The notes below the pieces were generated by a model that was given only the letters and a program-made list of their open reading frames with translations, did not search any database and had not been told where the DNA came from. Source: Candidatus Sericytochromatia bacterium (GTDB lineage Bacteria > Cyanobacteriota > Sericytochromatia > S15B-MN24 > VGJW01). From it: 64,000 nt of DNA. Below are positions 1-64,000 of this stretch, in pieces. Positions within the stretch are counted from its first letter, which is position 1, and every line of letters starts with the position of its first letter. Position numbers and translations under genes: made by a program. The stretch covers positions 19,947-83,946 of the forward strand of contig JAYKGV010000016.1 of the NCBI GenBank assembly GCA_035285595.1, given 5' to 3'.

Positions 1-58
1 GAAGAACGGCCACCGTCAGCCCTACACCCGGGTTCTGATCGAGGCCATCAAGGCCTGA
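1..58 (+). CDS. rplU: 50S ribosomal protein L21, C-terminal fragment (gene starts upstream of window)
   Basis: Frame 2 reads ...[18 protein letters not shown], matching the conserved L21 C-terminus (GHRQ-F/YT-V-I). It sits directly upstream of L27, as in the conserved rplU-rpmA pair. Confidence 0.7.
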
Positions 59-88
59 TTCGAGAAAGTACCAGAGGAGCAATACGTC

Positions 89-355
89 ATGGCACATAAG
101 AAGGGCGTCGGCAGCACGCGCAACGGGCGCGACAGCAACTCCAAGCGCTTGGGTGTAAAGAAGTTCGGCGGGGAGTTTGTCCTGGCCGGCAACATCATCA
201 TGCGGCAGCGTGGGACCCGCATTCTCGCGGGTGACAACGTCGGCGTCGGGCGTGATCACACGCTGTACGCGCTGGTCCCTGGTCACGTGGCGTTCCAGCG
301 CTCGGGTGCCGATCGCAAGAAGGTCTCCGTTCTTCCTCTGACCGTCGAAGCCTGA
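89..355 (+). CDS. rpmA: 50S ribosomal protein L27
   Basis: 88-aa product [62 protein letters not shown]... is a near-canonical L27 sequence. Confidence 0.95.
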
Positions 356-367
356 GTCCGGAGACAC

Positions 368-412
368 CGAGGGCCCACGCCGGCAAGGCAGTGGGCCCTC
401 GGTTCTACTTTG
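368..412. terminator. Intrinsic terminator-like GC hairpin between convergent rpmA and the 426-1049 gene (possibly bidirectional)
   Basis: cgagggcccac-gccggcaaggca-gtgggccctcg is an 11-bp perfect stem with a 12-nt loop, followed by ttctacttt. Confidence 0.55.
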
Positions 413-425
413 GGCGAGCTTGACG

Positions 426-1049
426 TCAGTCTTCGGTGTCGGGCGAATCGGGTTGTTGTCGACGGAGATAGTTGGCGAAGTCCGTAGCGGTGACGTTGGC
501 CACGAAGTTTCGGAAAGCTCCTTCATCTCCTTCGTCATCGGCCATGCCATGGGTCATGAGCGATCCCACGTCGATTTGCAGCAGGGCGCTTTCCGCGAGG
601 AGGGGAAGTCGGGAGGCCAAGGCGACTTGGATGGCTTCCAGTGCCGTCAGGCCAAGTCGCTGCAACTTGCCTGCGTTGTCCCGATAGACCAATGCGCCCA
701 CGATTAGTGCGCCCGATTGCAGAGTTGCCTTGATGCCGCCCAGCGGCTTCAGCTCCAGCCGCAGCGCCACCCCCCCGAGGCGTTCGATCAGGGGCACGAT
801 GCCTGTGGCCAGACGGTTGGGGCCCTGGGTGGGATCCAACGTGGCGGTCATCGCAATGATTTGCTCGAGGGCTTCGCGAGAGGTTTCGAGCACGAACCCC
901 GTGAGTTCCTTGCGTGAGCCAAGAATGAGGCCTTCCCGACGCTTCCCCTGGGGGTCCCGGGGCATCTCGAAGGCTCCCAGCAAGGCTACTCGGCGCAGTC
1001 GATGCGACACGTCAACTCCCGACAGGACACCATTCCTGTCGGGAGTCAT
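426..1049 (-). CDS. Hypothetical protein (207 aa), no confident family assignment
   Basis: Long ORF whose stop abuts the hairpin at 368-412. The hydrophobic/Ala-Leu-rich core is vaguely roadblock/GAF-like, but I could recognise no motif. Confidence 0.45.
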   Translation of the reverse strand: MTPDRNGVLSGVDVSHRLRRVALLGAFEMPRDPQGKRREGLILGSRKELTGFVLETSREALEQIIAMTATLDPTQGPNRLATGIVPLIERLGGVALRLELKPLGGIKATLQSGALIVGALVYRDNAGKLQRLGLTALEAIQVALASRLPLLAESALLQIDVGSLMTHGMADDEGDEGAFRNFVANVTATDFANYLRRQQPDSPDTED

Positions 1050-1085
1050 TTTATCACGCCGCGTTGAAGGTGTCCCTCCGACGGG

Positions 1086-1391
1086 TCACGCTTCCACGAG
1101 CAGCCGACGCTTGCGTGCGCCCTCGAGGCGCTCGCGAAGATGCTTGCCGGCGACCCAGACCGCTGCCTTGCGGGCAGGAATCTGGAGCAGGTTTCCGGTG
1201 CGCGGGTTGCGTCCTTCGCGGGCTGCACGCTCGCGGACATGGAAGGACCCGAAGCCCACCAAGGTGACTCTTTGTCCTCGGCTGAGCGCCCGAGTGATGG
1301 TGTCGAGAGCCGTGTTGAGGCAAAGGGCGATGTCTTTCTGGGGCATCCTTGTCTTTTGAGCGACGTGGCGAACGAGTTCTTCCTTGTTCAT
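1086..1391 (-). CDS. hup: HU/IHF-family nucleoid-associated DNA-binding protein
   Basis: MNKEELVRHVAQKT...TLVGFGSFHVRERAAREGRNPRTGNLLQIPARKAAVW fits the HU beta-arm consensus (GFG.F....R.AR.GRNP.TG). Start chosen at the ATG preceded by AAGGATG, not the longer ORF start at 1421. Confidence 0.85.
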   Translation of the reverse strand: MNKEELVRHVAQKTRMPQKDIALCLNTALDTITRALSRGQRVTLVGFGSFHVRERAAREGRNPRTGNLLQIPARKAAVWVAGKHLRERLEGARKRRLLVEA

Positions 1392-1553
1392 TGGGGCATC
1401 CTTGACGGAGTTGACCGCCATGAGGCGGCCGGTCGGGGTTTATTGCGTTACATTTCTTAATGAACGCATGTGGATTATCCATTGTGCCTGTGAGCGCGTC
1501 AAGCAGGCCAGAAGGTCGCGCGTGCTACCATGTCGGCCTCGGGAGGGTCCGGG

Positions 1554-2327
1554 ATGGCAGGGCATTCGAAGTGGGCGCAGATCAAGCGCACGAAGGCCAA
1601 GGTCGATGCGGCCAGAGGAGCCGTGTTCACCCGCATGTCTCGGGAGATCATCGTTGCCGCGCGACTAGGCGGGGGAGACCCTGCGGGGAACTTCCGCTTG
1701 CGGGCCGCCATGGAGGCCGCTCGCAAGGCAGGCGTACCCGGCGAGAACATCAAGCGTGCCGTGGCCAAAGGCATCGGTGTCGACGGGGCTGAAGTTCTGG
1801 AGGAGTTGCGGTACGAAGGCTATGGCCCGGGAGGAGCGGCGTTTCTTGTTCGTGCCTGTACCGACAACCGCAACCGGACAGCTGCTGACTTGCGAACCGT
1901 GTTCGGCCGACTTGGCGGCAACTTGGGCGAAACCGGTTGCGTCGGCTATATGTTTGCCGAACGAGGTGTCGTGCTTCTCTCCTCGGAGGAAGACCTCCTT
2001 CCGTCCGAGGAGGAGGTCCTCGAGGTGGCTCTTGAGGCGGGGGCAGACGATATTCGGTTGTCGACGGGAGCCTTTCTGGTGTTCTGTCCGGTGGCCGGAC
2101 TCGAATCGGTTTCCGATGCCCTGCGCGCCGCAGGATTTCCGGTCGCCTCGGTCGAGGTCCAGGATGTTCCGGATGTGCAGGTGACGGTCGAAGATCCGGA
2201 CCTAGGGCGCAAGCTGCTCCTGTTGGTCGAGCGTCTCGAGGAGCTTGACGATGTGCAGCGGGTGGCTGCGAACTTCGACCTTCCTGATGACCTGCTCGCA
2301 CGCCTGACCGCCGAAGACCAGGATTGA
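1554..2327 (+). CDS. yebC: YebC/PmpR-family transcriptional regulator
   Basis: MAGHSKWAQIKRTKAKVDAARGAVFTRMSREI...RYEGYGPGGAAFLVRACTDNRNRTAADLR are canonical YebC motifs. RBS gggaggg lies upstream of the ATG at 1554. Confidence 0.9.
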   Translation: MAGHSKWAQIKRTKAKVDAARGAVFTRMSREIIVAARLGGGDPAGNFRLRAAMEAARKAGVPGENIKRAVAKGIGVDGAEVLEELRYEGYGPGGAAFLVRACTDNRNRTAADLRTVFGRLGGNLGETGCVGYMFAERGVVLLSSEEDLLPSEEEVLEVALEAGADDIRLSTGAFLVFCPVAGLESVSDALRAAGFPVASVEVQDVPDVQVTVEDPDLGRKLLLLVERLEELDDVQRVAANFDLPDDLLARLTAEDQD

Positions 2328-3769
2328 CCGTGCGCTCACGCCGGCTCCCGGGACTGATGGCAACCGTGTTCCTGTGGATGTCGCCGGACGTGCGGCTGGC
2401 CGCTGCGGCGCCTGCCGTCCCGGGCGAAACGCTCATCCGGCAGGTCGGCCCCGAGGGGGTGACGATGCAGCTGCCAACGGGAGTTCAAGGCCGGCTCTTC
2501 CGGTTGCCCGGCGATCGTTGGGTCCTCGACTTGTCACCGGCGCGTTGGCCCACCGGGGCGTCGAGGCTCCTGGACGTGGGACCGGGGCGCCGGATCAGGC
2601 TCGGGCAGTGGCGACCGACGGTGGCGCGGCTTGTCCTCGAAGGCCATGGCCCCACCCCGCCGCTCTGGGTGTTGCGATCTCACCGGGATGGCCAACACGG
2701 TACTCTGCGTTGGTCTCTTCCCCGTGGCCGACATGCCGTGGCTGCAGGGAAGCCCACGCCAGGCCCTCGGCCCTCGCCAAAGTCAGCACCTGCGGCACGT
2801 CAGCAGCAAGTCGTGGTTCGTGACCCCAAGGGTCCTGACGAGGGCAGGGAAGAAGCGCGTGTGGCTCCTGAACCTGGCGTCACCCTGAGACGGGTCGGCC
2901 CACTCTGGTTGGTGCGCTTGACGGCGGATCGCACGACGCGTTACCGACTCGCGCGCCGAGGGCAGCGTCAGCGTTTGCACGTGACGACAGAGGGTGGCAA
3001 GGTGCCGCTCGCAGCCCCGCGTACCTTGGCAGATGCCGGATTTGACTTCAGGATCGAGACGGCCAGTTCCTCCGCCGACGGGACCGAGCTGGTGCTGCAG
3101 TGGCCTGCCACCTACCGTTACGAGGCTTTGCAGACGGCGGATGGTCTATCCCTCGTGCTTGGCTTCCAAGAACCTGGCGAGGCGCGCGACCGGCCTTGGC
3201 GGGTGACGGTCGACGCAGGACACGGGGGAGCGGATCCTGGCACCCGGGGATATTACGGGGATGCCGAGAAAACCCTCGCGCTCGAGTTGGCCCAGGCCTT
3301 GGCTCGGGCCCTCGAGAAGCGAGGGGCCCTGGTGCAGGCGACGCGTCAGTCGGACCAGACCTTGTCCTTGCACGGGCGAGTGGACATGGGGGAAGAGTTT
3401 CGATCGGACGCACTGGTGAGCATTCATCTGAACCACGCAGGCAAGCTTGGGACACATGGGGTCGAGACTTACTGGTACACGCCTTTCAGTACGATGCTGG
3501 CGCGACGTGTCCACCGCCGCCTCGTCGAGGCACTGAGAGCCCCGGACCGAGGCGTGCATCGGGAGAATTTCGTGGTGGTCAAGTATGGTCGTTTCCCTGC
3601 CTGTCTCGTGGAGGTCGGGTACATGTCGCATCCCGGGGAGGCACGGCTACTGAAGGATCCTTCCTATCAGCAGAGGGCGGCGGAAGGTATGGCGCGGGGC
3701 ATCCTCGAGGCTCTCGAGAGTACGAGATCCGCAGGAAGGAGAGGCAACGGTGACCGACGACAGCGCTGA
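2324..3769 (+). CDS. N-acetylmuramoyl-L-alanine amidase (Amidase_3 catalytic domain at C-terminus, N-terminal secreted/AMIN-like region)
   Basis: The C-terminal half carries DAGHGGADPGTRGYYG...EKTLALELA...ALVSIHLNHAG...ETYWYTP...VEVGYMSHPGEARLL, typical of AmiA/AmiC amidases. The start is uncertain: TTG at 2324 overlaps the yebC stop, and an alternative ATG lies at 2357. Confidence 0.8.
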   Translation: MTVRSRRLPGLMATVFLWMSPDVRLAAAAPAVPGETLIRQVGPEGVTMQLPTGVQGRLFRLPGDRWVLDLSPARWPTGASRLLDVGPGRRIRLGQWRPTVARLVLEGHGPTPPLWVLRSHRDGQHGTLRWSLPRGRHAVAAGKPTPGPRPSPKSAPAARQQQVVVRDPKGPDEGREEARVAPEPGVTLRRVGPLWLVRLTADRTTRYRLARRGQRQRLHVTTEGGKVPLAAPRTLADAGFDFRIETASSSADGTELVLQWPATYRYEALQTADGLSLVLGFQEPGEARDRPWRVTVDAGHGGADPGTRGYYGDAEKTLALELAQALARALEKRGALVQATRQSDQTLSLHGRVDMGEEFRSDALVSIHLNHAGKLGTHGVETYWYTPFSTMLARRVHRRLVEALRAPDRGVHRENFVVVKYGRFPACLVEVGYMSHPGEARLLKDPSYQQRAAEGMARGILEALESTRSAGRRGNGDRRQR

Positions 3770-4049
3770 GAGGGGTACGGAGGCATTGTCTGATGACCCC
3801 TTGGTAGCCAAGGTGTTGACCGCACTCGTGCTGGCCGCGGCCTTGATGCTCGGTGGGCTCGGCACCTGGGCCTGGGTCCATCGTCCACGCTCCGCCCCGG
3901 ACCTGACTACGGGGGGATCCGGTGCCCAGACGTTCCGTCTTGAGGCGCCGGAGGACGGCCCCGGAACCGGCGGCCATCAGGATGGACCGCCAGACCCTTC
4001 GTCGATGAACCGGAACGAGAAGGTCCGTCGGCTTTTCGGCAACATGTAG
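3750..4049 (+). CDS. Putative small membrane protein (99 aa), hypothetical
   Basis: One predicted TM helix (VLTALVLAAALMLGGLGTWAW), moderately high GC3, 20-nt overlap with the amidase 3' end. No homolog recognised. Confidence 0.3.
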   Translation: MTDDSAERGTEALSDDPLVAKVLTALVLAAALMLGGLGTWAWVHRPRSAPDLTTGGSGAQTFRLEAPEDGPGTGGHQDGPPDPSSMNRNEKVRRLFGNM

Positions 4050-4057
4050 CTGTCAGG

Positions 4058-5491
4058 TCAGGGCCTTCTGCCACCGCTGCCGTAACGTCCCCCGCCCCGT
4101 TGACCCTCTTCGGCATCTGCCGGCCGGGCCTCGTTCATGACCAGATTCCAACCGGTCATGTTGGCGAACCTCGAAGGCACGATGGCCGTGTCGACATCCT
4201 TCCGGATCTGTTCGAGGGAGACCCTGACGGCTTCGCCCGACCCTGAATCGGCCACGATTGCGAATTCGTCACCGTCTTCGTCTTGTCGAATCTCGACCAA
4301 GGTCACTTGATGGAGGACCTCTTTACCGCCTTGCTGGCCCGTCACGCTGGCCGGGACGGGGAAACCGGCGTCCAAGGCCTGACGGATCCCCCGCCACGCG
4401 AGGTCTCGGTTGATATCCGTGACCGGGACCGGAACGGCCCGATCGCCGGCCACTGCCTCGTAAAGCTTCTCGGCCTGGACCTCGGTGAGACCACCGGGCA
4501 CGCTGGCTGCACTTCGCGATGAGGCGGATGCGGTGCCCTCCGGGTCGTAGATTCCGTCCCCTCGACGTCCGCCGCCATAGGCGCCGCCGCCACGCCGGCC
4601 CCCGCCGTAGACACCGCCGCCACGGCGCCCTCCACCGTATCGGCCGCCGCCGATACCGTCGCCGTCACCTCCGTCATAGCGCTCGGCGTGCGCCATCAGG
4701 GCTTCTTGCAGAACGGCGTCGGTCGAAGAGCGACCGGACGTTTCGCCCTGCCAGTCAACGGGTGCCAGCTCGAGGAGGTCTTCGTTGGCAAGGCGCACCT
4801 TGCCTTCCCAGAGCAACCCGGTCGCCAGCCGCAGATATTCCGCGGGGTCCTGCTGGGCCATCAGGGTTTGCAAGGAAGCCACGACACACGTATTTGTCCC
4901 TTCGCCTTGGTAGACCTTGTCGGGATAGGCCACCTGGTTCACCAGATTGGCCAGTTGTCCTGCGGGTGACAGGCCACGATCCTTGAGTCCACCCGCCAAG
5001 GTGGGTGCCTGTGCTCGGGATGCCAACAGCTGCAGAATGGTTGGCGGAACATCACTTGCCCGGCCAGTCGGTGCCTTGCGCAGCAGCACACCTTCCTCGA
5101 GCAGCTTCGCCAAGGCCTGCTCCGTACCTTCGAGCGTGGCCCCCTCCAGCACCCCACCGAAGGTGCGTGCGAGCACGGCGTAACTCTCTCGATCGGGACC
5201 CGACAACTCCCTGAAGGCTTGCCTCTGAGGTCCCGACATGGCGGCCACGAACCCTTCGTGGGCCGACTTCAAGGGCACCGCGGCATTCTGCGCACGGGTC
5301 GTACGGGCTGCGAGAGTTTCTGCCGCATCGGCCTGATTGAAGCGCTTTTGAGCCTCGGCCAGCTGTTTGGCTTCTTGAATCTCTGCGGCCACCTCGAGCA
5401 TCTTGCGACTCTTGCCTTCGAGGCCCCGCTCCTGCGCGACGGGCTGCGGCCCGCCTACAAGCCCCTGCCACAGGCGTTCGGCCCAGGACAT
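4058..5491 (-). CDS. Hypothetical protein with a C39-like cysteine motif and C-terminal Gly-Arg-Tyr nonapeptide repeats; start uncertain (may extend to ~5770)
   Basis: Contains VYQGEGTNTCVVASLQTLMAQQ and a 9-aa period repeat GGGR(Y/R)GGGRRGGGVYGGGRRGGGAYGGGRRG. The 760-aa ORF in the track overlaps the divergent efflux gene, so a downstream start (ATG at 5491) was chosen. GC3 is high after 5491 and lower upstream. Confidence 0.5.
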   Translation of the reverse strand: MSWAERLWQGLVGGPQPVAQERGLEGKSRKMLEVAAEIQEAKQLAEAQKRFNQADAAETLAARTTRAQNAAVPLKSAHEGFVAAMSGPQRQAFRELSGPDRESYAVLARTFGGVLEGATLEGTEQALAKLLEEGVLLRKAPTGRASDVPPTILQLLASRAQAPTLAGGLKDRGLSPAGQLANLVNQVAYPDKVYQGEGTNTCVVASLQTLMAQQDPAEYLRLATGLLWEGKVRLANEDLLELAPVDWQGETSGRSSTDAVLQEALMAHAERYDGGDGDGIGGGRYGGGRRGGGVYGGGRRGGGAYGGGRRGDGIYDPEGTASASSRSAASVPGGLTEVQAEKLYEAVAGDRAVPVPVTDINRDLAWRGIRQALDAGFPVPASVTGQQGGKEVLHQVTLVEIRQDEDGDEFAIVADSGSGEAVRVSLEQIRKDVDTAIVPSRFANMTGWNLVMNEARPADAEEGQRGGGRYGSGGRRP

Positions 5492-5800
5492 AAGGCGGCG
5501 CAGCAGGGAGGGGGGCGAAGCTTGAGAGTCGGCCAGTGCTGGCGCAGCGGGCAGAGGAGCCGTGCGCTGGAAGGAATCCGTGGCAGCCTTGGGCAGACCA
5601 GAGGATTGGGCCGGAATCGTCTCCGCGGTGGGTGCGGGAGGAGCGATCGGGGCCGTCCCATTGATGCGCCTGACGTCGTTCAAAAGACCCAAGGTCTGGC
5701 TCCTGTCGGGAAAGCGTGGTTCGCCAATTCTTTCATGCGGTCGAAACACGGGTGCTGGACGGGGTTTTACGCGGATTTCATCATCTTTTGATTGAGCGCG

Positions 5801-5829
5801 GGACCGTCGCCCTCTGACGGTCCTACAAT
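5801..5829. promoter_or_regulatory. Inverted repeat (ggaccgtc-N7-gacggtcc) immediately followed by TACAAT, upstream of the efflux operon
   Basis: Perfect 8-bp inverted repeat at 5801-5808/5816-5823, then TACAAT at 5824-5829. An AT-richer stretch lies at 5761-5795 between two divergent genes. Candidate operator/promoter. Confidence 0.25.
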
Positions 5830-5894
5830 GGGGAGCCTGCCCCGGGGGGAGTCCCGGCCCGATGGGTCGGGGTGTCTCGAGGGAGGAGTCGCCC

Positions 5895-7034
5895 ATGTCG
5901 GCCTTCAAGGGCATTCGTGGAGCTTGGCGTGTGCTCCTCGTGGGCTGGGGCGTGTCCCAGTTGTGGGCGTGTCGTCCTTCGGAGCCTCCGGACGGGACGC
6001 CCGTGGAGGCTGAGCGTCCCGTCGCGGTCCGCATCGAGCGTCCTGTCCGACGTGAGGTGGCGAAGGAGTGGGTCCTGCAGGGGCATGTCCAACCGACCCG
6101 GGAGTGGAGAGCGGTGGCGCGCTTGGGCGGGCGCGTGGTTTCGCTTGCGCCGGAATGGATCAGGCTGACCCCCGGTGCCACTCTGGCCGTGCTCGAGGTT
6201 CCCGAGCTTGCAGGCCAGATCCAGCAGGCCAAGGCGGCGTTGGCCACGGCTGAAGCCGGTCGGGCCACCGCCGAGGCCAACCTGCGGCAGGCGCGCGATC
6301 TGGGGCGCCGCATGCAGGATCTGGCGGAAGGGCAAGTCATGAGCGACCAAGCGCGTGCCCAGGCACGAACGATGATCGACGTGGCGGAGGCGCAGCTCGC
6401 CCAGGCCAGGGCTGCCCGGCTGCAGGCGGAGGGTGCCCTGAAGACAGTGCAGGCCCAGGCCGACGAGTCTCACGTGCGCCTGCCTTCCGCCGGGGTCGTG
6501 ACCCAGCGTTTGGTCGAGCCTGGAGCCGCCGTGATGCCGGGTCAACCTCTGGCCGTGGTCGTCGAGGAGGGCACTCCGCACGTGCGGGTCGCCTTGCCCG
6601 AGCGTGCAGCCGCAGCCGTAGCGCCGGGGGCCATGGCCACGTTGGAGGCTGTCGCACTTCCCGGGGTGAAGATTCCCGCCCGGATCGAAGCGCTCGCTCC
6701 CGTGCTCGATCCAGGCACCCGCACGCGTCCCGTCCGAATCGCGCCCGTGGGGCGTCACGGCCTCAGGCCCGGCATGTCGGTTGAGGCTCGCCTGAAGGGC
6801 AAAGGCCATCAAGGATGGGTGTTGCCCCTCGGGGCGTTGGTCACCGAAGAGGGAGCGGAGGCCGTTTACGTCGTGAGGGACGGTCGTGCGGCCAAAGTCC
6901 CCGTCACCACTGGCTGGCGGGATGCCCGTCACGTCGAGATCGCCTCGGGTCTCGTGGGCGACGAAGGGGTCATTGTCCAAGGTGGAGATTTCTTGCGTAC
7001 CGGGGAGCTGGTGGCCACGGGAGACGCACGGTGA
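5895..7034 (+). CDS. RND efflux pump periplasmic adaptor subunit (membrane fusion protein, HlyD/AcrA family), probable lipoprotein
   Basis: The N-terminus has a lipobox-like LWAC. It is followed by coiled-coil segments and a beta-barrel/MP domain pattern typical of AcrA-like adaptors. RBS gggaggag lies before the ATG at 5895. Confidence 0.85.
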   Translation: MSAFKGIRGAWRVLLVGWGVSQLWACRPSEPPDGTPVEAERPVAVRIERPVRREVAKEWVLQGHVQPTREWRAVARLGGRVVSLAPEWIRLTPGATLAVLEVPELAGQIQQAKAALATAEAGRATAEANLRQARDLGRRMQDLAEGQVMSDQARAQARTMIDVAEAQLAQARAARLQAEGALKTVQAQADESHVRLPSAGVVTQRLVEPGAAVMPGQPLAVVVEEGTPHVRVALPERAAAAVAPGAMATLEAVALPGVKIPARIEALAPVLDPGTRTRPVRIAPVGRHGLRPGMSVEARLKGKGHQGWVLPLGALVTEEGAEAVYVVRDGRAAKVPVTTGWRDARHVEIASGLVGDEGVIVQGGDFLRTGELVATGDAR

Positions 7035-10000
7035 ACTTCTCGGAGCCCTTCATCCGGCGCCCTGTCCTGACGTCGATGCTGATGCTCGTGACGCTGGTCC
7101 TTGGTCTCATGGGCCTGGCGAGGCTCTCGGTCGACTTGTTCCCCGACGTGGAATTTCCGGTCGTCGTGGTGTCGGTGGCCTACCCCGGGGCCGCTCCACA
7201 AGAGGTCGAGGCGCTCGTGGCCAAGCCGATCGAAGAGGCCATTGCCGGGACGGCAGGGCTGAAGTCACTCAGCAGCACGAGCCGCGAAGGCGTGGCGATC
7301 GTGGTGGCCCAGTTTCGGCTCGATGCGAATCCCCAATCGGCGGCGGCGGATGTTCGCGACAAGGTGTCGGCACTGGGTGAGCGCTTGCCTGCCGATGCAA
7401 GGACTCCGGCCGTCCAGGTTTTCGATCCGGCCAGCGAGCCCATCATGACCTTTGCCTTTGCAGGGGGCCGCCCCGATGAGGTTTCGGTCTTCCTGCGCGA
7501 GCGTGTCCGCCCAAGGCTCGAGGCCTTGCCAGGTGTCGCCGCCGTTCGGCCTTTCGGTGACAGGACGCGCGAAGTCCAGGTGCGCCTCGAGCCTTCGCGG
7601 TTGGCGGCCGCCCGTGTCGCGCCGATGGCGATCCTCGATGCCTTGCGTGCGTGGAATCTCGACTTGCCGGGAGGGCGCATCGAGGAAGGGGGGCGCTGGC
7701 TGGCCCTGCGGACCCTCGGACGAGCCCGGACCGTCCGGGAGCTCGGCGATATCGGCGTTCGTGACATGAAGGGCGGAAGCGTACCTTTGTCCAGTGTCGC
7801 TCACGTCGAGGAGAGCTTCCGACGGCCTGTGACGGCGGCCCTCGTCGACGGCCGGCCCGCAGTGGTCTTCGGCATCGTCAAGGCGCAGGGAGCCAATGCC
7901 GTGCAGGTCGCCGCGAGGGTCCGCACCACTCTGGACGAGCTTCGTTCTGCGCTTCCAGAGGGCGTGCGTCTCGTGACGACCCGTGATCAGACAGAGTTCA
8001 TCCGGGAGGCCAATCTCTCGGTGTGGGAGCACACGGCCGTCGGGGGTCTCCTGGCCGTGGCCGTGCTTTTCTTGTTCCTGCGCAGCAAAGCGGCGACCTT
8101 CATCGGTGGACTGGCGATTCCACTCTCCATCTTCGGAACCTTCTGGTTGATGCAGTGGGCGGGATTCAGCTTCAATCAGCTCACGAACCTCGGGCTGTCG
8201 ATGGTCGTCGGCATTCTGGTCGATGATGCGGTGGTCGATCTCGAGAACGTCTGGCGACACCTCGAGCAAGGCAAGGAGCCCATCCGCGCCGCCATCGACG
8301 CGACGGCCGAGATTCAGCTTGCGGTGACAGCCACCACGCTCACCATCGTGGCCGTGTTCATTCCCGTAGCATTCATGGACGGCCTGATCGGGAAGTTTTT
8401 CGAGCAATTCGGGTGGACCGTTGCCTTTGCCGTACTTGTGTCCCTGTTGGTGGCACGTACCGTCACTCCGATGCTTTCGGCCCGCATGTTGCGTCCCGGG
8501 GCTACGGCCACCGCGACAGACCATGACACGGGCTTCGTCTGGGCCGGGCCTTATCGTCGCCTGCTCGCCTGGGCCTTGCGCTGGCGGCGTACGGTCCTGT
8601 TCGGAGCCCTGGCGGCCTTCGTGACGGGATTGGCCCTCGTGCCGTTCATCCCCAAGAGTTTTCTGGAACAGGCCGATGCGGGTGAGTTCATGCTGACCCT
8701 GAAGGCACCCAAGGGCAGTTCTCTACAAGAGACTCTGCATCTTGCGCGAGGCGTCGAGGGACTGGTCAGGGCTCGTCCAGAAGTCAAGACCGTGATGACT
8801 CAGGTCGGCTTGCGTGATCAGCCGGATCTCGCGCAGATTCACGCAGTCTTGCATCCGCGCGGCACGAGGCGTCTGCGTGATGTCGAGGTGGCTCAGGAGA
8901 TCCGGGATCGTGCCCAATCCTTGCCCGGTGTCAGGACTTCGATCATGGTCATCGGGGCGGTGGCTCAGGGTGACCAGAACTATCCCATCTATGTTCAGTT
9001 CCGTTCAGAGGACATGGGGGCACTCGCAGCCGCCACCGATCGGCTTGTGGCGGCATTGCGCCGGCATCCCGGCCTCACGGATCTGGACACCAGTCTCGGC
9101 ACGGCCCGGCCGGAGGTGCGGTTGCTGCCCGACCGGCTGCAGATGGCGGCCCGCGGTCTGAGTCCCGCGACGGTCGCCGCCACGCTGCGGCTGGCGACCG
9201 AAGGCGAGACGGCCACCTCTCTTCCGCTCGGGGGAGAGGATGTGCCGGTGCGGGTCATTCACGCTGCGACCGTGCGGGGAGATGCCTCGCGCTGGACGGA
9301 ACTCGAGGTACCGGGTACGGCAGGTCCGGTGGCGTTGGGCCAAGTCGTCGAGGTGCGGCGGGGAGCCGGCTATGCCGAGATTCAGAGGCTGGATCGTGGC
9401 CGGGTGGCCACGGTGGTCGGCAATCTTAGACCTGGCATGGCCTTGGGTGACGGGTTGGAGATCGTGGCCCGGGAGGTAAGACGCCTTGACCTTCCGCCCC
9501 ACCTCAGCGTGTCACTCGAGGGCCAGGCCAAGGACATGGCGGAGAGTTTCACGGGCCTCGTCCAGGCCCTTGGCCTGGCCATCCTGTTCATCTATGTGAT
9601 TCTTGCCGTCCAGTTCGAGTCGTTTCTGCATCCGTTCACCATCATGCTCTCGTTGCCCCTGTCGGTGGTGGGAGCCTTCTGGGCCCTGTTCGTCTCGGGG
9701 ACCGAGCTGGGGATTACGGCGATGATTGGCGTGATCATGCTGATGGGCATCGTGACCAAGAACGCTATCTTGTTGGTCGATGTCACCCTGACCTATCGCG
9801 CAAGAGGCATGAGCGTGGAAAATGCCTTGCTGGCAGCGGCACCCGTGCGATTGCGACCGATCTTGATGACCACGGCGGCCATGGTGATGGGCATGCTACC
9901 CATGGCCTTTCGCCTGGGCGCGGGAAGCGAGTACCGTTATCCCATGGCCATCGTGGTCATCGGTGGCTTGATCGTGAGCACCTTGTTGACCTTGCTGGTC

Positions 10001-10117
10001 GTCCCCGTCGCCTTCGCGGTGCTCGAAGGACTGGGGGACCGACTGCGACGTCGCTGGGGCTTTGCAGGAAATGCGAGGATCGTGGGTACGGTAGAGGGTC
10101 CACTTTCGACGCCATGA
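7031..10117 (+). CDS. RND family efflux transporter permease (AcrB/HAE1-like), ~1028 aa
   Basis: FIRRPVLTSMLMLVTLVLG...VDLFPDVEFPVVVVSVAYPGAAPQEVE...; 12-TM organisation with two large periplasmic loops. GTG start overlaps the adaptor stop (GTGA). Confidence 0.9.
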   Translation: MNFSEPFIRRPVLTSMLMLVTLVLGLMGLARLSVDLFPDVEFPVVVVSVAYPGAAPQEVEALVAKPIEEAIAGTAGLKSLSSTSREGVAIVVAQFRLDANPQSAAADVRDKVSALGERLPADARTPAVQVFDPASEPIMTFAFAGGRPDEVSVFLRERVRPRLEALPGVAAVRPFGDRTREVQVRLEPSRLAAARVAPMAILDALRAWNLDLPGGRIEEGGRWLALRTLGRARTVRELGDIGVRDMKGGSVPLSSVAHVEESFRRPVTAALVDGRPAVVFGIVKAQGANAVQVAARVRTTLDELRSALPEGVRLVTTRDQTEFIREANLSVWEHTAVGGLLAVAVLFLFLRSKAATFIGGLAIPLSIFGTFWLMQWAGFSFNQLTNLGLSMVVGILVDDAVVDLENVWRHLEQGKEPIRAAIDATAEIQLAVTATTLTIVAVFIPVAFMDGLIGKFFEQFGWTVAFAVLVSLLVARTVTPMLSARMLRPGATATATDHDTGFVWAGPYRRLLAWALRWRRTVLFGALAAFVTGLALVPFIPKSFLEQADAGEFMLTLKAPKGSSLQETLHLARGVEGLVRARPEVKTVMTQVGLRDQPDLAQIHAVLHPRGTRRLRDVEVAQEIRDRAQSLPGVRTSIMVIGAVAQGDQNYPIYVQFRSEDMGALAAATDRLVAALRRHPGLTDLDTSLGTARPEVRLLPDRLQMAARGLSPATVAATLRLATEGETATSLPLGGEDVPVRVIHAATVRGDASRWTELEVPGTAGPVALGQVVEVRRGAGYAEIQRLDRGRVATVVGNLRPGMALGDGLEIVAREVRRLDLPPHLSVSLEGQAKDMAESFTGLVQALGLAILFIYVILAVQFESFLHPFTIMLSLPLSVVGAFWALFVSGTELGITAMIGVIMLMGIVTKNAILLVDVTLTYRARGMSVENALLAAAPVRLRPILMTTAAMVMGMLPMAFRLGAGSEYRYPMAIVVIGGLIVSTLLTLLVVPVAFAVLEGLGDRLRRRWGFAGNARIVGTVEGPLSTP

Positions 10118-12063
10118 ATCCATCCTCATCTTTTCCCGAACCCGACCCCTACGCTTTGCTCGGGCTTGCTCGGGATGTTTCCGAGGACGAAGTCTGGGCT
10201 GTCTTCCACGCTCGGGCTGCTGCACTGGTTCGTGGTCGTTCCGGGGATGACTACACCCGGTTGCTCGATGCCTTGCAGATTCTGACCGATCCGCAACGTC
10301 GCGCGGCGCTTGACCGGCGTTTGGCGGGTGTCGAGGTCATGTCCCCGCCCGTCCAGGAGGCACCGCCGCCGCAGCAGCCGCGGGCGACCAGAACGCCCAC
10401 CTTGGTCTTGCGGAAGGGTCTGGACGAGATCATGGAGGAGGCACGTATCCGTGAGCTGGCCAAGAAGCTGGATCAGGAGGCATCCTCGGATACCCCGTCG
10501 CCGGGCCGGCTGGCGCTGAGGGCTTACCTAGCCTTCCGCCTGGACGACGAGTCCAAGGGATTTCAGTTGCTCAAGGCGGCTCTGGCCGCCGATCCCGCCT
10601 GTGCCTACGCCCATTACGCCTTGGCGGTTCATGTGCAGCAGCGCGGGCGTTCGGAAGATGCGTGGGGCATCCTGCAATGGGCCTTGCCGCATGTCGGTGG
10701 AGACAGGGATCTGTGGGTTCGCATCATGGATCTTGCCGCAAGTCTTGGTTGGCCGGACGGCCCGTTGCCCACCTTGATTGCGGCCATGGGCGAGTTCCCG
10801 GGGGATGTGCAGATGGCTGAGCTGCTCGTCCGACGCCTGCTGGCGCACGACCGAGGGACCGATGCCTTGGCACGGGTCAGGGAGGTCGTGACGGCCGTTC
10901 CCAAGGATCCCGGTGGGTGGCGTCTGCAGGGATGGGTGCAAGCTGCGCTCGGGGACGGGGCGGCGGCGGAGACCTCGTATCTGCGGGCACTGGAACTGGA
11001 GCCCCGGCACCCCGAAGCCCTGCGCGAGCTCTCCCGTCTATATGTCCAGGCGACGCACCCTGCAGCGGGTTCGTTGCTTGCCCGCGCCTTGGCTGTCCTG
11101 CCAGACGATGCCGGACTGTGGGGTTTGCAGGGCATTCACGCCCTGCAAAGCGGTGATCTTGGCGGCGCGGAACGTCATCTTTCACGCGCTCAAGCCCTGG
11201 CACCCACGTCTGCCGAGTTTGCCGGGCCGCTCGCCGAAACCCTCATTCGATTGGGCAAGGCGACGGAAGCCCTCGAACCGGCTCGGCGACTGGCCGCCAC
11301 GGACAAGGCTTCCGAGCGGGGGCCGTTCTTCGTCGGCGAGGCGTTGCACATGCTTGGACGTTTTGAGGAAGCCATCCCGTCTTACCTGCAAGCGCTCGAC
11401 CGCTGCATGGACCCCACGCCCGTCCTTTACGCCCTGGCCCGCTGTCACGCCGAGCTCGGCCGACCGGTGGAGGCTCTTGGATATCTGGAGAATGTCGCTG
11501 TGTCGGATCCGGAAGTGTGGGTCTTGCGGGCACGACTTCTGGGGGCGAGCGATCGGCAGGAGGAGGCCGGGGCCGCTTGGCAGGAGGTTCTGCGACAGGT
11601 TCCCGATCGGGCCGATGCCTTGCTGGGATTGGCGACCAGTCTTCTTTCCGGCGGAGACGAGACGGCGGCTTGGCCCTTGATCGACCGCTACATGGCGTCG
11701 TGGGGCCATGATCCTTCGGCTTTGGACGAGCTTGCAGCGATGTGGACCGGTCTCGGCCGCCATGATCTGGCCGTGGAAGCCTATCAAAGGGCCGTGGGCC
11801 GCAGCCCGGGGGAGCGGGCGCGTCACGAACGTCTTTGGGCGGCCATGGAACAGGCCGAGCAATGGCAGGCGTTGCATGCGACATTGACGCAGGCCATCCG
11901 CCTCTTCCCGGAAGATCCTGAGTTGGCCCTGCGTCTGGCGTCCTCGTATGAGCGGATGAACCTCGTCAGCGAGGCCGTGTTGGCGTACCGGCGCTACTTG
12001 CGCTTGGCTCCGCGATCGGCCGAGGCAAAATCCGTCCGAGCTCGTCTCAAGGCTCTTGAATGA
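10114..12063 (+). CDS. TPR-repeat protein with degenerate J-domain-like N-terminus, translationally coupled to the RND pump gene
   Basis: ATG overlaps the RND stop (ATGA). The N-terminus DPYALLGLARDVSEDEVWAVFHARAAAL...LLDALQILTDPQRRAALDRRL resembles J-domain helices I-IV without HPD. The remainder is TPR-like Ala/Leu repeats. Confidence 0.75.
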   Translation: MNPSSSFPEPDPYALLGLARDVSEDEVWAVFHARAAALVRGRSGDDYTRLLDALQILTDPQRRAALDRRLAGVEVMSPPVQEAPPPQQPRATRTPTLVLRKGLDEIMEEARIRELAKKLDQEASSDTPSPGRLALRAYLAFRLDDESKGFQLLKAALAADPACAYAHYALAVHVQQRGRSEDAWGILQWALPHVGGDRDLWVRIMDLAASLGWPDGPLPTLIAAMGEFPGDVQMAELLVRRLLAHDRGTDALARVREVVTAVPKDPGGWRLQGWVQAALGDGAAAETSYLRALELEPRHPEALRELSRLYVQATHPAAGSLLARALAVLPDDAGLWGLQGIHALQSGDLGGAERHLSRAQALAPTSAEFAGPLAETLIRLGKATEALEPARRLAATDKASERGPFFVGEALHMLGRFEEAIPSYLQALDRCMDPTPVLYALARCHAELGRPVEALGYLENVAVSDPEVWVLRARLLGASDRQEEAGAAWQEVLRQVPDRADALLGLATSLLSGGDETAAWPLIDRYMASWGHDPSALDELAAMWTGLGRHDLAVEAYQRAVGRSPGERARHERLWAAMEQAEQWQALHATLTQAIRLFPEDPELALRLASSYERMNLVSEAVLAYRRYLRLAPRSAEAKSVRARLKALE

Positions 12064-13102
12064 TCCGCCGAGCTTCGTTCGGCTGCAAGAGCGGCACACG
12101 TCGCATCGTGCGGCGCGCCAGATAACCGCGCGCCCGGGGGGCGGCCGAGTCTCCGGGTGCCAGTTCGAGAAAGCGGCGGAAGGCCTTGGCTGCCAGGTCT
12201 CCTTGGCCTTGACGATGAAGGGCCACCCCCAGGTTATAGTGTGCGGCGGCAAGTTCCGGGCGGGTCTTGAGCGCCTTGCGGCAAGCGGTCTCGGCATCCT
12301 TAGACTTGCCCAGCGAGATGAGCGCCAACGCCCGCCCGACCTCCGCGATGGCCGGATCCGCACCGGAACGACCCGCCGCCGTAAAGTTCTCGAGTGCGAT
12401 CGTGTGACGGCCTTCTTGCCAAGCCTTGGCTCCGTCCGCAAGGAGCTTGGCGGGTCCGGACAGGTGTGGGGCTCTTGGCGCCGGAGGCAAGGTGCGCCGC
12501 GGGCGCGTGCGTTCCCCGGGAACTGCCTCCGCCTCGGCCAAAAAGGGTGGTGTCAAGGTCGGAGCGGGATGCACCGGCCTTTCCGAACGGCTGAACAGCC
12601 CTACGATCACGAGGAGACCGCCAAGCAAAGGCAACAGCAGTGGCCAGGCCCCGGGGACGGTGGAGGGCGTCTGGGGTGGCGGGTGATTCGACCTACGGTC
12701 ACGCAGCGGCGTGACTTCGGGGGGCGAAGGAGCTGCTTCCGCAGTTTCGGGCTGCTGGAGGACCGGTGGAGGCGAAGGCGGCAGCGCGGAACTCCCTCGT
12801 GCTCGTCGCTCGGCTTCGTGGCGTTGCATTTCCCGCCGTCGGGCGAGCTCAGCGAGAATGTCCTGATCCGTCAGGCTTGCAGGCTGGGAACTCTGTGTGG
12901 CGGCCACTTCCGTGGGCGCCCCGAGGGTCGCGGCGATTTCAGCCAGCCTGGCCAGTGCAGCTTCGGCCCGTTCCCGGGTTTCCGGGGTCGTGGCCACGTC
13001 ACGTCGCCGTTGCCAGCGGACCCTTGCGGCATCCAAGGCTGTGCGAACCACTTCTTCACCGGCGGTTTCCGGCAGTCCCAGCAACTCGCGAGCGGTCATC
13101 AT
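12047..13102 (-). CDS. Bitopic membrane protein with J-like N-terminus, Pro-rich linker and C-terminal TPR repeats (last gene of minus-strand operon)
   Basis: Start ATGATGA overlaps the stop of the 13099-15168 gene. Features are MMTARELLGLPETAGEEVVRTALDAARVRWQ, the TM helix AWPLLLPLLGGLLVIVGLF, and C-terminal TPR-like AAHYNLGVALHRQGQGDLAAKAFRRFLELAP. Confidence 0.6.
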   Translation of the reverse strand: MMTARELLGLPETAGEEVVRTALDAARVRWQRRRDVATTPETRERAEAALARLAEIAATLGAPTEVAATQSSQPASLTDQDILAELARRREMQRHEAERRARGSSALPPSPPPVLQQPETAEAAPSPPEVTPLRDRRSNHPPPQTPSTVPGAWPLLLPLLGGLLVIVGLFSRSERPVHPAPTLTPPFLAEAEAVPGERTRPRRTLPPAPRAPHLSGPAKLLADGAKAWQEGRHTIALENFTAAGRSGADPAIAEVGRALALISLGKSKDAETACRKALKTRPELAAAHYNLGVALHRQGQGDLAAKAFRRFLELAPGDSAAPRARGYLARRTMRRVPLLQPNEARRIIQEP

Positions 13103-15168
13103 ACGGCCCACCACGTACCGTGGACGGGGCCACAGGTCTTGCAACGTCCCTTTGGCGCGGGCGCAAGGCATGAGGGGCAGGACGTTCTGGCTGCTTCGGA
13201 TTCGGCAAGGACCCGGGCCGTCCAGCCCAAGCGATCGAGGCGCGCCCACATGGTCGCGGCCCATGCGCCGGGAAGGCCCGGAGCCTGCAAGGCATGCAGG
13301 AGACGTGCCAGCTGTCTGGCCTGTTGACGGCCAGCTTCGCCTTCACGGTGCTGGAGGCCACGTTCGGCAAGGCTTCTCGTACGGGCAAGCCAGGCGGGGT
13401 TCGTCCTCAGTTGCTCTGGAAGCCGCCACGGTTCGCGGCCAGCGGCTACGGCGACCCAGCGTTCGTCCTCTCCGAGCAAGCGAAAGGCACCTCCCCGCCA
13501 GCAAAGACCCCCCAGCGCAAGCGCGATGAAGACCGTCACGGCCACCTCCGGGTCTACCCCTGGTGCAGGGGAGTCGGGCCGACCGCCCCACAGGAGCTGC
13601 CACCCAGGGCGCAAGGCCCTGCCGCCGTGGCCGGTGAAAGGATGTAGGTCGGGATCGTAGAGACCGCGGGCCGAGCGCGATCGTGAACGCTGCCCTGCCG
13701 GCGCCGTCGCGGACATGGCGGTGGCCCGCACGGCCCGTGCCGTCAAGGCCCCCATGAGGTCGGCGACCTGGGGCACCACGGGCAGGGCTTCCTCACCCAC
13801 GAGGCGCTGGACCCAGCCGGGACCTCCGGCGGCTTCCAGCAAGGCTTCCGGATGGTGGGCGGCAAGCCAGACAAGGGCATCTTCCACGGCGTGCTCGTGC
13901 TCGTGTTCCATGCCGGGCAGGGCTTCTCGGGCCAGGACAGGACCAAGGTGTGCCAGGCGTCTCCCGGCTTCCCGTTCAACCAAGGTGTGCCAGGTCCCTA
14001 GCGTCCGTATCATCCGTGCGACCTGATCCTGCAGGTCCTCGAGACACACCCGGCGGATCTTCATGGTCTGAAGTTCCGACAGGTCTCGCCACCAAGGGGT
14101 GATCCGACTCGTCACGCGAAGGACCTCTTCGGCCGCGAGAGGGGCGGGCAGGCCCAGAAAACGGCTGCGTCCGGGCTTCAGGCTTTCGAGGGCTTGCGAT
14201 ACCTCCCCTTCCGACCTGTCGAGGGCCTCGCGCAAGGCGGCTTCTCGTTCGAGGGACGCCTGGTGTCTCTCTATCAAGCCTGCGTGCAGGTGCTCCAGCA
14301 CACTCAGCCAGTGCGCCACGATGCCTGCTCCAGGACGCCCTTGGCCCGAGGACCATAACTCCGCCTGCAGCCCTTCTCTCAAGGTGTCCACTTGTGCACG
14401 CCTCAAGGAGTCGGGTGGCGACCATCCGGGCTCGAGGACGCTCCGTCGGACCTCCAACTCGGCAAGCAGCCACGATCGCAGACTTTCCCCCCGGACGGGT
14501 CCGGCCTCCTGCATCGCGCGGGCAAGGGTCTCGAGGTCGGCCTCGGCGGACTCTGGAACATCCACTCGGGCCCAGAGCCCAGCAGGAAAGCTGACCTCAT
14601 CCGTCGGGTTCTGTTCGAGCAAGTCTTTGAGCAGACGGCTCTCGAGGATGGCCTGGACGCGTTCTCGGTCGTGCCCGGAGATCACGCCCCGCCAGGAACC
14701 GCAAGGGACCGGGACCTCCGGGGTTGCGAGCAGGTCTCGGAGCAACAGGCTCGCGGCGGCGGAGACATCGGGCGTCCTTCTGCCCGCTTTTTCGCCTTCT
14801 CCGACCCAGGTCGAGGCCACGTCACGGGAGGCCTCGGTTGCCCAATCCCGGAGCATGTCGTGCAGGACGGCCTCTGGCGCCGAAGAGCACGATACGAGAT
14901 GCACCACGCCTTCCCCGACCGAGAGGATGCGTCTCCAATAGGCGTCCTCCCTGGCCAGGGTGCCTTGCAGGCCCGAGTCGCCGGGAACGTGGGTGACCCA
15001 GGGACCGGCCCACCAAGGACCATCAGGGTTCGTGCCCAGACGTTGTACGGGTCCGGGGAAGTCGAAGTCGACCCCCTCTCCGGTCAGCGCGACGAAGCGC
15101 GGCCGCGGAACCAGACCGGGCGTGACGGCCATGGCCAGCAAGGCGTCGAGGATACGCAGGACTTGCAT
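13099..15168 (-). CDS. Hypothetical protein (~690 aa) with one TM helix and C-terminal C4 zinc ribbon
   Basis: Ends ...CPSCLAPAPKGRCKTCGPVHGTWWAV* (CxxC-N9-CxxC). TM helix VAVTVFIALALGGLCW. Start chosen at the ATG at 15168, preceded by aaggaagg; a GTG at 15216 is an alternative. No family recognised. Confidence 0.5.
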   Translation of the reverse strand: MQVLRILDALLAMAVTPGLVPRPRFVALTGEGVDFDFPGPVQRLGTNPDGPWWAGPWVTHVPGDSGLQGTLAREDAYWRRILSVGEGVVHLVSCSSAPEAVLHDMLRDWATEASRDVASTWVGEGEKAGRRTPDVSAAASLLLRDLLATPEVPVPCGSWRGVISGHDRERVQAILESRLLKDLLEQNPTDEVSFPAGLWARVDVPESAEADLETLARAMQEAGPVRGESLRSWLLAELEVRRSVLEPGWSPPDSLRRAQVDTLREGLQAELWSSGQGRPGAGIVAHWLSVLEHLHAGLIERHQASLEREAALREALDRSEGEVSQALESLKPGRSRFLGLPAPLAAEEVLRVTSRITPWWRDLSELQTMKIRRVCLEDLQDQVARMIRTLGTWHTLVEREAGRRLAHLGPVLAREALPGMEHEHEHAVEDALVWLAAHHPEALLEAAGGPGWVQRLVGEEALPVVPQVADLMGALTARAVRATAMSATAPAGQRSRSRSARGLYDPDLHPFTGHGGRALRPGWQLLWGGRPDSPAPGVDPEVAVTVFIALALGGLCWRGGAFRLLGEDERWVAVAAGREPWRLPEQLRTNPAWLARTRSLAERGLQHREGEAGRQQARQLARLLHALQAPGLPGAWAATMWARLDRLGWTARVLAESEAARTSCPSCLAPAPKGRCKTCGPVHGTWWAV

Positions 15169-15197
15169 GCCTTCCTTTCCCAGGGCCACCAGCAAGG

Positions 15198-16529
15198 TCA
15201 CGGCGATTTTCTCCACCAACCACGGGCCTGGGCTCGAGCAAACCGCACCAGCCGTGCCCTGGCCTCGGAGCCGTCCTTTCCCAAGTGCGCTTCGCGCAGG
15301 TGCTGGCCCTCCCCCCAGGTCAGCCACCAGCCGTCGGCACGTTCTTCCCGCATGACGCTCGTAGCCTGCCATAGAGCCGCTCCCGGATCGGATGCACGGG
15401 GTCGCGTCGCGAGGGGCAAGCTGGGAACGACACGTTCCGGAGAGACCAGGGAAGGCCAGTTCCAGCCTCTTGCGGCCACGAGGTGCGCTTGGGACCAGGG
15501 AACGAACCATCGCCCGAGATGAACACCCCCATGTCGACGAAGAGGCGAAGGAGCCGAGGTCTCTTGGTGGCCACGAGGGGGTGGCGTGATGGGCATGCGA
15601 TCGCAGGCCTCCCAAGCCTCCTCGATCAGTCGCCAAGGTCCGGTCGCAGGCGGCAGGTACTTTCTCCTGAGCTGCCAGCCTTCCTCCCGGAGCCGTGCGT
15701 CCAGAGGGCGTTTCGCGAGGTCACGCGCCCGCACCAGTTGCAGCAGCACGCTTCGATCGTGCTGCTGCGCCTCATCGGCCAGTTCGGCCAAGGCCAGCGG
15801 TAGTCCTTCCTCATCGAGTTCGGGCCGAGGATCTTCTTCGCCCGGCAGGTCACCGACGATGCGAGACAGAGCGCGGGCCATCGCCTCGGTTCCTTCCGTC
15901 CGCCGTACGCCCTCCAGGTGAGCACGCAGGCTGTCCGCCATCCAAGCGAGAGGCCACCGGGCCGCGCGCCACGCTCGCAGCGCGGCCTCTCTTGTCGGCA
16001 ACGGTTCCTTCGGCCAAGGCCAAAGTGCGGTGCGCAGCAACTCTTCGACCTCCGGGGCAAGTTCGGCCTCTGAATCGAAGATCCTCCACGGACCGGGCAA
16101 GCCCGGGAGGCCCTCAGACCCGGGGTGGTGAATCTCGGGACCGGTTGAAGTGCCCACGGGGTGCGGGCGCAGACTGAGCGGCAGAGACGTCGGTGGCAGC
16201 TCGTCCTGTGCCCACAGGCACAGGGCGGTCTCAAGGATCAGCTCCGGGGGATGTCCCTTCTCGTCCACCAACTGATACACGGCAGGACCCGCCAAGCTGC
16301 GTCCCCGGGAGACCACGGCCAACACGGCAAGTGTCTGCGGAGCTTCCCGCAGTCGGAGATTCAGGGCACGTGGCGCCACCTCATCACAAGCCAGAAGGAC
16401 CACGGTTGTCGGTCCGGGGGAGTCGGGCCATCCCCGGAAGGCTGTCGTGCCGACCGGCAGCCGCGGCCTTGCCCGTTCGAGGGCCGCCTCGGCGCTTCGT
16501 CCCAACAGATGGACTTCCGGTGGCCTCAT
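15198..16529 (-). CDS. Hypothetical protein (443 aa)
   Basis: ATG at 16529 overlaps the stop of the upstream small membrane gene (ATGA). The reading frame is consistent over 1.3 kb; no motif recognised. Confidence 0.5.
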   Translation of the reverse strand: MRPPEVHLLGRSAEAALERARPRLPVGTTAFRGWPDSPGPTTVVLLACDEVAPRALNLRLREAPQTLAVLAVVSRGRSLAGPAVYQLVDEKGHPPELILETALCLWAQDELPPTSLPLSLRPHPVGTSTGPEIHHPGSEGLPGLPGPWRIFDSEAELAPEVEELLRTALWPWPKEPLPTREAALRAWRAARWPLAWMADSLRAHLEGVRRTEGTEAMARALSRIVGDLPGEEDPRPELDEEGLPLALAELADEAQQHDRSVLLQLVRARDLAKRPLDARLREEGWQLRRKYLPPATGPWRLIEEAWEACDRMPITPPPRGHQETSAPSPLRRHGGVHLGRWFVPWSQAHLVAARGWNWPSLVSPERVVPSLPLATRPRASDPGAALWQATSVMREERADGWWLTWGEGQHLREAHLGKDGSEARARLVRFARAQARGWWRKSP

Positions 16530-16804
16530 CCCCGTATCCATGCCGCGAACCACAGGCTTGTCCCTGCGACCGTGAAGCCCGTGGCCAACATGACTTGGGT
16601 CAGAGGAGCATGTCCCGGACAGAACGCCACGATGGCACCCAGGACCCCGACAAGACAACTTGCGGCGAGTCCCGCAAGGGCCGCCTCGAGCGGGCGCTCG
16701 GGAGCCTTGGACAGCAAGGCCCGCGGCAGGCCCCAGGCTACCCAGACCGCCGTGGCGAGGGTCGCGGCCGCGAGGGTGAGACGGGTGATCAGGACGTCAT
16801 CCAC
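16526..16804 (-). CDS. Small integral membrane protein (~92 aa), hypothetical
   Basis: GTG start overlaps the GNAT stop (GTGGATGA). Three predicted hydrophobic helices (LAAATLATAVWVAWGL; LAGLAASCLVGVLGAIVAF; VMLATGFTVAGTSLWFAAW). Confidence 0.4.
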   Translation of the reverse strand: MDDVLITRLTLAAATLATAVWVAWGLPRALLSKAPERPLEAALAGLAASCLVGVLGAIVAFCPGHAPLTQVMLATGFTVAGTSLWFAAWIRG

Positions 16805-17291
16805 GTTCGCGGGCCTCCTGGTCCTCTTCGAGGACCAACTCCACCGTGGCCTCCTTGAAGCCGGTTCGCCGGTACAGCGCACGCGCAGGAGTATTGTCGA
16901 CGTGCGTGAAAAGCCGCAAGCGCTTCATGCCCGACCTTGCGGCCAGCGTGCGGGCATCTTCGAGCAGCAGATGGCCGATGCCTTGGCCGCGATCCTCGGG
17001 ACGCACGGCCAGGACGACGATGAAAAGCTCCGCGAGACCCGTCACCGGATGATGGGAAGGCAAGGACCAGCAGAAGCCGGCCACCCTGCCGTCGCGCCGC
17101 TGGAACACCCGCACGTGTCCACCTTGTTCCGCGTACCATGCCCATTGGCTTTCGATTCGTTCTCGCACTTCACTGCGGGTCAATGAGGCGAGGTCGGGAT
17201 AACTGGACCGCACTGCCTGCTCGAAGAGATCCTTCAAGAGGGGCCCGTCCTGTGGGCCGGCCGGGCGTACGGTTCCTGCATCAACGTTCAC
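16797..17291 (-). CDS. GNAT family N-acetyltransferase
   Basis: LFIVVLAVRPEDRGQGIGHLLLEDARTLAARSGMKRLRLFTHVDNTPARALYRRTGF shows acetyl-CoA-binding motif A (R/Q-x-x-G-x-G/A) and motif B. GTG start lies 11 nt inside the upstream gene's 3' end. Confidence 0.8.
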   Translation of the reverse strand: MNVDAGTVRPAGPQDGPLLKDLFEQAVRSSYPDLASLTRSEVRERIESQWAWYAEQGGHVRVFQRRDGRVAGFCWSLPSHHPVTGLAELFIVVLAVRPEDRGQGIGHLLLEDARTLAARSGMKRLRLFTHVDNTPARALYRRTGFKEATVELVLEEDQEARERG

Positions 17292-20200
17292 GGGGCTTCA
17301 ATACTCCGGAAAGCCAGGTCCTATAGGGGCGTTCGCGATCCGGCGCCTGGTCCTTTCGCCAAGGTGCCCACGGCCGTTGCCACCGCACGCCACCTACAAG
17401 GTAGCGGTACCGACCGGGATGCTCCAAAGGCCATGGGTCCACAAGGTAGCGGACCTTGGGCTGATCCAGGTGTCCCACGACGCTCCAGTGCGCGTCCTGG
17501 TCCGAAATCGAGGCACGCAGCACGATGACTTGGTCGAGGGGTTCCTGCCAGCTCAGCAGCGTGCCTGCGGGGGCTTCGGCGAGCTTGACCTCCAGCTTTG
17601 CGGCTCGAGGTTGAGGCCAAGGCGGCAACACGTCTCTTGCGGCCCGCAACAGGGTGGGAGCCGTGACAAGGGCCGCGGCCACCGCGAGCCCCGTGAGCGT
17701 GCCGCGAACCCTGTGGAGCTGCTGCCGAAGCACCGGCAGATGATTCAGGGACGGGTTCAGCGAGGGCAGATCCAACAGAGGGGTCAGGGGTGCGAGGCCC
17801 TGGGGTGTCCGTAGCATGAAGCGACATTCACCCCGTTCTGGTGCATGGACAAGGGTCAAGGGACGATGCCCCTGGGGCACGAGAACAGGCTGGACCAGCA
17901 AGGCCCGGTCGCGTTGGCGACGCAATCCTCGGTCCTGCCACCAACGCACAGGATGGCGCCACGCGCTCGATGCGGGCCGCGAGGGTGCGGGCGGCATCCC
18001 TGCCATGCCGGGAGGGGCATCGCGTCGGACCGCCAGATGGGCATATGCCGCTTCATCCTCGTCCGCCTCCTCCAGCAAAGCCAAGCCTTCCTCACTGTCG
18101 AGCACGGGTGCTTCGGATGGAGGTTCCGTACGCACAGCCGCTTCGATAGGACCTTCGTAACCCTCCTCGGCCAGTAGCTTGAGCAGAAGTTCATCCTGAT
18201 CGTCGTCCATGCCAGGGAAGGTGAACGCAGGGGTGTCTGCCGCGGGAACTTCGTGGGGCAGGGGATCGAGGTCGTCGAGCCGCCGAGCCGCCTGTCGAGA
18301 GGGGCCAGGCAGCATCCAGCCGATCAGGCCCAGCTCGACCAGCCGTTCGAGATCGCCCGGGCCGAGACGTTGGATGGGGACCACGGCCATGATGCGGTGC
18401 ACGGTGATGCCTTCGGGGCCCCAGGCCGTGTCGCCCAGCAAGGCTGCTTCGCCTTGCAAGGGCCATTCAAGGTCTACCGGCAAGCTGATGCGATGGGCCT
18501 CCCCAAGCGTGTCGAGGCTGCGGAACCGTGAAAAAGCTGCCTCTGGCAGGTTGACCAAGGTTTCCATAGTGGTCTCGGGGGGGGCATCCGTCGTCTCCCG
18601 GACCTGGACAGCCTCTTGTGGCCCTGTCAGTAGCTCCGCATCCTGCTCGCTTTCCGGCAACGGAGGAGGGGCAGGGGTCGGTGCCCGGACAGGTTCGAAG
18701 ACCTCGTCCGGAGCCGAGCCCAGGACCGCCCGGAGCGCATCCAGATCCTCGAGGTCGCTCCAAGGCTCTTCTGGAATCTCCTGGGTGAGGGCGGCGGCCG
18801 CGGCGGGTGACGCAGGCGGCTGGGACTGCCCATCGGACGGTTGGACCTGCAGCGGTTCCAGCGGTCCGGTACCGTACCTTCGGAAAAGTGACTCCAGCTC
18901 GGGATCCTGATCGAGGTGAGCCACGGATTCGAGCAGAGCCTCGTCGATTTCGGCTTCCTGCCATGCATCCGTTTCCCTGTCAGGATCCGGATCCGGTCCG
19001 GAAGGCTCCTCGACGGCCGGCTGCGGGTCCGGTGCCACGTCCGCTCTCGGTGGCCAGTCTTCCTCGAGGCTCCTTTCAATCTCGTGGGGCTCGTCGGGGG
19101 CGGCCTCCGATATCAAGTCCTGATCGAAGGGTTCAAGCCTGTCCTTCGACTCTTGCTCCAGGTCTTCCGCGTCTTCAGGGCTTTCTTCGCTTTCGAGCCC
19201 GCTTTCGTCCTCGCCACGAAGCAGCGATGGCTCGAGCTCTTCGAGGCTCGGAAAATCCATTTCCCCGGCCAAGTACCGTACCAGCAAATCCTCCGGATCT
19301 TCGAGGCGCTCCAGCAGGTCCAACTGAGCGGCTTCGAGGACGAACACAGGGGCGTCGGGCAGGGGGAGGATTACGAAGGTATCTGGTTCGAGTCCCGATG
19401 GCTGCTCCAGGGGGCCGGCGAGAGCGGGATCCTCTTCTTCGGGCCGTTCGGGCACCCTCGTCTCTCGTGCGAACGCCTCTGGCCGTTGCGGGACCGGTGG
19501 GATCGGATCCGCAAGGTTCTGAGCTTGCGTCGGAGTCGCCACGGGAGAGACGGGATCTGCCAGATTGCCCACGATCTCCTCGAGGGTCACAGATGGCGGC
19601 TCGGGGGATGGAGCCTCGCTCTGAGGCTGAATTCTTGGCGTCAGCCCGCCCAGCCTGACCGCTTCCTCAATCTTCTCCGGGTCGTCCAGCGGCAGCCAGC
19701 CTTCCGGGGTGTCGACCGGGGGCCACGCATCGTCGGAGTCCTTGGAACGCCATCTGAAGCCCAGGCCGGGCAGATGGAAGGTGGGCGGCAGGCTACCCTC
19801 CGCAAGGAGGTCACCGGTTTGGGACTTTTCCGGCCTTTCCTCGGTACGTTTCCCGATGTTGTACCGCGCGGCCATCTTGTCCAGGCGATCGGTTCGGGAA
19901 CCGACCCCACCGCTCTTGGACCAGCCGTGGCCCGTGAAGGATTCCGGGGGGCGTTGTAGCGCGACAGGCTGTACCTTGGGCACGACCAGTCGGTTGCCGG
20001 CTTGTTGGCGGGCCTCGGCGAGCTGGGCATCGTAGGTTCTGCGCAGCTGCTCGTCCAACAGGAGCACGCCGGCCTCGTCGAGCAGCTCCATGGCAGATCG
20101 GGCGTCGTGCTGCAAGGATGGGTGATCGAGCCGACTTTGCCAGAAACTGCGATAGTTGGCGATGGCAGCGGAAAGATCGGCAATCGAGCCCTTTTCGGGC

Positions 20201-20643
20201 AATCCCAGCAGGGTGTAGTAATCCGGGACCTCGGCATTGCTCCCGAGTGGGGCGGTACCCGCCGTGAGGCCAACGATGGCCTCCTTGATGACGGCAGGAT
20301 CCCTGCTGGGGAGACTAACGACCCGCACACCCTCCGTGGCCATGCGCTCGATGAATCCGCGGGAGTCATTGAGGGGGGCCGTGGCTGGTGTTCCAGACAG
20401 CAGGCAGAGATGGGTCGAGGCCAGCAATCGGGGAGCCTCGGGTCCGAAGGCCACGCGAATCCCCCGTACGGTTTCATTCAGGACATCTTCCGTGCCGGCT
20501 ACGATGACCCCGTCCCAGGTCCGGCCGGAGCCGCAAGCATCGAGGAAGGCCTGCAGATTGCCGGGTTCGTGACGTAGGGCCTCGAATTGGCCTGGGGGCC
20601 AGGACACGGTCCGGGGCAATGCATCGAGTAAAAGCCAGGCCAT
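17281..20643 (-). CDS. Large (1120 aa) acidic/Pro-rich bitopic membrane protein with N-terminal globular domain, J-domain-like module and C-terminal extracytoplasmic domain
   Basis: A J-like module (DYYTLLGLPEKGSIADLSAAIANYRSFWQSRLDHPSL...LLDEQLRRTYDAQL) lies at 20028-20223. It is followed by ~650 aa of low-complexity D/E/P-rich sequence, the TM helix LTGLAVAAALVTAPTLL, and a ~130-aa C-terminal domain ending ...GRYRYLVGGVRW. Confidence 0.65.
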   Translation of the reverse strand: MAWLLLDALPRTVSWPPGQFEALRHEPGNLQAFLDACGSGRTWDGVIVAGTEDVLNETVRGIRVAFGPEAPRLLASTHLCLLSGTPATAPLNDSRGFIERMATEGVRVVSLPSRDPAVIKEAIVGLTAGTAPLGSNAEVPDYYTLLGLPEKGSIADLSAAIANYRSFWQSRLDHPSLQHDARSAMELLDEAGVLLLDEQLRRTYDAQLAEARQQAGNRLVVPKVQPVALQRPPESFTGHGWSKSGGVGSRTDRLDKMAARYNIGKRTEERPEKSQTGDLLAEGSLPPTFHLPGLGFRWRSKDSDDAWPPVDTPEGWLPLDDPEKIEEAVRLGGLTPRIQPQSEAPSPEPPSVTLEEIVGNLADPVSPVATPTQAQNLADPIPPVPQRPEAFARETRVPERPEEEDPALAGPLEQPSGLEPDTFVILPLPDAPVFVLEAAQLDLLERLEDPEDLLVRYLAGEMDFPSLEELEPSLLRGEDESGLESEESPEDAEDLEQESKDRLEPFDQDLISEAAPDEPHEIERSLEEDWPPRADVAPDPQPAVEEPSGPDPDPDRETDAWQEAEIDEALLESVAHLDQDPELESLFRRYGTGPLEPLQVQPSDGQSQPPASPAAAAALTQEIPEEPWSDLEDLDALRAVLGSAPDEVFEPVRAPTPAPPPLPESEQDAELLTGPQEAVQVRETTDAPPETTMETLVNLPEAAFSRFRSLDTLGEAHRISLPVDLEWPLQGEAALLGDTAWGPEGITVHRIMAVVPIQRLGPGDLERLVELGLIGWMLPGPSRQAARRLDDLDPLPHEVPAADTPAFTFPGMDDDQDELLLKLLAEEGYEGPIEAAVRTEPPSEAPVLDSEEGLALLEEADEDEAAYAHLAVRRDAPPGMAGMPPAPSRPASSAWRHPVRWWQDRGLRRQRDRALLVQPVLVPQGHRPLTLVHAPERGECRFMLRTPQGLAPLTPLLDLPSLNPSLNHLPVLRQQLHRVRGTLTGLAVAAALVTAPTLLRAARDVLPPWPQPRAAKLEVKLAEAPAGTLLSWQEPLDQVIVLRASISDQDAHWSVVGHLDQPKVRYLVDPWPLEHPGRYRYLVGGVRWQRPWAPWRKDQAPDRERPYRTWLSGVLKPRER

Positions 20644-20646
20644 AGG

Positions 20647-22512
20647 TCAGCGCCCCCAGGCATCCCAGGGCGGTCGTGCCCTCAGGCCGACTGCTGCCGT
20701 GTCCCAGGGTTGTCCCAGCAATCCGTGGCGGTCTTGCGGCAGGATGAGGTAGCGATAGATGCCTTCGGTTTCGACGTGGTCCTGGAGCGACCGGCGGGCG
20801 TCCAAGCGTCGCTCGCCTCCGAGCAGCACCGTCGGTCCCGGAGGATCCAGCGCCTCACGCAACACCCACAGCCCGTGGACGTCGGGATCCGGGCGCCGTT
20901 GCCCAAGGGAGATTGTCTGACGGTCCAGCGAAAGCCCGAGCGTGCCTTGAATGGGACGAAAGGCTCCGGTTCCCGGCCAATCCACGGCGACGGCCCGGGA
21001 CCAGTGCAGGGGTTGTCCGTCCGGGTCAAGCGCCGCCAGGCGATACCACAACCGGGTCGTGGGTGGGTCAGCTCCCAGCCTGGGGCGAGGCAGGGCCATC
21101 CGGTCGGTACCGGCGGGGATCATGTGCAGGCGCCGGCGATCCCCGGGCCTGCACTCGGCCCGGGTACAGGCATACAAGGCGAGGGCTTCTTGCCGGGCCT
21201 CCCAGCGAAGCAAGGGGTCCGTGCCCTCGCGCCGGAGAGCGAACGTGCCGGGACGCTCCATCCACAGGAGTGCAAGCCATCCAAGCAAAGCAAGGATCAC
21301 GCCTGTTCGGCGATCAACAGGAGCCAGCACCTCGGTGAACCCACGTGCGATGACCCGAGGCCATGGCTTGCGGGCTCCCTTGATCAAGCCTCCCGTGGCG
21401 GGATCGAAGATCGGCTCCGAGCGCCCGGGCCGGCGGGGCATCCGTCCCACCGACGGGCGTCGGAACATCACCGCTTCCGCACCCACGTCATCGACCACGA
21501 GGCAGGTCTGCCAGAGGTGAGGCATCAGGGCATCGTGCAAGCCTCCGTCTTCCCGTACAAGACCGCCGCCTGGCCGCAGGACGTAGGTCCCTACCGGCAC
21601 CATGGCCGTACCCGGGTGATGCGTGCCGGTATGCAGCAGGCCTTGCATGACCCGACGGGCCTCGGTGTGGTCGCCAGGTGGTCTGTCCCCCTCGTCTGCG
21701 AGCGGAACGGCCGCCAGGATCGTGACGTCGATCCGGCGTCGACCGTGGGTGTCGCCGGCCAAGGCCACGCGCCCGAGCAGCAGGCCACGCCGGGTGACGA
21801 CCGGAGGCCGGGGGTCGAGGGAGCGTCTGAGGCTGGTTGGCATGCACAGACGCAAGCGGGCATCCGAGCCAGGGACGAGCCACAGGTCGTCTGCCATGCG
21901 ACCGAGACCGACAGGGGCAAGGGGCCAGTGGGTCGTCGGGTCCGTCTCGGGGGCATCGGGTGCTTCGAGCGTCGCCCACGAGTCATCCTCGAGGGTGTCC
22001 GGATCAAGGGGAGAAGAAGTCGGCAAGCCTTCGCGGATGGGATGCTCGTCCCCGATGCCCAAGGTGTCGAGCGCCTCGCCGAGTGTTTCGTAGAGTCCCG
22101 CCAGATCAGCCACCGATGAGCCGTCGTCCGGCTCATCGGTGGCGACCGACCGTGGGGGTGGAGCTTCGGAAAAGGGCGTGTCCACCCGGTCCTGGATGGG
22201 CGAGGGCGGCAGGGCGCTGGTCGGAGTGGATGCCTGCGCCGGTGCGGGGGATTCATCCGTAGCAAGCCCCTCGCCATCCAGGACGAACCGGGAAAGCGCA
22301 GGGATGGCCGCTCCACCTTCCGGAAAGGCATCCTCGAGCGAGGACAACAGGCCCAGTCCGCCCTCAATGTCCGTGCCCCGGGCCTCCTCGTCGGTGAAGG
22401 CGGCCAGCAGGGCCTTACGTTCTTCGGCCGTCGTGCGAGCGGCTTCGAGCCCTCCGCCGGATTCGGGTGACGACGGGCCTGCCGCATCGTGGGAAGAACC
22501 AGCCGGAACCAT
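20647..22512 (-). CDS. Bitopic membrane protein (621 aa) with acidic disordered N-terminus, central globular domain, TM helix and C-terminal extracytoplasmic domain (first gene of operon)
   Basis: ATG at 22512 lies 53 bp from the divergent leuS start. TM helix [14 protein letters not shown]. The C-terminal domain ends ...[12 protein letters not shown], similar to the C-terminus of the downstream 1120-aa protein. Confidence 0.6.
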
Positions 22513-22565
22513 GGCCCTATTCTACCCTCGCGGGCAGGCTGGTACGATGGAGAGCTACGCCGGAG

Positions 22566-24998
22566 GCCCCATCCATGCAGGAACGTTACGATCCCCACGT
22601 CATCGAGCCGCGCTGGCAGGCCTACTGGGAGCAGCACGAGACCTTCCGGGTCACCGAGGATCCCGCGCGGCCGAAGTACTACGTCCTCGACATGTTCCCT
22701 TATCCCTCGGGAGCCGGGTTGCATGTCGGTCATCCCGAGGGTTACACCGCCACGGACATCGTGGCGCGCTACAAGCGGATGAAGGGCTTCAACGTGCTTC
22801 ATCCCATGGGATGGGATGCCTTCGGGTTGCCGGCTGAGCAGCACGCGCTGGCGACCGGCGAGCATCCGCGCGAGATCACCCGTCGCAACATCGACACCTT
22901 CAAGCGCCAGATCAAGTCCTTGGGATTTTCCTATGACTGGTCTCGTGAGTTCAGCACGACCGATCCGGGCTACTACCGCTGGACCCAGTGGATCTTCCTG
23001 AAGCTGGTCGAGCGCGGACTGGCCTATGTGGCGGAGGTGCCGGTCAACTGGTGTCCGGCTCTTGGCACGGTCCTCGCCAATGAGGAGGTCATCGACGGCA
23101 AGAGCGAGCGGGGTGGTCATCCCGTCGTGCGCAAGCCCATGCGCCAGTGGATGCTGCGTATCACGGCTTACGCCGATCGGCTCCTGGAGGACCTGTCGGA
23201 TCTGGACTGGCCCGAAAGCGTACTCGACATGCAGCGTCACTGGATTGGGCGTTCGGAAGGGGCCGAGATCACGTTTGGGATCAAGGGCCATGACTTGACC
23301 TTCGAGGTCTTCACCAGCCGTCCGGACACCCTGTTCGGGGCAACTTACTGCGTTCTGGCGCCCGAGCATCCCTTGGTGGCCCAGGTGACCACCGGGGCGT
23401 GTCGCGAGGCGGTCCTGACCTATCAGGCCGAGGCCGCCCGCAAGAATGACCTCGATCGCACGGATCTGGCGACTGAAAAGACCGGAGTCTTCACGGGAGC
23501 ATATGCCGTCAACCCGGCCAATGGAAAGACGATCCCGATTTGGATTGCCGACTATGTGCTGGCTTCCTATGGCACGGGAGCCGTGATGGCCGTCCCGGCC
23601 CATGACGTCCGGGACTGGGAGTTTTCGCGGGTGATGGGCTTGCCCGTGATGCGGGTCGTCGAGGGGGGAGACCTGGCTGAATCCGCATGGACGGGAGACG
23701 GCGCTCACGTGGCGTCCGGCTTCCTCGATGGCTTGGATGTCGCATCGGCCAAGCGCAGGATGATCGAGTGGCTCGAGCAGGAAGGATGTGGCCGCCGCAA
23801 GGTGAATTACCGCCTGCGAGACTGGCTGTTCAGCAGGCAGCGTTACTGGGGTGAGCCCATTCCCGTCGTCCACCATGGGGATGGCTCCTGGTCGGCGCTG
23901 GCCCCCGAAGCCTTGCCCCTGCGGCTGCCCGACCTCGAGGAGATCCGTCCGAGCGGTACGGGCGAAAGTCCTCTCGCTCTGGCGAAGGAGTGGGTGGAAA
24001 CCGAGGTCGAAGGGCAAGCGGTCCGACGCGAGACCAACACGATGCCCCAGTGGGCAGGGTCGTGCTGGTATTACCTGCGCTTCATGGATCCCCACAATGC
24101 CGAAGCGCCTTTCGGCAAGGACAAGGAAGCCTATTGGGGCCCCGTCGACCTCTATGTCGGGGGCGCGGAGCACGCGGTACTGCACCTGCTTTACGCCCGA
24201 TTCTGGCACAAGGTCCTGTACGACCTGGGCTTGGTCTCGACCAAGGAGCCTTTCAAGCGTTTGTTCAACCAAGGGATGATTCTGGGTGAGAATGGCGAGA
24301 AAATGTCCAAGTCACGGGGCAACGTCGTCAACCCGGATGACGTCATCAAGGCCTACGGCGCGGATACCTTGCGCATCTACGAGATGTTCATGGGCCCGCT
24401 CGAGGCCTCCAAGCCGTGGAACACCCAGAATGTCGCGGGTTCCCATCGCTTCCTCGAGCGGGTTTGGAAATTGGTCGTCGGACCCGACGGCCTGTTGAGT
24501 CCTGCCGTTCGCGACGTGGATCCGCTCGGGGCCCGGGATCTCGAGCGTGCCCTGCATAAAGCCATCGCCAAGGTCGGCGGAGATATCGAGGCCTTGCGGA
24601 TGAACACGGCCATCAGCGCCTTGATGATCTTCCTGAACGAGGCCTCGCGCGCCGAGGTTCTGCCGCGAGCGACCCTCGAGCGCTTCGTGCTTCTGGTCTC
24701 TCCTTTCGCGCCGCACCTGGCCGAGGAACTGTGGCAGCGGCTCGGACACCCGAGGAGTCTGGCGCATGAGCCCTGGCCGATCTATGACCCCGCGATGACG
24801 GTCGACGACATCATCGAGCTGGCCATCCAAGTCAACGGCAAGGTGCGTGGGCGTATCGAGGTTCCGGCCGATGCCCCCGTCGAGGTGGTCGAGAAGGCGG
24901 CCCTCGAGGATGCGGATACCCGGACTTGGTGCGAAGGGAAGACCATCGTCAAGGTCGTGGTCGTTCCCGGGCGCCTCGTCAACGTCGTCGTGCGCTGA
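22566..24998 (+). CDS. leuS: Leucine--tRNA ligase
   Basis: [26 protein letters not shown]...[55 protein letters not shown] with HIGH (HVGH) and KMSKS (KMSKSRGN) motifs. RBS ggagg before the ATG. Confidence 0.95.
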
Positions 24999-25923
24999 GG
25001 GCAGGCACGTCGCCGAGCATGCCCGCGGCCAAGGGCCACGCCATGCCGGCGACGATGAGCACCGTGCCGATCGCCTCGACGGGTTCCGGCCAGAGCCCCA
25101 TGAGCAGGATACCCAGCGCGATGCCGGCAACCGTTTCTCCTGGCGACGCGAGCGACACGATGGCGGGTCTCAGGGACCGGGAGGCCGCTTGGACCAAAGT
25201 GTGGCCGAGGACGGTAGGCACGAGTCCCAGGCCTGCCATCGCGGCCCAGCTGCTCCAGGGCAGGTCGAGGCGCCACAGCTGGGGGCCGCCGTGTCCGATC
25301 AGGTGCATCAGCCCAAGACCCGTCCCGACGGTGAGGGCAGCGCTGGCATAGATGACGCTGGCCGACGCAAGCACGCCGAGATGACGAACGGGGCGGAGTA
25401 ACGCAACGTAACCGCCGAAAAGGACCACGGCCAGCAGGATGCCGAGATCGCCCTCGAGCCGATGCTCTCCATGCCCCGCGCCCTGTGCCACTACCAACGC
25501 TCCCAGCGTCGCGAGGATCAGGCCGACGGTTTCGGTTCGGGTGGGCAGATGCTTGTAGACCACACCACAGACCAGCAGCACGGCCATCGGCTCCAGGCTG
25601 ACCAACGAGACGGCCGCAGGCAGAGACGTGTGGGCCAGTCCCCAGAGAAAGGCCGAGAAGTGCAGGCCCAGGATGGCACCCGCGGCGAGGACCCGCAGAG
25701 CCTCATGTCGGGGCAGGTCGCGCAGGGCCGGCCACAGGGTGCGATGACACGCCAGACCCGTGGCGAAAGCGGCAATCACCAAGCGGAAGAAAGCAGCTTC
25801 GAAGGGGCTGGCTGGGGTGGCAAGCCTCGCCATCGGACCGCTGGCACCGAAGGCCAGACTGGCCACCAGAAGGAAGACCCAGGCAAATCTCTCTTGCAGG
25901 TGTCCCGAGTCCCGGACCGGCAC
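24979..25923 (-). CDS. EamA/DMT-superfamily transporter (10-TM permease)
   Basis: Two EamA-like halves with multiple hydrophobic helices. Start set at the GTG at 25923 so that the first TM helix ([15 protein letters not shown]) is included and rsfS is not overlapped. The 3' end overlaps the leuS 3' end by 20 nt (convergent). Confidence 0.7.
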
Positions 25924-25927
25924 AAAG

Positions 25928-26284
25928 TCAGGCCGAGACGGCCTGCCAGGGTTCCATGCGACCCTTGCCCCACAGCTGCTCGAGAGCGTAGAACTCACGC
26001 ACTTCGTCTCGCATGATGTGCACGACAACCAGGCCGCAGTCGAGGAGAACCCAAGACGCCTCCTGCTGACCTTCCTGCTTGATGTCATTCATGCCGGCGA
26101 GGGCCCACTGCTCCAGGATGTGATCGGCAATGGCACGTACCTGGGCCGGGCTGCCGGCGCTACAGACGACGAAGTGATCGCACATGACCGAAACGTCCGT
26201 GAGGTCGATGCGCATGATGGCCCGGGCCTTCTTGTCATCGGCGGCTCGAGAGGCGATGTCGCAGAGTTCACGGGCGCGATCCAA
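25928..26284 (-). CDS. rsfS: Ribosomal silencing factor RsfS (Iojap family)
   Basis: DKKARAIMRIDLTDVSVMCDHFVVCSAGSPAQVRAIADHI...WVLLDCGLVVVHIMRDEVREFYALEQLW is canonical RsfS. A TTG start is inferred, with AAGGAG 10 nt upstream. Confidence 0.8.
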   Translation of the reverse strand: MDRARELCDIASRAADDKKARAIMRIDLTDVSVMCDHFVVCSAGSPAQVRAIADHILEQWALAGMNDIKQEGQQEASWVLLDCGLVVVHIMRDEVREFYALEQLWGKGRMEPWQAVSA

Positions 26285-26342
26285 GCGATGTTTTCTCCTT
26301 GAGGTCTGTGGAAGCACTTCCAGTATGACAGGAACCCCGACT

Positions 26343-26951
26343 TCACGGGGCGTTCCGATACAGGCCTTTGCGGCGAATCCGATCCTGTACGCCCGGGGCG
26401 AGATCGGTGGGTGTCTCTCCACGGGCAAGGGCCGCACGCACGGCGGTAGCCGAGACGGCTCGCGGGGGCATCGGGATGTGGTCCATCGGCAAGATCGCGA
26501 AGTTCCGGGACAGGGACGAGGCCAAATCCGGACGTTCGACCACGGCGAAACGGATGCGTCGGGCCAACTCGTCGATATCGCGCCATCCGGCCAAAGTAGG
26601 CAGATGTTCCGAACCCAGGGCCCACCACCAGGTCCCGCCGGGATGTCGTGCTTGCAGGAGCCGTACGGTGTCGATGGCCCAGGAGGGCGCGGGCCGGGCC
26701 AGATCGACGTCGCTGACGTGAACGCCCTTCAGGCCCACGGTTCCTTCCCGGCACATCTCGAGCCGATCCGCGTCCGACGCTCCAGGCGCTTGTCGCTTGA
26801 AGGGCGATCGTGCCGCCGGGATGATCCAGACGTCATCCGCGCCCCAGGCCAGCAGGGCCTCGACCACCGCGCGGTGACCTTCGTGGAAGGGATCGAAGCT
26901 ACCCCCGTACAAGACGCGCCAGGGGCGCGGCTGCGTGACCTCCGGCATCAC
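26343..26951 (-). CDS. nadD: Nicotinate-nucleotide adenylyltransferase
   Basis: VLYGGSFDPFHEGHRAVV is the (H/T)xGH nucleotidyltransferase motif. Position downstream of proA matches the conserved obg-proBA-nadD-rsfS arrangement. ATG overlaps the proA stop (ATGA). Confidence 0.9.
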   Translation of the reverse strand: MMPEVTQPRPWRVLYGGSFDPFHEGHRAVVEALLAWGADDVWIIPAARSPFKRQAPGASDADRLEMCREGTVGLKGVHVSDVDLARPAPSWAIDTVRLLQARHPGGTWWWALGSEHLPTLAGWRDIDELARRIRFAVVERPDLASSLSRNFAILPMDHIPMPPRAVSATAVRAALARGETPTDLAPGVQDRIRRKGLYRNAP

Positions 26952-28219
26952 GTGCGGACATGGCCCGAGCCGCGTCCGAGGGTTTTGATCGTCGTCAGCT
27001 CCCGCAGTCCCATCGGCCCTCTCGCATGGAGCTTCTGGGTGGAGATGCCGACTTCGGCGCCGAAACCGTACTCGCCTCCGTCCGTGAAGCGGGTCGAGGC
27101 GTTGACGTAGACGGCAGCTGCGTCGACTTCGCGCAGGAACCGCTCCGCACGCCCTTGGTCACGGGTCACGAGGGCTTCGGTATGGCGGGTACCATGTCGC
27201 GCCACATGGGCAAGGGCCTCCTCGAGGTCTGACACGATACGTACGCCCAAGACGAGGGAGAGGTGTTCGGTGTCCCAGGTCGCGTCCGTCGCCGGTTCCA
27301 TCGGGATGCCGGCTTGCCGGGCCGATGCCAAGGCTTCTGGGCATCCCAATAGTTGGACCCCTGCTCGAGACAGGCTGGTCAACAGCCGAAGGGGCTCGGG
27401 GAAGGCTCTGGTCAGGAGCAGGGTTTCGGCGGCGTTGCAGACGCCGGGGCGCTGGGTCTTGGCGTTCAGGACGATGGCTTCCGCCATGGCGGGGTCTGCT
27501 GAGTCATCGACCACGACGTGGCAGACTCCGACCCCCGTCTCGAGCACCGGGACTCTGGCCTCGGCCACGACCCGACGGATCAGATCGGCACCGCCTCGGG
27601 GAATCAGGACGTCCACGAGCCCTGTCTGACGCATCAGGACCCCCGCAGCCTCGCGCTCCGGACGATCCACAAGGGCCACGAGGTCTTCCGGAAGGCCGAG
27701 GTGTCCCAGGGCTTTGCGGATGGCTGCGACGAGGGCCCGGTTGGTCCCGAGGGCGGAGCCGCTGCCCCGCAGCACCAGGGCATTCCCACTTTTCAGGCAC
27801 AGGGCCGCTGCATCGATCGTGACATTCGGGCGGGCCTCGTAGATGAAGCCCACGACGCCGAGCGGCACCCTGACCTGACAGAGCTGCAGGCCGTCGGGCC
27901 GGGTCCAGCCCCTGACGATCTCCCCGAGGGGGTCAGGGAGGGCCGCGATGTCTCGCACGGCAGCGGCCAGCGCCGCCAGTCTCCTGTCGTCCAGCAGCAG
28001 CCGATCCAGCAGGGCTGGTGCCATGAGCCCTTGCCGGCCATTCGAGACGTCTTCGGCGTTGGCGGCGAGGATTTCCGTCCGGACGTCTTCCCTTTCCAGG
28101 ATGTCGGCCAGGGTCAGCAGAAGGTCCCGGCGCAAGCTGCCGTCCGTCCGTGCCAGAATGGGAGCGACATCGGCCACCCGGCGACAGAGGTCACGGACTT
28201 CGCTCTCGAGGGCATTCAC
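26948..28219 (-). CDS. proA: Glutamate-5-semialdehyde dehydrogenase (gamma-glutamyl phosphate reductase)
   Basis: Aldehyde dehydrogenase fold with characteristic ProA segments (…LLLTLADILE…VIPRGG…GVCNAAETLL…). ATG overlaps the proB stop (ATGA). Confidence 0.9.
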   Translation of the reverse strand: MNALESEVRDLCRRVADVAPILARTDGSLRRDLLLTLADILEREDVRTEILAANAEDVSNGRQGLMAPALLDRLLLDDRRLAALAAAVRDIAALPDPLGEIVRGWTRPDGLQLCQVRVPLGVVGFIYEARPNVTIDAAALCLKSGNALVLRGSGSALGTNRALVAAIRKALGHLGLPEDLVALVDRPEREAAGVLMRQTGLVDVLIPRGGADLIRRVVAEARVPVLETGVGVCHVVVDDSADPAMAEAIVLNAKTQRPGVCNAAETLLLTRAFPEPLRLLTSLSRAGVQLLGCPEALASARQAGIPMEPATDATWDTEHLSLVLGVRIVSDLEEALAHVARHGTRHTEALVTRDQGRAERFLREVDAAAVYVNASTRFTDGGEYGFGAEVGISTQKLHARGPMGLRELTTIKTLGRGSGHVRT

Positions 28220-29332
28220 GAGGCATCTCCTTGCGTGTCGAAGAGCACCATGTCGTTGCGATGAATGGCTTCTTCGGCGGTCATGTGGCCGAGAATGCCC
28301 GCGATGTCCTCGGTCGGATGTCCGGCGATCCGGCGCATGTCCTCGTCGCCGTAGTTGACCAGGCCTTGTCCCAGCAATCTCCCGTCCGGGCCGGACAAGC
28401 GCACCACGTCACCGGCCGCAAAGCTGCCCTCGACCCGACGGATGCCGGCGGGAAGCAATGACTTGCCTCGACCCTGCAGGGCCGTCACCGCACCCTTGTC
28501 CAGATGCAAGGTGCCTCGTCGACCATCGGCCGAGGCCAGCCAGCGTCGGCGTGAGGCCTGCTTGCCTTCGGGAGCCAGGAAACGTGTGCCCGTGACCTCT
28601 TGCCCGGAAACAAGATCGAGAATGGCGCGCGGGGCCCGCCCGGGCAGCAAGGTCATGGGAATCCCGGCGGCGGTCGCAAGCCGGGCGGCCTGGATCTTGG
28701 TCGTCATTCCCCCGGTCCCCAGATCGCTGCCCGCGCCACCCGCCATCGCCTCGATCTCCGGGGTGATGCGAGGCACCACATCGAGGCGTCGAGCGCCAGG
28801 TGCCGCCGGATGCCTGTCATACAGCCCGTCGATGTCGGTCAGGATGATGAGATGATCGGCATCCACCAGACCCGCCACGTGGGCCGACAAGGTGTCGTTG
28901 TCGCCATACCTCAGCTCGTCGGTGGCAACGGAGTCATTTTCGTTGATGATCGGCACCACGGGCGGGTGAAACATCAACAGACGGGCCAACGTGCCCCGGG
29001 CGTTGAGATAGCGCTGACGATCCCCGAGGTCGGCTCTTGTCAGCAGCAGCTGGGCGGTCGCGAGGCCGAGCGGAGCCAGAAGGGTTTCGTAGGCGTGCAT
29101 GAGCAGGCCTTGTCCTACGGCTGCTGCCGCCTGCTTGGTGGCAAGATCCGCAGGCCGACCGAGACCCAGCCGCGCCCGGCCTGTCCCCACCGCACCGCTG
29201 GTCACGAGCACCACGCGGTGGTCTTGGCCGACGAGTTCGCCAATCACTGAGGCCAATGCAAGCAGGAAGCGACCGTCCGGACCACTTTCCCGCGTGATCG
29301 TGCGGGTGCCGATCTTGACGACCAGAATCACG
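28216..29332 (-). CDS. proB: Glutamate 5-kinase
   Basis: VILVVKIGTRTITRESGPD...VVLVTSGAVGTGR...IINENDSVATDELRYGDNDTLSAHVA plus a C-terminal PUA domain. GTG start chosen just downstream of the obg stop. Confidence 0.9.
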
Positions 29333-29341
29333 GTCGGATGC

Positions 29342-30616
29342 TCAATCCACCCAAGTGAAAGCCAAGTCGGCCACATGCACGGTATCGCCATCCTTGGCGC
29401 CTAGCTCGCGCAACGCGTCGTAGATGCCGCTGCCTTTCAGGCCACGTTCGAAACGGTGGATGGCTTCCGGACTTTCAGGATCCCAGTGCGCGAGCAGGCG
29501 ATCCACCGTGGGGCCCGTGACCTCGAAGCCTTCCGGGATTCTGCGTGCGGTGAACGGCGCCTCCGGGGGGGGCTCGGGGAGTTCTTCCGGCAGGAAACGA
29601 GCCGGCTGGGGCAGCGTGGGCAGCGTGCGGCGCAAGTGATCGAGCAGGGGCTGAAGGCCTTGTCGGGTCGCAGCCGCTCCGGCAATCACCGTCACGCCTT
29701 GACCTTCCAGCACCTCTCGCACCCGGGCTTCGTTGGCCCGAGCCTCGGGCAGGTCGCACTTGTTGAGGAAGGCCACACGCGGACGGGCCGCCAACTCGGG
29801 GCTGTAGGCCCCCAGTTCGTGTTCGATGGTGGACCAGTCGGTCAGCGGGTCCCTTCCTTCGAGGCCTCCGGACAAGTCGAGGACGTGAATGAGCAGCCGT
29901 GTGCGTTCGACGTGGCGCAAAAAGGCATGTCCTAATCCCGCACCTTCATGCGCTCCCTCGATCAGGCCAGGGATGTCGGCCAGGATCATGGTGCCCCCAT
30001 CTTCGAAGCGGACCACGCCCAGCTGGGGTTGCAAGGTCGTGAAAGGGTAGTCGGCGATTTTGGGACGGGCGGCGGAGACCGCACTGATGAGCGTGCTCTT
30101 GCCTGCATTGGGGAGGCCTACCAGACCGACGTCCGCAAGCAGCTTGAGCTCCAGGGTCAGCTCACGGACGACGGGTGCGCCGCCAGGTTCGGAGTGGGTG
30201 GGGGCTCGATGGACCGGCGTCGCAAAGGCGGCGTTGCCTCGCCCCCCACGTCCGCCCTGAGCGGCCACCCAGCGATCGCCGGGATCGGCAAGATCGACCA
30301 TGACCCGGCCGCTGGCGGCGTCCCGGATGACGGTACCACAGGGAACCTTGACCACGCGGTCCGCTCCCGAGCGGCCCGTGCGGTTCTTCTGGCCACCGGG
30401 CTGACCATCCTCCGCCTCATAGTTGCGTCGAAGCTGGAAATCCAGCAGGGTCTGCAGATCCAGAGTCGCCTCGAAGACCACATCCCCACCCTTTCCGCCA
30501 TCCCCGCCCCAAGGGCCGCCATGTTCGACGTACTTCTCCTGCCGGAACCCCACGCATCCCGCCCCGCCTCGGCCGCTGGAGACCTTGACGAGGGCCTTGT
30601 CGACAAAAAGGCTCAT
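29342..30616 (-). CDS. obg: GTPase Obg/CgtA
   Basis: MSLFVDKALVKVSSGRGGAGCVGFRQEKYVEHGGPWGGDGGKGGDVVF is the Obg fold with its glycine-rich N-domain. G1 motif GLPNAGKST, G3 DIPGLIEGA, and a C-terminal OCT domain. Confidence 0.95.
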   Translation of the reverse strand: MSLFVDKALVKVSSGRGGAGCVGFRQEKYVEHGGPWGGDGGKGGDVVFEATLDLQTLLDFQLRRNYEAEDGQPGGQKNRTGRSGADRVVKVPCGTVIRDAASGRVMVDLADPGDRWVAAQGGRGGRGNAAFATPVHRAPTHSEPGGAPVVRELTLELKLLADVGLVGLPNAGKSTLISAVSAARPKIADYPFTTLQPQLGVVRFEDGGTMILADIPGLIEGAHEGAGLGHAFLRHVERTRLLIHVLDLSGGLEGRDPLTDWSTIEHELGAYSPELAARPRVAFLNKCDLPEARANEARVREVLEGQGVTVIAGAAATRQGLQPLLDHLRRTLPTLPQPARFLPEELPEPPPEAPFTARRIPEGFEVTGPTVDRLLAHWDPESPEAIHRFERGLKGSGIYDALRELGAKDGDTVHVADLAFTWVD

Positions 30617-31134
30617 GCGTCAGCGGCGCGCCCTTGGCGCATGGAGCCCAAGACCAGCATCACGATGCCGATGTTGATGCCGATGTCGGCGATGTTGTAG
30701 ATGGGGAACCAATTCTGGCCGTGCACGACCTGGATGAAGCCCCAGCTGATGTCGGGCCCGGGCCAACGCATATCGAACATGTCTGTGACCCCCGCGAACC
30801 GGATACGGTCCACGTAGTTGCCCACTGAGCCGCCCAGGAGCAGGCCGAGCCCGACCGCTTGCCACCATCTCGGAGCCGCGAGGCTGCGCTCGTGTGCCAT
30901 GATGAACACCACGACCACGCCTGCCACCAGTGCCAGGAACCCGACGTTCCCGGCCAGGATACTCCACGCTCCCCCTGTGTTCTTGACATGCGTCAAGGCC
31001 ATCCAGTTCTCCTTGATGAACGGAATGGAATAGGGCAGACCCTCGCTGGGCTGGCCGACCACGGCCAGGTGCTTTTCTGTCCATGCCTTGACAGCCATGT
31101 CGAAGCCGAGCCACGCCACGAAGACGGCGTACAT
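30613..31134 (-). CDS. lspA: Lipoprotein signal peptidase (signal peptidase II)
   Basis: WSILAGNVGFLAL...FPIYNIADIGINIGIVMLVL contains the conserved Asn-x-Ala-Asp catalytic box. Start set at MYAVFVAWLG rather than the long upstream ORF extension. The stop overlaps the obg start (ATGA). Confidence 0.85.
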   Translation of the reverse strand: MYAVFVAWLGFDMAVKAWTEKHLAVVGQPSEGLPYSIPFIKENWMALTHVKNTGGAWSILAGNVGFLALVAGVVVVFIMAHERSLAAPRWWQAVGLGLLLGGSVGNYVDRIRFAGVTDMFDMRWPGPDISWGFIQVVHGQNWFPIYNIADIGINIGIVMLVLGSMRQGRAADA

Positions 31135-31339
31135 CAAATGGCTGGCGAGCGGTGTGCGGTTGTCCACGGTTCCCAAGCTAGCACGCGCGACCCCTGAGGG
31201 CCAACGGCTCCCCGATTGCTGTTGAAGACTGGTGAAGCGCGGCACAAGGGCTTGATAGGCGGCCATCAAGACGGGGTAAGCCTAAAGGGGCGTCCATGCC
31301 TTTCTCCTGCCATCCCTTCGCGAAATCGAGGTCCCCGAC

Positions 31340-32056
31340 GTGTCCGCCAAGATCCTCGTGGTCGACGACGAACCCAGCATCGTCAAGTCCATCCAGTTCT
31401 CCTTGGAGAAGGAAGGCTACACCGTGGTCACCGCCACCGACGGAGCGCAGGCCGTCGAGGTCGCCCGCCGCGAGAAGCCGTCGTTGATTGTCCTCGACTT
31501 GATGCTGCCTACCCTCGATGGCTATGAGGTTTGTCGTCAGGTACGGCAGGAGATGCCTTGCCCCATCATCATGCTGACGGCCAAGGGTGAAGAGATCGAC
31601 CGCGTGGTCGGCTTGGAGGTCGGGGCGGACGAATACGTCACCAAGCCTTTCTCGCTACGTGAATTGCTGGCCAGAGTCAAGGCCCTGCTTCGCTTGGTGG
31701 CTCGTTTCCAGGAAGCCCGGGTGGCGACGCCGGACAAGATCGAGTTCGGGGACTTGTGCATCGACCTCACGCGGCACGAGGTCACGATGTCGGGCAAGGT
31801 GCTCTCCTTGACGCTTAAGGAGTATGAGCTGCTCAAGCTCATGGCGCTCAATGCGAACAAGGTTCTTTCGCGAGAGTATCTCATCACGCAGGTGTGGGGA
31901 TACGACTTCACGGGCGAAGGCCGGACGGTCGACGTTCACGTGCACTGGCTGCGCGAAAAGATCGAGCGTGATCCCAATAACCCGGTCCGGATCCAGACCG
32001 TGCGAGGTGTCGGCTATCGGTTCGAACGTCGGGTGCGTGCCGGCAGCGAGGCGTGA
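31340..32056 (+). CDS. OmpR/PhoB-family response regulator
   Basis: Receiver domain (KILVVDDEPSIVKSI...LIVLDLMLPTLDGYEV...IIMLTAKGEE) plus winged-helix trans_reg_C domain (VLSREYLITQVWGYDF...TVDVHVHWLREKIE). GTG start. Confidence 0.9.
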   Translation: MSAKILVVDDEPSIVKSIQFSLEKEGYTVVTATDGAQAVEVARREKPSLIVLDLMLPTLDGYEVCRQVRQEMPCPIIMLTAKGEEIDRVVGLEVGADEYVTKPFSLRELLARVKALLRLVARFQEARVATPDKIEFGDLCIDLTRHEVTMSGKVLSLTLKEYELLKLMALNANKVLSREYLITQVWGYDFTGEGRTVDVHVHWLREKIERDPNNPVRIQTVRGVGYRFERRVRAGSEA

Positions 32057-33444
32057 GCCCGGTTCTCCTGTTCGTCGGCATCTGGGCCGCTTTGGCCACG
32101 GTGCTTCTGGTCCTGCAGGCACGAAAACTCGGCAGGATGCACGCGGATCGAGCCACGGCGATCGCCTTGTTGGAGCAACTTGGCGATCGCGCCCTTGCCC
32201 ACGCGTGGGATCCTGGTGCCGAGGTCGTCGTTCCCCCTGATTTTCGGCCGGCCGTCGAGACCGTGCGGCGCCTCGGGGATCAAGTTCATGCCTTCCACTT
32301 GCTTAATGTCGAGCAACTGATTGTGGACCGGGCCGAGCTTCAAGCCGTGCTGTTCTCGATGTCGGAGGGCCTTGTCATCTACGACATGGAGCTGACGCCG
32401 GTGCTGACCAATCCGGCCCTTCGGCAGATGGCCCAGCCAGGGATCCACAGGACGATGTTTCTCGAGCCCCACACTATGTTCCACGCCCGATGGGAGGACC
32501 CGGAACAGTTCGAGGGCATCGAGTCGGCGATGCGGCTCGAGCCCACGCTTCCCCGGACGGACATCCTGGCCCTGAAAGAGCCGCGGCAGTGGCTCAAGCG
32601 GTATTCGTCTCCGCTCTTCAATGCCAAGGCCCAGCAGATCGGTCATGTGGTCATCTACCACGATGTCACGGCGGAGCGCCAAGCCGACCAGATGAAGTCC
32701 GAGTTCATCACCAACGCTTCTCACGAATTGCGTACGCCGGTCACCAGCATGAAGCTGTTGCTGGAGAGTGCGGTGGATGTGCTGGACGGGGTGCAATGGC
32801 CAGAAGGAGGGGCTCGTCCCGCTGATCTGGACATGCTGGAGGGATTCCTGCGGGACGCCGTGGCCGAAGGGGACCGGATGCATGTGCTCGTCAATGACTT
32901 GTTGGACGTTTCCAAGTTGTCCTCACAGCGTGCGGATCTCAACCTCCAGCAGGTCGAGGCCTTGCGTGTGATCGAAGAGGCGGCCGCGACGGTGATGCCG
33001 CAGGTGCGTCAGCGGGACCAGCAACTCTCTCTCGACTTGCCCGGCTCGGCACTTCTGGTGGTGGACCGGGTCAGACTGCGCCAAGTGCTGGTCAATCTGT
33101 TAGGAAACGCCGTGAAGTATACCCCGATGGGGGGCGAGATACTGCTGACCCTTGCTCATGGCCCCGAGGGTTGGTTTTTCACCGTCGAAGATAGCGGGAT
33201 CGGCATTCCAGAAGAGGATTTGCCCCACGTGTTCGATCGCTTCTATCGGGTCGGTCGGGACAGGACCCGTGCGGGAGGGCCGGGGGGCTCGGGACTCGGT
33301 CTGTCCATCGTCAAGGCGGCCGTTGAAGCCCACGGGGGCAGGATTCGGGCGGAACGGCGTGAAGAGGGCGGCACGAGGATGCAGTTTCTGCTTCCCGATC
33401 ACCCATCGTCCGTGTCGCCTCTGTCCGGAACATCGAGCCTGTAG
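32053..33444 (+). CDS. Sensor histidine kinase (HisKA + HATPase_c), cognate to upstream regulator
   Basis: H-box TNASHELRTPVTSMKLL, N-box VLVNLLGNAVKYTP, G-boxes EDSGIGIPEEDLPHVFDRFYRV and GGSGLGLSIVKAAVEAHGG. N-terminal TM. GTGA overlap with the regulator gene. Confidence 0.85.
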   Translation: MSPVLLFVGIWAALATVLLVLQARKLGRMHADRATAIALLEQLGDRALAHAWDPGAEVVVPPDFRPAVETVRRLGDQVHAFHLLNVEQLIVDRAELQAVLFSMSEGLVIYDMELTPVLTNPALRQMAQPGIHRTMFLEPHTMFHARWEDPEQFEGIESAMRLEPTLPRTDILALKEPRQWLKRYSSPLFNAKAQQIGHVVIYHDVTAERQADQMKSEFITNASHELRTPVTSMKLLLESAVDVLDGVQWPEGGARPADLDMLEGFLRDAVAEGDRMHVLVNDLLDVSKLSSQRADLNLQQVEALRVIEEAAATVMPQVRQRDQQLSLDLPGSALLVVDRVRLRQVLVNLLGNAVKYTPMGGEILLTLAHGPEGWFFTVEDSGIGIPEEDLPHVFDRFYRVGRDRTRAGGPGGSGLGLSIVKAAVEAHGGRIRAERREEGGTRMQFLLPDHPSSVSPLSGTSSL

Positions 33445-34121
33445 CCGAGGCCGTGCACGGTATGCAGGTACAGGGGGGAAAGTGGCTCGGGCTCGATCCA
33501 CTGCCGAAGTTTCACCACGTAGTTGTCGATGGTCCGGGTGTTTCGGACGGCCTCGCGCCCCCAGACCTCGTCCATGAGTAGCTCCCGGCTGACGACCGAC
33601 CCCCGGTGCCGCCACAGGCATTTCAGCAGCTCGAGGGCCCTCGCGGGTACGGGCTGTCGCTGGCCATCGCGCTGCAGTTCCATCCGGTCGAAGTCGATGA
33701 GGGCAGAACCGAGTCGGAACGGGCCTTGAAGTGGAACCGTGGGCAGTGGTCCTTGCGTGCGTCGCAGGACCGCCTGGATACGCCCCAGGAGCTCGAGCGG
33801 GCTGAAAGGCTTGACGACGTAGTCGTCCGCTTCATAGGTGAATCCGGCTACCCTATCGGCCTCCTGGCCCTTGGCCGTTACCATGATGACGGGCAACCCC
33901 GGAAGTCGTGCCCGAATCCCGCGCAGGACCTCGAAGCCGTTCATACCGGGTAGCATCACGTCCAACAGGACGAGGTCCGGCGGTGCCCCCGGGGCTGTCG
34001 CACAGGAAAGTCCCTCGGGGCCGGTGGTCGCGGCCACGACCCTGTGGCCCTGGCCCTCAAGCAGCTCAATCAAGCCCTGACGGATGGCCCACTCATCCTC
34101 CACGACGACGATGGTCGCCAT
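33399..34121 (-). CDS. OmpR/PhoB-family response regulator (second, convergent pair)
   Basis: MATIVVVEDEWAIRQGLIELL...DLVLLDVMLPGMNGFEV...VIMVTAKGQEADRV is the receiver domain; the C-terminal winged helix ends ...TVHGLGYRL. The 3' end overlaps the other kinase gene by 46 nt. Confidence 0.9.
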   Translation of the reverse strand: MATIVVVEDEWAIRQGLIELLEGQGHRVVAATTGPEGLSCATAPGAPPDLVLLDVMLPGMNGFEVLRGIRARLPGLPVIMVTAKGQEADRVAGFTYEADDYVVKPFSPLELLGRIQAVLRRTQGPLPTVPLQGPFRLGSALIDFDRMELQRDGQRQPVPARALELLKCLWRHRGSVVSRELLMDEVWGREAVRNTRTIDNYVVKLRQWIEPEPLSPLYLHTVHGLGYRLDVPDRGDTDDG

Positions 34122-34122
34122 G

Positions 34123-36069
34123 TCACGCGGCTCCTTCCAGGGGGGGCCAGAGGGGCCAGAGAACCACAAACCGACAGCCTCCCCCCGCGGGCTGCTCCAG
34201 GGTCACGGTGGCGTCGTGTGCGGCCGTGAATTCACGCACCAGTGCCAGCCCGAGGCCGCTGCCTCCTGGCCCATCAGGCGCAACGGCGCGGTAAAAGGGT
34301 TCGAAGACCTTCTTGCGATGCTCAGGGGCAATGCCCGGGCCCTGGTCCTCGATTTCGAGGCGAAGTTGACGAGGAGGGGCACCTACGGGTTGCAGCCGCA
34401 CGGTCACGAGGCGACCGCTGTCCGAGTAGGCGATGGCGTTGCCCAGCAGATTGAGCAAAACTTGCAGGAAGGCGTCACGGTCCGCCCGTAGGGGCGGAAG
34501 CTCCTCCGATGAGGGCTCGAGAACGAGTCGGAAGCCCTTTTCGTCCGCCGCAGGTTGCACGATGGCCAACGCATCCCGGACGGTGACGATGGCCTCGACC
34601 TTCTGAAAGTTGTAGGTTTTGGTACCGCGCTGGATGCGGGCGAAGTCGAGGACCCGGTCGATGAGGCGGCCCAGGCGTTCGCTCTCCAGAATGACGGTGC
34701 GGGCGGCACCGGCGGGATCCCGAGCCAGTCCGGAGGCGAGCAACTCCGCATAGATGCGGATGGCGGTCAGGGGGGTCTTGAGTTCGTGGGAGACACCGGC
34801 CACGAACGAAGCCTGCATTCTCGCGAAGGCCACTTCGCGTCCCAAGGCGCGGGCTATGGCCAGAGTCGCCGCAAGGACCGTGAGGATCAGCACCGCAAGC
34901 AGGGACCAGCTTCGGCGTTGTTGCGTTGCCAGGCGTTCATCCAGCAGGCCAGGAGGCCAGCGTACCGTGACCGAAAGAAAGTCCAGCGGCGCCTGCAGGG
35001 GTGCCGCGGCTAGGTCTGCCTCCGTGAGATCTCCCCAGATCAGATCGGGAACAGCCCTCGGATCCAAGCGCAAACGACGCACGCCATCCCTTGCGAGGTC
35101 TTTTCGCACGCCCTCCACATCCACTTGGAATCCGCCGTAACCTACCTCGGCCCGCCCGACCAGTCCGAACAATCGACGGGAGGCACCTTGGCCGATGACG
35201 ACCCAGGCCGGCGTGCGGAATTCCCGCTCCCGGATGGCGGGCCAAAGCTGATCGGCCACCATGCCTTGTCCGGTCGCCGCATGGGCACGGCTATCGCTGG
35301 TCCTGGCCATGCGCTCCAGATAGTCGAGATAGGCCGAGGCTTCATCTGGTCCCACGGCCGCCTCGATCCGGGGTACGAGGCGACTGCCCGCTCGGGTGTC
35401 GCCCGTCAAACGCACCAGTCGGAGGTCGGCCATCAGGCCATAGGGGATGCCGTCCTCGGATTTGTCCGTGCCTGCCAAGCGCGCCACTGCTCGATAGAGG
35501 GCGATGGCTTCCGCGGTTCGTCCCCCGCGTTCCGCCAGCCGGCCCATTCCGAAGGCTGCCTTGGCCCGGATGCCCGGATTCGCCGACAGCAACAGAACAC
35601 GTCGGTAGGCAGCTTCGGCGGACGCCACGTCCCGGCGGGCGAACTCGGCTGACAGGCCTTCCTGGAGGGCTTGGGCGACCTGTTCTGGAGTCGTCTGGGC
35701 CAGAGGGAGAGGCAGATCCGCCATTTTTCCAGGTGGTGCCAACGGTTGGGTTCCACCGAGTCGATATTCTCGATCGATCCAGAAGGGCTGGGTGATCCAG
35801 GGTCGTTCCTCGGCAAGATAAGGCCTGCCACGGCCTTGGCGTCCAAGGGGAGGCGAGAGCCGGGAGAGCCGGCGCCCCAGCTGGTCTCCGAGGTCGGCGG
35901 CCAAGGCCGATGCCTGACTCTGGCGGGCTTCGGCCATCGAGCGGATGAGCAAAGTGCGTTCCCGTTCCAGCTCGCGGATTTCCGCCATGACGAGAAGAAT
36001 CGTTGGCAACCCCACGAGCAGGGCAAGCAGTCCGAGGACCTTCCCGGATGGCTTGGCAAGCTGTCTCAA
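34123..36069 (-). CDS. Sensor histidine kinase with large periplasmic TPR-like sensor domain
   Basis: Signal/TM start MRQLAKPSGKVLGLLALLVGLPTILLV, a ~350-aa extracytoplasmic region, then a second TM. H-box VAGVSHELKTPLTAIRIY, N-box VLLNLLGNAIAYS, G-boxes DQGPGIAPEHRKKVFEPFYR and GGSGLGLALVRE. Confidence 0.85.
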   Translation of the reverse strand: MRQLAKPSGKVLGLLALLVGLPTILLVMAEIRELERERTLLIRSMAEARQSQASALAADLGDQLGRRLSRLSPPLGRQGRGRPYLAEERPWITQPFWIDREYRLGGTQPLAPPGKMADLPLPLAQTTPEQVAQALQEGLSAEFARRDVASAEAAYRRVLLLSANPGIRAKAAFGMGRLAERGGRTAEAIALYRAVARLAGTDKSEDGIPYGLMADLRLVRLTGDTRAGSRLVPRIEAAVGPDEASAYLDYLERMARTSDSRAHAATGQGMVADQLWPAIREREFRTPAWVVIGQGASRRLFGLVGRAEVGYGGFQVDVEGVRKDLARDGVRRLRLDPRAVPDLIWGDLTEADLAAAPLQAPLDFLSVTVRWPPGLLDERLATQQRRSWSLLAVLILTVLAATLAIARALGREVAFARMQASFVAGVSHELKTPLTAIRIYAELLASGLARDPAGAARTVILESERLGRLIDRVLDFARIQRGTKTYNFQKVEAIVTVRDALAIVQPAADEKGFRLVLEPSSEELPPLRADRDAFLQVLLNLLGNAIAYSDSGRLVTVRLQPVGAPPRQLRLEIEDQGPGIAPEHRKKVFEPFYRAVAPDGPGGSGLGLALVREFTAAHDATVTLEQPAGGGCRFVVLWPLWPPLEGAA

Positions 36070-37364
36070 GGCAAACCAGCCGTTCCGAGGCCCTTTTGGG
36101 CCAGAACCTTGAGCGGATTGCCCGAAGCATCGCGGCCGTCGGGGAAGAACTCGAGGAGTTGCTGCCAGGCCTGACGGGCTCCTGCAACGTCTCCTCGTGC
36201 CTCCCGCCGCCGCGCAAGCAAGGCGAGCGCTCGACCGCCCGCGCGTGTGCCATCCGGCCAGAGGTCATTGCGGCGATCGTCGGTCAGGATGTCTTCCAGA
36301 AGGCGTTCCCCATCTTCAAGAACGCTCGCGGCTCCTGTCAGCGCGCGGCCATCCAGGTTGCTGCGAGGATGTTCGCGCGCCAACTCCCGCAATGCGATCG
36401 CAGCCTCTTGTCGATCCTTGCCGTCGAGCCGGCTTTCCAACAGGGTCAGCCTGCGGGCCGCCCGTCGCCAAGTCTCGGCCGACAGGCCGCCGGCCATCGA
36501 ACGTGCCAGGCTCTCCAGGTCGAGACGGAGAGTGCCAGCCGACAATTCCGCATCGGCCAGTGCCTGCTGCAAAAGCTGGGTCGCGGCATCCGACCGGCCC
36601 AGCTCCCAAAGGCGCTGGCCTTGCTGCTTCCATAACTTGGCTCTGGTGGTGGCCGGCAGCCCACCGAGGCCCGGGGTTCTCGCTTCCAAAGCACGGAAGG
36701 CCTGGAGTCCTTCGTCCGCCGTGCATCGGGTGCCAAGCTCCAGGACAAGCTCTGCCATCGTGCCCGGTGGCATGGTCTCTCCGAATGCCACCACGAGTGC
36801 CAACTGCACCGAGGTCGCCCTGCGTGCCTGTCCGGCCTTGAGCAAGCGTCGACCGGCGGCATTCAGCCGTCGAGCGGCCTCCTGTCGTGCGAAAAGATCC
36901 ACCTGGGTCCGGAACGCGATTCGATCCTCCTCGGGTAGCAGGGCTTCCCAGCCTTGTCCCGGCCGCGTGGGTGACAAACCCCGCAGGTCCCCACCGAAAT
37001 CTTCGGAAGTACCGAGTCCCCCGGTCCGGACCCAGCCCGTCGCGGCCCGCAGGTGGGCGGAGCGTTCGTTTAATGCGGTGCGATAGGCGGCCCTCGCCGC
37101 CTCCTCCTGTCCGAGGACGGCGTAGTGGTCGCCCAGGTCCGCAGCGGCATCGGCCAGAACCTGTCCTGTGGCTTCCGGGATAAGGACTTCCAATCGGGAA
37201 ATGGCTCCCGGGAGATCGCCTTCGGCCACGGCCAGCAGCCGTGCTTCCGCAAGCTGACGCATCGGATGGTTCGGCTGCGGCTTTCCGACGGCCGGCAGAC
37301 CCGCCAGCAAAACGAGCCCGATCAGCCACCAAGGTAAATGGCTGCGCGGCGGAGTAAGGCTCAC
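36066..37364 (-). CDS. Secreted/periplasmic TPR-like protein (432 aa), hypothetical; co-transcribed upstream of the two-component system
   Basis: N-terminal signal peptide (LPWWLIGLVLLAGLPAVG), Ala/Leu/Arg-rich helical repeats. The stop overlaps the kinase start (ATGA). Confidence 0.55.
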   Translation of the reverse strand: MSLTPPRSHLPWWLIGLVLLAGLPAVGKPQPNHPMRQLAEARLLAVAEGDLPGAISRLEVLIPEATGQVLADAAADLGDHYAVLGQEEAARAAYRTALNERSAHLRAATGWVRTGGLGTSEDFGGDLRGLSPTRPGQGWEALLPEEDRIAFRTQVDLFARQEAARRLNAAGRRLLKAGQARRATSVQLALVVAFGETMPPGTMAELVLELGTRCTADEGLQAFRALEARTPGLGGLPATTRAKLWKQQGQRLWELGRSDAATQLLQQALADAELSAGTLRLDLESLARSMAGGLSAETWRRAARRLTLLESRLDGKDRQEAAIALRELAREHPRSNLDGRALTGAASVLEDGERLLEDILTDDRRNDLWPDGTRAGGRALALLARRREARGDVAGARQAWQQLLEFFPDGRDASGNPLKVLAQKGLGTAGLP

Positions 37365-37383
37365 CGCCTCTCCATGCCCCGCC

Positions 37384-38061
37384 TCAGGGGTCCATGAACC
37401 GGCGGATGCGCATCACCATAAGGTCGTTTTCGTCTGAAAAAGGGGCGGCCTGGAGCACGGAGATCATCTTGGACTTGGAGGTGTTGGGGAGGTTGATCAA
37501 GTCTCGATCCGTGGCGACCCTCATGGCCGCCCGGACACCCGGCAAACCCGCATCGTCGACGGCCGGAATCTCTTCGAACCAACCGCCCCTGAGCGCGAAG
37601 CGCGCAAGATCCAAACCTGGCCCCTGATCGCCCATGGCCCGAAAAAGCTGCGCCCTCTTTCCGACGCGGGCCAGACTCTCCGACAACACCCCATCCTCAC
37701 CCTTGCCCGCAGCGGGTGCCATGACGAGTTGGATGCCTTCTCGGTCGGGATTCCCGCCATTTCGTCCCAGCAGGCCCGAGATGAGACGGGCCCGTTGCTC
37801 GGGGCTGGCGGCGTCGATGAGATCGGGGCGCTTGCGAACGAGAGATTTGTACCCCGAAGGACCCGTACCCCCTATTTCCTGGTCGAGTTGCCGCTGGAGC
37901 TGCTGGCGAAGATCGTCACGAGTGGACAGCTTGACCCGATCTCGCGGAAGTGGGGCGGGCGCGGGAGCTGAGGCGGCAGCCGGAATCGGCCCGGCGCCGC
38001 GGCGCAGGAAAGGGATGGCAGACAGCCAGTTGGCAAGCGAAGGCAATGCTGGCATCGGCAT
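37384..38061 (-). CDS. Hypothetical protein (225 aa), Ala/Pro-rich N-terminus
   Basis: ATG overlaps the stop of the upstream repeat-protein gene (TGATG). No motif recognised. Confidence 0.4.
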   Translation of the reverse strand: MPMPALPSLANWLSAIPFLRRGAGPIPAAASAPAPAPLPRDRVKLSTRDDLRQQLQRQLDQEIGGTGPSGYKSLVRKRPDLIDAASPEQRARLISGLLGRNGGNPDREGIQLVMAPAAGKGEDGVLSESLARVGKRAQLFRAMGDQGPGLDLARFALRGGWFEEIPAVDDAGLPGVRAAMRVATDRDLINLPNTSKSKMISVLQAAPFSDENDLMVMRIRRFMDP

Positions 38062-39290
38062 CAGCCCGGGATCCGTGCGGCCATCCGCAGCAGTGCTGCG
38101 GCGTCGGGATGGGTCATCACGGTGTGAACCTTGTGGGCGGTGGTCCGGGAAAGTTCGAGCAGGCCACCGCCGGGTGTCGCCAGGACCTGGGAAACCTTCG
38201 AGACCCGCATGGTCCGATTCTCGGTCAAGAAGCCCGCCACCACTTTCTGGTCGATGACCCGGACGTGGCGGGTGCTCCGTGCGACTTCGCGCAGGGCCGG
38301 GGGGGCGGCGAGGGTACGCACGGACCTAGCGCCTGCCGTCACGCGCACGGTCCGGGTCGTGGCATGAGCCCCCTGGGTGACCGTTTGTGCAGCGGTTGGT
38401 GCGGCCGCAGCCACCTTGCGCGCCTTGGCTGCCTGCTGCATGGCCTGATTGACGGGTGCGGCCGTGGCGGCGAGTCGTGCCTTCTGGGCGAGTTCGCCAA
38501 CTTCTTGGGCTTTCTGGGCGGCCAGGGTGACCTTGCGTGCCTTGGCTGCCTGCTGCATGGCCTGATTGACGGGTGCGGCCGTGGCGGCGAGTCGTGCCTT
38601 CTGGGCGAGTTCGCCGACTTCTTGGGCTTTCTGGGCGGCCAGGGTGACCTTGCGTGCCTTGGCTGCCTGCTGCATGGCCTGATTGACGGGTGCGGCCGTG
38701 GCGGCGAGTCGTGCCTTCTGGGCGATTTCACCGACCTCCTGGGCTTTCTGGGCTGCGGTTGCGGCCTGCTTGGCCTTCCGGGCAACCTGTCCAACCTGCT
38801 GGGCGGCTTGCCCGGTGCGGGCGGCGCCCGTTGCCGCCTGAGATGCTCCGATAGCTCCACTCGCAGGCTTGAGGGCGCCTGAACCCAACATCATGGACCC
38901 GATCTCGAACATGCCTCGCCCGATCGCACGACCGGGTCGGCCTTCGCGGATGGCCTCCGCATAAGGTTCGGTGAAGGCGCGGACGACCTCTCCGGGCCGT
39001 GTCACCAAGGCGATGGGAAGCATGGCCAGACCCTTCACCGTCTCGATGGGGTGCGTGATCATATGGAAAGTGCCGCCCACCATGTCGCCAGCGCCTTGGA
39101 GCGCACCCACGACCACGTCCCCCACGAAGCCTCCGAGACCCTGGGGCTCTGCCGGCGGGCGTCTGCGGCGTGCCGTTGCGTCAATCTCATCCTGAGGTGC
39201 CGGACGCACGCCGTCCTGCGTCCGGTACACCCGACCGGCTTGCGGGGTCGGGCCCAGGACCTGGTTTAGGTCGCGCACGAGCTTGGGCAT
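38061..39290 (-). CDS. Hypothetical protein (409 aa) containing three near-identical 39-aa tandem repeats
   Basis: A central block (KVTLAAQKAQEVGELAQKARLAATAAPVNQAMQQAAKAR) is present 3 times. N-terminal ~150 aa are Gly-rich (GGFVGDVVVGALQGAGDMVGGTFHMITHP). It is the first gene of an operon that ends with the kinase/regulator pair. Confidence 0.6.
   Translation of the reverse strand: MPKLVRDLNQVLGPTPQAGRVYRTQDGVRPAPQDEIDATARRRRPPAEPQGLGGFVGDVVVGALQGAGDMVGGTFHMITHPIETVKGLAMLPIALVTRPGEVVRAFTEPYAEAIREGRPGRAIGRGMFEIGSMMLGSGALKPASGAIGASQAATGAARTGQAAQQVGQVARKAKQAATAAQKAQEVGEIAQKARLAATAAPVNQAMQQAAKARKVTLAAQKAQEVGELAQKARLAATAAPVNQAMQQAAKARKVTLAAQKAQEVGELAQKARLAATAAPVNQAMQQAAKARKVAAAAPTAAQTVTQGAHATTRTVRVTAGARSVRTLAAPPALREVARSTRHVRVIDQKVVAGFLTENRTMRVSKVSQVLATPGGGLLELSRTTAHKVHTVMTHPDAAALLRMAARIPG
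38370..38760. repeat. Tandem direct repeat, 117-bp unit x ~3.3, near-identical at nucleotide level, in-frame within the 38061-39290 CDS
   Basis: Plus-strand unit ...cttggctgcctgctgcatggcctgattgacgggtgcggccgtggcggcgagtcgtgccttctgggcgagttcgcc(a/g)acttcttgggctttctgggcggccagggtgaccttgcgtgc... recurs with only 1-3 substitutions per copy. Confidence 0.85.
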
Positions 39291-39523
39291 GGAAGGCTCT
39301 CCTGAAATATCCTATCCCCTCCGGAGGGGGCAGCCTTGTGACTGGAAGAGTTAAGCCTCTCCTAAATGTGGGTTTCTGCAGAGGCCTACGTGTGTTCTTT
39401 TCCGAAGCTTAGGCGACGCTTAACCATAGGGACGCAAGCCTCGTGGCGCTTCGCCGGACAACACCCTCGTGAGGGCACAGCCCGAGTCGTCACCCCAACC
39501 CAGCATTCCCCGGAGGAATCCCG
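39291..39523. promoter_or_regulatory. AT-richer intergenic region upstream of the flp pilin gene (and divergent from 38061-39290): candidate promoter/operator region with direct repeats and palindromes
   Basis: Local GC is visibly lower than the surroundings. Direct repeat aaGgCTCTCCTgAAAT (39293-) and aaGcCTCTCCTAAAT (39352-). Perfect palindrome CCCCTCCGGAGGGGG (39313-39327). TAAAT/TTGTGA-like hexamers. RBS ggagga 7 nt before the flp ATG. Confidence 0.35.
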
Positions 39524-39685
39524 ATGTCGCTGATCACCCGCCTTGTCCGTGAAGAAGAAGGCCAGAGCATGGTCGAGTACGGCATCATCGTGGCTGTCAT
39601 CGCGGCCGTCTGCATCGGCGGCTACAAGGCAGTGGGCGCTCAGGTCAACAAGTCGATCGACACCCTCATCAAGAACATGAAGTAG
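39524..39685 (+). CDS. flp: Flp family type IVb pilin (53 aa; not in the supplied ORF track, which lists only ORFs of at least 60 aa)
   Basis: MSLITRLVREEEGQSMVEYGIIVAVIAAVCIGGYKAVGAQVNKSIDTLIKNMK* carries the hallmark Flp motif G/QSMVEYGII (prepilin peptidase site G|XXXXEY) followed by a hydrophobic stretch. Strong RBS. Directly upstream of the prepilin peptidase and Tad genes. Confidence 0.85.
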   Translation: MSLITRLVREEEGQSMVEYGIIVAVIAAVCIGGYKAVGAQVNKSIDTLIKNMK

Positions 39686-39706
39686 CTTCGGATCCCGATT
39701 TCCCAG

Positions 39707-39746
39707 CCCGGGACGGCCGTGTTCTCACGGCGTCCCGGGCCTTTTT
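39707..39746. terminator. Intrinsic terminator/attenuator downstream of flp
   Basis: cccgggacggccgt-gttctc-acggcgtcccggg stem-loop followed by ccTTTTTc. Typical partial terminator after a pilin gene, allowing differential pilin versus machinery expression. Confidence 0.6.
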
Positions 39747-39756
39747 CCCGGGTACA

Positions 39757-40365
39757 GTGCTAGCCGTGATGCCCTTCTTCGTATCGGACCCCGTCCGCTG
39801 GACCGTTGTGCCGGTCTTGATCGTGGCTGTCGTGACCGACGTGCGTAGCCAGCGCATCTACAACTGGTTGACCTTTCCGGCCATGGGGCTCGCGGTCCTG
39901 GTTCGGGTGGGCTGGGGCTGGTGGACCGCGGGGGGGGCGCAAGCCGTGGAAGTCCTGGGGGATGTCCTGGGAGGATGGTTGGTCTTTCCCTTGGCTTTCC
40001 TGTTGATTGACGCGGTCTATGCGGGAAGGTGGGGACAGCTCAAGGGCATACGGGCCGGCGACATCAAATTGATGGCTGCGGCTGGAGCCTGGATAGGCCT
40101 GTGGCCCGCCCTGTCCGCCATTCTCGATACCGCACTCGTCGGCGGCGTGCTCAGTTTCTTGTGGGCCGCGCTGCACGGGTCCTTGGGGGGGGTCCTGCGC
40201 CAGGTCAGAGGATTCTTCGTGGCGATGGGCGCAGGCTTTCGCCAGCCTGCTTCCATGGTGGGGACCTCGCGTGCACCCCTCTTGCCTTACGCCCTTTCCA
40301 TCGCATTGGGGACCGTGGCAGCTTTGGCGTGGCCTCCCATCTGGCAATGGGGTGGCCAGGCATGA
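39757..40365 (+). CDS. cpaA: Prepilin peptidase CpaA/TadV (A24 family)
   Basis: Polytopic membrane protein VVPVLIVAVVTDVRSQRIYNWLTFPAMGLAVLV...GAGDIKLMAAAGAWIG with the conserved catalytic Asp pair. GTG start. Confidence 0.85.
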   Translation: MLAVMPFFVSDPVRWTVVPVLIVAVVTDVRSQRIYNWLTFPAMGLAVLVRVGWGWWTAGGAQAVEVLGDVLGGWLVFPLAFLLIDAVYAGRWGQLKGIRAGDIKLMAAAGAWIGLWPALSAILDTALVGGVLSFLWAALHGSLGGVLRQVRGFFVAMGAGFRQPASMVGTSRAPLLPYALSIALGTVAALAWPPIWQWGGQA

Positions 40366-41267
40366 AAAAGTCGAGGTCCGCGCCGAAGGGCCAGGCGATG
40401 GTGGAATTCGCCTTGGTGTTGCCCCTTCTGCTGCTGCTGACCTATGGCACGATCGAGATGGGTCTCGCGGTGCAGCGGCGCCTCGTCCTGACTGGAACCG
40501 CCTTCGTGGCGGCGCGCGTGGCGGCTGTTCACGGCGAGACGGCCGAAGCGGGGGTGCGTCGCGTGCTGGAACTCCACGCCGCCGACTCGGGTGCCGGTTG
40601 GATGTCCCGGGCCCGTGCCGACCTCGACCGAAGCTCGAGGTCCTTGACCCGGGTGACCGTGAGTTGCAGCGAGCAAGGCTTCACCTCCGCGCTTTCCGGA
40701 GCGATGGTCGCGACGGGTGGTCGACCGCCGGTCGCGCAGGGATGGGCGGTTTCGGCGGTCGTGCGTCCCGAGTTCGTTCCCGGGCGTCTGCGTCGAGGTG
40801 CGGCTCAGGCGCCCACGGATCTGCAAGTGGACTATCGAGTGTCCTTGCCTGGACTGGATCGCCTCAAAGGATTGGGAGAGGTGGTTCGCAAGTTGCCCGG
40901 CGGGGGCTCTGGCACCGAACTGGCCCTTGCGGCCGACCCGACGGTACAGGCCACGCTGGCCAATCCGATGGACCGCAACGGTTCTGTCTCCCCCAGCAAG
41001 CGCTACGTGGCACCCGAGAATGAGGATCGCGAGTTCCGCCAAGCGGGCAAGCTCGCCGACGGGCTTTCCCAGCTCGACAAAGTAGTCAAGGCCTTTTATG
41101 CCTCGTATGTCGTGGCAGCCACGGTACCTGGTTCGACCGGGGTCGATGCGACCTTGGCCGCCGTGGCCAAGGGCTTCGCGCAGGTGGACGGCACCCTCTC
41201 GTTGGCTGGAACGGCCGAGCGCTTCGACAAGGCCCAGAAAGCGTTCTTCGCGGGGACCGTCCGGTGA
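40362..41267 (+). CDS. tadE: TadE-like pseudopilin/pilus assembly protein
   Basis: The N-terminus MKKSRSAPKGQAMVEFALVLPLLLLLTYGTIEMG is the TadE/TadG signature (G|QAMVEF processed by CpaA). ATG overlaps the cpaA stop (ATGA). Confidence 0.75.
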   Translation: MKKSRSAPKGQAMVEFALVLPLLLLLTYGTIEMGLAVQRRLVLTGTAFVAARVAAVHGETAEAGVRRVLELHAADSGAGWMSRARADLDRSSRSLTRVTVSCSEQGFTSALSGAMVATGGRPPVAQGWAVSAVVRPEFVPGRLRRGAAQAPTDLQVDYRVSLPGLDRLKGLGEVVRKLPGGGSGTELALAADPTVQATLANPMDRNGSVSPSKRYVAPENEDREFRQAGKLADGLSQLDKVVKAFYASYVVAATVPGSTGVDATLAAVAKGFAQVDGTLSLAGTAERFDKAQKAFFAGTVR

Positions 41268-42136
41268 GGGACCGTCGCTCGCCCCGAGGGCAGTCGCTGG
41301 TTTATTTCACTCTGGTTCTGGCCGTGATCGTGGGTGTGCTTTACGCGACCTATGATCTGGCCCGGCTGACGACGGCCAAGATGCAGGCCCAGACGGCCGT
41401 GGATGCCGCGGCACTCGCCGGGACGGCCGTAAAGGTATCGATTCATCACACCCGGTCACTGGCCTATGCGGCGATGACGGGCCAGGCCACGCTTGCGCGG
41501 TTGAAATTCGCCAAGGCTCTTGCCGTCGTGGGCTCCAAACCGCCGTTGCCCGGGCAGCCTTATCTCGCTGCCGAAGAGTTCGACAAGTGGGTCGGCGAGG
41601 CCAATGCCCACGTGGCCCGATTGCGACGCCTCAGGGCGGGGCTCGTGGCTTACAACTCCTGGGTGGCCCGCGAGGGGCCGGCCGTCGTGGCTGATGCCGC
41701 TCGGCTTGCCTTCAATGCCAATGTTTCGGGCATGAACGCCGCGATGGGTGAAGGCACCGCCGCCAACGCCCGCAACCTCTCCCTCCTCGCCGGTCCCAGA
41801 AACTTGCCTGAAAACGGCGGTCAATTCGCTGCCGGGCGGTTCGTCGGGGGCGTAAACTACCCGGGTGAGGCGGCAGGTGCGGGAGGGGCCGCTGGCAAGA
41901 CTCTGGTCTGGGCCGAGCCCGTGTACCGTCCGCTGGGATCGGCGTTGCTCGGTGCGTCGCATCCTCTGGTGCTGCCTTCCGTCGCTGCGGCAGGCCTCGT
42001 CCCCGCGGGTGAGCTCAAGGCCGCGGAGCCTGGTTCGGGCGAGGCGGGTGCAGGAGGGGTCGGGCTGCGCTGGTACACCCCCCGCCTTCTTCAGGTGGGG
42101 GGGCTCAACGGATATCCACATGAACTGCTGCACTGA
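41264..42136 (+). CDS. TadG/TadE-like pilus assembly protein
   Basis: The N-terminus PRGQSLVYFTLVLAVIVGVLYATYDLARL...AQTAVDAAALAG is TadG-like (G|QSLVYF). GTGA overlap with the upstream gene. Confidence 0.7.
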   Translation: MRDRRSPRGQSLVYFTLVLAVIVGVLYATYDLARLTTAKMQAQTAVDAAALAGTAVKVSIHHTRSLAYAAMTGQATLARLKFAKALAVVGSKPPLPGQPYLAAEEFDKWVGEANAHVARLRRLRAGLVAYNSWVAREGPAVVADAARLAFNANVSGMNAAMGEGTAANARNLSLLAGPRNLPENGGQFAAGRFVGGVNYPGEAAGAGGAAGKTLVWAEPVYRPLGSALLGASHPLVLPSVAAAGLVPAGELKAAEPGSGEAGAGGVGLRWYTPRLLQVGGLNGYPHELLH

Positions 42137-42776
42137 TCGCAGCTCGCCCCGCGGCCAGGCGCTCGTCGAGATGGCGATCGTGCTGCCCGTCGGCGTGCTG
42201 TTGCTGCTGGTGGTGGGTTATCTCGGTAAGGGATTGCTGGAGCGCCAGCAGGTCGTGATGGCCGCCCGGCATGCGGCAAGGACCGCGGCTCATCAGGCCA
42301 TGGCGGGCTCTGCGGCCAAGATCACCGGTGCCGGTGTCCTGCAGTCGGCGACTGGCATGGCGGGTCGGACAGCTGCCGTCCGTGACCTGATTCCGGAAGG
42401 GATGGCCAAGGCCCCCGATTGGTCAAGCGCCGTCGCAGGCACCGCCACGACGCACTTGAGGCCCCGCCCGCTCGGGCCCGGAGCGATGGGTTACGTCGCC
42501 ACTCAGGTACAGCAGGTCGAGGGTCGAGCCATGACCTTCGGACTGGGATTCATCCTTTATGGAGCCAAGGCCGAGAGCCGCATGCGCCTGCTGGAGCCTC
42601 TGCGTCGCCAGGTGCAGGGCGTGGCTCGCCAGGTCGGTCGTCCACCGTCCGGGTTGGCGGCCCCCCTTGCCGTGTCAGCGCAGGCTTTCATGCCGGGTGA
42701 ACTGCCGGTTCACCATCCGCAGGTGGGGCTCCTTGAGCAGAACCGCTGGATCCGCGAGATTGTGGAGGGCCCATGA
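42120..42776 (+). CDS. Third TadE-like pseudopilin
   Basis: MNCCTDRSSPRGQALVEMAIVLPVGVLLLLVVGYLGKGLL is a TadE motif (G|QALVEMAIVLP). The chosen ATG overlaps the upstream gene by 17 nt. Confidence 0.65.
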   Translation: MNCCTDRSSPRGQALVEMAIVLPVGVLLLLVVGYLGKGLLERQQVVMAARHAARTAAHQAMAGSAAKITGAGVLQSATGMAGRTAAVRDLIPEGMAKAPDWSSAVAGTATTHLRPRPLGPGAMGYVATQVQQVEGRAMTFGLGFILYGAKAESRMRLLEPLRRQVQGVARQVGRPPSGLAAPLAVSAQAFMPGELPVHHPQVGLLEQNRWIREIVEGP

Positions 42777-43126
42777 CCGGGATCGTGCTCCTCGCGGCCT
42801 TGACGGGACAGCCGGAGATTCCCGGATGTACCGGGGTGACGGTGGGGGGAAAGGGGATAGCCCGCTGGGCTCGATTGTCGGGTCCTCCGGCCACGGCTCT
42901 CGACCGGTTCGATGCATGTTGGCGACGGGCAGGTTGGTCTGCCGAAGAAGAACCCGCGATTCTGGACGGCGGAGACGCGCCAGGCCGTTTGCGGTTGTGG
43001 CGCAGGGGGCCGTGGAGGGCCACGATCTTCGAGGCTCGGGACGCAGGCGGGCGTGCGCTATGCTTGGTCTTGATGGATCGTGGGTCCCCCGGTGGGGCCG
43101 TCCGACCTGCCCCGGGAGGGCCCTGA
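42773..43126 (+). CDS. Hypothetical small protein (117 aa) inside tad locus
   Basis: ATGA overlap with the upstream gene; the stop lies 3 nt before cpaB. No motif recognised. Confidence 0.4.
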   Translation: MTGIVLLAALTGQPEIPGCTGVTVGGKGIARWARLSGPPATALDRFDACWRRAGWSAEEEPAILDGGDAPGRLRLWRRGPWRATIFEARDAGGRALCLVLMDRGSPGGAVRPAPGGP

Positions 43127-43129
43127 ACG

Positions 43130-44179
43130 ATGTCTGATCTGAGATCGCGCTTGCGTCGCCCCGACGAGGGTCCTGTTGCCGACCCGTCGCCTGCGGCGTC
43201 GGGAAAGTCCTCGAGACGTGCCAAGCCTTCCTCCCGCCGTGGCGGAAAAGGTGTCCGGGAAGGTGGCCAAGCAGGAATCCTAGGTGGTTTCGACGTCAAT
43301 CGACGCCTGTTGCTGGCCGCAGGAGGTCTCGCGGGCCTCGCCGCCTTGCTCGCCGTGACCTATCTGTCCGATGCGTCGGACCGCATCGCGGGGAGCGGAG
43401 CCAAGATCAAGGTCTGGGTGGTGGCCCGCGATTTGCCTGCTCGACATGAGTTGCAGGAGGGTGATCTCGAGGAGCGCGAGGTGCCGGCCCTCTATCTTCC
43501 GGCCTCGCACGTTCCGGCGGGGCGCGCCATGGTCGGGCGGGTCACGACCACGCCCCTCTGGCCTGGCGAGGTTCTGGTCGAGGGACGGGCCGTGATTGCG
43601 GGGGCTGCAACCGGCGTCTCACCTCGTATCGGTGCGGGCGAGCGGGGTTTCGTCTATGTGCCGGATGGCTTGCAGGACGTGCCTCTGGTGCGGCCGGACG
43701 ATCGGGTGGACTTGGTCGCGACGGTGCCTGAGGCAGAGGGAGGCGGTCGGTTGGTATCTCGACCGGTTGTTCATGCCGCACGGGTTATCGGCGTCGGGGA
43801 TCGCTTCTCGACCGAGGCGACGGAGTCGGTCACAGGACCCAATGGGGCCGTCACCCTGGCGGTGCCCCAGGGGCGGGTGCAGTTGCTGGCGGTCCTGGCC
43901 GAGGCCGGTCGCCTGCACTTCATCCTCAGGTCTCCGGGAGACGTGGCGACCGGTGGTCAGCCGGACATCCGCGAGCTTGAGCGACTCGTATTGGGACAGG
44001 TGGCACGTCCTGCCGTCACCAAGCCACTGCCCCCGCGCACCGTGGTCAAGGTTGTCAGGGGGGCCGCCCCACCGCCTCGGATCGTGAGAATTCAGGCGCC
44101 ACCCGCAAAGCCTCCTGTTCGCAGGGTCCCCCAGGTCGAGATCTATAACGGGGCTTCTCGCCAAGGCGGAGGCAACTGA
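43130..44179 (+). CDS. cpaB: Flp pilus assembly protein CpaB/RcpC (SAF-domain protein)
   Basis: N-terminal TM (LLLAAGGLAGLAALLAV), then IKVWVVARDLPARHELQEGDLEEREVPALYLPASHVP...GERGFVYVPDG...GDRVDLVATV, typical of the CpaB SAF/beta-clip fold. RBS gggaggg. Confidence 0.8.
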   Translation: MSDLRSRLRRPDEGPVADPSPAASGKSSRRAKPSSRRGGKGVREGGQAGILGGFDVNRRLLLAAGGLAGLAALLAVTYLSDASDRIAGSGAKIKVWVVARDLPARHELQEGDLEEREVPALYLPASHVPAGRAMVGRVTTTPLWPGEVLVEGRAVIAGAATGVSPRIGAGERGFVYVPDGLQDVPLVRPDDRVDLVATVPEAEGGGRLVSRPVVHAARVIGVGDRFSTEATESVTGPNGAVTLAVPQGRVQLLAVLAEAGRLHFILRSPGDVATGGQPDIRELERLVLGQVARPAVTKPLPPRTVVKVVRGAAPPPRIVRIQAPPAKPPVRRVPQVEIYNGASRQGGGN

Positions 44180-44215
44180 GCAGGGCTGGCGGGGGTATAG
44201 AGGGGGGACGCAGCC

Positions 44216-45241
44216 ATGAGCCGACGCCATCTTGTCTTTCTTCTCGCCCTAGTTGCCGCCTTGGGCCCGTGGCCTTCCCGGTGGCCCGGGGGGGCCCCTC
44301 CGGCATGGGCCAGCGTAGCCGATTTGACCGTCCGCCAGGGGCATACTACGGTCTTCCGCGTGCCCCGAGGTGCAACCCGAGTGGCCATCGGCGACTCCGC
44401 GGTCGCGGCCGTGACGCTGATTCAAGATGGAACCGGCGAGAATCTCCTGATCGAAGGTCGAAAGCCGGGGCTGACCAATTTCCTGGTCTGGACGGCCGCC
44501 AGTCGCCAACCCTCCAACTATCGCCTCGAAGTGTTGTCCGGCCGCCGCACCGAGACCGTCGTGATTCGTGTTCAAGTCTGGGAGCTGTTGAACGGGAATG
44601 ACAGCCAGACGGGTATCCGCTGGTCCGAGGGCTTGGCGTTCCAGGAGGCGCCGCCTACCGCTCCCTTTGCCCTTGGTCTTCCGGTCCGGGCCGGCGTCCT
44701 TGAGGCTCGTCTCCAGGCCCTGGCTCAAGCGAAGCGAGCCCAGCTCGAAGCTTCGCCAACCCTCCTTGCCCTCTCGGGTCAGGAGAGCAAGTTCCTGTCG
44801 GGTGGTGAGTTGCCTGTGGTGGTCCAGACTCCCAACACCGTCGCAGTGGATTGGAAGCCCTTCGGGGTGGGCCTCAAGGTGACGCCCGTGGTCGAGGGAG
44901 AGGAAATCCTCCTGCGGATCAAGCCTGAGGTCTCCAGCATCGACAGGTTGAATGGGGTCCAGACCGGCAACTTCAATATCCCGGCCATTGCCACCCGCAT
45001 GGCCGAGACCCAGGTGGCTGTCAGGCCAGGGCAGGAGATTGTCCTGGCCGGCCTTAAGCGCCGTACGTTGCGTACGGTGGTTTCACGTGTGCCCCTTCTC
45101 GGGTGGGTGCCTTTATTGGGTGCGTTTTTCACGTCGACCCAGCAGGAGGAAGAAGAGGGCGAGCTGGTGTTCCTCGTGACCCCGACGCTTTTCAAGGAAG
45201 GCGAGGCCATGCCCGAGAAAGGCCATGGCAAGGCGCGATGA
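44216..45241 (+). CDS. cpaC: Secretin CpaC/RcpA (type II/III secretion system secretin family), short form
   Basis: Signal peptide. The C-terminal half ...FLSGGELPVVVQTPNTVAVDWKPFGVGLKVTPVV...ETQVAVRPGQEIVLAGL...VPLLGWVPLLGAFF is the canonical secretin domain. Confidence 0.8.
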   Translation: MSRRHLVFLLALVAALGPWPSRWPGGAPPAWASVADLTVRQGHTTVFRVPRGATRVAIGDSAVAAVTLIQDGTGENLLIEGRKPGLTNFLVWTAASRQPSNYRLEVLSGRRTETVVIRVQVWELLNGNDSQTGIRWSEGLAFQEAPPTAPFALGLPVRAGVLEARLQALAQAKRAQLEASPTLLALSGQESKFLSGGELPVVVQTPNTVAVDWKPFGVGLKVTPVVEGEEILLRIKPEVSSIDRLNGVQTGNFNIPAIATRMAETQVAVRPGQEIVLAGLKRRTLRTVVSRVPLLGWVPLLGAFFTSTQQEEEEGELVFLVTPTLFKEGEAMPEKGHGKAR

Positions 45242-47334
45242 CTGCGCCGCGCCTCACGGTGCTGCTGTCCGCCCGTGGTGGGACCGGTCGCAGCATTCTT
45301 GCGGGAAACCTGGCCCTCGCCTTGTTGCGTCGGGGGCGTCAGGCCGTCTGGTTGATCGATGGCGACGAGGTCTCTGGCGGTTTCCAGGCAGAGGCCTTCG
45401 ATTTGCAGGCGGGCCACGCGCACTGGGGGGAGTCCCTGCGTCACGGGACGCCCTTTTCCGAGACCCTCGTGCGTCACGGCTCGGGTTTGGACCTGTTGCC
45501 GGCACCGCCCATGGGGTGGGGCCAAACCTTGGACCCGGCTGCTCTTGCGGCCCGCCAGCGCGAGTGTGCCGCAGCTCACGTGGTACTGGATCTTACAGGT
45601 CCGGGCCTGCTGGCCGAGTCTGCCCTTGGCTGGCTGGATCTTGCTTCTTCCGTGGTGCTCGTGGTGCCGCCGGACATCCCGTCCCTGAGCGCGACACGGA
45701 ATCTGCTCGACCATTTGAGGTCCCAGCATGTGGCGCTTGATCGCGTCTTGCTGGTCGTCAATCGTGTGGGCGTCGTGCAGGATGTCACTCCGCGCGACGT
45801 GGCGTTCGAACTGGGGCTTGACCTCGTGGCCGCAGTGCCGTTCGACCCTGCCGTCGTGGCCTCGCTCAACCGTGGCGTCCCCTTATTGGCTCCGGCGTCG
45901 CCCCCGGCGACCGCCTTCGGCAAGGCCGTGCTCGGGGTGGCCCAGGCCGTGCAGGCTTCTCCGGTCGTGGACTGGGTTCCGCTGGCCGCCCGGCTTGCGC
46001 GACGCGCGGAGGGGACAACCCCATCCACGTCGGGAGATTCCACGGCCCTCGTCCCCATTCAGGTCGCGTGGAGCGAGGGGCACGCCGAGGTACGGCAGCG
46101 CCTCCACCGTTTGCTGGTGGAAGAACTCAAGCGATTGGAGCTTGGGCTGGAGCGTCTCGTGGATTCCCAGCATCGCCTGGAGGTCAGGCGGCAAGTCCAG
46201 CGTACGGTGGCCGAGCTCATAGAGGACATGCCCGAGACGGCGGCGATGGGTCGAGACGAGCGCACGGCCCTCGCGCGTGACGTGACGGACGAGGCCGTGG
46301 GGTATGGTCCGTTGGAGCGTTATCTGGCGGATCCGGCCATCAGCGAGATCATGGTCAACGGTCCCTCGCGCATCTTCGTCGAGCGGGAAGGTCGCCTGCA
46401 GTTGATGCCCGACTCCTTCACGGACGAGACGCAATTGCGGGTGGTGATCGATCGTATCGTGGCCCCGCTGGGTCGAAGAGTCGACGAGTCGAGCCCGATG
46501 TGCGATGCCCGATTGCCCGATGGTAGTCGCGTGAATGTCATCATCCCGCCCTTGGCTCTGCGCGGTGCCACGATCACCATCCGCAAATTCCCGCACCGCA
46601 GGATGACCATGGACCATTTGGTCCAGTTTGGTTCCTTGACTCCCGAGATGGCCGATTTCCTGCGACAGTGCGTGCGTGCCCGGTTGAACGTGTTCATCAG
46701 CGGGGGAACGGGCTCGGGCAAGACGACCCTGCTCAACGTGCTGTCGTCTTTCATTCCGGAAGAAGAGCGCATCGTGACCATCGAGGATGCCGCCGAGTTG
46801 CAGCTGGCCCAGACCCATGTGATTCCGCTCGAGGCCCGGCCGCCCAATCTTGAGGGTGTGGGGGCCGTGCCCATCAGGGATCTGGTCCGTAACTCGCTGC
46901 GCATGCGACCGGATCGGATCGTGGTGGGTGAGGTCAGAGGCGGCGAGGCGCTCGACATGCTGCAGGCGATGAACACGGGACATGATGGTTCTCTGGCCAC
47001 CGGCCACGCCAACTCCCCCCGGGACGCCATGGCCCGCATCGAGACCATGGTGCTGATGGCGGGGATGGATCTTCCTGTAAGGGCCATCCGCGAGCAGATC
47101 GCCAGCGCCCTGCATGTCGTCGTGCAGGTCTCACGGCTTTCGGATGGGTCGCGCAAGATCACCCGCATCACCGAAGTCACGGGCATGGAGGGTGAGACCC
47201 TGACCTTGCAGGATCTCTATTCGTTCGAGCAGACGGGAGTGGATGCCAAGGGCCGTGTCATGGGAGCCTTCCGTGCCAGTGGCCTGAGGCCCCGTTTCGC
47301 CGAGGTCTTCGAACGGGCCGGAGTCGGGCACTGA
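45238..47334 (+). CDS. cpaF: Fused CpaE/TadZ-like (ParA/MinD-type) domain + CpaF/TadA pilus-assembly ATPase in one reading frame (698 aa)
   Basis: N-terminal ~280 aa: LTVLLSARGGTGRSILAGNLALALLRRGRQAVWLIDGDEV... is a deviant-Walker-A MinD/ParA fold, as in CpaE. From ~aa 300: LKRLELGLERLVD...RIFVEREGRL...VFISGGTGSGKTTLLNVLSSFIPEEERIVTIEDAAELQL...RMRPDRIVVGEVRGGEALDMLQAMNTGHDGSLATGHANS are the TadA/VirB11 Walker A/B, Asp and His boxes. There is no stop codon between the two parts. ATG overlaps the cpaC stop (ATGA). Confidence 0.8.
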   Translation: MTAPRLTVLLSARGGTGRSILAGNLALALLRRGRQAVWLIDGDEVSGGFQAEAFDLQAGHAHWGESLRHGTPFSETLVRHGSGLDLLPAPPMGWGQTLDPAALAARQRECAAAHVVLDLTGPGLLAESALGWLDLASSVVLVVPPDIPSLSATRNLLDHLRSQHVALDRVLLVVNRVGVVQDVTPRDVAFELGLDLVAAVPFDPAVVASLNRGVPLLAPASPPATAFGKAVLGVAQAVQASPVVDWVPLAARLARRAEGTTPSTSGDSTALVPIQVAWSEGHAEVRQRLHRLLVEELKRLELGLERLVDSQHRLEVRRQVQRTVAELIEDMPETAAMGRDERTALARDVTDEAVGYGPLERYLADPAISEIMVNGPSRIFVEREGRLQLMPDSFTDETQLRVVIDRIVAPLGRRVDESSPMCDARLPDGSRVNVIIPPLALRGATITIRKFPHRRMTMDHLVQFGSLTPEMADFLRQCVRARLNVFISGGTGSGKTTLLNVLSSFIPEEERIVTIEDAAELQLAQTHVIPLEARPPNLEGVGAVPIRDLVRNSLRMRPDRIVVGEVRGGEALDMLQAMNTGHDGSLATGHANSPRDAMARIETMVLMAGMDLPVRAIREQIASALHVVVQVSRLSDGSRKITRITEVTGMEGETLTLQDLYSFEQTGVDAKGRVMGAFRASGLRPRFAEVFERAGVGH

Positions 47335-48200
47335 TGGATCCGCGCCTGCTGTTCGTTTTCCTGCTGGCTTTCCTCTCGGCCGGCCTTTTGGCCGTGGTGG
47401 TGGCGCGTCGTTATGAGGCCCGCCTGGGTCGATGGCTGGAGGGTTATCTGGCGCGTACGCGCAAGGCCCTCGCACGCACGCGCAATCCCTTGTCGACCGA
47501 GCGTTTCGCTCGCCAGCAGGCTGGTCTCGTCGGCCTCTGCGGCCTGCTGGGTTTCGTGCTGGGGGAGGGTTTGGCGAGCCGGGTCTTTCTGGCGCTGCTG
47601 GCTGCGGGGGTCGTCTGGAGCTTGTCGAATCGTTGGTTGGATGTGCAGTGGCAAAGGTATGTCAAGGAATTTGAGGAACAACTGCCCGATGCCGTGGGTG
47701 TCCTGGCCAATGCCGTCCGCTCGGGATTTTCGGTCCAGCAGGCCCTGGATCTCGTGACACAGGAGTTCGCCGATCCCATGGGAGCCGAGGTCCGCGAGGT
47801 CATGCAGGAGCTGACCATGGGCGTGCCTTTCGATCAGGCGGTCCAGAGCTGGTCCGATCGCATGAATCACGATGACCTCGACATCGTGTGCACGGCGCTT
47901 GTCATCCAGCGGCAGACGGGCGGCAATTTGGGCGAGATCCTGGACAACCTGGCCGGAACGATGCGGGAGCGTCGGCGCATCCAGGGGCAGATCCGCACCT
48001 TGACCACCCAGGGACGATTCTCGGGTTCGATCCTCTCCTTCCTGCCCGTAGGACTCTACTTTATCCTCCTGCTGATCGCGCCTGATCGCATGGGTGTGCT
48101 GTTCACCGAGCCTCTGGGGTGGGCGCTCGTGCTGATCTGCGTGGTGATGGTGACCACGGGCAGCCTCGTCGTGCGCAAGATCGTGGCCTTGGACGTCTGA
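47334..48200 (+). CDS. tadB: Flp pilus assembly inner-membrane protein TadB (T2SS-F domain)
   Basis: LPDAVGVLANAVRSGFSVQQALDLV...QRQTGGNLGEILDNLAGTMRERRRIQGQIRTLT is the GspF-like domain. TGATG overlap with the upstream gene. Confidence 0.8.
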   Translation: MDPRLLFVFLLAFLSAGLLAVVVARRYEARLGRWLEGYLARTRKALARTRNPLSTERFARQQAGLVGLCGLLGFVLGEGLASRVFLALLAAGVVWSLSNRWLDVQWQRYVKEFEEQLPDAVGVLANAVRSGFSVQQALDLVTQEFADPMGAEVREVMQELTMGVPFDQAVQSWSDRMNHDDLDIVCTALVIQRQTGGNLGEILDNLAGTMRERRRIQGQIRTLTTQGRFSGSILSFLPVGLYFILLLIAPDRMGVLFTEPLGWALVLICVVMVTTGSLVVRKIVALDV

Positions 48201-49120
48201 TGCCTGTCGCCCTGCTTTTCCTGTTGATTTTCGTGGCGGTCTTCGGGGCCACCCTTCTGGGCGTAGTGGCCTTTTCGAAGCCCCAGGCCCGATCTCAGGT
48301 GCAGGCGCGCCTCAAGCGGGTGGCTCGGCCTGGCGCTGGCATGTCGCAGCGTCCTCCGCGCGCAAAGACGGCGCCCTTGCGGGTGCTGGAGGACAGGCTC
48401 AAGCCGTTTGCGGTCGAGCGCTTGTCCGAAGAGCGGATGGCGGCCTTGCAGGCACGGCTCCTGATGGCCGGGGATGATCACACCACCCCGGCGCGGTTCG
48501 TGGCTCGGCAGTGGATCTTTGCGGTGCTTCTTCCTGTGGTGTTCCTGCTGGTGAACGGATCGGTCCTCGAGTTGCCCCAGACCGGAGTTGGGGTGGGGCT
48601 GGTGCTCGCCGGCGTGGCAGGATATAGATTGCCAGCGTCGCGTCTCGACCAGGCCATCGAGCTTCGGCAGCAAGCTATCCTGCGGCAACTGCCGACCACC
48701 TTGGACTTGTTGACCACTTGTGTAGAGGCCGGCATGTCCCTGACGGCGGCGATGCAAAAGATCAGCGAACGCATGCGTCCCCATCCCTTGCGGGAGGAGA
48801 TCGAGAAGACCCTGCGCCAGATGCAGTTGGGGCGCAGCAGAGGGGATGCGCTGCGTGAGCTCGGTCGCCGCGTCGGCCTGAAGGAACTCAACAGCGTGGC
48901 CATCGCGATGGTCCAGGCCGAGACGATGGGGGCTTCGATTGCCCGCACCCTGCGAATTCAGAGCGGCATCATCCGCGAGGCCCGCTGGCAGAGAGCCCAA
49001 GAGCAGGCTCAGAAGGCCCCGCTCAAGCTGGTCTTCCCCATCACCTTCCTGATCTTTCCGGTCATCTTCATCATCATCTTCGGTCCGCTCGTCCTGGGCA
49101 TCCTGACGGGGAAGGCCTAG
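48200..49120 (+). CDS. tadC: Flp pilus assembly inner-membrane protein TadC (T2SS-F domain)
   Basis: LPTTLDLLTTCVEAGMSLTAAMQKISERM...RQMQLGRSRGDALRELGRRVGLKEL...QAETMGASIARTL is the GspF-like domain. TGATG overlap with tadB. Confidence 0.8.
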   Translation: MPVALLFLLIFVAVFGATLLGVVAFSKPQARSQVQARLKRVARPGAGMSQRPPRAKTAPLRVLEDRLKPFAVERLSEERMAALQARLLMAGDDHTTPARFVARQWIFAVLLPVVFLLVNGSVLELPQTGVGVGLVLAGVAGYRLPASRLDQAIELRQQAILRQLPTTLDLLTTCVEAGMSLTAAMQKISERMRPHPLREEIEKTLRQMQLGRSRGDALRELGRRVGLKELNSVAIAMVQAETMGASIARTLRIQSGIIREARWQRAQEQAQKAPLKLVFPITFLIFPVIFIIIFGPLVLGILTGKA

Positions 49121-49121
49121 C

Positions 49122-49463
49122 ATGCCCAGCTTGTGGCTGGAGGATCGCCTCGTGGTGGCCCGGCTCGAGGAAGCCCGTACGCCGTTGGCGCGATTGCGAG
49201 GGTTGGGCCTCAGGCAGCGCCTCGAATTCGATCAAGGCCTGCTGCTGGTGCCGTGCAACAGCATTCACACCTTCTGGCCGTCCTTTCCGCTGGACGTGTT
49301 GTTCCTTTCCCGCGACTTCCGTATCCTTAGGATTCTTCATGACCTTCCACCGCGACGACTGTCCCCCGTGGTCTGGCGTTCCCGGCAGGTCTTGGAATTG
49401 ACTGCCGGAAGGGCTCGGCAACTCGGGCTCGAGGAGGACATGACGCTGAGGTGGGAGCCTTGA
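49122..49463 (+). CDS. DUF192 (COG1430) family protein
   Basis: GLRQRLEFDQGLLLVPCNSIHTFWPSFPLDVLFLSRDFRIL matches the DUF192 core (GL..R...G.LF...IHT.GM.FPLDV.F.D). Confidence 0.6.
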   Translation: MPSLWLEDRLVVARLEEARTPLARLRGLGLRQRLEFDQGLLLVPCNSIHTFWPSFPLDVLFLSRDFRILRILHDLPPRRLSPVVWRSRQVLELTAGRARQLGLEEDMTLRWEP

Positions 49464-51049
49464 GGTACCGCGGAACAGTCGTTGTGGCCGTGGCGGCCGC
49501 CGCAGGCCTCGGACTGTCCCAGGTGGCCGCGGCCCGGAACATCGACCCGGCGTCGGCCGGGGCATACCTTATAGAACGTGGTTTCCTGCCAGGAGTCTGG
49601 GGAGGCAGCGCTTCCAATCTTGCACGAGTATCTCGCTATGACGCGGCGTGGATTCTGGCTGCGTTCCTGGATCCTGCGGATCACGCGTTCATGGTGACGG
49701 CGTGGGCCGATGTCCCACCTGGTTTCTGGGCCTTGTCAGCGGTCAACCGGGTGACGGCTCGTGACCTGATGGAGGCCGATGGGGCGAATTTTTCCGGGAC
49801 GTCGGCCATCTCCCGGGGGGCTTTCATGGTGGCCCTCGACAAGGTCCTGCGTCTCAGGGCCGCTCCGTTGCCCGCGCCGCCCGAACGCCGCCTGGTCCTG
49901 ACGGATATCAAGGGCTTCTCCGGACAAGACGCGTTGCAGCGGGCTGCCAATGATTGGCTGCTGCTGGACAGGGGGGGGGCGTTCCGACCGCAGGAATATC
50001 TGACCCGCCAAGATGCGGTGTCATGGGTCTACAAGGCGGCGGCTCTGGTGGATCCGGGAGTGGCGGCGCGTCTGCTGGCTTACCTGCGACCTTCTCCGAC
50101 GCCGGTGCCGTCTGAGACTGAGAGCCTGCTGCCGACGCCTGGTCCCGGCTCGACGATGGCACCCCCTCCCACGCCCGTGCCAACACCTCGTTTCTCTCCC
50201 ACACCGGGCCCCTCAGTGACGTCGTTGCCCCGTCCGACCCCCGCGCCCCGCACGACTCCCGCGTGGTCTCCACGCGAAACGCCCCCCCCGTGGTTGATCA
50301 TGCCTTCCTGGGATCCGACGCCCGTCGTCGCTCTTCCCACCCCTTCGCCGGTCCCGACTGCCGTCGCGCCGCTGCCCACCCCCGTACCACAGGACAAGCC
50401 ACAGGGGGTGTCTGCCTCATCGCGCCCGGGATGGCGCTTGCCCAGTTTGGACTGGAGTCGTAGGCAGGGTGCGGCCTGGGTTGTCAGTGGCTTGGCGGTG
50501 GGGGCCGGTGATGGTCGAACCTTCCGCGACTTGAGCTTCTACTTGCCTGGCTCGGTCGATGCCGGTCTCTCACTCGAGGTCCCCGGCTGGGCCCTCGAAG
50601 CCAGGGCGCTCGGGCGCTGGTTTCCCGGTGCCGCGGCCGGCCTCGTCCAGTCGGAGGTCTCGGCGGATGCCTTCTGGTTGCCGCAGGCAGCCGCGTCGGT
50701 TCGTTCAGGGGTCGGCCTCGGACTCCAGCTGGGCTTGCAGGTGCCGACGGGCACGACCGATCCGGAGGCCGGGAGAACCTTCGTAGGTGCCGGTCCGTCG
50801 GCCGTGGTCAGGATGCCTCTGGGGCCCTTGCAGGCGTGGGCTTTGGCCCGAAGCCAAGTTGGGCTTGCCCTGTCGACTTCGGTCGGTCCCGGATTCGGAA
50901 TTGGCGGCGAACTTGGAGCGCGGTGGCCTTCCCCCTTGGGGCTGCCGGTGGATCCCGTGTTGTCGTGGCGACTGCAGGGTGTGTTGCGTTCCAGCGGCTC
51001 TCAGGATTGGGTCCAAGGGGTGGGTCTTGGTGTGGGCAGGAGTTTCTGA
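49451..51049 (+). CDS. SLH-domain protein with Pro/Thr-rich linker and C-terminal Gly/Ala-rich (beta-barrel-like) domain: candidate SLH-anchored outer-membrane protein
   Basis: Signal peptide (RYRGTVVVAVAAAAGLGLSQVAAA). Two SLH-like segments (YDAAWILAAFLDP...; FSGTSAISRGAFMVALDKVL; QEYLTRQDAVSWVYKAA). Linker PSPTPVPSETESLLPTPGPG...PTPVPQ. The C-terminus is rich in alternating G/A/S/V with terminal ...GVGLGVGRSF. GTG start. Confidence 0.65.
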   Translation: MGALRYRGTVVVAVAAAAGLGLSQVAAARNIDPASAGAYLIERGFLPGVWGGSASNLARVSRYDAAWILAAFLDPADHAFMVTAWADVPPGFWALSAVNRVTARDLMEADGANFSGTSAISRGAFMVALDKVLRLRAAPLPAPPERRLVLTDIKGFSGQDALQRAANDWLLLDRGGAFRPQEYLTRQDAVSWVYKAAALVDPGVAARLLAYLRPSPTPVPSETESLLPTPGPGSTMAPPPTPVPTPRFSPTPGPSVTSLPRPTPAPRTTPAWSPRETPPPWLIMPSWDPTPVVALPTPSPVPTAVAPLPTPVPQDKPQGVSASSRPGWRLPSLDWSRRQGAAWVVSGLAVGAGDGRTFRDLSFYLPGSVDAGLSLEVPGWALEARALGRWFPGAAAGLVQSEVSADAFWLPQAAASVRSGVGLGLQLGLQVPTGTTDPEAGRTFVGAGPSAVVRMPLGPLQAWALARSQVGLALSTSVGPGFGIGGELGARWPSPLGLPVDPVLSWRLQGVLRSSGSQDWVQGVGLGVGRSF

Positions 51050-51792
51050 TGGTTTTTCTACCGTGGACGGTTGCGGGCCTGGTGGTCGCACTTGCTTTCG
51101 GGGCGCCGCCACTTGTGGAGGGACGCCTGCGAGAAGGTCTGGCCGCTGGCGTGGCCGACGTGGGTCTGAAGGTGGGGAAGGTGGCTTGGACCCCGCGTGC
51201 CGCGACGCACGACACGTGGGGCGTGGTGGGTGACATGGAGGGTGATTTCCTGATGCCAGCCACAACGTCGGTGCCGCCCCTGGCTTGGGAACTTCGAGGC
51301 ATTCGGCTGGACATGGCCTCTATCTTCAGAGAACCTGCACTCGCCCAACCTGCGAGGTTACGATTTCAGATCAGACTCCGTGATGCGGAGGTTTTGCCGT
51401 TCCTGCGTGCCGAGGCCTCGTCCATGCTCAAGCAACTGCCTGCGGCGCTGCCCATGTCGCCCGACATCCGCATCAAGGATTTCACGCTTGCGGAAGGTCG
51501 CGTGCAACTGCAGATTTCGGCGACAATCCCGCTGGCTCCGGTGGCCCTGCCGGTACAAATTGGCCTGACGCCTGTCCTGTCCCCCGAGGGCCGGTTGGGC
51601 CTCGAGAACGTCTCCGTCCGCATGATGGGGCAGGAGTTGGCCCGTAATCTGCCCTTGCCCAAGCTCGTCGACGTAGCGTCCTTGCTGCCTGCCGAAATCA
51701 GTGAGCCACGGGTCGAGGAGTTCGTCATCGCCGACGGTTGGCTGAAGCTGACCGCCACAGCCCTGGTCCGGGATCTGCCTCGCAGTCCCTGA
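51049..51792 (+). CDS. Hypothetical protein (247 aa) with N-terminal TM/signal segment
   Basis: ATG overlaps the upstream stop (TGATG). MVFLPWTVAGLVVALAFGAPPLV is hydrophobic. No family recognised. Confidence 0.45.
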   Translation: MVFLPWTVAGLVVALAFGAPPLVEGRLREGLAAGVADVGLKVGKVAWTPRAATHDTWGVVGDMEGDFLMPATTSVPPLAWELRGIRLDMASIFREPALAQPARLRFQIRLRDAEVLPFLRAEASSMLKQLPAALPMSPDIRIKDFTLAEGRVQLQISATIPLAPVALPVQIGLTPVLSPEGRLGLENVSVRMMGQELARNLPLPKLVDVASLLPAEISEPRVEEFVIADGWLKLTATALVRDLPRSP

Positions 51793-51839
51793 GCCTGCGG
51801 GCGAATCTTGTGTGCGTCCACCTTTCCGGGCAGTGTGGG

Positions 51840-52427
51840 GTGCGTCACAGGAGGGGACCATTCTTGGGGATCCCGGGATTGTGGGTTGAGGGAAACGAGG
51901 CCCTGCCGTTGCGCGGTGCGGTCCTGCTGGTGGCCAACCATCGCAGCCCCTTGGACGTGTTGTGGCTGTCTCTCGCCAGCCCTCGGCCCGTGCATGTGGT
52001 GACGGCCGCATGGTTGCGTCTCTTCGGCTTGGGTTTATGGGGGCCCGGGATCGGGCTGCACCCTCTTCCGTGGCACGCTCGTCGGTCGGATCTGGTGCAT
52101 CTTGTCCGGCCGATGTGGGACCGAGGAGAGGTCGTTCTGGTGTTTCCGGAGGGCATGAGCGGGGTCATGTGGCCCGCGCCGAAGGGCGGCATGGGGCTTT
52201 GTCGCCTCGGAGCCGGTGCCTTGGTTCGCGAGGCCCGTCGCTCCTCTCATGGTTTGACGGTCGTGGTGGCCTACGTGCAGGCTCAGTGGTTGTCCTGTGG
52301 ACTGGCCTTGCCACCGGTGAGGATCGGCTTCAAGCGGCTCGGACCCTTGCCCGTCGCCCGGGATCGGGAAGACGACGATCATGTGGTCACTGTCCTGAAG
52401 CAGCAGATTCTCTCCTGCTGCGCGTGA
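51840..52427 (+). CDS. Lysophospholipid (1-acyl-glycerol-3-phosphate) acyltransferase-like protein (PlsC family)
   Basis: AVLLVANHRSPLDVL (HX4D-type block I) and VLVFPEGMSG (block III, FPEG). The start is uncertain between the GTG at 51840 and the TTG at 51864, the latter preceded by AGGAGG. Confidence 0.6.
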   Translation: MRHRRGPFLGIPGLWVEGNEALPLRGAVLLVANHRSPLDVLWLSLASPRPVHVVTAAWLRLFGLGLWGPGIGLHPLPWHARRSDLVHLVRPMWDRGEVVLVFPEGMSGVMWPAPKGGMGLCRLGAGALVREARRSSHGLTVVVAYVQAQWLSCGLALPPVRIGFKRLGPLPVARDREDDDHVVTVLKQQILSCCA

Positions 52428-52439
52428 CAGTCGATCTGT

Positions 52440-53732
52440 CTACAGGCGCCAGGTCGACTTGCTGCCGTCTGGACGAGTCAAGACGGGGTTGCCTTCCGCA
52501 TCGCTCGAGATGTCCGCAAGCTTGCCGCCGGGGACCGGGGCACCTTGATCATCCACCAGCACGACCTCGCCGGTCAGTTCGCTCGTGCCCGGCAAGTTGC
52601 GGGCCAACAGCGCCGCGTAGTCGTAGCGCATCACGACCTTGAAGCCATAGTCACCGGCCGCAGGGACCTGCAGGAACGTGAGCTGTGACTGGGCGCCTTG
52701 AAGATCGAACTCGAGGGTTTCCCGGATCTCCCCGGGGGTTCCGGTCTGGTTATCTGCCGCCGTCGGCGTGCAACCGGATCCGGCTGGGCAATTCTTGAGC
52801 CAGCCGCCGATCGTCAAGACCTTCTTGACAAGGTCGGTCCCGGCCGCCAGATCGAAGGCCAGCGTTTTGCCTTGGGCACCCGGCTGGGACAGGCTGCCCG
52901 TGACGGCGACCCTCCCGGGCAGCTGTACTTCTCGCTGATCCTGCAGGAAGGGCACCTTGTAGGCGGCGAAGGCCGATTGATCCACCGTCACGTCCACGAC
53001 CGTGCTCCCACCCTGATTCAGCACGGTACGCTCGGTCTTGCGGAGGCTCCGCGAAGGCGAAGCGTGAACGCCAAGGATCACGGAGGGCAAGGCCGTTTGG
53101 CCGGCGATCCATCCCTCTCCGGCCCATTCGAGGCTATGGGTCCCCGTAACGGCCACCGACGAGGAGCCCAAGCCCACGCTGGCCGTCCGGTACTCCAACT
53201 CGTCGCGGTAGGTTTCATCATCGCCGATGATCCGTGAAAGGGTCTTGTCGGCTTCGAATCCGGTCCCCGTCAGCCGGGCCACGTGGGGGGTGCCCGCCAC
53301 GGGCAGGCCGTTCGCGGGGAGCGTGGCGTCCATCTCGAGGTCGCTGGGGAAGGGCAAGAAGCCGAAGCGGTCTTTTTCCGCATCCAAGGCCACGGCGGCA
53401 AGAACTCTGCGCGCCCCCGTCAGGTTGTTGCCCATGGGCATCGTGAAATTGTTCCCCATGGGCATCGTGAAATTGTTGCCCATGGGCATCGTGAAATTGT
53501 TCCCCATCGGCATCGTGAAGTTGGAGCCCGAGTTGACCTCCTGGAAGGCGGTAAAGGCCCTGTCCACGTTCTGGGTCTTGGTCAGCTTTTCAGGGCTGAT
53601 GTCCGGCAGGGTGTAGCTGACCGTCCTGAGCGGCGTCGTGAGGGACGATGCCGTCGAGGTTCCAGGAGCCTGATTACAGGCGGCCAAGACGACGGAGCCC
53701 AATCCGAACAGGATGCGGCGCGATGGGACCAT
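52440..53732 (-). CDS. Lipoprotein (430 aa) with internal NFTMPMGN octapeptide tandem repeat
   Basis: The ATG at 53732 is preceded by aaggaa. Signal peptide plus lipobox MVPSRRILFGLGSVVLAAC. Four consecutive NFTMPMGN repeats. Confidence 0.6.
   Translation of the reverse strand: MVPSRRILFGLGSVVLAACNQAPGTSTASSLTTPLRTVSYTLPDISPEKLTKTQNVDRAFTAFQEVNSGSNFTMPMGNNFTMPMGNNFTMPMGNNFTMPMGNNLTGARRVLAAVALDAEKDRFGFLPFPSDLEMDATLPANGLPVAGTPHVARLTGTGFEADKTLSRIIGDDETYRDELEYRTASVGLGSSSVAVTGTHSLEWAGEGWIAGQTALPSVILGVHASPSRSLRKTERTVLNQGGSTVVDVTVDQSAFAAYKVPFLQDQREVQLPGRVAVTGSLSQPGAQGKTLAFDLAAGTDLVKKVLTIGGWLKNCPAGSGCTPTAADNQTGTPGEIRETLEFDLQGAQSQLTFLQVPAAGDYGFKVVMRYDYAALLARNLPGTSELTGEVVLVDDQGAPVPGGKLADISSDAEGNPVLTRPDGSKSTWRL
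53413..53512. repeat. 24-bp tandem repeat x ~4 (encodes NFTMPMGN)
   Basis: Plus-strand cccatgggcatcgtgaaattgtt(c/g) repeated four times, with the fourth copy slightly degenerate. In-frame inside the lipoprotein gene. Confidence 0.8.
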
Positions 53733-53790
53733 CGGGGGGTTCCTTTCGGGGGATACGAGCTTTGTCTTCATCATACCCAAGGTGGAGGCC

Positions 53791-54696
53791 TCAAGGTGAC
53801 GGAACGCCCCCTTGAGGGGCAGATTCCCCTCGAAGGAGTCGCGCCACGGTCCTTCCGACGGCCTCGAGGGTGGCGGGGGACAGCCGATCGTAGCCGTCGG
53901 CATGGGTGTGCCATGCGGGATCCTCCATGTCGATCAGGTCGACTGCGGGTATCCCTGCGGCGATGAGGGGCGTATGGTCGTCGAACATTTCAGCTCCGGC
54001 CCTGCCCGTGAAATGATGAGATGCCCCCTCACGGACGGCAGCGGTCTCCAGACGTTCCAGAAGCCACGGTGCGGACTTCAGTGACGCGCCCTCCCGCAGG
54101 AACCTCACATCCTTGCGCCCGACCATGTCGAGCACCAAGGCCCAGCGAGGGCGTTCTCGGGCCAGAGAGGGGGCGATGGCGCGACTCCCCTGGGCATAGG
54201 TCTCGGGAGATTGCCCGAGGTCCTCGCCGTCGACCAGGACGGTCGCCACGGACAGGTCACGGGGCAGCAGCGGCAGCAACTCCAGGAGTACGGCGACTCC
54301 GGAGGCTCCGTCATTGGCCCCGGGCCCCGGGCGCTGACGAGCGGCAGGCTCGGGATCGCGATCGCACCAGGGTCGAGTATCCCAGTGGGCCATGAGCACC
54401 ACAACGGCGGGGCCAGGGGGGCCTGTGCGCCCGATCAGGTTCACGCAGGAGACGGGCCGATCCTGCAGGGTACCCGTGAATCTCCTGACTTCCAGGCGCC
54501 CCCCCCTTCGTACGATTTCCTCCTTCAGCCAGGCTGCGGCCTGGCGATGAGCTGCCGTACCCGGGACCCTTGGCCCGAAGGCCACCAGTCGTCGTGCCAG
54601 CATCAGGGCCCGCTCGCCCTGGAATTCGGGCGAAGGGGAAGCGACGCTCCCGAGCCAGACACCCCACAGGACCAAGGCGATCGCGAGCGACCTCAA
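53791..54696 (-). CDS. M28-family zinc peptidase (aminopeptidase/glutaminyl-cyclase-like), secreted
   Basis: Signal peptide. Metal-binding blocks LMAHWDTRP, ANDGASGVAVLLELL, DGEDLG and DDHTPLIAAGIPAVDLID, characteristic of peptidase M28. Confidence 0.75.
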   Translation of the reverse strand: MRSLAIALVLWGVWLGSVASPSPEFQGERALMLARRLVAFGPRVPGTAAHRQAAAWLKEEIVRRGGRLEVRRFTGTLQDRPVSCVNLIGRTGPPGPAVVVLMAHWDTRPWCDRDPEPAARQRPGPGANDGASGVAVLLELLPLLPRDLSVATVLVDGEDLGQSPETYAQGSRAIAPSLARERPRWALVLDMVGRKDVRFLREGASLKSAPWLLERLETAAVREGASHHFTGRAGAEMFDDHTPLIAAGIPAVDLIDMEDPAWHTHADGYDRLSPATLEAVGRTVARLLRGESAPQGGVPSP

Positions 54697-55718
54697 ACCC
54701 CCTCCAACAGGGCCAGGGCCGTCTCGCGGTCTCGCTCGGCGGCAGCCGTTTCCAAGGCCTCCTTGACCGTACCCAAGCTGGCCGCACGCTCAACCAGCGG
54801 CAGGGCGAGGACTCCGGAAACGACGGCCAGCTTACGGGCACGGCGAGCTGCCGCTGACCAGTCCCGAGAACGTAACTCCTCCTGCAGCGGTGCGCTGAGG
54901 CGGGCAGGGTCCGTCGCCAGCATGGCCAATGCCGCCATCAGGTCATCATGGCCGACGAACAGCGCGGCCAAGCCCATCTCCGGAGCGGTCGTCCCGTTGG
55001 CCATGGCCTCGCGGATCTGGCGTAGCTGGGCAATCCAGCGCACGGCCAATCCCGTCGTACCGTGGGCCAATGCACCCGAAAGGACCAGTGCCGTACGGGC
55101 ATGGTCCAGCGCCAAAGCTGGGTCTTCCCGGGTGAAGAGGGCATCTCGCATCGCTTGCCAACAGGTCGCGAGACCGCTCGAAAGCGCCGGAGGGGACACT
55201 TCGGGAATTTTCCCGTGGCGAACATGCGTCAGGATGGCAAGGTCTCCGAGGACCTGTCCCGACAAGGCGTGACAAGCAGCGAATCTGTGGGCACGGGCAA
55301 GGGCCTGTCCTTCGTCGAGATGTCTCTCCAACTGGGACAGGCGACCGCGGAGCTCATCGAGCAGACCTGCCGCATCCCTTTCGATGGCGGCTGCCGAGGC
55401 CAAGGCCTCCTCACGCCGTCCGGCGTCCAGTGCGGTGGCCAGCGCCCGAGCACCCTTGACGGCTCGTGCGGCGCGGTGGACCGATGGATCGGCCAGTATC
55501 AGGCACGCTTCGGCCAATCCCACCGCCAAGGACAGGCTGGCAGCAGGGGCCTCGGACAACGCAAGCGGGGCCAGTTGGAGCTGCCAGGCCTGGATGGCCT
55601 TGAGACGGCCGGCAATGAGCGGTCGAAAGGGATCGGCCTCGGCCGCGATCCGCTCGAGGAGGAGTTGCACCTGCCGGGCCCGCTCAGGGCCCAGAGCCTC
55701 CTGCCACGCCGGGTTCAT
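54693..55718 (-). CDS. Hypothetical alpha-helical (HEAT/TPR-like) protein (341 aa)
   Basis: The ATG at 55718 overlaps the stop of the upstream mannosidase gene (ATGA). The stop overlaps the M28 peptidase start. Ala/Leu-rich helices. Confidence 0.5.
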   Translation of the reverse strand: MNPAWQEALGPERARQVQLLLERIAAEADPFRPLIAGRLKAIQAWQLQLAPLALSEAPAASLSLAVGLAEACLILADPSVHRAARAVKGARALATALDAGRREEALASAAAIERDAAGLLDELRGRLSQLERHLDEGQALARAHRFAACHALSGQVLGDLAILTHVRHGKIPEVSPPALSSGLATCWQAMRDALFTREDPALALDHARTALVLSGALAHGTTGLAVRWIAQLRQIREAMANGTTAPEMGLAALFVGHDDLMAALAMLATDPARLSAPLQEELRSRDWSAAARRARKLAVVSGVLALPLVERAASLGTVKEALETAAAERDRETALALLEGV

Positions 55719-58267
55719 GCGGGAGGGATCCGGACCAAGGTCAGGACGTCTCCTGCGCCGACGCTCCACGGGGCCTGAAGCCCCTCGATCGGGGTCTCGT
55801 CCAGCCGACAAGCCTGCCAAGCGCCCTCTTCGGGTCCGTCCCAGTCGACGGGGCGACCGGTAGGGTTGTGCACGCGGAGGATCGTTCCCGTGCCTGAGTG
55901 GGCCGGCTTGAGGGCCGACAACCTGAGGCCGTGGGGCAGCGGGCTCGTAAGCAAGGGGTCCGGAAGCGGCAGACCGCCGCACAGCGGCTGCCGGACGCCT
56001 CCGACCTGTTCGGTCACGAGCGTCCTGCGGGCTCGATCGAGGGCTCCCAGCGAGGCCCACCAGGCCGGAGTGTCGTCAGGGCGGTGTTGCCACCTGACAG
56101 CCACACGAGCGATCGCGGGTCCTTCGCACTGCGCTTCCGGAGTCGGAAAGGCCGGCCCGGCCCCGCCGCCCCGGGTCCTGAGATCATCCCGCGACAGCCA
56201 GCCCACGGCGCGGAGCAGGGTCAAGGCAACGGATCGACCACCTTCCGTGATCTCCGCCTCCGCCAAGCCACGGGCCACGACCTGCGCCCCAGCCGACGAG
56301 CCTTCAACCGCGACCCAGCCAAGGTGGGGAAAGGTCGGAGGCGTGGCTTCGGCGAGAGGTGCGACGGGCAGGGGGCCCAATCCCGTGCCGGGCTGGCGGG
56401 GCACGGCTCCGAAGGCCGTTTCCGACCACCACGCCTTGGCATCGGACAGGCCGGAGTCCACCACCATCCGCAGACGATGGTCATGGCTCATGTTCTCCCA
56501 GCGGGTTTCGAGCCAGAGCGTATCCTCGCCTGCCACGAGGCGCACGGTCGTGATGAGATCCGTACGGACCGCCGCCACCGTCCGGCCTTGCCGGTCCGGT
56601 GTGACGCCCACGGGAATCTTCAATTGATGGGTGATCACCAACTCCGCGGCAGCCGCAGACAGCGTCCGCACGTCATAGTCGACCATGGTTCCCTGAATCA
56701 GACGGTCGTGCGTCGGGGGTGAGTAAGTGTAGCTGTCACCGGCATCTCCGCCGTCCACGAACCGGAACAGGTCGGGAACCGTCAGGCCGAGGCCGCGATG
56801 TCGGACCTGAAGACGTCCCTCGGTAATCTCGAGGCGCAGCTGTCCGTTGTCGGCTCCTTCCGGCCATACCTCGAGCGCAGGAGTGGGCAAGGGTAACGGA
56901 CACCCTCCCGCCATGGCACGGAGATACAGGGGCTGGCCGATGGCCATCTCTGGCAGATAGGCCATGACCTCGAAGCGGGCAACCGGCAGGGTGTCGGGAT
57001 GGACGTCGATATCGCAGATGAAGTGACGATCGGACTTCCGCGAGACCGGCAGGGTGGACACACCCTCGAGATGGACCGTTTCCGGAGCCTCCCCGTCCTT
57101 GTCCGGCCACAGCACCTCGATCGGATGCCAGCCCGCAGCGGGCGCTCCCGCTGGGTCGAAGACCATGACTCCCGGTGCCACCTCGCGGGGGGCGAAGGTT
57201 CGCAGCACCCGTGCAGTGATCTCTTTGCCGAGGTTCTCGGCCTGGCTTGTGCGGGCCGCCATCTCCCGATGCACCGCGTCGATCGAGCAGCCGCAGATGC
57301 TGTCGTGGGGATGATTCTTCAGGACGAGCTCCCAGCCTTCGGCCCAGAATCCCGGAGCGACGGGTCTTCCGCCTCGTGCCGCCAACACCATCAAGGGCTC
57401 GACCGTGCGCTCCCATTGGTCTTCCAATGCCGCATTGGCCTGTTTCAGATAGGTTCTCGTGCTGGCCACGTCGGGCAGTAGATAGGCTCGCCCCTGATGC
57501 CGCAGCTCACCGTGCACGACAGGCAATGTTCCCTTGTCCGGCGGGGGCAAGGCCTCCTCGATCCGACCCAGACGTGCTCCTACCGCGGCGACCCGCTCCG
57601 GCAAGGCTGCGGAGGGAGCCAGATGATCACAACCGGAAAGCAGCAAGAGGGGCCGGTCCTTGCGGGACTGGGCGGCAAGGAATTTGTCGTGGGCTTCTTG
57701 CCTCTCGACCGCCGACGCATCCGACCACAGGTGAATGTTGCAATATCCTGTCGGCAGGAAGAGCGAGGCGAGGCCTCCACCCGAAAGATCCTCCCACCAG
57801 AAGTGATCATCGGGGGGATCCACGCCGCGCCACATCAGTGCCCGGTCCATGCCGAAGCCCCTGAGAATCAAGGGCAGCTGGGCGGGATGACCGAACTGAT
57901 CGGGAAGGTAACCCACCCCCGGCCCTTGCGCCCCGAAACGTTGCATGCGTGCGCGGCCGAACATCAAGTTGCGAATGAGGGATTCCCCGGAGACCAGGAA
58001 CTCGTCGGGCAGAATGTACCAAGGGCCGATGGCCAGGCGTCCCTCCCCCACCTGGTGGCGCAGGCGCGGCTCGTCCTCGGGATGGATTTCGAGATGGTCA
58101 TCAAGCAGCACCGTCTGGCCGTCCAGCAGGAAGTGCGGCAACTTGCCTTCCTCGAGCAGGTCGAGCACCCGTCGCACGGCATCGGCCAACCTGAGCCTGT
58201 AGCCCTGGAAGGTCCGGTACCATTCGCGGTCCCAGTGCGTGTGCGGAACGACGACGACATCTGTCAT
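55715..58267 (-). CDS. Glycoside hydrolase family 38 (alpha-mannosidase-like)
   Basis: MTDVVVVPHTHWDREWY is the GH38 N-terminal signature. DQFGHPAQLP and HPHDSICGCS motifs. Start set at MTDVVVV. Confidence 0.85.
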   Translation of the reverse strand: MTDVVVVPHTHWDREWYRTFQGYRLRLADAVRRVLDLLEEGKLPHFLLDGQTVLLDDHLEIHPEDEPRLRHQVGEGRLAIGPWYILPDEFLVSGESLIRNLMFGRARMQRFGAQGPGVGYLPDQFGHPAQLPLILRGFGMDRALMWRGVDPPDDHFWWEDLSGGGLASLFLPTGYCNIHLWSDASAVERQEAHDKFLAAQSRKDRPLLLLSGCDHLAPSAALPERVAAVGARLGRIEEALPPPDKGTLPVVHGELRHQGRAYLLPDVASTRTYLKQANAALEDQWERTVEPLMVLAARGGRPVAPGFWAEGWELVLKNHPHDSICGCSIDAVHREMAARTSQAENLGKEITARVLRTFAPREVAPGVMVFDPAGAPAAGWHPIEVLWPDKDGEAPETVHLEGVSTLPVSRKSDRHFICDIDVHPDTLPVARFEVMAYLPEMAIGQPLYLRAMAGGCPLPLPTPALEVWPEGADNGQLRLEITEGRLQVRHRGLGLTVPDLFRFVDGGDAGDSYTYSPPTHDRLIQGTMVDYDVRTLSAAAAELVITHQLKIPVGVTPDRQGRTVAAVRTDLITTVRLVAGEDTLWLETRWENMSHDHRLRMVVDSGLSDAKAWWSETAFGAVPRQPGTGLGPLPVAPLAEATPPTFPHLGWVAVEGSSAGAQVVARGLAEAEITEGGRSVALTLLRAVGWLSRDDLRTRGGGAGPAFPTPEAQCEGPAIARVAVRWQHRPDDTPAWWASLGALDRARRTLVTEQVGGVRQPLCGGLPLPDPLLTSPLPHGLRLSALKPAHSGTGTILRVHNPTGRPVDWDGPEEGAWQACRLDETPIEGLQAPWSVGAGDVLTLVRIPPA

Positions 58268-58316
58268 GCCGGCATCATAACCCGTCCGTGGCCAAGGCGG
58301 TCCGAACGTCTGGAAT

Positions 58317-60296
58317 TCAGACCGGGACATCCTCCATGTCCCAGACCTTCGCGGTCACGAACAGGTCGAGCAGGGCACGATCGATATGCCCCGCCTTCGC
58401 TTCGTCTTGCAGAATATTTATGGCCTTGGCGACCGGCAGCGCACGCTTGTAGGGGCGGTCCGCGGCCGTGAGCGCATCGTGGATGTCCGCGATGGCCATC
58501 ATCCTCGATTGGACAGGAATGGCCTCGCCAGTCATGCCGAGAGGATAGCCCGTACCATCCAGACGTTCGTGATGGGCACCGGCAATCTCGGGGATGCCGG
58601 ACAACTCCCGCGTCCAGGGGATCTGGGCGAGAAAGCGTTGCGTGTGCACGACATGGCGCTCGATCTCGAGACGTTCCGCAGGATCGAGACTGCCTCTGCG
58701 AAGCGAGAGCAACTTGACCTCGGCAGGTTCGAGGAGCGGCCGAGTCTCTCCCTCGAGGTCCTGCCAGCGGTATGCGGCGATTTGTTGGATCATCGCGAAG
58801 TCGCCGTCATCGAGCACGCTGGGTTCGTTGGCCGAGGTGATGGCGGCAAGCCAACGCTCCAACTCGGCCTCGGCCTCCGCGAGCGTTCGATCCATGTCGG
58901 CACAGCATGTCTCGTAGTGTTCCGGGCCTTGACGCAGCACCAGGTCGAGGCGACGTCGGGCGTCTTCGAGACGGCGTATGCCGCGCAGCATCGCGATGCG
59001 GTCCCGGATGCGCTCAAGGTGCCACGGGTATAGTTTCTTGGCTTTGACCAGCACGTCCTCACGCACGCCGACCTTGCCAAAGTCGTGGAGGAGCGAGGCG
59101 TAGCGGAGTTCACGCAGTTGTGAACGAGAAAATTGGGTGGTCGCCAGAGCTCCGGATGGACAGCGGTCGACCACGCGTGCCAGATTCACGGTCAGGCTCG
59201 CGACTCGGGCACTGTGGCCCGATGTGGTCGGATCACGACTCTCGATGGCGGTCACCGAGGCTTGTACGAAACCCTCGAACAGGTCCTCGATATTTCTGAC
59301 CAAGCGAGCATTTTCGAGTGCGACACCCGCCTGCGAGGCCAAGGCCGATGCGAAGGTGACGCAGCCTTCACTGAAGCTCGTCACGAGTCGCGCCACGTGT
59401 TCGGGACTGGTGAGCACCGCGGCCGGGTCGCGCTTGCGGTTGATCAACTGCACCACTCCCACCACGTCACCCAGACGATCCCGCATGGGGACCACCAGCA
59501 TCGACTGAGTCGTGTAGCCCGTCTTGTGGTCCCAGGCCCCGTCAAAGGCGAAGTCGGCGTCCGCGGGCAGGTGCGCGACATCCTCGATGAGCAGGGGCTC
59601 TCCCGTCAGGGCCACCGTGCCCGCGATGGATTTGCGGTCGAGCGCCACGGTGAATTCCTCGTAGGGAACGTGCAACGAGTCGTTCTGGGACAGTTTGAAG
59701 CGCAGGATCCTGCGCCCTTGCTCATCCTCCTCCGCGAGGTAGAGCGAGCCGGCATCGGCCTGGGTCACCTCGCGGCATTTTCGCAGGATGAGCGTCAGCA
59801 AGGCCTCGGGATCCCGCTCGGTGCTCAGCGCGAGGCCAATGCGGTGCACTTCTCGCAGGCGCTCGACCTGACGATCCCGGTCTTCACGGGCGGATTGTCG
59901 TTCCTGTCGAAGATGATGTTGGGCCAGGGCCGTGCGCAGGAGCATCCGCCAGTGGGCGGCTGGTGACCCATCGGGCAGCCAGCCCCACAGCAGCTCCTCC
60001 GGAAAGCCGTCCGCCGGGGGGATCAAGCCGGCTCCGCGGCCCAGCAGCAGGCCTCCTTCTTCTACGTGACGCTCGAGTTCCGGGCGCAGATCCCCAAGGC
60101 CAAGCAGATCTTCCGGCACGACCACGATGCCTGCGGTGGCCAGCGCGCCTACCAGGCCCCTCCGGCCTGCATACCGCCTCACGGGAATCCCGGGGCCGAG
60201 GTCCTCGGAACCCCAATTCGAGGCATCGTCCAGCCATACCACCCGGCCCAGGGGATGGGTTCCCCGGACGAGTGGCTGGGTCGAGGAGCTCGACAT
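58317..60296 (-). CDS. HD-GYP domain phosphodiesterase with GAF domain (probable c-di-GMP phosphodiesterase/signalling protein)
   Basis: GAF: TQADAGSLYLAEEDEQGRRILRFK...MLVVPMRDRLGDVVGVVQLINR. HD-GYP: TSGHSARVASLT...LRYASLLHDFGKVGV...IAGAHHERLDGTGYPLGM. Start uncertain (ATG at 60296 chosen; no clear RBS). Confidence 0.8.
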   Translation of the reverse strand: MSSSSTQPLVRGTHPLGRVVWLDDASNWGSEDLGPGIPVRRYAGRRGLVGALATAGIVVVPEDLLGLGDLRPELERHVEEGGLLLGRGAGLIPPADGFPEELLWGWLPDGSPAAHWRMLLRTALAQHHLRQERQSAREDRDRQVERLREVHRIGLALSTERDPEALLTLILRKCREVTQADAGSLYLAEEDEQGRRILRFKLSQNDSLHVPYEEFTVALDRKSIAGTVALTGEPLLIEDVAHLPADADFAFDGAWDHKTGYTTQSMLVVPMRDRLGDVVGVVQLINRKRDPAAVLTSPEHVARLVTSFSEGCVTFASALASQAGVALENARLVRNIEDLFEGFVQASVTAIESRDPTTSGHSARVASLTVNLARVVDRCPSGALATTQFSRSQLRELRYASLLHDFGKVGVREDVLVKAKKLYPWHLERIRDRIAMLRGIRRLEDARRRLDLVLRQGPEHYETCCADMDRTLAEAEAELERWLAAITSANEPSVLDDGDFAMIQQIAAYRWQDLEGETRPLLEPAEVKLLSLRRGSLDPAERLEIERHVVHTQRFLAQIPWTRELSGIPEIAGAHHERLDGTGYPLGMTGEAIPVQSRMMAIADIHDALTAADRPYKRALPVAKAINILQDEAKAGHIDRALLDLFVTAKVWDMEDVPV

Positions 60297-60329
60297 GGGA
60301 AGATGATAGACGAAAGCCCCACTGCTTGC

Positions 60330-61919
60330 ATGACTGATACGCTGCCCGCCACGTGCCTGGGCCACTCCATCCGCAAGGTGCTGCTGTCCTCGGCGGGAGG
60401 AGAGGTCAGGGCTTGGTCGTGGGAGGAGGGCCGTACCCTCCTCATCAGAGCAGGATACGGCTGGGTGGAGAGCGGTCTGCTTCCCGGAGAAGTCGTGCTC
60501 TTCTCGGGGCCGGTTCATCCCGGGGCCTGGTTCGCTGCCTGGGGCGTCTGGTTGGCCGGAGGGCGGGTGGCTTGGGTCGAGGATCCCGCCGATGTGCCTG
60601 CCGCCAAAGAGCATCTCGAGGCCAAGGCCTGCGTGGGCACGGCGGGGGAGGACCCGTGGGGCCGCATTCCGTCCGAAGAACTAGAGGAATGGGTATCGGA
60701 GGAACTCCAGCGTCGCGTGGGAGGGACTTCGCCAGAGGAAACCGCCCTGATTCTCGTGCCTCGCGGCCACGGGGGGCTCAGGGCCGACACGTTCTCCCAT
60801 CGTGGCTTGCTCGCTGCAGCACGATCCGTGGTCAGGCATGCCGGGCTTTCTTCCCGTGATCGCCTGCTCGTGGGCGTTCCCCCCGACCATCCTGCCGCCT
60901 GGGGAGTCATGTTGGCCTTTCTGGTTTCCGAAGCGTCCTTGATCCTGCCGTCCGCCGACCCCTCCTCGCCTTTCGCGGCGGAGAGGTTGGCCACGGTGTG
61001 GCTGACGCCCTCTACCCTTCCGGATCGCCGCGTGGCCATGCTCGAGGCCCGGATGACCGGCTTGGGAGGCAGTGTGGCCTTGCTGTCACGACTGGCTCAG
61101 GCCCAGGGGCAGGCGGCATTCCGAAGACGAGCTGGTTCCTTGCCCACCTCGCTCGTGCAGGCATTGGCCTTGCGTGCGGCACGGCAATGGTTGCTGGATG
61201 ATCTGGTCGAACACCTCGGCCCCTCCTTGAGGCTGGTACTGGCGACCGGGGATCGTCCGCTCGATCGGACGACCCGCATCTTTCAAGCGGCCGGCGTGCC
61301 GCTGGTGCGTGCCCTCGCCTCTCGCAGGACGGCAGGGTTGTTGTCGTGCGAAAGCCCGTGGGATGCGGATGGCGGCGACTTGGGTGAGTTGGGCGAAGAG
61401 TGGCGACACGAAGTGACGGATGCGGGGGACTTGCTGATACGTGGGGCGGGGTGTCTCACGGGTCGAGTCAAGGACCCTCGGGGCTACGAGGCCTTGTGTT
61501 TCGCGGGTTGGACGCGGGCCGGCATGCGGGTGGAGCTGGAGGGGCGCCGGGTGCGGGCGGTACGCCCCGAGGAATCACCGGAAGAGGCCCCGTGGCCTGT
61601 CACGGACTGGGCCGCAAAGCTCTGCGAAATGGGTGGAGTCACTGGTGTGACAAGGCTTGAGGGCGTGGGCTTGTTCATCGAGGCTCCGGCACGGACGCCC
61701 GGGTTGAACTGGTGGGGTGGTGGTGCCGAGCCCTTGACGCGGGGCGTACCTCATCCTGCAGTGACCCGTCGCTTGCTGGATCTGCTGGGAACCCCCGACG
61801 CAGAGCGCGAGGTCTTGGCGTGGCATGTGCTGGACAGGCTGCCTCGGACTTCGCTCGGGGCTCTCGACACTCGCACGTTGCGCCGTGAATTTCCTTTGCT
61901 CTCGAAAGGTAAGCCATGA
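60330..61919 (+). CDS. AMP-dependent synthetase/ligase-family (adenylate-forming) protein, divergent member
   Basis: Acyl-CoA-synthetase-like pattern: GEVVLFSGPVHPGAWFAAWGVWLAGGRVAWVED... with a degenerate core (GGTSPEETALILVPRGHGGLRADTFSHRGLLAAARSV). Start uncertain (ATG at 60330 or 60303). Confidence 0.6.
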   Translation: MTDTLPATCLGHSIRKVLLSSAGGEVRAWSWEEGRTLLIRAGYGWVESGLLPGEVVLFSGPVHPGAWFAAWGVWLAGGRVAWVEDPADVPAAKEHLEAKACVGTAGEDPWGRIPSEELEEWVSEELQRRVGGTSPEETALILVPRGHGGLRADTFSHRGLLAAARSVVRHAGLSSRDRLLVGVPPDHPAAWGVMLAFLVSEASLILPSADPSSPFAAERLATVWLTPSTLPDRRVAMLEARMTGLGGSVALLSRLAQAQGQAAFRRRAGSLPTSLVQALALRAARQWLLDDLVEHLGPSLRLVLATGDRPLDRTTRIFQAAGVPLVRALASRRTAGLLSCESPWDADGGDLGELGEEWRHEVTDAGDLLIRGAGCLTGRVKDPRGYEALCFAGWTRAGMRVELEGRRVRAVRPEESPEEAPWPVTDWAAKLCEMGGVTGVTRLEGVGLFIEAPARTPGLNWWGGGAEPLTRGVPHPAVTRRLLDLLGTPDAEREVLAWHVLDRLPRTSLGALDTRTLRREFPLLSKGKP

Positions 61920-62878
61920 CTGTCGAACTTCCCCCCACGACTCGGCTGACCCGGTTGCTGGGCATAAGGGTTCCGATCATTCAGGCCGGGATGATCTGGG
62001 TGTCCGGTGCCAAGCTGGCTGCGGCCGTTTCCGAGGCAGGTGGGCTGGGTGTGCTGGGAGCGGGCAGCATGCGGCCCGAGGTCTTCCGGGAGCAGGTCAC
62101 GAAGCTCAAGACCCTGACACTGAAGCCATGGGCGGTGAACCTGCCGGTGTTCTACAAGCACATAGACGACATCGTGCCCATCGCGTTGGCAGAAGGTTGT
62201 CGCATCTTCATCACCTCTGCCGGCAATCCGGCGCGCTGGACGCCTCGCCTGAAGGACGCGGGCGCCCTCGTGATCCACGTGGTCGCCACCGCCCGGCAGG
62301 CCGAGAAATGCGAGGCGCTCGGCTGTGACGCGGTGGTGGCCGAGGGCTTCGAGGCCGGCGGTCACAATGGTCCCGATGAACTCACCACAATGGTCCTGGT
62401 TCCTCAGGTGGTACGGTCGGTCTCTCTGCCCGTCGTGGCGGCGGGGGGCATCGTCGATGGTGCCACGATGCTGGCTGCTCTCGCCCTTGGCGCGGCGGGG
62501 GTGCAGGTGGGCACCCGCTTCGCGTGCACCCGGGAGTCGTCCGCGCACGAGCATTACAAGCAGGCCATCGTGGCGGCGGGGGAAACCGACACGGTCTTGG
62601 CGCTCAAGTCCTTGATGCCGGTGCGGCTGCTCAAGAATGCCTTCTGGGAGCAGGTCCGCCAGGCCGAGGCCCGCGGGGCCTCTGCCGAGGAGTTACAGGC
62701 GTTGCTCGGGTCGGGACGGCCGCGTCGTGCCATCCATCTTGGCGAGTTGGCGGAAGGGGAGATCGAAGTGGGCCAAGCCGTGGGAGCCATTCGGGACATT
62801 CCGGCGGCAGGTGCAGTCCTCGAACGGATGATGGACGAAGCACGGCTGATTCTCGGCGGACTATGCCCACGGGGGTAA
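61916..62878 (+). CDS. NAD(P)H-dependent flavin oxidoreductase, nitronate monooxygenase/FabK-like (NMO family)
   Basis: LLGIRVPIIQAGMIWVSGAKLAAAVSEAGGLGVLGAG...ITSAGNP...VVAEGFEAGGH...VVAAGGIVDG...VQVGTRF are canonical NMO/2-nitropropane dioxygenase motifs. ATGA overlap with the upstream gene. Confidence 0.8.
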   Translation: MTVELPPTTRLTRLLGIRVPIIQAGMIWVSGAKLAAAVSEAGGLGVLGAGSMRPEVFREQVTKLKTLTLKPWAVNLPVFYKHIDDIVPIALAEGCRIFITSAGNPARWTPRLKDAGALVIHVVATARQAEKCEALGCDAVVAEGFEAGGHNGPDELTTMVLVPQVVRSVSLPVVAAGGIVDGATMLAALALGAAGVQVGTRFACTRESSAHEHYKQAIVAAGETDTVLALKSLMPVRLLKNAFWEQVRQAEARGASAEELQALLGSGRPRRAIHLGELAEGEIEVGQAVGAIRDIPAAGAVLERMMDEARLILGGLCPRG

Positions 62879-62880
62879 GG

Positions 62881-62936
62881 TGCGCATCGTTTATGATGCG
62901 CAACGGCCAGGTGGCCCCGGATCGAGACCACCTGGC
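62881..62936. terminator. Two consecutive GC hairpins after the NMO-like gene (possible U-tract-less terminator)
   Basis: tgcgcatc-gtttat-gatgcgca (8-bp stem) and ccaggtgg-N14-ccacctgg. No U-tract follows, so this is speculative. Confidence 0.25.
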
Positions 62937-63031
62937 ACGTGTGGGGCTGCGACGGTGACGATGGCAGCGGCCTGTCAGAAGAGCCCGGCGAAGTTCCGGA
63001 TCATCGAATCCGAACCCGCCGGGCCCTGTGA

Positions 63032-63994
63032 CTACTGTTGGATTACGGGACGCTGTACGCCAAGGACGGACAGCTTTTCGCTGATCAGCTCGACCACTTG
63101 CTGAGCTTTATCCTGTTCCGGACCACTCTTGATGGCGGCCACTGCTCTCTTGGCCGCTTTCAGTTCTTCGGGCGCCTTATCGGCAGAGTACAGAGCCGTG
63201 CCCAGCCTTGCGACCACCTCTGCGTCATTGACGCTGGCTGCAAGTTCGACGAGATTACGCCAAACGTCCGCCTCTGCGCTGGGGTCCTGGACCTCGCTGG
63301 CCCAGTAGAGCAAGCCTTTGGACGTCAGCTTGGGCGGGGTGAGATTTTCCGGCCGCCAAGTTCCGAGAGGAGCAGACGCAGATAGATTGACGGCCTCGAT
63401 GACTGCCAACTTCGGTGCCTTGATCGATACGGGCTTCGGAGCCGCCTTGACCTTGCGCGCGCCCATCTGGGCGGCCACGGTGGCTCCGCTGGCCTCCTGG
63501 ACCCGGGTCACCCCCTTGGCCGAATCCCCTTGGAAGGCCCGACCTGCACCGCCCGCCGCCGCGGCGACAGACAGGCCATCACGCACGTTGGCTTGGAAGC
63601 TGGCCAAGGGCCGTCGCCCCACCTCCTTCACGTCCAAGTGGAAGGACACGAAGGTGGGACCTACCTTTTCGGTCTTGAGAATCCCCTGAGCCACGAACAC
63701 CTTCGGGGCGGCCTTGGCTGCCCACGGTGTCGCGTCGCTCTCGGTCGTGCCGTACGTCGAGGAAGTCGTGTAGCTCATGGCCTTGCCCGACTTGGGATCC
63801 TGCCAGTCCGAACGCAGCGTGCGACGGTACGTGACATCCTTGAGGAACTCGTCGCGCTGCTCCCACTTCTGGACCGTGTAGTCCTTGTAGGGGGTCTCGG
63901 TCCAGTCATAGCGGGTCTTGTCGACGCGTGTCGTCGCCATGGTCATCTGGATCCGCCCCTGGATCTTGGTGCTGTACACCGGGGCGTGATCCAC
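63032..63994 (-). CDS. Hypothetical protein (at least 320 aa); reading frame remains open to the window edge, so the true start may lie beyond 64000
   Basis: Long minus-strand ORF whose listed start codon is GTG at 63994. The next two upstream codons are sense codons. Lys/Ala-rich middle region; no motif recognised. Confidence 0.4.
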   Translation of the reverse strand: MDHAPVYSTKIQGRIQMTMATTRVDKTRYDWTETPYKDYTVQKWEQRDEFLKDVTYRRTLRSDWQDPKSGKAMSYTTSSTYGTTESDATPWAAKAAPKVFVAQGILKTEKVGPTFVSFHLDVKEVGRRPLASFQANVRDGLSVAAAAGGAGRAFQGDSAKGVTRVQEASGATVAAQMGARKVKAAPKPVSIKAPKLAVIEAVNLSASAPLGTWRPENLTPPKLTSKGLLYWASEVQDPSAEADVWRNLVELAASVNDAEVVARLGTALYSADKAPEELKAAKRAVAAIKSGPEQDKAQQVVELISEKLSVLGVQRPVIQQ

Positions 63995-64000
63995 CGCCTT

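Follow-up and report, generated by a model that had tools for sequence, protein, structure and literature searches.

A translationally coupled seven-gene operon restricted to a Sericytochromatia clade, and its possible role as a membrane scaffold

A 64,000-nucleotide stretch of a Candidatus Sericytochromatia metagenome-assembled genome (MAG), here called the window, carries a string of closely packed minus-strand genes at positions 12047-22512. Are these genes real, do they belong together, and what might their products do?

Coding status and operon structure

At 65-68% GC, the DNA contains many long spurious ORFs on either strand, and coding status was therefore not based on ORF length. The seven ORFs are nevertheless genuine protein-coding genes: their translations are the NCBI-annotated proteins MEB3298549-MEB3298555 (VKO21_03595-03620 and neighbors) of the MAG. 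When the genes were compared with the orthologous locus L012, differences accumulated at the third codon position in every gene (0.51-0.64, vs 0.26-0.41 and 0.19-0.34 at the first and second positions), and alignments of the products show conserved blocks with variable low-complexity linkers between them. Judging from this codon-position pattern, the conserved blocks, and the match to the PGAP calls, the seven genes are under purifying selection. Seven consecutive minus-strand genes had been predicted originally, and they agree exactly with the NCBI calls save for the start of g6, which had been placed at an ATG at 15168; the actual start is a GTG at 15201, giving a protein of 700 aa and a 4-nt overlap with the g5 stop.

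g1, 20647..22512, minus strand: 621 aa, MEB3298555
g2, 17281..20643, minus strand: 1120 aa, MEB3298554
g3, 16797..17291, minus strand: GNAT N-acetyltransferase, 164 aa, MEB3298553; 11-nt overlap between its start and the g2 stop
g4, 16526..16804, minus strand: small membrane protein (three hydrophobic segments), 92 aa, MEB3298552
g5, 15198..16529, minus strand: predicted soluble Trp/Pro-rich orphan, 443 aa, MEB3298551
g6, 13099..15201, minus strand: predicted soluble orphan, 700 aa, MEB3298550
g7, 12047..13102, minus strand: 351 aa, MEB3298549
-10-like hexamer, 22519..22524, minus strand: TAGAAT here, TATCAT in relatives; ends 6 nt before the g1 ATG

No opposite-strand gene interrupts the string. 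Its junctions consist of a 3-nt gap (g1/g2), an 11-nt overlap (g2/g3), an 8-nt overlap (g3/g4), and 4-nt overlaps at g4/g5, g5/g6, and g6/g7. Gene calls in L001-L005 repeat these overlaps with two exceptions, namely that g7 is called from an upstream start in L001-L004 and that the g1/g2 gap is 2 nt in L001; the most divergent contigs, L006 (g5 39% identical) and L017 (g1 51% identical), agree on the junctions as well. The geometry thus recurs wherever a junction is present in the recovered relatives, down to 39-51% protein identity, which bears out the earlier proposal of a single translationally coupled gene string at all six junctions. On this sequence evidence, the seven genes are a single, vertically inherited operon. 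The -10-like hexamer sits within the 62-nt divergent spacer between leuS and g1, and five loci (the window, L001, L010, L012, and L017) have TAnnAT equally far from the g1 ATG. A strict sigma-70 scan returned no full promoter. We infer that the hexamer is a candidate promoter of a leaderless or near-leaderless operon transcript.

Domain content of the seven products

Searches of Pfam, NCBIfam, PADLOC, PHROGs, and PDB profiles returned no confident match that would place any of the proteins in a characterized family or pathway and, by these comparisons, five products (g1, g2, g4, g5, and g6) fit no known family. All recognizable modules are generic: GNAT, TPR, J-like, C4 zinc ribbon, and, weakly, Fn3-like ends. 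Because Pfam and NCBIfam revealed no enzyme family besides the GNAT, the operon does not look like a metabolic pathway. The GNAT itself, g3, scores well above the Pfam Acetyltransf_1 cut-off (59.3 vs 20.7 bits) but below every specific NCBIfam equivalog cut-off (RimI, 46.8/86.4; MshD, 47.3/163.1; ArsN1a, 44.3/170), and its PDB relatives are generic GNATs, among them RimI and N-alpha-acetyltransferases.

Topology was predicted from a simple hydropathy analysis together with the lack of signal peptides. The g4 protein has three TM-like segments; g1, g2, and g7 have one each, and g5 and g6 have none. The single TM helices originally described as a general feature therefore hold for g2, g7, and weakly g1, but not for g4 or for the soluble-looking g5 and g6. 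Similarly, TPR repeats, expected among the large proteins, are confined to g7, with none in any other operon product (g5 and g6 included), and the very acidic composition applies to g1 (86 D+E vs 68 K+R) and g2 (193 vs 101, a net charge of about -92) but is strong nowhere else. For g4, neither Pfam nor NCBIfam gave a family match. Homologues of g5 form five clusters, which belong to one and the same clade, the most distant being 39% identical; both g5 and g6 could be enzymes with an unrecognized fold.

The g1 protein begins with an acidic N-terminal stretch bearing short conserved motifs (aa 1-195), continues with a conserved globular region (~196-400) predicted to be cytoplasmic and a TM segment (~403-420) that is weak, short, and below the threshold used, and ends in a beta-rich C-terminal region of ~200 aa. 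This last region, whose predicted location is the periplasm, contains two conserved Cys, C449 and C454. For the poor AF2 model (pLDDT 42.5), the top Foldseek matches in the PDB are tandem fibronectin-III domains at non-significant E values of 1e-3 to 5e-2. A G-x-YRYL motif is common to the C-terminal regions of g1 and g2, whose similarity is weak. The g1 fold matches and this motif suggest, weakly, that the predicted periplasmic ends of both proteins are Fn3-like. A JAB/MPN domain, with or without its JAMM motif (E...HxH...S..D), was suspected by eye at aa 240-345 of g1 and aa 730-780 of g2 but rejected for want of profile support: Pfam JAB, Prok-JAB, and RadC do not match either protein at E<=10, and hhalign against E. 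coli YicR gave a probability of 0.1%, a weak single-sequence test alongside an AF2 model too poor to judge an MPN fold.

Three proteins, including that of the convergent neighbor n1, carry J-like domains, listed here together with n1 and the zinc ribbon of g6.

J-like domain of g2, 19996..20238, minus strand: aa 136-216; LDHPS here, VDHPT in relatives
n1, 10114-12063, strand opposite to the operon and convergent with g7: J-like plus TPR protein
C4 zinc ribbon of g6, 13132..13179, minus strand: C675-x2-C678 ... C687-x2-C690; weak DZR

The J domain is a four-helix signature of roughly 70 aa with an HPD tripeptide between helices II and III. This tripeptide is essential for stimulating the Hsp70 ATPase (PMC12953747). 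In g2, all seven PDB profile matches to aa 136-216 are J domains and extend over the entire domain (E 0.2-3), and the E. coli DnaJ J domain aligns to it by hhalign with a probability of 83% (E 9e-6), whereas Pfam does not match g2 even at E<=10, DnaJ (PF00226) included, and TIGR02349 reaches only E 0.31. The remainder of g2 comprises an alpha/beta-looking N-terminal domain (aa 1-135), a conserved basic/aromatic segment (217-335), an acidic/Pro-rich variable stretch holding conserved islands (336-690 and 800-870), a conserved globular region (691-800), a TM segment (981-999), and a beta-rich C terminus of ~120 aa. The g7 protein consists of an HPD-less J-like domain (aa 1-62), a helical/Pro-rich linker, a TM segment (~150-172), and TPRs (~215-330) that are predicted to be periplasmic and match TPR_16 with 51.5 bits (cut-off 32.7). 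Directly compared with E. coli DnaJ, its J-like domain scores weakly (hhalign probability 32%), yet the g2 and g7 domains match each other with a probability of 95% (E 2e-8), as paralogous modules would. The degenerate J-like modules that had been noticed earlier are thus supported for both proteins, by hhalign comparisons and, in g2, by the PDB profile matches. In n1, the N-terminal domain matches the E. coli DnaJ J domain at 94% (E 1.6e-7; tblastn E 6e-4) and is followed by TPRs. At the aligned site, g2 has HPS (HPT in relatives), g7 has RRRDVATT, and n1 has RGRSGDD; because HPD is absent in all three, we refer to them as J-like rather than as J-domain proteins.

The g6 protein has an alpha/beta-looking N terminus, a long helical hairpin (~aa 292-425) in a low-confidence AlphaFold model (pLDDT 46.9), a highly conserved segment (473-503), and a C-terminal alpha+beta domain that precedes the zinc ribbon. 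The four Cys of the ribbon are invariant in all three aligned sequences, and Pfam DZR matches two of the three weakly (E 0.006). Fold searches with the g1 and g6 models gave no significant match, and given the low confidence of both models the Fn3-like and coiled-coil assignments are hints. The N terminus of g6 begins in a GxGxxG-like fashion (LLxGxGxxG), and an FtsZ/tubulin fold was considered and rejected: hhalign against E. coli FtsZ gave a probability of 0.6%, Tubulin and Tubulin_2 do not match at E<=10, and the T4 glycine signature (GGGTGS/TG) is absent, the expected region reading HLVSCSSAPEA or HLVLSGRDPEA. The locus also has no vWA or GTPase partners like those included in FtsZl1 operons (PMC2875224).

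Distribution and neighborhood

Only a small number of related, Ca. Tanganyikabacteria-like MAGs and metagenome contigs yielded homologues. When a g6 profile was run with HMMER against the full set of 1.84 billion representative proteins, no relative outside this clade emerged, and the g1 and g5 searches likewise recovered clade members only. By these searches, detectable homologues are restricted to a small freshwater Sericytochromatia clade, and the operon matches no described system, as the original prediction had proposed. The host clade consists of non-photosynthetic cyanobacterial relatives within the cyanobacterial phylum.

Gene order is kept in every relative found. The flanks are also syntenic wherever contigs reach, with leuS on one side and the J-like/TPR gene n1, AcrB, and MFP on the other, as read from 16-21 kb loci (and, for leuS, additionally from L017). 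Synteny alone is therefore no proof of functional linkage, since the flanking genes are syntenic too and the relatives are too close for selection on the operon to be told apart from inherited gene order. The n1 start overlaps the AcrB stop (ATGA coupling). An AmiC-type amidase gene is located 8 kb away.

A candidate membrane scaffold and competing explanations

It is tempting to speculate that the products come together as a single scaffold or hub complex anchored in the inner membrane, its acidic disordered arms lying in the cytoplasm and its Fn3/TPR modules in the periplasm, a reading to which we assign a probability of roughly 0.4. It is suggested by the TM-like segments of g1, g2, g4, and g7, the acidic g2 with its conserved islands, and the TPRs of g7; that such a complex would span the envelope we infer from predicted topology. 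In this scaffold, g1 and g2 would be N-in/C-out bitopic proteins whose conserved motifs, on acidic and partly disordered cytoplasmic arms, could serve as docking sites and whose small beta-sandwich (Fn3-like) ends would lie in the periplasm. The g7 protein would be the third of the bitopic subunits and provide a TPR platform in the periplasm, with g4 a small membrane subunit, and g5 and g6 (the latter with its coiled-coil hairpin and zinc ribbon) soluble cytoplasmic subunits. The HPD-less domains of g2 and g7 would serve as protein-protein interfaces and not to activate Hsp70; binding to each other is one possibility, modulation of DnaK in the manner of Pam16 another. The GNAT g3 might acetylate part of the assembly or its cargo, and tight translational coupling would set subunit stoichiometry. 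Such an assembly might organize the pole, the septum, the envelope, or pili. A bolder version, in which this is a new trans-envelope organizing complex with HPD-less J-like domains repurposed as interfaces of acidic-IDR hubs, possibly including n1, strikes us as rather doubtful. If true, it would mean that components of a trans-envelope complex arose de novo, or diverged past recognition, in one clade.

Several known systems resemble the scaffold in part. HubP/FimV/TspA polar landmark hubs span the membrane once and combine a very large acidic cytoplasmic docking region with TPR-type modules and a small domain in the periplasm (PMC12918733). The likeness to these Vibrio and Pseudomonas proteins is one of outline, through the single TM and acidic cytoplasmic region of g2 and the TPRs of g7. 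However, Pfam finds no LysM match in any of the seven proteins, neither NCBIfam nor Pfam finds the FimV C-terminal domain, and the g7 TPRs fit generic models only; the operon proteins are oppositely oriented (N-in/C-out, with a beta-rich periplasmic end), spread the functions over several proteins without sequence similarity, and have J-like, GNAT, and zinc-ribbon partners, all three of which HubP/FimV lacks. Pam16 is a membrane-associated, HPD-less J-like protein that cannot activate Hsp70 and instead heterodimerizes with Pam18 and has a regulatory role (PMC12953747). The paralogous HPD-less domains of g2 and g7 recall this J-like/J-domain pair from the import motor of mitochondria (Pam16 is also called Tim16), an analogy of module use only, as the locus has neither a bona fide HPD J-domain partner nor a translocase context. 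TPR-containing J-domain co-chaperones (DNAJC3/DNAJC7 type, and cyanobacterial J+TPR proteins) share the combination of J-type domain and TPRs with g7 and n1, but those co-chaperones are soluble and keep HPD, which g7 and n1 have lost, and the two modules of g7 are predicted to lie on opposite sides of the membrane. In the Myxococcus Agl-Glt gliding machinery (GltE, GltJ, and others), bitopic Pro-rich, TPR, and zinc-ribbon proteins are predicted to span the envelope, and the operon is likewise a multi-gene set with such proteins. The match of g7 to NF033758, the model of the TPR lipoprotein GltE (E 4.6e-6), reflects only generic TPR similarity, because its 25.9 bits fall short of the cut-off (225), and Pfam and NCBIfam detect no TolQR/ExbBD-type motor, outer membrane beta-barrels, or other Glt homologues in the operon.

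Alternatively, the operon could be an Hsp70-linked envelope biogenesis or export module working with the adjacent RND pump, in which g2, g7, and n1 recruit or restrain DnaK at the membrane and thereby help to assemble a substrate, perhaps modified by the GNAT, or to feed it to MFP-AcrB and the periplasmic TPR/Fn3 modules. Three J-like proteins within 12 kb are unusual, n1 (with its 94% J-like match and TPRs) is ATGA-coupled to AcrB and converges on g7, and wherever a locus extends far enough, MFP-AcrB-n1 adjoins g7. We nonetheless consider this unlikely: HPD is missing from all three domains, n1 belongs to a separate operon on the opposite strand, the adjacency is uninformative because the wider synteny is common to all relatives, and roughly 35 profiled window ORFs include neither dnaK nor grpE.

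It is also conceivable, if distinctly unlikely, that there is no single machine and that functionally heterogeneous lineage-specific genes are merely packed and co-transcribed in a genome that is compact, their order reflecting recent common ancestry. The carriers are indeed so close that even unrelated flanks (leuS, AcrB, the amidase) keep their order, and the GNAT and TPR/J-like modules are generic. Against this, the overlap geometry persists at 39-51% identity, members share modules (the J-like domains of g2 and g7 at 95% probability, the C termini of g1 and g2 weakly), and four of the seven products are predicted to be membrane anchored with complementary topology.

ARC6/ZipN proteins, which scaffold division in cyanobacteria and chloroplasts, have an HPD-less J-like N terminus, a Pro-rich linker, one TM segment, and an extracytoplasmic C-terminal domain, and ZipN/Ftn2/ARC6 tethers cytoskeletal filaments on the cytoplasmic side while contacting partners across the membrane. 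By analogy, the operon could encode a cell-division or cell-shape scaffold like cyanobacterial ZipN/Ftn2 (plant ARC6), since g7, with its J-like domain and single TM, and g2 share this coarse architecture, the host lies in the same phylum, and an AmiC-type amidase is encoded nearby. We regard this as improbable. Neither Pfam nor NCBIfam detects the FtsZ-binding or IMS (DUF4101-type) domains, or any other ARC6/ZipN-specific domain, in the seven proteins; the extracytoplasmic parts are TPR- or Fn3-like instead, with TPRs at the end of g7 and a beta-rich domain at the end of g2. Nothing evident connects the proteins to FtsZ. The operon has no ftsZ, sepF, or min genes, the g6 N terminus is not FtsZ/tubulin-like, and such a scaffold would be expected beyond one small clade.

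Finally, the idea of a mobile-element, phage-derived, or anti-phage defense island, of which narrowly distributed orphan proteins are typical, is essentially refuted already: PADLOC has zero matches for the seven proteins at E<=1, the sole PHROG match among the seven genes is a generic acetyltransferase, neither an integrase nor a tRNA or repeat boundary was observed, and in all recovered species the operon sits at one and the same chromosomal position, flanked by leuS and the RND operon. In GC content it does not differ from the remainder of the window or from the genome background and, taken with the lack of PADLOC and of informative PHROG matches and the constant chromosomal flanks, this indicates that the operon is not a recent acquisition.

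A conserved, coupled seven-gene operon in one small clade

All seven minus-strand ORFs named in the original prediction were found in the window, one of them with a different start: the sixth gene had been begun at 15168, and its true start is the GTG at 15201, which gives a protein of 700 aa.

20647-22512, minus strand: g1, 621 aa
17281-20643, minus strand: g2, 1120 aa
16797-17291, minus strand: g3, GNAT protein, 164 aa
16526-16804, minus strand: g4, 92 aa
15198-16529, minus strand: g5, 443 aa
13099-15201, minus strand: g6, 700 aa
12047-13102, minus strand: g7, 351 aa

Given that the window is rich in GC (0.63-0.69), that both of its strands are crowded with long spurious ORFs, and that GC3 is a poor discriminator of genes here, an ORF cannot be taken for a gene on its length alone. 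That g1 to g7 are real genes is shown by three independent lines of evidence. Their translations exactly match NCBI proteins MEB3298549-MEB3298555 from a “Candidatus Sericytochromatia bacterium” MAG (136-kb contig); orthologous loci in other MAGs and metagenomes hold the same seven ORFs, at protein identities of 47-66%; and in each of the seven genes, comparison with the related locus L012 gave 0.51-0.64 differences per site at codon position 3, against 0.26-0.41 and 0.19-0.34 at positions 1 and 2, respectively. The protein alignments consist of conserved blocks separated by variable, indel-rich, low-complexity linkers.

Together, the seven genes make up a conserved, translationally coupled unit whose products are lineage restricted. 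From g1 to g7, its six junctions comprise a 3-nt gap followed by overlaps of 11, 8, 4, 4, and 4 nt, and the same geometry recurs at each junction present in the gene calls of five related loci (L001-L005), except that g7 is called from an upstream start in L001-L004 and that the g1/g2 gap is 2 nt in L001. It is kept even in the contigs that diverge most, namely L006/L007 (g5 39% identical), L017 (g1 51%), and L018. In every search made, homologues were confined to one small clade. Word-indexed searches added two g6, five g5, and five g1 clusters, clade members only, while an exhaustive HMMER search lacking a word pre-filter, run with the g6 profile alone against 1.84 billion 50%-identity representatives, returned four matches, all of them clade members or fragments thereof. 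Among 185,579 GTDB species (one genome each), three carry operon homologues, namely two “Ca. Sericytochromatia” MAGs and “Ca. Tanganyikabacteria” VGJW01, and matches in a JGI metagenome scan came from Lake Tanganyika contigs only. Tanganyikabacteria have been described as a monophyletic, freshwater-only group within or sister to Sericytochromatia (PMC8245535). Wherever a locus extends far enough, its flanks are syntenic as well (leuS upstream; the neighboring genes n1, AcrB, and MFP, a hypothetical gene, and the amidase downstream), so conserved gene order alone cannot prove functional linkage.

At the upstream boundary, g1 diverges from leuS (plus strand), whose true start lies at 22575 (MQERYDP), leaving a spacer of 62 nt (22513-22574). 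In the window and in L001, L010, L012, and L017, the g1 ATG is preceded by a TAnnAT hexamer that stops 6 nt short of it, a position that suggests a leaderless or near-leaderless operon transcript. Conservation of the g1 N terminus (MVPAGS) and initial codons extends to the nucleotide level, perhaps a sign of leaderless initiation; the other strand of the spacer carries a GGAGG Shine-Dalgarno sequence for leuS. At the opposite boundary, the 3′ end of g7 converges on the neighboring gene n1, with a 17-nt overlap in the window. No Rfam families were found in 11500-23200, and consensus terminators or terminator-like hairpins inside the operon did not exceed the shuffled expectation. Four of the seven products have Trp-rich C termini that are conserved in relatives and sit at or near the overlapping stop/start junctions: g1 (RPPWDAWGR, 20650-20680), g2 (RPWAPW..., 17284-17380), g5 (ARGWWRK, 15201-15230), and g6 (HGTWWAV, 13102-13125). 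These ends may reflect either protein function or the constraints of overlapping coding and initiation signals.

Domain content and predicted topology of the products

Family scans, which included member-by-member runs at E≤10, recognized little in the seven proteins. Pfam and NCBIfam picked out just two features, a GNAT fold in g3 (59 bits, below all substrate-specific equivalog cutoffs) and TPRs in the C-terminal third of g7; PADLOC returned zero matches, and the acetyltransferase was the only PHROGs match within the operon. PDB sequence-profile searches of g1, g2, g5, and g6 yielded nothing beyond subthreshold J domains for g2. Judged by such comparisons, five of the seven products belong to orphan families, which would place the cluster outside every known kind of system. 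No test run overturned the statement that the operon corresponds to no described system, and the original prediction was correct overall, save for the g6 start and some domain statements that were over-generalized.

Profile comparisons show that two operon products carry paralogous J-like modules and that one is a GNAT. All seven PDB matches of the g2 profile were J domains over aa 136-216, each subthreshold (E 0.2-3), and this region aligned to the E. coli DnaJ J domain with 83% hhalign probability. Residues 1-62 of g7 are a paralogue of the g2 module (hhalign 95%, E 2e-8), the only clear paralogy within the operon; the C termini of g1 and g2 are weakly similar (E 0.005-0.04, probability ≤7%). 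The HPD motif is absent from the J-like domains of g2, g7, and n1, which read HP[S/T], RRRDVATT, and RGRSGDD, respectively. HPD is essential for Hsp70 stimulation, and HPD-less J-like domains such as Pam16 are instead binding and regulatory partners (PMC12953747). Outside its J-like module, g2 harbors conserved sequence islands within variable acidic/Pro-rich stretches, the whole protein being extremely acidic (193 D+E versus 101 K+R), while g6 ends in a zinc ribbon with an invariant CxxC...CxxC and a weak DZR match.

Four products are predicted to be membrane anchored. Hydropathy gave a single TM-like segment in g2, another in g7, three in g4, and a weaker candidate in g1 (aa 403-420) that fell under the threshold applied; it gave no convincing TM segment in g5 or g6. 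Since g1, g2, and g7 each have a sizeable N-terminal region and lack a signal peptide, an N-in/C-out topology is expected, which would leave about 200 aa of g1, about 120 aa of g2, and the TPRs of g7 in the periplasm. AlphaFold2 models of g6 (pLDDT 46.9) and of g1 aa 190-621 (pLDDT 42.5), both from shallow alignments, were too poor to use. Behind its TM helix, g1 has a beta-rich region modelled with moderate confidence, and this region has a G-x-YRYL motif in common with the g2 C terminus; the best Foldseek matches of the g1 model, tandem fibronectin-III domains at nonsignificant E values (1e-3 to 5e-2), fit these features and may be taken as no more than a hint.

Two further readings were dropped. 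A GxGxxG-like start had prompted an FtsZ/tubulin-like reading of the g6 N terminus, of the FtsZl1 kind, but g6 has no T4 signature and no Pfam match, and hhalign against E. coli FtsZ gave 0.6%. FtsZl1 operons typically include vWA and GTPase partners (PMC2875224), which are absent here. The by-eye idea that the middle domains of g1 and g2 are inactive MPN/JAB domains found no Pfam match at E≤10 and 0.1% by hhalign against E. coli YicR.

A possible membrane scaffold and its alternatives

The original reading of an envelope-spanning assembly is plausible, and we put the probability that the products assemble into a single scaffold or hub anchored in the inner membrane at roughly 40%. In such an assembly, g1 and g2 would dock partners via conserved motifs in their acidic, disordered cytoplasmic arms, with g5 and g6 as soluble subunits. 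Contacts would run through the J-like domains, either between g2 and g7 or with DnaK in a Pam16-like, nonactivating manner; on the periplasmic side, Fn3-like and TPR modules would reach envelope components, and g3 would modify a component of the assembly. In outline, the proposed hub resembles the polar hubs HubP/FimV, which pair a TM helix with TPRs and an extensive acidic cytoplasmic region (PMC12918733). It also has a likeness to J-like membrane scaffolds of the ARC6/ZipN type. The operon lacks the defining domains of both families, having neither LysM nor the FimV motif and no ARC6 domains.

One of the alternative readings involves a gene set beyond the 3′ end of g7, listed here with its neighbors.

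10114-12063, plus strand: n1 (MEB3298548), 649-aa soluble TPR protein with an N-terminal J-like domain
6815-10117, plus strand: AcrB-family RND pump ORF (Pfam ACR_tran from residue 76)
~5862-7034, plus strand: MFP gene
4058-6340, minus strand: long ORF with no Pfam match
2324-3769, plus strand: AmiC-type N-acetylmuramoyl-L-alanine amidase with AMIN domain
1530-2327: YebC/TACO1-family gene, adjoining the amidase gene

The J-like domain of n1 (PDPYALLGL...RGRSGDD...LTDPQRRAALD), which is followed by the TPRs, matches DnaJ (hhalign 94%; tblastn E 6e-4), and the n1 ATG overlaps the stop of the pump gene (ATGA, 10114-10117), making n1 a third J-like protein of the locus and translationally coupled to an RND transporter. 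In our estimate, an envelope or export module linked to DnaK and partnered with this pump is unlikely. That unrelated genes are merely packed together seems distinctly unlikely to us. A division scaffold is improbable. A mobile or defense island is barely credible, being contradicted by the GC of the window, the PADLOC and PHROGs results, and the fixed chromosomal site.

Sericytochromatia are the nearest nonphotosynthetic relatives of oxygenic cyanobacteria, and to our knowledge almost nothing is known of their cell biology. Throughout the clade the operon is conserved, an investment of 10.5 kb and seven proteins. Should the products indeed come together in a single membrane assembly, this would be an envelope or polarity machine that defines the lineage; it would also show J-like modules at work beyond classical chaperone cycles and would supply five protein families without known relatives. 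At present, the practical value of the operon is that of a clearly bounded target, suited to heterologous expression and to structure prediction from better MSAs.

Other genes of the window

No outer-membrane factor gene lies near the RND set (5862-10117, plus strand), which ends with the J-like/TPR gene. The ORF at 4058-6340 is another clade-restricted orphan; at its position, relatives have a 535-575-aa hypothetical gene between the amidase and MFP genes. Pfam gave no match for several 400-530-aa ORFs (36066-37364, 38061-39290, 49451-51049, and 52440-53903). A Tad/Flp-type pilus gene set occupies 40029-49120 (plus strand), and further recognizable genes surround it.

32053-33444, plus strand: histidine kinase
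34123-36069, minus strand: histidine kinase
40029-41267, plus strand: TadE-like protein
45103-47334, plus strand: CpaF/T2SSE-family ATPase
47334-48200 and 48119-49120, plus strand: two ORFs, TadB/TadC candidates by position
55715-58330, minus strand: GH38 alpha-mannosidase-like gene
58317-60614, minus strand: GAF plus HD/HD-GYP-type protein

What the first reader, a model, noticed from the sequence alone, without database searches (positions are those of the whole stretch)
17281..17700. Paralogous C-terminal extracytoplasmic domains (…YRYL… terminal strands) on the two largest membrane proteins
Both the 1120-aa protein (17281-20643) and the 621-aa protein (20647-22512) have an acidic cytoplasmic region, one TM helix and a ~130-200-aa C-terminal domain. 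The two C-terminal domains share segments (…HWSVVGHLDQPKVRYLVDPWPLEHPGRYRYLVGG versus …[16 protein letters not shown]…[12 protein letters not shown]). This suggests a duplicated periplasmic/extracellular interaction module (possibly an Ig/FN3-like beta-sandwich) displayed by two adjacent genes.
Basis: seen in the sequence. Interest (0 to 1): 0.5.

Follow-up and report, generated by a model that had tools for sequence, protein, structure and literature searches.

The report
Paired MPN–TM–FN3 membrane proteins
Two adjacent genes of a non-photosynthetic cyanobacterial relative encode anciently duplicated single-pass membrane proteins, each with a degenerate protease-like domain inside the cell and a fibronectin-III-like domain outside; the pair is uncharacterised, but the shared "YRYL" motif that drew attention is only weak evidence for the duplication.

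Summary
Both ORFs are real genes, conserved and adjacent in Sericytochromatia/Tanganyikabacteria MAGs. Each has an acidic N-terminal part, one hydrophobic helix and a C-terminal domain (121 and 202 aa).

The quoted similarity is only partly real:
- Pairwise BLASTP is not significant (E = 1.2).
- The "HWS" match pairs non-equivalent strands of different domains.
- G-x-YRYL is conserved in both families. It aligns by profile-profile comparison at P = 1e-4 over 31 columns; 0 of 120 permutations reached that score.

The stronger paralogy signal is cytoplasmic. Distant homologues show that both families have an MPN/JAB-like domain just before the helix (P = 2.9e-5, or 1.7e-9 with a d1-less master). 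The JAMM residues are present in some 621-aa-family relatives and lost in this window.

The gene order JAB-TM-FN3, then J-like-MPN-like-TM-FN3, then GNAT is conserved in every lineage found. I read it as an ancient paralogous pair, probably an MPN heterodimer scaffold. Function is untested.

The parts
20647..22512 (-). P2, 621 aa: acidic N-extension, degenerate MPN/JAB domain, TM helix, two beta-rich ectodomains
   Evidence: ORF and translation. Five homologues at 51-100% identity, all from Sericytochromatia. Distant homologues P0009-P0013 and P0038.
21928..22512 (-). P2 aa 1-195: acidic, proline-rich N-terminal extension with short conserved motifs; found only in the long-form lineage
   Evidence: 20.5% D+E, net charge -32. 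Absent from P0009-P0013.
21385..21900 (-). P2 aa ~205-376: MPN/JAB-like domain with all JAMM catalytic residues replaced (MPN-minus)
   Evidence: Family profile hits Rpn11-like, RPN11, CSN5, Abraxas and AMSH in the PDB (best E = 1.6e-5). Relatives hit Pfam Prok-JAB at 20.7-24.1 bits against a cut-off of 25. Motif columns: VGWYHSHH..SPSVD in relatives, [12 protein letters not shown] in the window.
21256..21306 (-). P2 aa 403-419: single hydrophobic (TM) helix
   Evidence: Kyte-Doolittle 1.78 over 17 aa, at a conserved position. AF2 predicts a helix at 401-418.
20968..21255 (-). P2 aa 420-515: membrane-proximal beta-rich domain d1; contains the 'HWS' segment (503-505)
   Evidence: Strands at pLDDT 50-70 in the AF2 model. 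Absent in P0012 and P0013. Marginal profile hit to the PelI FN3 domain, E = 0.014. No similarity to the P1 C-domain, P = 0.076.
20650..20967 (-). P2 aa 516-621: distal beta-rich domain d2 with G-I-YRYL (aa 584-589 = 20746-20763); the counterpart of the P1 C-domain
   Evidence: Present in all 11 family members. hhalign against the P1 C-domain gives P = 1e-4. The fold itself was not modelled with confidence (pLDDT below 40).
17281..20643 (-). P1, 1120 aa: alpha/beta N-domain, J-like domain, long acidic linker, MPN-like remnant, TM helix, FN3 ectodomain
   Evidence: ORF and translation. Homologues P0006-P0008. Shorter relatives P0015, P0030-32 and P0040.
20029..20223 (-). P1 aa 141-205: J-like domain without the HPD motif
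   Evidence: Pfam DnaJ matched over its full length, positions 1-63 of 63, below the cut-off, in 5 of 5 members tested. Family profile hits J domains in the PDB, E = 6.8e-8. The HPD position reads Q-S-R in the window, from the alignment read by eye.
17944..19638 (-). P1 aa 336-900: acidic, proline-rich, largely lineage-specific insertion
   Evidence: aa 336-700 is 25% D+E with net charge -74; aa 801-880 is 27.5% D+E. Absent from the 544-774 aa relatives.
17758..17919 (-). P1 aa 909-962: remnant (C-terminal half) of the juxtamembrane MPN-like domain
   Evidence: Aligns with the MPN-like domain of short P1 relatives; the module 910-1087 matches at probability 97.8%, P = 9e-13. That domain in the short relatives matches the P2-family JAB domain at P = 2.9e-5 and 1.7e-9. 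Beta-hairpin 928-946 in the AF2 model.
17647..17703 (-). P1 aa 981-999: single hydrophobic (TM) helix
   Evidence: Kyte-Doolittle 1.64 over 19 aa and 1.90 over 17 aa. AF2 predicts a helix at 970-1002.
17302..17604 (-). P1 aa 1014-1114: FN3-fold ectodomain; G-R-YRYL (aa 1077-1082 = 17398-17415) lies at the start of the F strand
16797..17291 (-). GNAT acetyltransferase (164 aa) overlapping the P1 stop by 11 nt; the conserved third gene of the triad
   Evidence: Pfam Acetyltransf_1, E = 5.5e-16. The nearest NCBIfam models, MshD and RimI, score below their cut-offs. It follows the P1-type gene wherever the contig extends past it.

Best explanation
P2 and P1 are ancient paralogs that share a three-part module: a cytoplasmic MPN/JAB-like domain, one transmembrane helix (N-in, C-out), and an FN3-like ectodomain whose F strand carries G-x-YRYL.

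P2-type proteins consist of this module, with or without a second, membrane-proximal beta domain (d1). P1-type proteins carry an alpha/beta N-domain and a J-like domain (no HPD) in front of it.

The two genes abut or overlap and are followed by a GNAT gene in every lineage found.

Inferred mechanism: the two proteins are made together and insert side by side. They pair through their MPN-like domains under the membrane, as eukaryotic MPN+/MPN- pairs do. They display three Ig/FN3-like domains outside the membrane as a binding surface.

In this window the JAMM zinc and catalytic residues of P2 are all gone, and the MPN-like domain of P1 is reduced to a remnant. Both proteins have also gained long acidic disordered segments. 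This version can therefore only act as a non-catalytic, envelope-spanning scaffold or tether, not as a protease.

Shown: gene reality, domain order, the FN3 fold of the P1 tail (as a model), the MPN and J assignments, loss of the catalytic residues, and conserved synteny.

Inferred: the topology (from sequence rules), the fold of the P2 ectodomains, heterodimerisation, and function.
For: - Both genes are conserved and adjacent in all loci recovered. Gaps between them are 0-5 nt, which suggests co-translation.
- P1 C-domain versus P2 d2: hhalign P = 1e-4, with 0 of 120 permutations reaching the score. This is higher than either domain scores against two textbook FN3 sequences (15.5 and 13.2 against 29.9). 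The low-stringency alignment is collinear over about 91 columns.
- d2 is the domain present in all P2-type proteins, and it sits right after the helix in the d1-less members, as in P1.
- MPN-like domain of short P1 relatives versus the P2-family JAB domain: P = 2.9e-5 over 107 columns, with 0 of 100 permutations reaching the score. With a d1-less master sequence, P = 1.7e-9 at probability 96%.
- The P2 family profile finds Rpn11, CSN5, Abraxas and AMSH in the PDB and Pfam Prok-JAB.
- The P1 family profile finds J domains.
- Topology: K+R in the 15 residues before versus after the helix is 31 vs 15 in the P2 family and 33 vs 16 in the P1 family.
- MPN+ with MPN- partners is the established rule for Rpn11-Rpn8, CSN5-CSN6 and eIF3f-eIF3h (PMC9313428).
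Against: - Window P1 versus window P2 shows nothing significant by BLASTP or by shallow profiles.
- The C-domain signal covers only 31 columns, centred on a motif close to the generic FN3 pattern P-G-x-x-Y-x-hydrophobic-x-V. In another hhalign set-up it falls to E = 0.71.
- The P2 ectodomain folds are not established: the model has pLDDT below 40 in d2 and the best Foldseek E is 0.02.
- The MPN homology is shown for the short P1 relatives. In the window's own P1 only the C-terminal half of that domain is alignable.
- There is no direct evidence that the two proteins bind each other, and none for any function.
- The families are tiny (9 and 11 sequences), so the profiles are shallow.
Confidence: 0.55

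Rival explanations
1. The ectodomains are independent. Both proteins happen to end in common FN3/Ig-like sandwiches acquired separately, and G-x-YRYL reflects the fold's F-strand consensus plus chance. Any paralogy concerns only the MPN-like domain, or nothing at all.
For: - BLASTP E = 1.2.
- HMMs of one tail do not find the other protein.
- The profile hit is 31 columns at probability 57% and drops to E = 0.71 as a secondary alignment.
- FN3 domains are very common modules in bacterial surface proteins (general knowledge).
Against: - The motif is conserved in both families across deep divergence and is unique to these two ORFs in the window.
- The score exceeds all 120 permutations and the scores against two generic FN3 sequences.
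- Domain order and helix position are the same in both proteins, and an independently supported homologous MPN-like domain sits upstream.
Confidence: 0.3
2. The C-terminal domains are not extracytoplasmic. Either the hydrophobic segment is a buried or peripheral helix, or the orientation is N-out/C-in, so the FN3-like domains work in the cytoplasm.
For: - Hydrophobicity is modest in the window proteins: Kyte-Doolittle 1.28-1.64 over 19 residues, with only about 15 clearly apolar residues in P2.
- Around the helix of the window proteins K+R is balanced, 3 vs 3.
- No dedicated topology predictor was available.
Against: - The segment is present at the same place in all 20 members, with Kyte-Doolittle up to 2.8.
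- The family-wide K+R bias is about 2:1 toward the N-terminal side.
- AF2 models it as a long isolated helix.
- The N-terminal parts carry J and MPN domains, are strongly acidic and have no signal peptide, so they must stay inside the cell.
Confidence: 0.08
3. Recent local duplication. As the first reader implied, a C-terminal interaction module was copied between two neighbouring genes within this lineage.
For: The genes are adjacent and share the YRYL motif.
Against: - Identity between the two tails is at noise level.
- Both gene types, each with its own version of the domain, already coexist in all divergent lineages, whose orthologues are only 23-27% identical to the window proteins.
Confidence: 0.02

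Closest known systems
MPN+/MPN- (JAMM) pairs: Rpn11-Rpn8, CSN5-CSN6, BRCC36-Abraxas, eIF3h-eIF3f
   Same: - The P2-family profile matches Rpn11-like, RPN11, CSN5, Abraxas and AMSH chains.
- Some P2 relatives keep E...HSH...S..D.
- The partner gene encodes a homologous domain without catalytic residues, as in the MPN- scaffolding partners (PMC9313428).
   Different: - The proteins are bacterial, single-pass membrane-anchored and carry FN3-like ectodomains.
- No ubiquitin-like, E1 or E2 gene was found in the flanks read.
- Ser-to-Asp spacing is one residue longer than Sx2D in the best-preserved members.
- In this window both partners are catalytically dead.
- Pairing has not been tested.
Prokaryotic JAB domain proteins (Pfam PF14464 Prok-JAB)
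   Same: Four of six short P2 relatives match the model over the core at E of about 4e-5 to 4e-4.
   Different: - Scores of 20.7-24.1 bits lie just under the gathering cut-off of 25.
- The window protein gives no hit at all.
- I know of no described member with this TM plus FN3 architecture; that statement rests on my own knowledge and is not an exhaustive search.
ZipN/Ftn2/ARC6 (cyanobacterial and plastid division tether)
   Same: - Like P1, it has an N-terminal J-like domain of uncertain Hsp70 dependence, a long cytoplasmic region, one TM helix near the C-terminus, a cytoplasmic N-terminus and a short extracytoplasmic tail.
- It belongs to the cyanobacterial lineage (PMC6391411).
   Different: - P1 has an extra alpha/beta domain before the J-like domain, an MPN-like domain before the helix and an FN3 tail.
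- No Pfam model other than a weak DnaJ hit (plus a below-threshold PucR hit, E 0.028, on the N-terminal fragment) matches P1. The ARC6-type C-terminal domain (own knowledge) is therefore not detected.
- The only homology detected is the generic J domain.
Fibronectin type III domains of bacterial extracellular proteins (for example the N-terminal FN3 of pectate lyases PelI/Pel3)
   Same: - The P2 profile touches the same PelI domain at E = 0.014.
   Different: - Sequence identity is 8-20%.
- No Pfam fn3 hit even at E up to 10.
- The Tanganyika-type P1 has a 15-residue F-G insertion.

Membership tests
FN3 fold (P1 C-terminal domain) | Seven-strand beta sandwich (A-B-E / C-C'-F-G) that superposes on solved FN3 domains | tested here: met
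   [not shown]
FN3 family by sequence (Pfam fn3, PF00041), P1 and P2 tails | A match to the family HMM | tested here: not met
   No Pfam hit for either tail at E up to 10. PDB profile searches give only E = 0.16 (monobody) for P1 and nothing related for d2.
FN3/Ig-like fold (P2 domains d1 and d2) | A beta-sandwich model that superposes on FN3/Ig domains | tested here: inconclusive
   The AF2 model from 5 sequences has pLDDT 50-70 in d1 and below 40 in d2. Foldseek hits lean toward FnIII receptors, but the best E is 0.02.
Paralogy of P1 C-domain and P2 d2 | Significant sequence or profile similarity extending over the domain | tested here: inconclusive
   BLASTP E = 1.2. hhalign P = 1e-4 at probability 57%, 31 of about 105 columns. 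0 of 120 permutations reach the score. The global alignment is collinear but only E = 0.004 at probability 3%.
MPN/JAB domain (P2 family) | Sequence match to the MPN core | tested here: met
   PDB profile search finds Rpn11-like at 1.6e-5 and RPN11, CSN5, Abraxas and AMSH below that. Pfam Prok-JAB and JAB match four relatives, just under the cut-offs. The window P2 is joined to those relatives by HMMER at E = 3e-29 to 6e-9.
MPN+ (active JAMM metalloprotease), window P2 | The motif E-x(n)-H-x-H-x7-S-x2-D (PMC9313428) | tested here: not met
   In the aligned columns E is replaced by R, HSHH by VLRP, and S..D by VRE-D. The same holds in P0002-P0005. Relatives P0038, P0009 and P0011 keep E, HxH, S and D, with S-x3-D spacing.
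MPN-like domain (P1 family) | Homology of the juxtamembrane domain to MPN | tested here: met
   Met for the short relatives: hhalign against the P2-family JAB domain gives P = 2.9e-5 and P = 1.7e-9 at probability 96%. For the window's own P1 only aa 909-962 align, so membership there rests on orthology.
J domain (P1) | Four-helix J-domain sequence signature | tested here: met
   The family profile hits DNAJB8, DNAJC3, DNAJA3 and DnaJ at E = 7e-8 to 1e-4. Pfam DnaJ is matched over positions 1-63 of 63 in 5 of 5 members, below the cut-off.
Functional J domain (Hsp70 co-chaperone) | HPD tripeptide between helices II and III | tested here: not met
   In the alignment the HPD position is occupied by non-conserved residues: QSR in the window, and variable residues in the others. 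It is therefore a J-like domain, in the sense of the DNAJD class (PMC6391411).
ZipN/Ftn2/ARC6 | Homology beyond the J-like domain, i.e. the central region and the ARC6-type C-terminal domain | tested here: not met
   No Pfam or NCBIfam model other than DnaJ-type ones (apart from a below-threshold PucR hit, E 0.028, on the N-terminal fragment) matches P1 or its relatives. No ZipN sequence was available for a direct comparison.
MPN+/MPN- heterodimer | Physical pairing of the two MPN domains | not testable with these tools
   Only indirect support: abutting genes in every locus, matching architecture, and parallel gain of acidic inserts in one lineage.
Known anti-phage defence systems | A match to PADLOC models | tested here: not met
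   No hits for P1, P2, the GNAT or their short relatives.

The most novel reading that the evidence does not exclude
The pair is a bacterial, membrane-embedded counterpart of the eukaryotic MPN+/MPN- heterodimers. An (ancestrally active) JAMM subunit and a catalytically dead MPN subunit, each with its own TM helix and FN3 ectodomain, would form a trans-envelope complex together with a J-like domain and a dedicated GNAT. The lineage in this window would have converted it into a fully non-catalytic scaffold by losing the zinc site and adding hundreds of acidic disordered residues and four extra operon genes. One possible role is a ZipN-like envelope or division tether in non-photosynthetic cyanobacterial relatives.
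Probability: 0.25. Interest if true: 0.6.

Novelty: new variant of a known kind. Interest (0 to 1): 0.4.

Why it matters
The finding as stated, two FN3-like tails sharing a motif, is ordinary.

What lies under it is less ordinary. A rare gene triad is restricted, as far as the searches reached, to Sericytochromatia-type MAGs: only 6 representatives at E up to 0.001 among 1.84 billion proteins. Two paralogous single-pass proteins combine an MPN/JAB domain inside the cell with FN3 domains outside it.

If they pair, this would be a prokaryotic, membrane-bound example of the MPN+/MPN- partnership that organises the proteasome lid, the COP9 signalosome and BRISC in eukaryotes. The family would also record, step by step, an enzyme turning into a pseudoenzyme scaffold.

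It also gives an annotation for seven 'hypothetical' genes in a poorly known sister group of the Cyanobacteria.

Tried and rejected
- Whole-protein BLASTP and shallow profile comparison of the two window families gave nothing.
- The P1 tail against P2 d1, and P2 d1 against d2, showed no similarity.
- My early idea was that P1 aa 731-757 (GEAALLGD..VHRIMAVVP) is the N-half of an MPN domain matching P2 243-272. hhalign did not support it. MAFFT places the short relatives' N-half against different parts of long P1 in different runs, so it is left open.
- The AF2 model of full P2 from 5 sequences was too poor to use (mean pLDDT 38), and its Foldseek hits are not reliable.
- The third word-based homologue search, run with the 10-sequence alignment, failed to recover even the known distant members.
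- The genome-collection and metagenome scans added only one new lineage, L016.
- Sequence-only PDB searches with the three ectodomain profiles gave nothing significant.
- PADLOC and NCBIfam gave no system-level assignment.
- A recent-duplication scenario was rejected on the distribution of the two gene types.
- An active-protease role for the window's P2 was rejected on the motif columns.
Full report
**1. What is at the coordinates**

The window is about 66% GC. On the minus strand, ORF 20647-22512 (621 aa, here P2) is followed 3 nt later by ORF 17281-20643 (1120 aa, here P1). The finding's range, 17281-17700, is P1 aa 982-1120. leuS diverges upstream of P2.

Codon-position GC does not discriminate frames well in this genome. 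Homology does:
- P2 has five relatives at 51-100% identity.
- P1 has three relatives at 50-100% identity.
- All are 'hypothetical protein' entries from Candidatus Sericytochromatia MAGs. One locus is named Candidatus Tanganyikabacteria, a freshwater clade within Sericytochromatia (PMC8245535).
- The two genes are adjacent in every contig that is long enough.

**2. The observation**

The described layout is correct.
- Acidic stretches: P1 aa 336-700 is 25% D+E with net charge -74. P2 aa 1-195 is 20.5% D+E with net charge -32.
- Each protein has one hydrophobic segment (P1 981-999, P2 403-419).
- The tails are 121 and 202 aa.

The claimed shared segments fare less well.
- BLASTP of the tails gives E = 1.2 for an 11/40 match around YRYL, and E = 1.9 for the HW(S) match.
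- The two whole-family profiles give nothing.
- 'Two largest membrane proteins' is inaccurate: an AcrB-type transporter of 1100 aa lies at 6815-10117.

**3. Reaching distant relatives**

A full HMMER search of 1.84 billion representatives with the P2 alignment found only six proteins at E up to 0.001. Five are short relatives of 328-454 aa, P0009-P0013. A metagenome scan added P0038. They show three things.

(a) The region before the helix is an MPN/JAB domain.
- Four relatives hit Pfam Prok-JAB at 20.7-24.1 bits against a cut-off of 25.
- The family profile hits Rpn11-like, RPN11, CSN5, Abraxas and AMSH chains in the PDB, best E = 1.6e-5.
- P0038, P0009 and P0011 carry E...HSH...S..D. That is the JAMM motif of PMC9313428 with one extra residue before the Asp.
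- In the window's P2 and its close relatives every one of these residues is replaced. The window protein is MPN-minus.

(b) The tail consists of two modules. Two relatives lack the membrane-proximal one (d1). All keep the distal one (d2), which ends in G-x-YRYL..P.D..G..G.PWDSAA.

**4. The partner gene is always there**

Every relative whose contig continues downstream is followed, at a gap of 0-5 nt, by a P1-type gene. Wherever the contig runs on past that gene, a GNAT gene comes next.

The short P1-type proteins (544-774 aa) have the following, in order:
- the same alpha/beta N-domain as P1;
- a J-like domain;
- a conserved LPGLG.R.R...WPP motif;
- a compact domain before a TM helix;
- a roughly 100-aa tail with ..W..(B strand)..V.VYR..D..AHW..D..P...PG.YRYL.

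The J assignment is solid. The family profile hits PDB J domains at E = 6.8e-8, and Pfam DnaJ is matched over its full length in 5 of 5 members. The HPD tripeptide is absent, so it is a J-like domain.

**5. Fold of the P1 tail**

With an 8-sequence alignment of P1 aa 905-1120 (A7), AlphaFold gave pLDDT 75-89 for aa 1014-1114. It also gave a long helix at 970-1002 and seven strands.
- Foldseek against the PDB put FN3 domains on top: the PelI N-domain at 9e-4, then monobodies, integrin beta4, LAR and cytokine receptors.
- YRYLVGGVR (1079-1087) is the F strand. WSVVGHL (1053-1059) is strand C'.

So the 'HWS' of P1 (C' strand of its only domain) and that of P2 (end of d1) are not equivalent positions.

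The P2 model, built from 5 sequences, was poor: mean pLDDT 38, d1 at 50-70 and d2 below 40. Its weak Foldseek hits lean toward FnIII receptors. I treat the P2 ectodomain folds as probable, not shown.

**6. Are the tails paralogous?**

With the enlarged families, the P1 C-domain compares as follows.

| Comparison | Result |
|---|---|
| P1-C vs P2 d2, local | P = 1e-4, probability 57%, 31 columns (E-F motif plus G strand) |
| P1-C vs P2 d2, low stringency | extends collinearly over about 91 columns |
| P1-C vs P2 d2, global mode | E = 0.004 |
| Column permutations of P1-C | never exceeded 16.0, against 29.9 observed (0 of 120) |
| Reversed P1-C profile | 11.1 |
| P1-C vs P2 d1 | P = 0.076 |
| P2 d1 vs d2 | P = 0.7 |
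| P1-C vs d2 as a secondary alignment in a whole-module comparison | E = 0.71 |
| Plain HMMs of either tail against the other protein | no hit |

The tail similarity is therefore real but thin.

**7. The stronger signal**

The juxtamembrane domain of the short P1 relatives aligns with the P2-family JAB domain over 107 columns at P = 2.9e-5 and probability 73.5%. The alignment matches all core elements: G.L.G..., the strand after it, [LV]G[WFY]Y, and ..L.VD......FF. Permutations reached 21.2 at most, against 38.7 observed.

With a d1-less master sequence the result is P = 1.7e-9 at probability 96.3% over 114 columns. P1-type proteins have no JAMM residues.

In the window's long P1 only the C-terminal half of this domain (aa 909-962) is still alignable. 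The stretch 910-1087 matches the short-relative module at probability 97.8%.

Three things together make ancient duplication of the whole module the best reading:
- the same order, MPN-like domain, then helix, then FN3-like domain;
- two separate domain-level signals;
- the positional equivalence of d2 with the P1 tail in the d1-less proteins.

The duplication predates the split of all lineages found, because orthologues are only 23-27% identical across them.

**8. Topology**

No predictor was available. The evidence is indirect.
- A hydrophobic 17-mer (Kyte-Doolittle 1.5-2.8) sits at the same place in all 20 proteins.
- K+R in the 15 residues before versus after it is 31 vs 15 in the P2 family and 33 vs 16 in the P1 family.
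- Neither N-terminus looks like a signal peptide.
- The N-terminal parts carry cytoplasmic-type domains and large net negative charge.

N-in/C-out is the likely orientation. In the window proteins themselves the charge bias is flat (3 vs 3), so this rests on the family.

**9. Context and mechanism**

In the window the operon runs as follows.

| Gene | Window coordinates |
|---|---|
| P2 | 20647-22512 |
| P1 | 17281-20643 |
| GNAT | 16797-17291 |
| 92-aa gene | 16529-16804 |
| ~445-aa gene | ~15201-16529 |
| ~699-aa gene | ~13105-15201 |
| TM + TPR protein | 12047-~13100 |

The last four genes occur only in the long-form lineage. That is the same lineage in which P2 lost its JAMM residues and gained a 195-aa acidic head, and in which P1 gained about 450 acidic residues.

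The GNAT is nearest to the RimI and MshD models but scores below their cut-offs. There are no PADLOC hits.

The mechanism I commit to has these steps: co-translated, N-in/C-out paralogs that pair through their MPN-like domains and display FN3-like domains outside the membrane. In this lineage they would be a purely structural scaffold or tether. This is an inference. Its model is the MPN+/MPN- partnerships of eukaryotes (PMC9313428). It also resembles ZipN/ARC6, which is laid out as J-like domain, long linker, TM helix and short outside tail (PMC6391411). Nothing here tests binding or function.

**10. Verdict**

It is right about the fold and probably right about location and paralogy. It is wrong about HWS, about the domain count in P2, and about where the evidence for paralogy lies.
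- The building blocks are all known families. The combination, and the paired arrangement, appear to be undescribed.
- Novelty: a new variant of a known kind. Interest is moderate.

Noticed in passing
window 12047-16804 (-): Four more abutting genes follow the GNAT: a 92-aa gene, a ~445-aa gene, a ~699-aa gene, and a 405-aa protein with a TM segment and C-terminal TPRs. They are conserved at 47-68% identity in the other long-form MAGs but absent after the GNAT in the short-form loci. The 445- and 699-aa products have no Pfam hit.
   Followed up: partly
window 10114-12063 (+) and 12047-13264 (-): Two convergent TPR proteins overlap by 17 nt. Both start with a sequence that looks by eye like the first helix of a J domain (DPYALLGLARDVSEDEV; ARELLGLPETAGEEV). 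With P1, that would make three J-like proteins in 10 kb. This was not tested with a profile.
   Followed up: no
P2-family alignment A9, motif columns: The JAMM motif decays stepwise across the family. It is complete in P0038, P0009 and P0011. P0010 has E replaced by N. P0013 has lost the first His. P0012 has lost HxH and carries a 13-residue insert. In the window lineage everything is lost. Catalysis therefore seems dispensable for whatever the family does.
   Followed up: partly
window 19696-19773 (-), P1 aa 291-316: A short linear motif, LPGLG-x-R-(x)-R ... WPP ... P-(E/K)-(G/D/N)-W, is conserved in 8 of the 9 P1-type proteins (P0030 keeps only the P-G of the LPGLG stretch) despite very different linker lengths. 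It is a candidate docking site.
   Followed up: no
window ~22500-24998 (+); L009 5895-8390; L016 11467-13878: leuS lies next to the triad in several deeply divergent lineages. It is divergent upstream of P2 in the window and downstream of the GNAT on the same strand in L009. An ORF of similar size (803 aa) follows in L016 but was not identified. This may be retained synteny or a functional link.
   Followed up: no
window 21151-21168 (-), P2 aa 449-454: Domain d1 of the long-form P2 proteins has a Cys pair (C449 and C454 in the window; YGCLRADCR in relatives; P0005 keeps only the first Cys) that the short relatives lack. This would fit a disulfide in an extracytoplasmic domain.
   Followed up: no
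window 6815-10117 (+): An AcrB/AcrD/AcrF-type RND transporter of 1100 aa (Pfam E = 1e-252). It is a larger membrane protein than P2.
   Followed up: yes
window 45103-47334 (+): A 743-aa protein with a T2SSE (PilB/GspE-type) ATPase domain and weak N-terminal ParA/MinD-like (CbiA) hits.
   Followed up: no
method note: The word-indexed homologue search, run with the 10-sequence alignment, did not return relatives that were themselves rows of the query alignment. The full HMMER scan had found them. Negative results from the word-indexed tool are weak for this family.
   Followed up: yes

Follow-up and report, generated by a model that had tools for sequence, protein, structure and literature searches.

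A probably recent in-frame amplification of about 3 x 39 codons in the predicted helical spacer of a three-part protein from Candidatus Sericytochromatia

Introduction

The question raised by this locus is whether the near-identical copies of a 117-bp unit that follow one another within a single gene represent a genuine and recent amplification, and what kind of protein is lengthened by them. The window, by which is meant the whole 64-kb stretch of DNA that was analysed, belongs to a metagenome-assembled genome (MAG) of Candidatus Sericytochromatia, an uncultured cyanobacterial relative, and derives from a short-read metagenome assembly. The original prediction described a near-perfect tandem duplication in a gene beside a pilus locus and regarded it as a spacer of variable length in a signalling- or adhesion-associated protein. 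The reading reached here, to which a probability of roughly 0.7 is assigned, is that the tract is a genuine, recent and lineage-specific in-frame amplification (about 3 x 39 codons) in the fast-evolving helical spacer of a three-part protein. It would thus be an ordinary repeat-driven change of a spacer, found in a protein family that is undescribed.

The host gene and its product

The host gene occupies 38061..39290 on the minus strand and encodes 409 amino acids, as judged from the ORF list and translation, a 100% match to the protein P0001, and syntenic orthologues. The coordinates and the ORF had been given correctly at the outset; the strand had been missed. Here, a plus-strand ORF that overlaps the gene (37950-38882) was rejected as spurious, with homology, synteny and third-position GC content (GC3, 0.75 in the host gene) favouring the minus-strand gene. 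The product is identical to the NCBI entry "hypothetical protein VKO21_03695" from a Candidatus Sericytochromatia MAG.

The protein begins with a conserved peptide, MPKLVRDLNQVLGP (aa 1-14; 39249..39290, minus strand), which is identical or changed at one residue (Q10E) in the aligned orthologues, contains a helix at aa 4-11 in the AF2 model, and is followed by a variable leader of about 35 aa. The three main parts, all on the minus strand, are a four-helix N-domain (aa 50-145; 38856..39143) recognized from AF2 and profile searches, a predicted single continuous alpha-helix that contains the repeat (aa 160-295; 38406..38813) recognized from AF2 secondary structure and composition, and a clade-specific C-terminal region (aa 329-409, starting APPALREV; 38064..38306) delimited by orthologue alignment and AF2. 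The C-terminal region is weakly predicted as a small alpha/beta domain (pLDDT 42-75), and the C-terminus is unrelated in the more distant family members P0004 and P0154. A search of a 5.8-billion-protein set with this domain returned no match.

No signal peptide is evident in the host protein and no clear transmembrane segment was recognized, the maximum 19-residue Kyte-Doolittle mean being 1.22. Searches of Pfam, NCBIfam, PADLOC and PHROGs gave nothing meaningful for the protein, a PDB sequence search with the full protein returned only designed helical repeats by way of the Ala-rich helix, and a Foldseek comparison of the full-length model with the PDB gave no match below E = 1. The homology searches and structure prediction that had been recommended for the terminal domains were carried out, and yielded the three-part AF2 model, an N-domain profile that reaches 241 cluster representatives, and a local C-domain profile with matches in close orthologues only.

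The 117-bp tandem repeat and its copy number

The repeat tract extends over 38403..38754 (minus strand) as 2.9-3.0 copies of 117 bp, and was delimited by Tandem Repeats Finder, a repeat search and self-offset identity. In the Tandem Repeats Finder output a single array (score 640, by far the strongest within the window) covers 38413-38753; its 2.9 copies of period 117 match at 97% and are free of indels. A separate repeat search placed three copies in register at 38401-38751. The two programs agree on the in-frame, roughly threefold duplication that had been proposed. The repeat is in frame (39 codons) because 117 is divisible by three; a change in copy number would alter length only, unlike the phase-variable on/off switching associated with units that are not divisible by three.

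In the register KVTL...KAR, copy 1 lies at 38652-38768 (aa 175-213), copy 2 at 38535-38651 (aa 214-252) and copy 3 at 38418-38534 (aa 253-291), all on the minus strand. Differences of only 1-3 nucleotides had been claimed between all copies, which holds for copies 2 and 3 (2 nt, C/T at position 36 and A/G at position 114, both synonymous) but not for copy 1, which departs from copy 2 at 12 nt, all inside its first 43 nt, and opens QAATA, not KVTLA. As read from the short-read MAG, the sole assembly spanning the repeat, the tract therefore comprises three copies, of which the first is nearly full and the other two are complete.

Three further short-read assemblies, produced independently from the same population (the Logan assemblies of SRR19514069, SRR19514071 and SRR19514072), share the locus with 0-36 mismatches across 4-7 kb. 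All three stop within the host gene, exactly at the repeat, which bears out the early suspicion of an assembly problem at this place; the single true copy that had been envisaged for the case of an artefact is at odds with the pattern of the same contigs. Two of the three begin at window position 38451, so that they include the final 34 nt of copy 3, and continue from there without a break into unique sequence. This start point lies about one assembly word (k = 31 assumed) upstream of a G that is specific to copy 3, where unique words would be expected to start. Because of these start points, the A-variant must precede another copy and the G-variant must precede unique sequence; the contexts of the two variants differ, and at least two copies are therefore present in the reads. 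The tract is a genuine tandem repeat of at least two copies. Look-ups that sought the 5′ side of the repeat in other assemblies gave no record for the host protein or the prepilin peptidase, and only the sister MAG for the Flp pilin, and the DNA pattern of the copy junction was not found in JGI metagenome contigs or in GTDB species representatives.

The unit is amplified here and stands as a single copy in the orthologues of other Sericytochromatia lineages, a comparison in keeping with the very recent duplication that had been suggested and one that supports a probably recent, lineage-specific event.

The helical spacer

Support for placing the repeat in a predicted helical spacer that joins two distinct domains, as had been surmised, comes from the AF2 model, in which one unbroken helix (aa 160-295, pLDDT 78-92) wholly encloses the repeat; this is a monomer model of low-complexity, Ala-rich sequence, which is readily modelled as helix. 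The helix consists of 35% Ala, 17% Gln and 15% Lys+Arg, and is strongly basic (21 K+R versus 6 D+E). Its earlier description as coiled-coil-like does not fit: the hydrophobic periodicity (Fourier) peaks at 3.25 with no comparable peak near the 3.5-residue heptad value of canonical coiled coils, in a sequence whose three identical 39-aa copies permit peaks only at harmonics of 39. The helix resembles single alpha-helix (SAH) domains and coiled-coil spacers in being predicted as a long, uninterrupted spacer, yet the E/K/R alternation of the former is absent, as is the heptad signal of the latter.

The spacer measures 188 aa in the host protein and 174, 174 and 171 aa in orthologues at the same locus, with net charges of +21, +22, +22 and +22; orthologue spacers overall range from 171 to 180 aa with similar composition, a constancy of length that refers to 4-5 related lineages and a spread of 8%. 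Against the orthologues, the spacer is only about 45% identical, as compared with 70% for the C-domain and 81-84% for the N-domain. Orthologue spacers are made up of other, degenerate 3- and 13-residue A/Q/K repeats together with the one copy of the unit, and a degenerate 39-nt repeat is present in the spacer DNA of an orthologue. Length variants are also encountered: one orthologue of 394 aa (L025) has a longer AAQ/AAK tract, alleles of 388 and 385 aa of an orthologue from Lake Tanganyika are one AAQ unit apart, and a 45-aa repeat indel is all that separates P0007 (472 aa) from L028 (517 aa), two proteins with otherwise 100% identity. Near-identical repeats following the N-domain occur in other family members as well.

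Repeats and spacers of this kind have counterparts in better known proteins. In the alpha C and M-like proteins of streptococci, extended helical or linker regions vary in length through in-frame tandem repeats of the VNTR type. The host gene is like them in its long, near-identical in-frame direct repeats, in length change without frameshift, and in the likely involvement of slippage or unequal recombination; it is unlike them in that its repeat belongs to a helix that is basic and rich in Ala and Gln, and not to a wall-spanning or fibrillar adhesin domain, in that the protein bears no sign of surface exposure or antigenicity, and in that no copy-number polymorphism was observed at the locus. 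Domain II of TolA is a long Ala/Lys-rich helical spacer that leads from a membrane-proximal N-domain to a C-terminal globular domain. Here too two domains are joined by a low-complexity, repetitive helix, rich in Ala and over 100 residues long, whose sequence is poorly conserved while its character is kept. The envelope-spanning arrangement of TolA is nevertheless not reproduced, in that no transmembrane anchor was recognized in the host protein, its neighbours are tad and two-component genes with no TolQ/R/B/Pal context, its terminal domains are unrelated, and its spacer, rich in Gln and poor in acidic residues, has a strong net positive charge.

The N-terminal domain

The original prediction recognized a distinct, Gly-rich domain at the N-terminus and overlooked that it corresponds to a widespread uncurated module of polymorphic toxins. 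The domain is modelled as four helices (52-79, 81-97, 99-115 and 119-139; pLDDT above 90, AF2) and carries the motifs GFVGD..G, HPIET, TRPG, FTEPY and GRPGxAIGRG. A profile of it matches 241 cluster representatives (50% identity) at E ≤ 1e-3. In these proteins WXG100, PAAR-like (Tox-PAAR-like), eCIS_core or Rhs modules are found upstream, with WXG100 present in 40 of the 77 N-domain proteins scanned, and the tails beyond the domain belong to more than 15 different toxin families (including TNT, EndoU, CdiA_C, WHH, Ntox46/50, ART, RelA_SpoT and colicin-DNase). The cultured Fredinandcohnia onubensis has one such protein, in which WXG100 and TNT flank the N-domain. A pre-toxin module common to proteins with different C-terminal toxins is a hallmark of polymorphic toxins, and the N-domain has this distribution. 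The closest subfamily combines it with peptidoglycan-binding and LysM domains and has no toxins. To judge from these profile matches and domain arrangements, the N-domain is an uncurated, widely distributed module that is met elsewhere in the polymorphic toxins of bacteria.

Curated resources do not cover the module. A Pfam search with 35 N-domain sequences at E ≤ 10 produced scattered chance matches only and no PT-TG, PT-HINT or PT-VENN on the domain, NCBIfam models on the N-domain proteins cover only the flanking WXG100 and toxin parts, and sequence and fold searches of the PDB with the domain were negative. Pre-toxin modules of the PT-TG, PT-HINT and PT-VENN class were reportedly described in polymorphic toxin systems by Zhang and colleagues in 2012, and PT-HINT was seen among the scanned N-domain proteins. 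The N-domain resembles them in its placement, which is downstream of delivery modules and upstream of toxin domains of many unrelated kinds; in the host protein, unlike in proteins with the curated modules, it takes the N-terminal position, preceded by no delivery domain and followed by no recognisable toxin.

The N-terminal, non-nuclease part of CdiA-CT has a cell-entry role. In CdiA-CT EC869 (PDB 7VMC, PMC9071432) a helical module likewise lies directly upstream of the toxin domain, and about 60 residues of the N-domain give a weak profile match to its N-terminal part with a shared G-x-x-x-G...D-x-V...P-x-E-T-L pattern; the match is non-significant (E = 0.3) and is accompanied by no structural match, and membership in that group is not supported. 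The "linker domain" of mycobacterial prophage PEST toxins (PMC10654092) was considered as another relative and set aside after a tblastn search of 50,697 phage records gave no match. One match on an unannotated Bacillus plasmid was uninformative.

The operon and its Flp/Tad neighbourhood

The host gene heads a tightly packed, conserved operon on the minus strand. Its continuation into genes for a TPR protein, a sensor kinase and an OmpR regulator had been noted correctly, with the omission of a 225-aa ORF (37384..38061) that lies between the host and TPR genes and whose start overlaps the host stop by 1 nt (or begins at Met3, 6 nt later). This partner belongs to no known family in Pfam, NCBIfam, PADLOC or PHROG. 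It has a 66% identical orthologue in L001, and a homologue of 36% identity (E = 8e-33) follows a distant family member in L020 (P0154). A HEAT-like gene that follows the distant member P0004 was examined as a further homologue and proved unrelated to the partner. The TPR protein (432 aa; 36066..37364), assigned from weak TPR matches, has an N-terminal hydrophobic signal or anchor, a 64% orthologue in L001 and a 36% homologue in L023. The sensor histidine kinase (648 aa; 34123..36069) comprises a TPR-containing sensor region, HisKA and HATPase_c, and has a 43% full-length homologue in L023, where TPR protein and kinase follow another distant family member. The OmpR-type response regulator (240 aa; 33399..34121) was assigned from Pfam Response_reg and Trans_reg_C matches on the L007 gene, mapped to the window. 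A scan for consensus promoters and terminators found no promoter-like site, and its three terminator-like matches are weak and outnumbered by those in shuffled sequence.

The adjoining pilus locus was verified by Pfam scan as Flp/Tad. The Flp pilin (53 aa; 39524..39685, plus strand; Pfam Flp_Fap, 6.9e-08) is divergent from the host gene, an arrangement present in four lineages, and in the window 233 bp separate the two genes. The rest of the locus (39757..48200, plus strand) encodes a prepilin peptidase, three TadE/TadG-like proteins, RcpC/CpaB, a secretin, a ParA-like ATPase region and TadA/CpaF ATPase read as one 743-aa stretch, and TadB, in a gene order that is the same in L001 and L010.

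Alternative explanations

An assembly artefact would mean that the genome holds one copy or some other number, and that the three copies result from mis-assembled strain variants or from expansion or collapse. That the locus comes from a MAG, that three other assemblies of its population fail to cross the region, and that the 45-aa block separating otherwise identical proteins of relatives could itself be an assembly collapse all lend this some weight, and it is still judged quite unlikely: in the Logan contigs the A-variant has another downstream context, which would not be expected if a SNP lay in a single-copy locus, the 5′ third of copy 1 is diverged in a way peculiar to that copy, and the distinguishing sites, at most 118 nt apart, should be resolvable by long k-mers. 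If the copies are real, they could also reflect contingency-type variation, in which frequent copy-number change tunes or diversifies the reach of the protein or an exposed epitope. The near identity of copies 2 and 3, separated by two synonymous sites, the in-frame length variants among near-identical alleles of relatives, and the recurrence of repeats just past the N-domain in the family are consistent with this. It is nevertheless a doubtful, if possible, explanation, as no copy-number variant of the locus was recovered, the junction pattern is absent from JGI metagenome contigs and GTDB representatives, similar spacer length and charge across lineages suggest constraint and not diversification, and nothing places the protein on the cell surface.

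The company kept by the N-domain elsewhere raises the question of whether the host protein is itself a polymorphic toxin, with the N-domain serving as a pre-toxin or translocation module, the C-terminal region of about 80 aa as a novel toxin, the 225-aa ORF as immunity protein, and delivery perhaps by a Tad-like machine. Such a protein would be expected to carry a trafficking domain and a toxin domain, but none of the former is found in aa 1-50 or elsewhere, and no toxin family was detected by Pfam, NCBIfam or PADLOC. The C-terminus does differ in P0004 and P0154, as toxin tips would; among orthologues it is conserved like the rest of the protein. A small uncharacterised ORF that overlaps the host stop codon is suggestive of immunity, yet the partner does not co-vary with the C-terminus, because its 36% homologue follows a member with an unrelated C-terminus. 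The weak CdiA-CT EC869 match points towards a toxin, whereas the conserved TPR/kinase/regulator operon and the presence of peptidoglycan-binding and LysM domains, and not of toxins, in the closest subfamily point away from one. A toxin-like role may be entertained in view of the toxin association of the N-domain, but the full scheme appears unlikely. Finally, the protein might act as a molecular ruler or other length-determining component of the Flp/Tad pilus, with the repeat number setting a physical length. The long helical, repeat-bearing middle between terminal domains would suit such a function, as would the position divergent from flp; this synteny is weak evidence because the four lineages that keep it are close relatives. 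Tad systems are not known to have a ruler, the host protein has no Pfam or NCBIfam homology to a Tad component or known ruler, adjacency alone is conserved, and a paralogue-type member in L020 does not lie beside a tad locus. The idea is considered highly implausible.

Proposed origin and function

Under the preferred reading of a recent in-frame amplification in a fast-evolving spacer, slipped-strand mispairing, or unequal recombination between direct repeats, would have produced the copies. With every copy the helix would gain 39 residues, a net charge of +4 and, if 0.15 nm is taken per residue, about 5.9 nm in length, and the two extra copies may replace an A/Q tract of about 75 aa that is present in sister lineages. 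Selection would then act on the bulk length and charge of the spacer and not on its sequence. The N-domain may have been borrowed from, or be shared with, polymorphic toxins, where it sits between delivery domain and toxin, and it probably has no toxin role here. The gene context is what points to the signalling- or adhesion-associated role that had been proposed; from this context, and with less certainty, the host protein could be a non-enzymatic extended tether or scaffold that works with the products of the co-transcribed genes: the 225-aa partner, the TPR protein, and the TPR-sensor kinase with its OmpR regulator.

These elements can be combined into a wider scheme, which as a whole is regarded as improbable. 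The N-domain would be an undescribed membrane-interaction or translocation module that moves toxins across a membrane by at least four delivery routes; Sericytochromatia would have re-used it, free of any toxin, as the leading part of a tether that is exported; the reach of this tether would be set by the repeat-built basic helix; and the tether would feed a two-component system with a TPR sensor, which would control the neighbouring Tad machine or be served by it. If this were true, the gain and loss of repeats would adjust a physical distance within a signalling device of the envelope.

Implications

The repeat itself is useful mainly as a flag of assembly uncertainty and possibly as a strain marker. 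The spacer, which appears to hold its length and charge while its sequence turns over, would provide a natural example of selection on bulk properties. The N-domain family marks toxins of the type VII route (WXG100), of PAAR-like (type VI-linked) and eCIS systems, and of Rhs/Tc modules, and its profile would aid toxin discovery. For a lineage that has hardly been studied by experiment, a lead is offered by the apparently toxin-free use of the N-domain in an operon that is conserved, includes a TPR-sensor kinase and adjoins a Tad locus.

Repeat array and host gene

The strongest tandem array of the entire window, as scored by Tandem Repeats Finder, lies at 38413-38753 (period 117, 2.9 copies, 97% matches, 0 indels, score 640), and a second repeat search delimits three in-register copies at 38401-38751. 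The array is carried by the host gene (38061-39290, minus strand, 409 aa), the sole open reading frame (ORF) with homology support at the repeat, and its product is 100% identical to a 'hypothetical protein' at NCBI from a Candidatus Sericytochromatia MAG. Two synonymous substitutions in 117 nt separate copy 2 (aa 214-252) from copy 3 (aa 253-291) on the coding strand. Between copy 1 (aa 175-213) and copy 2 there are 12 nucleotide differences, which are confined to the first 43 nt of copy 1 and leave its other 74 nt identical. The tandem triplication put forward in the original prediction is confirmed, with the corrections that the strand is minus and that copy 1 is partly divergent. The repeat is genuine, in frame and of recent origin, and it lengthens a helical spacer between a conserved N-domain (aa 50-145) and a C-domain (aa 329-409).

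Other tandem repeats are encountered within the window. A second in-frame array at 53425-53523 (24 nt, 4.1 copies, 93% matches) encodes NFTMPMGN four times within a minus-strand ORF (52440-53903) of 487 aa with a possible lipoprotein-like N-terminus, and GC-rich 15/30-nt repeats (2-4 copies, 67-81% matches) occur at 4564-4651.

Support for copy number from independent assemblies

The 225-aa partner ORF that follows the host gene (37384-38061) is present with identical sequence on Logan assemblies from three separate short-read runs of the same population (SRR19514069, SRR19514071 and SRR19514072), and all three contigs end within the host gene. Two of these contigs begin at window position 38451, with 34 nt of copy 3 left, and then match the window over 4-7 kb at 0-36 mismatches. 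This start lies about one assembly word upstream of a copy-3-specific G, which is where unique words would begin at an assumed k of 31. A single-copy locus with an A/G polymorphism would give a bubble that rejoins; here the G variant leads into unique sequence, so the A variant has to continue into a further copy. Independent assemblies therefore contain at least two repeat copies, and the exact number of three is taken from one MAG assembly. The 5′ side of the repeat was not recovered from other assemblies, and the copy-junction pattern had no match in JGI metagenome contigs or GTDB species representatives.

Evolution of the spacer

The host gene occupies the same position in other Sericytochromatia/Tanganyikabacteria lineages (loci L001, L010-L019 and L025-L027), always transcribed divergently from flp-tad and upstream of the genes for the partner, TPR protein, kinase and regulator. 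Identity of the orthologues to the window protein is 81-84% in the N-domain and 70% in the C-domain, and falls to about 45% in the spacer. Length and charge are nevertheless maintained at this level of identity: the window spacer has 188 aa and a net charge of +21, and those of L001, L010 and L013 have 174, 174 and 171 aa, each with a net charge of +22. The L025 orthologue (394 aa) has a longer AAQ/AAK tract and, by the same landmarks, a spacer of about 180 aa.

Orthologue spacers consist of degenerate AAQ/AAK triplets together with a 39-nt (13-aa) repeat. The unit AQKxRLAS..VNQ..QQARKA is single copy in the orthologues and triplicated in the window. In the window lineage, two additional 39-aa copies (78 aa) take the place of the orthologues' A/Q tract of about 75 aa, which is absent. 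Near-identical alleles also vary in length. In the Lake Tanganyika population, alleles of 388 and 385 aa are one AAQ unit apart. In a more distant family member known from two assemblies, the proteins P0007 (L023 969-2387, 472 aa) and L028 2889-4487 (517 aa) are 100% identical over 472 residues except for a 45-aa (AAKAAQAAE)n block, which represents either strain-level repeat variation or assembly collapse. In other family members, near-identical repeats again directly follow the N-domain. Considering these length variants, the recurrence of repeats and the maintained length and charge, the linker appears to be a repeat-driven spacer with fast turnover whose bulk properties are conserved.

Predicted structure of the host protein

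An AlphaFold2 model based on a 43-row alignment has four helices at aa 50-140 (pLDDT above 90), which are also obtained when the N-domain is modelled alone (pLDDT 85), and one continuous helix at aa 160-295 (pLDDT 78-92) that contains all three repeat copies. Residues 298-364 are poorly predicted (pLDDT below 50 across most), and the C-terminal part contains a weakly predicted, small alpha/beta unit. The composition of the long helix (Ala 35%, Gln 17%, Lys+Arg 15%; 21 basic and 6 acidic residues) and its hydrophobic periodicity, which peaks at 3.25 rather than 3.5, suggest that it conforms neither to a canonical coiled coil nor to a single alpha-helix of the E/K type. The protein has no evident signal peptide, and none of its 19-residue windows reaches transmembrane-like hydrophobicity (maximum 1.22).

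The 117-nt unit equals 3 × 39 nt, the spacer of the L001 orthologue (10520-10663) repeats degenerately every 39 nt (13 aa), and the hydrophobic period of the window helix (38406-38813) equals 13/4. These figures hint that a more ancient 13-residue periodicity underlies the 39-aa unit, a tentative link since three identical copies confine the Fourier peak to harmonics of 39.

Operon and neighbourhood

The five minus-strand genes are tightly packed: in order, neighbours overlap by 1 nt, lie 19 nt apart, overlap by 4 nt and lie 1 nt apart. A consensus scan of this strand yielded a single weak terminator-like match, inside the 225-aa ORF. That ORF sits between the host gene and the TPR gene and was missing from the operon as originally described. 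The adjoining plus-strand locus is a complete Flp/Tad system, comprising genes for the Flp pilin, a prepilin peptidase, three TadE/G-like proteins, RcpC, the secretin, the ATPase and TadB. The Flp pilin (53 aa, 39524-39685) is 100% identical to that of GCA_035285865.1 (L024 4001-4162), where the host gene, partner and TPR proteins beside it are only 57-66% identical, a contrast suggesting that the pilin is under an unusual degree of constraint or was recently exchanged. A second, plus-strand two-component pair (31340-33444), a 238-aa OmpR-type regulator and a 463-aa PAS histidine kinase, converges on the 3′ end of the operon, with its end extending about 45 nt into the first regulator gene, an arrangement kept in L001, L007 and L010.

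The N-domain family

A search of 1.84 billion cluster representatives with a profile of the N-domain (A5; aa 1-147, built from three family members) returned 241 proteins at E<=1e-3, 72 of them at E<=1e-10. The best matches, from Sericytochromatia- and Melainabacteria-like MAGs, carry the domain at the extreme N-terminus, ahead of long A/K-rich regions; PG_binding_1 or LysM domains often follow as well. In the peptidoglycan-binding branch (L004 3200-10502; L021/L022 7216-11795), the gene lies directly downstream of a FUR-family regulator, as seen on two unrelated contigs, and in UBA8530 three tandem genes (901, 402 and 786 aa), each with PG_binding_1, look like paralogues.

In weaker matches the domain sits after a delivery module. 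This module is WXG100 in 40 of the 77 proteins scanned; in a few others it is Tox-PAAR-like, eCIS_core or Peptidase_S8. In one case the domain lies within the cargo region of an SpvB-TcdB-Rhs protein. Toxins that follow it include TNT, EndoU, CdiA_C, HopA1, Ntox46/50, WHH, RNase A-like, Gln_amidase, colicin-DNase, ART, Tox-REase-5, MPTase4 and RelA_SpoT. By record title, a Fredinandcohnia onubensis protein joins a helical N-terminus, the N-domain and TNT, and a Pleionea sp. protein joins the N-domain to PT-HINT.

The N-domain matched no Pfam or NCBIfam model and no solved structure. The sole lead on its identity, which is a lead and not a finding, is a non-significant match (E=0.3) to residues 64-124 of PDB 7vmc_B, the N-terminal part of CdiA-CT EC869 (structure described in PMC9071432), with a common G-x-x-x-G...D-x-V...P-x-E-T-L pattern. 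Equivalence to the 'linker' of mycobacterial prophage PEST toxins found no support by tblastn against phage genomes.

Toxin or scaffold

The company kept by the N-domain in other proteins, namely delivery modules and toxins, would suggest that the host gene encodes a polymorphic toxin, but this is unlikely, as three of the four defining features of such toxins were not recognised for the host protein. Neither a trafficking domain nor a recognisable toxin was detected, and among orthologues the C-domain is conserved to the same degree as the rest. Furthermore, a homologue of the partner (36% identity, E=8e-33) follows a family member with an unrelated C-terminus, so the partner does not behave as a cognate immunity protein. 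The linkage to signalling genes reaches past the close orthologues: P0007 on L023, with only about 50% N-domain identity, is directly followed by a TPR homologue (36%) and a full-length kinase homologue (43%). Based on these unrecognised toxin features and this wider linkage, we favour a host protein that acts as a non-enzymatic tether or scaffold working with the two-component module, a role read from gene context.

The repeat phenomenon itself is of a well-known kind. Modest extra interest comes from an uncurated, toxin-associated N-domain and from its toxin-free use by an uncultured lineage, where it is part of a conserved operon adjoining a Tad locus.
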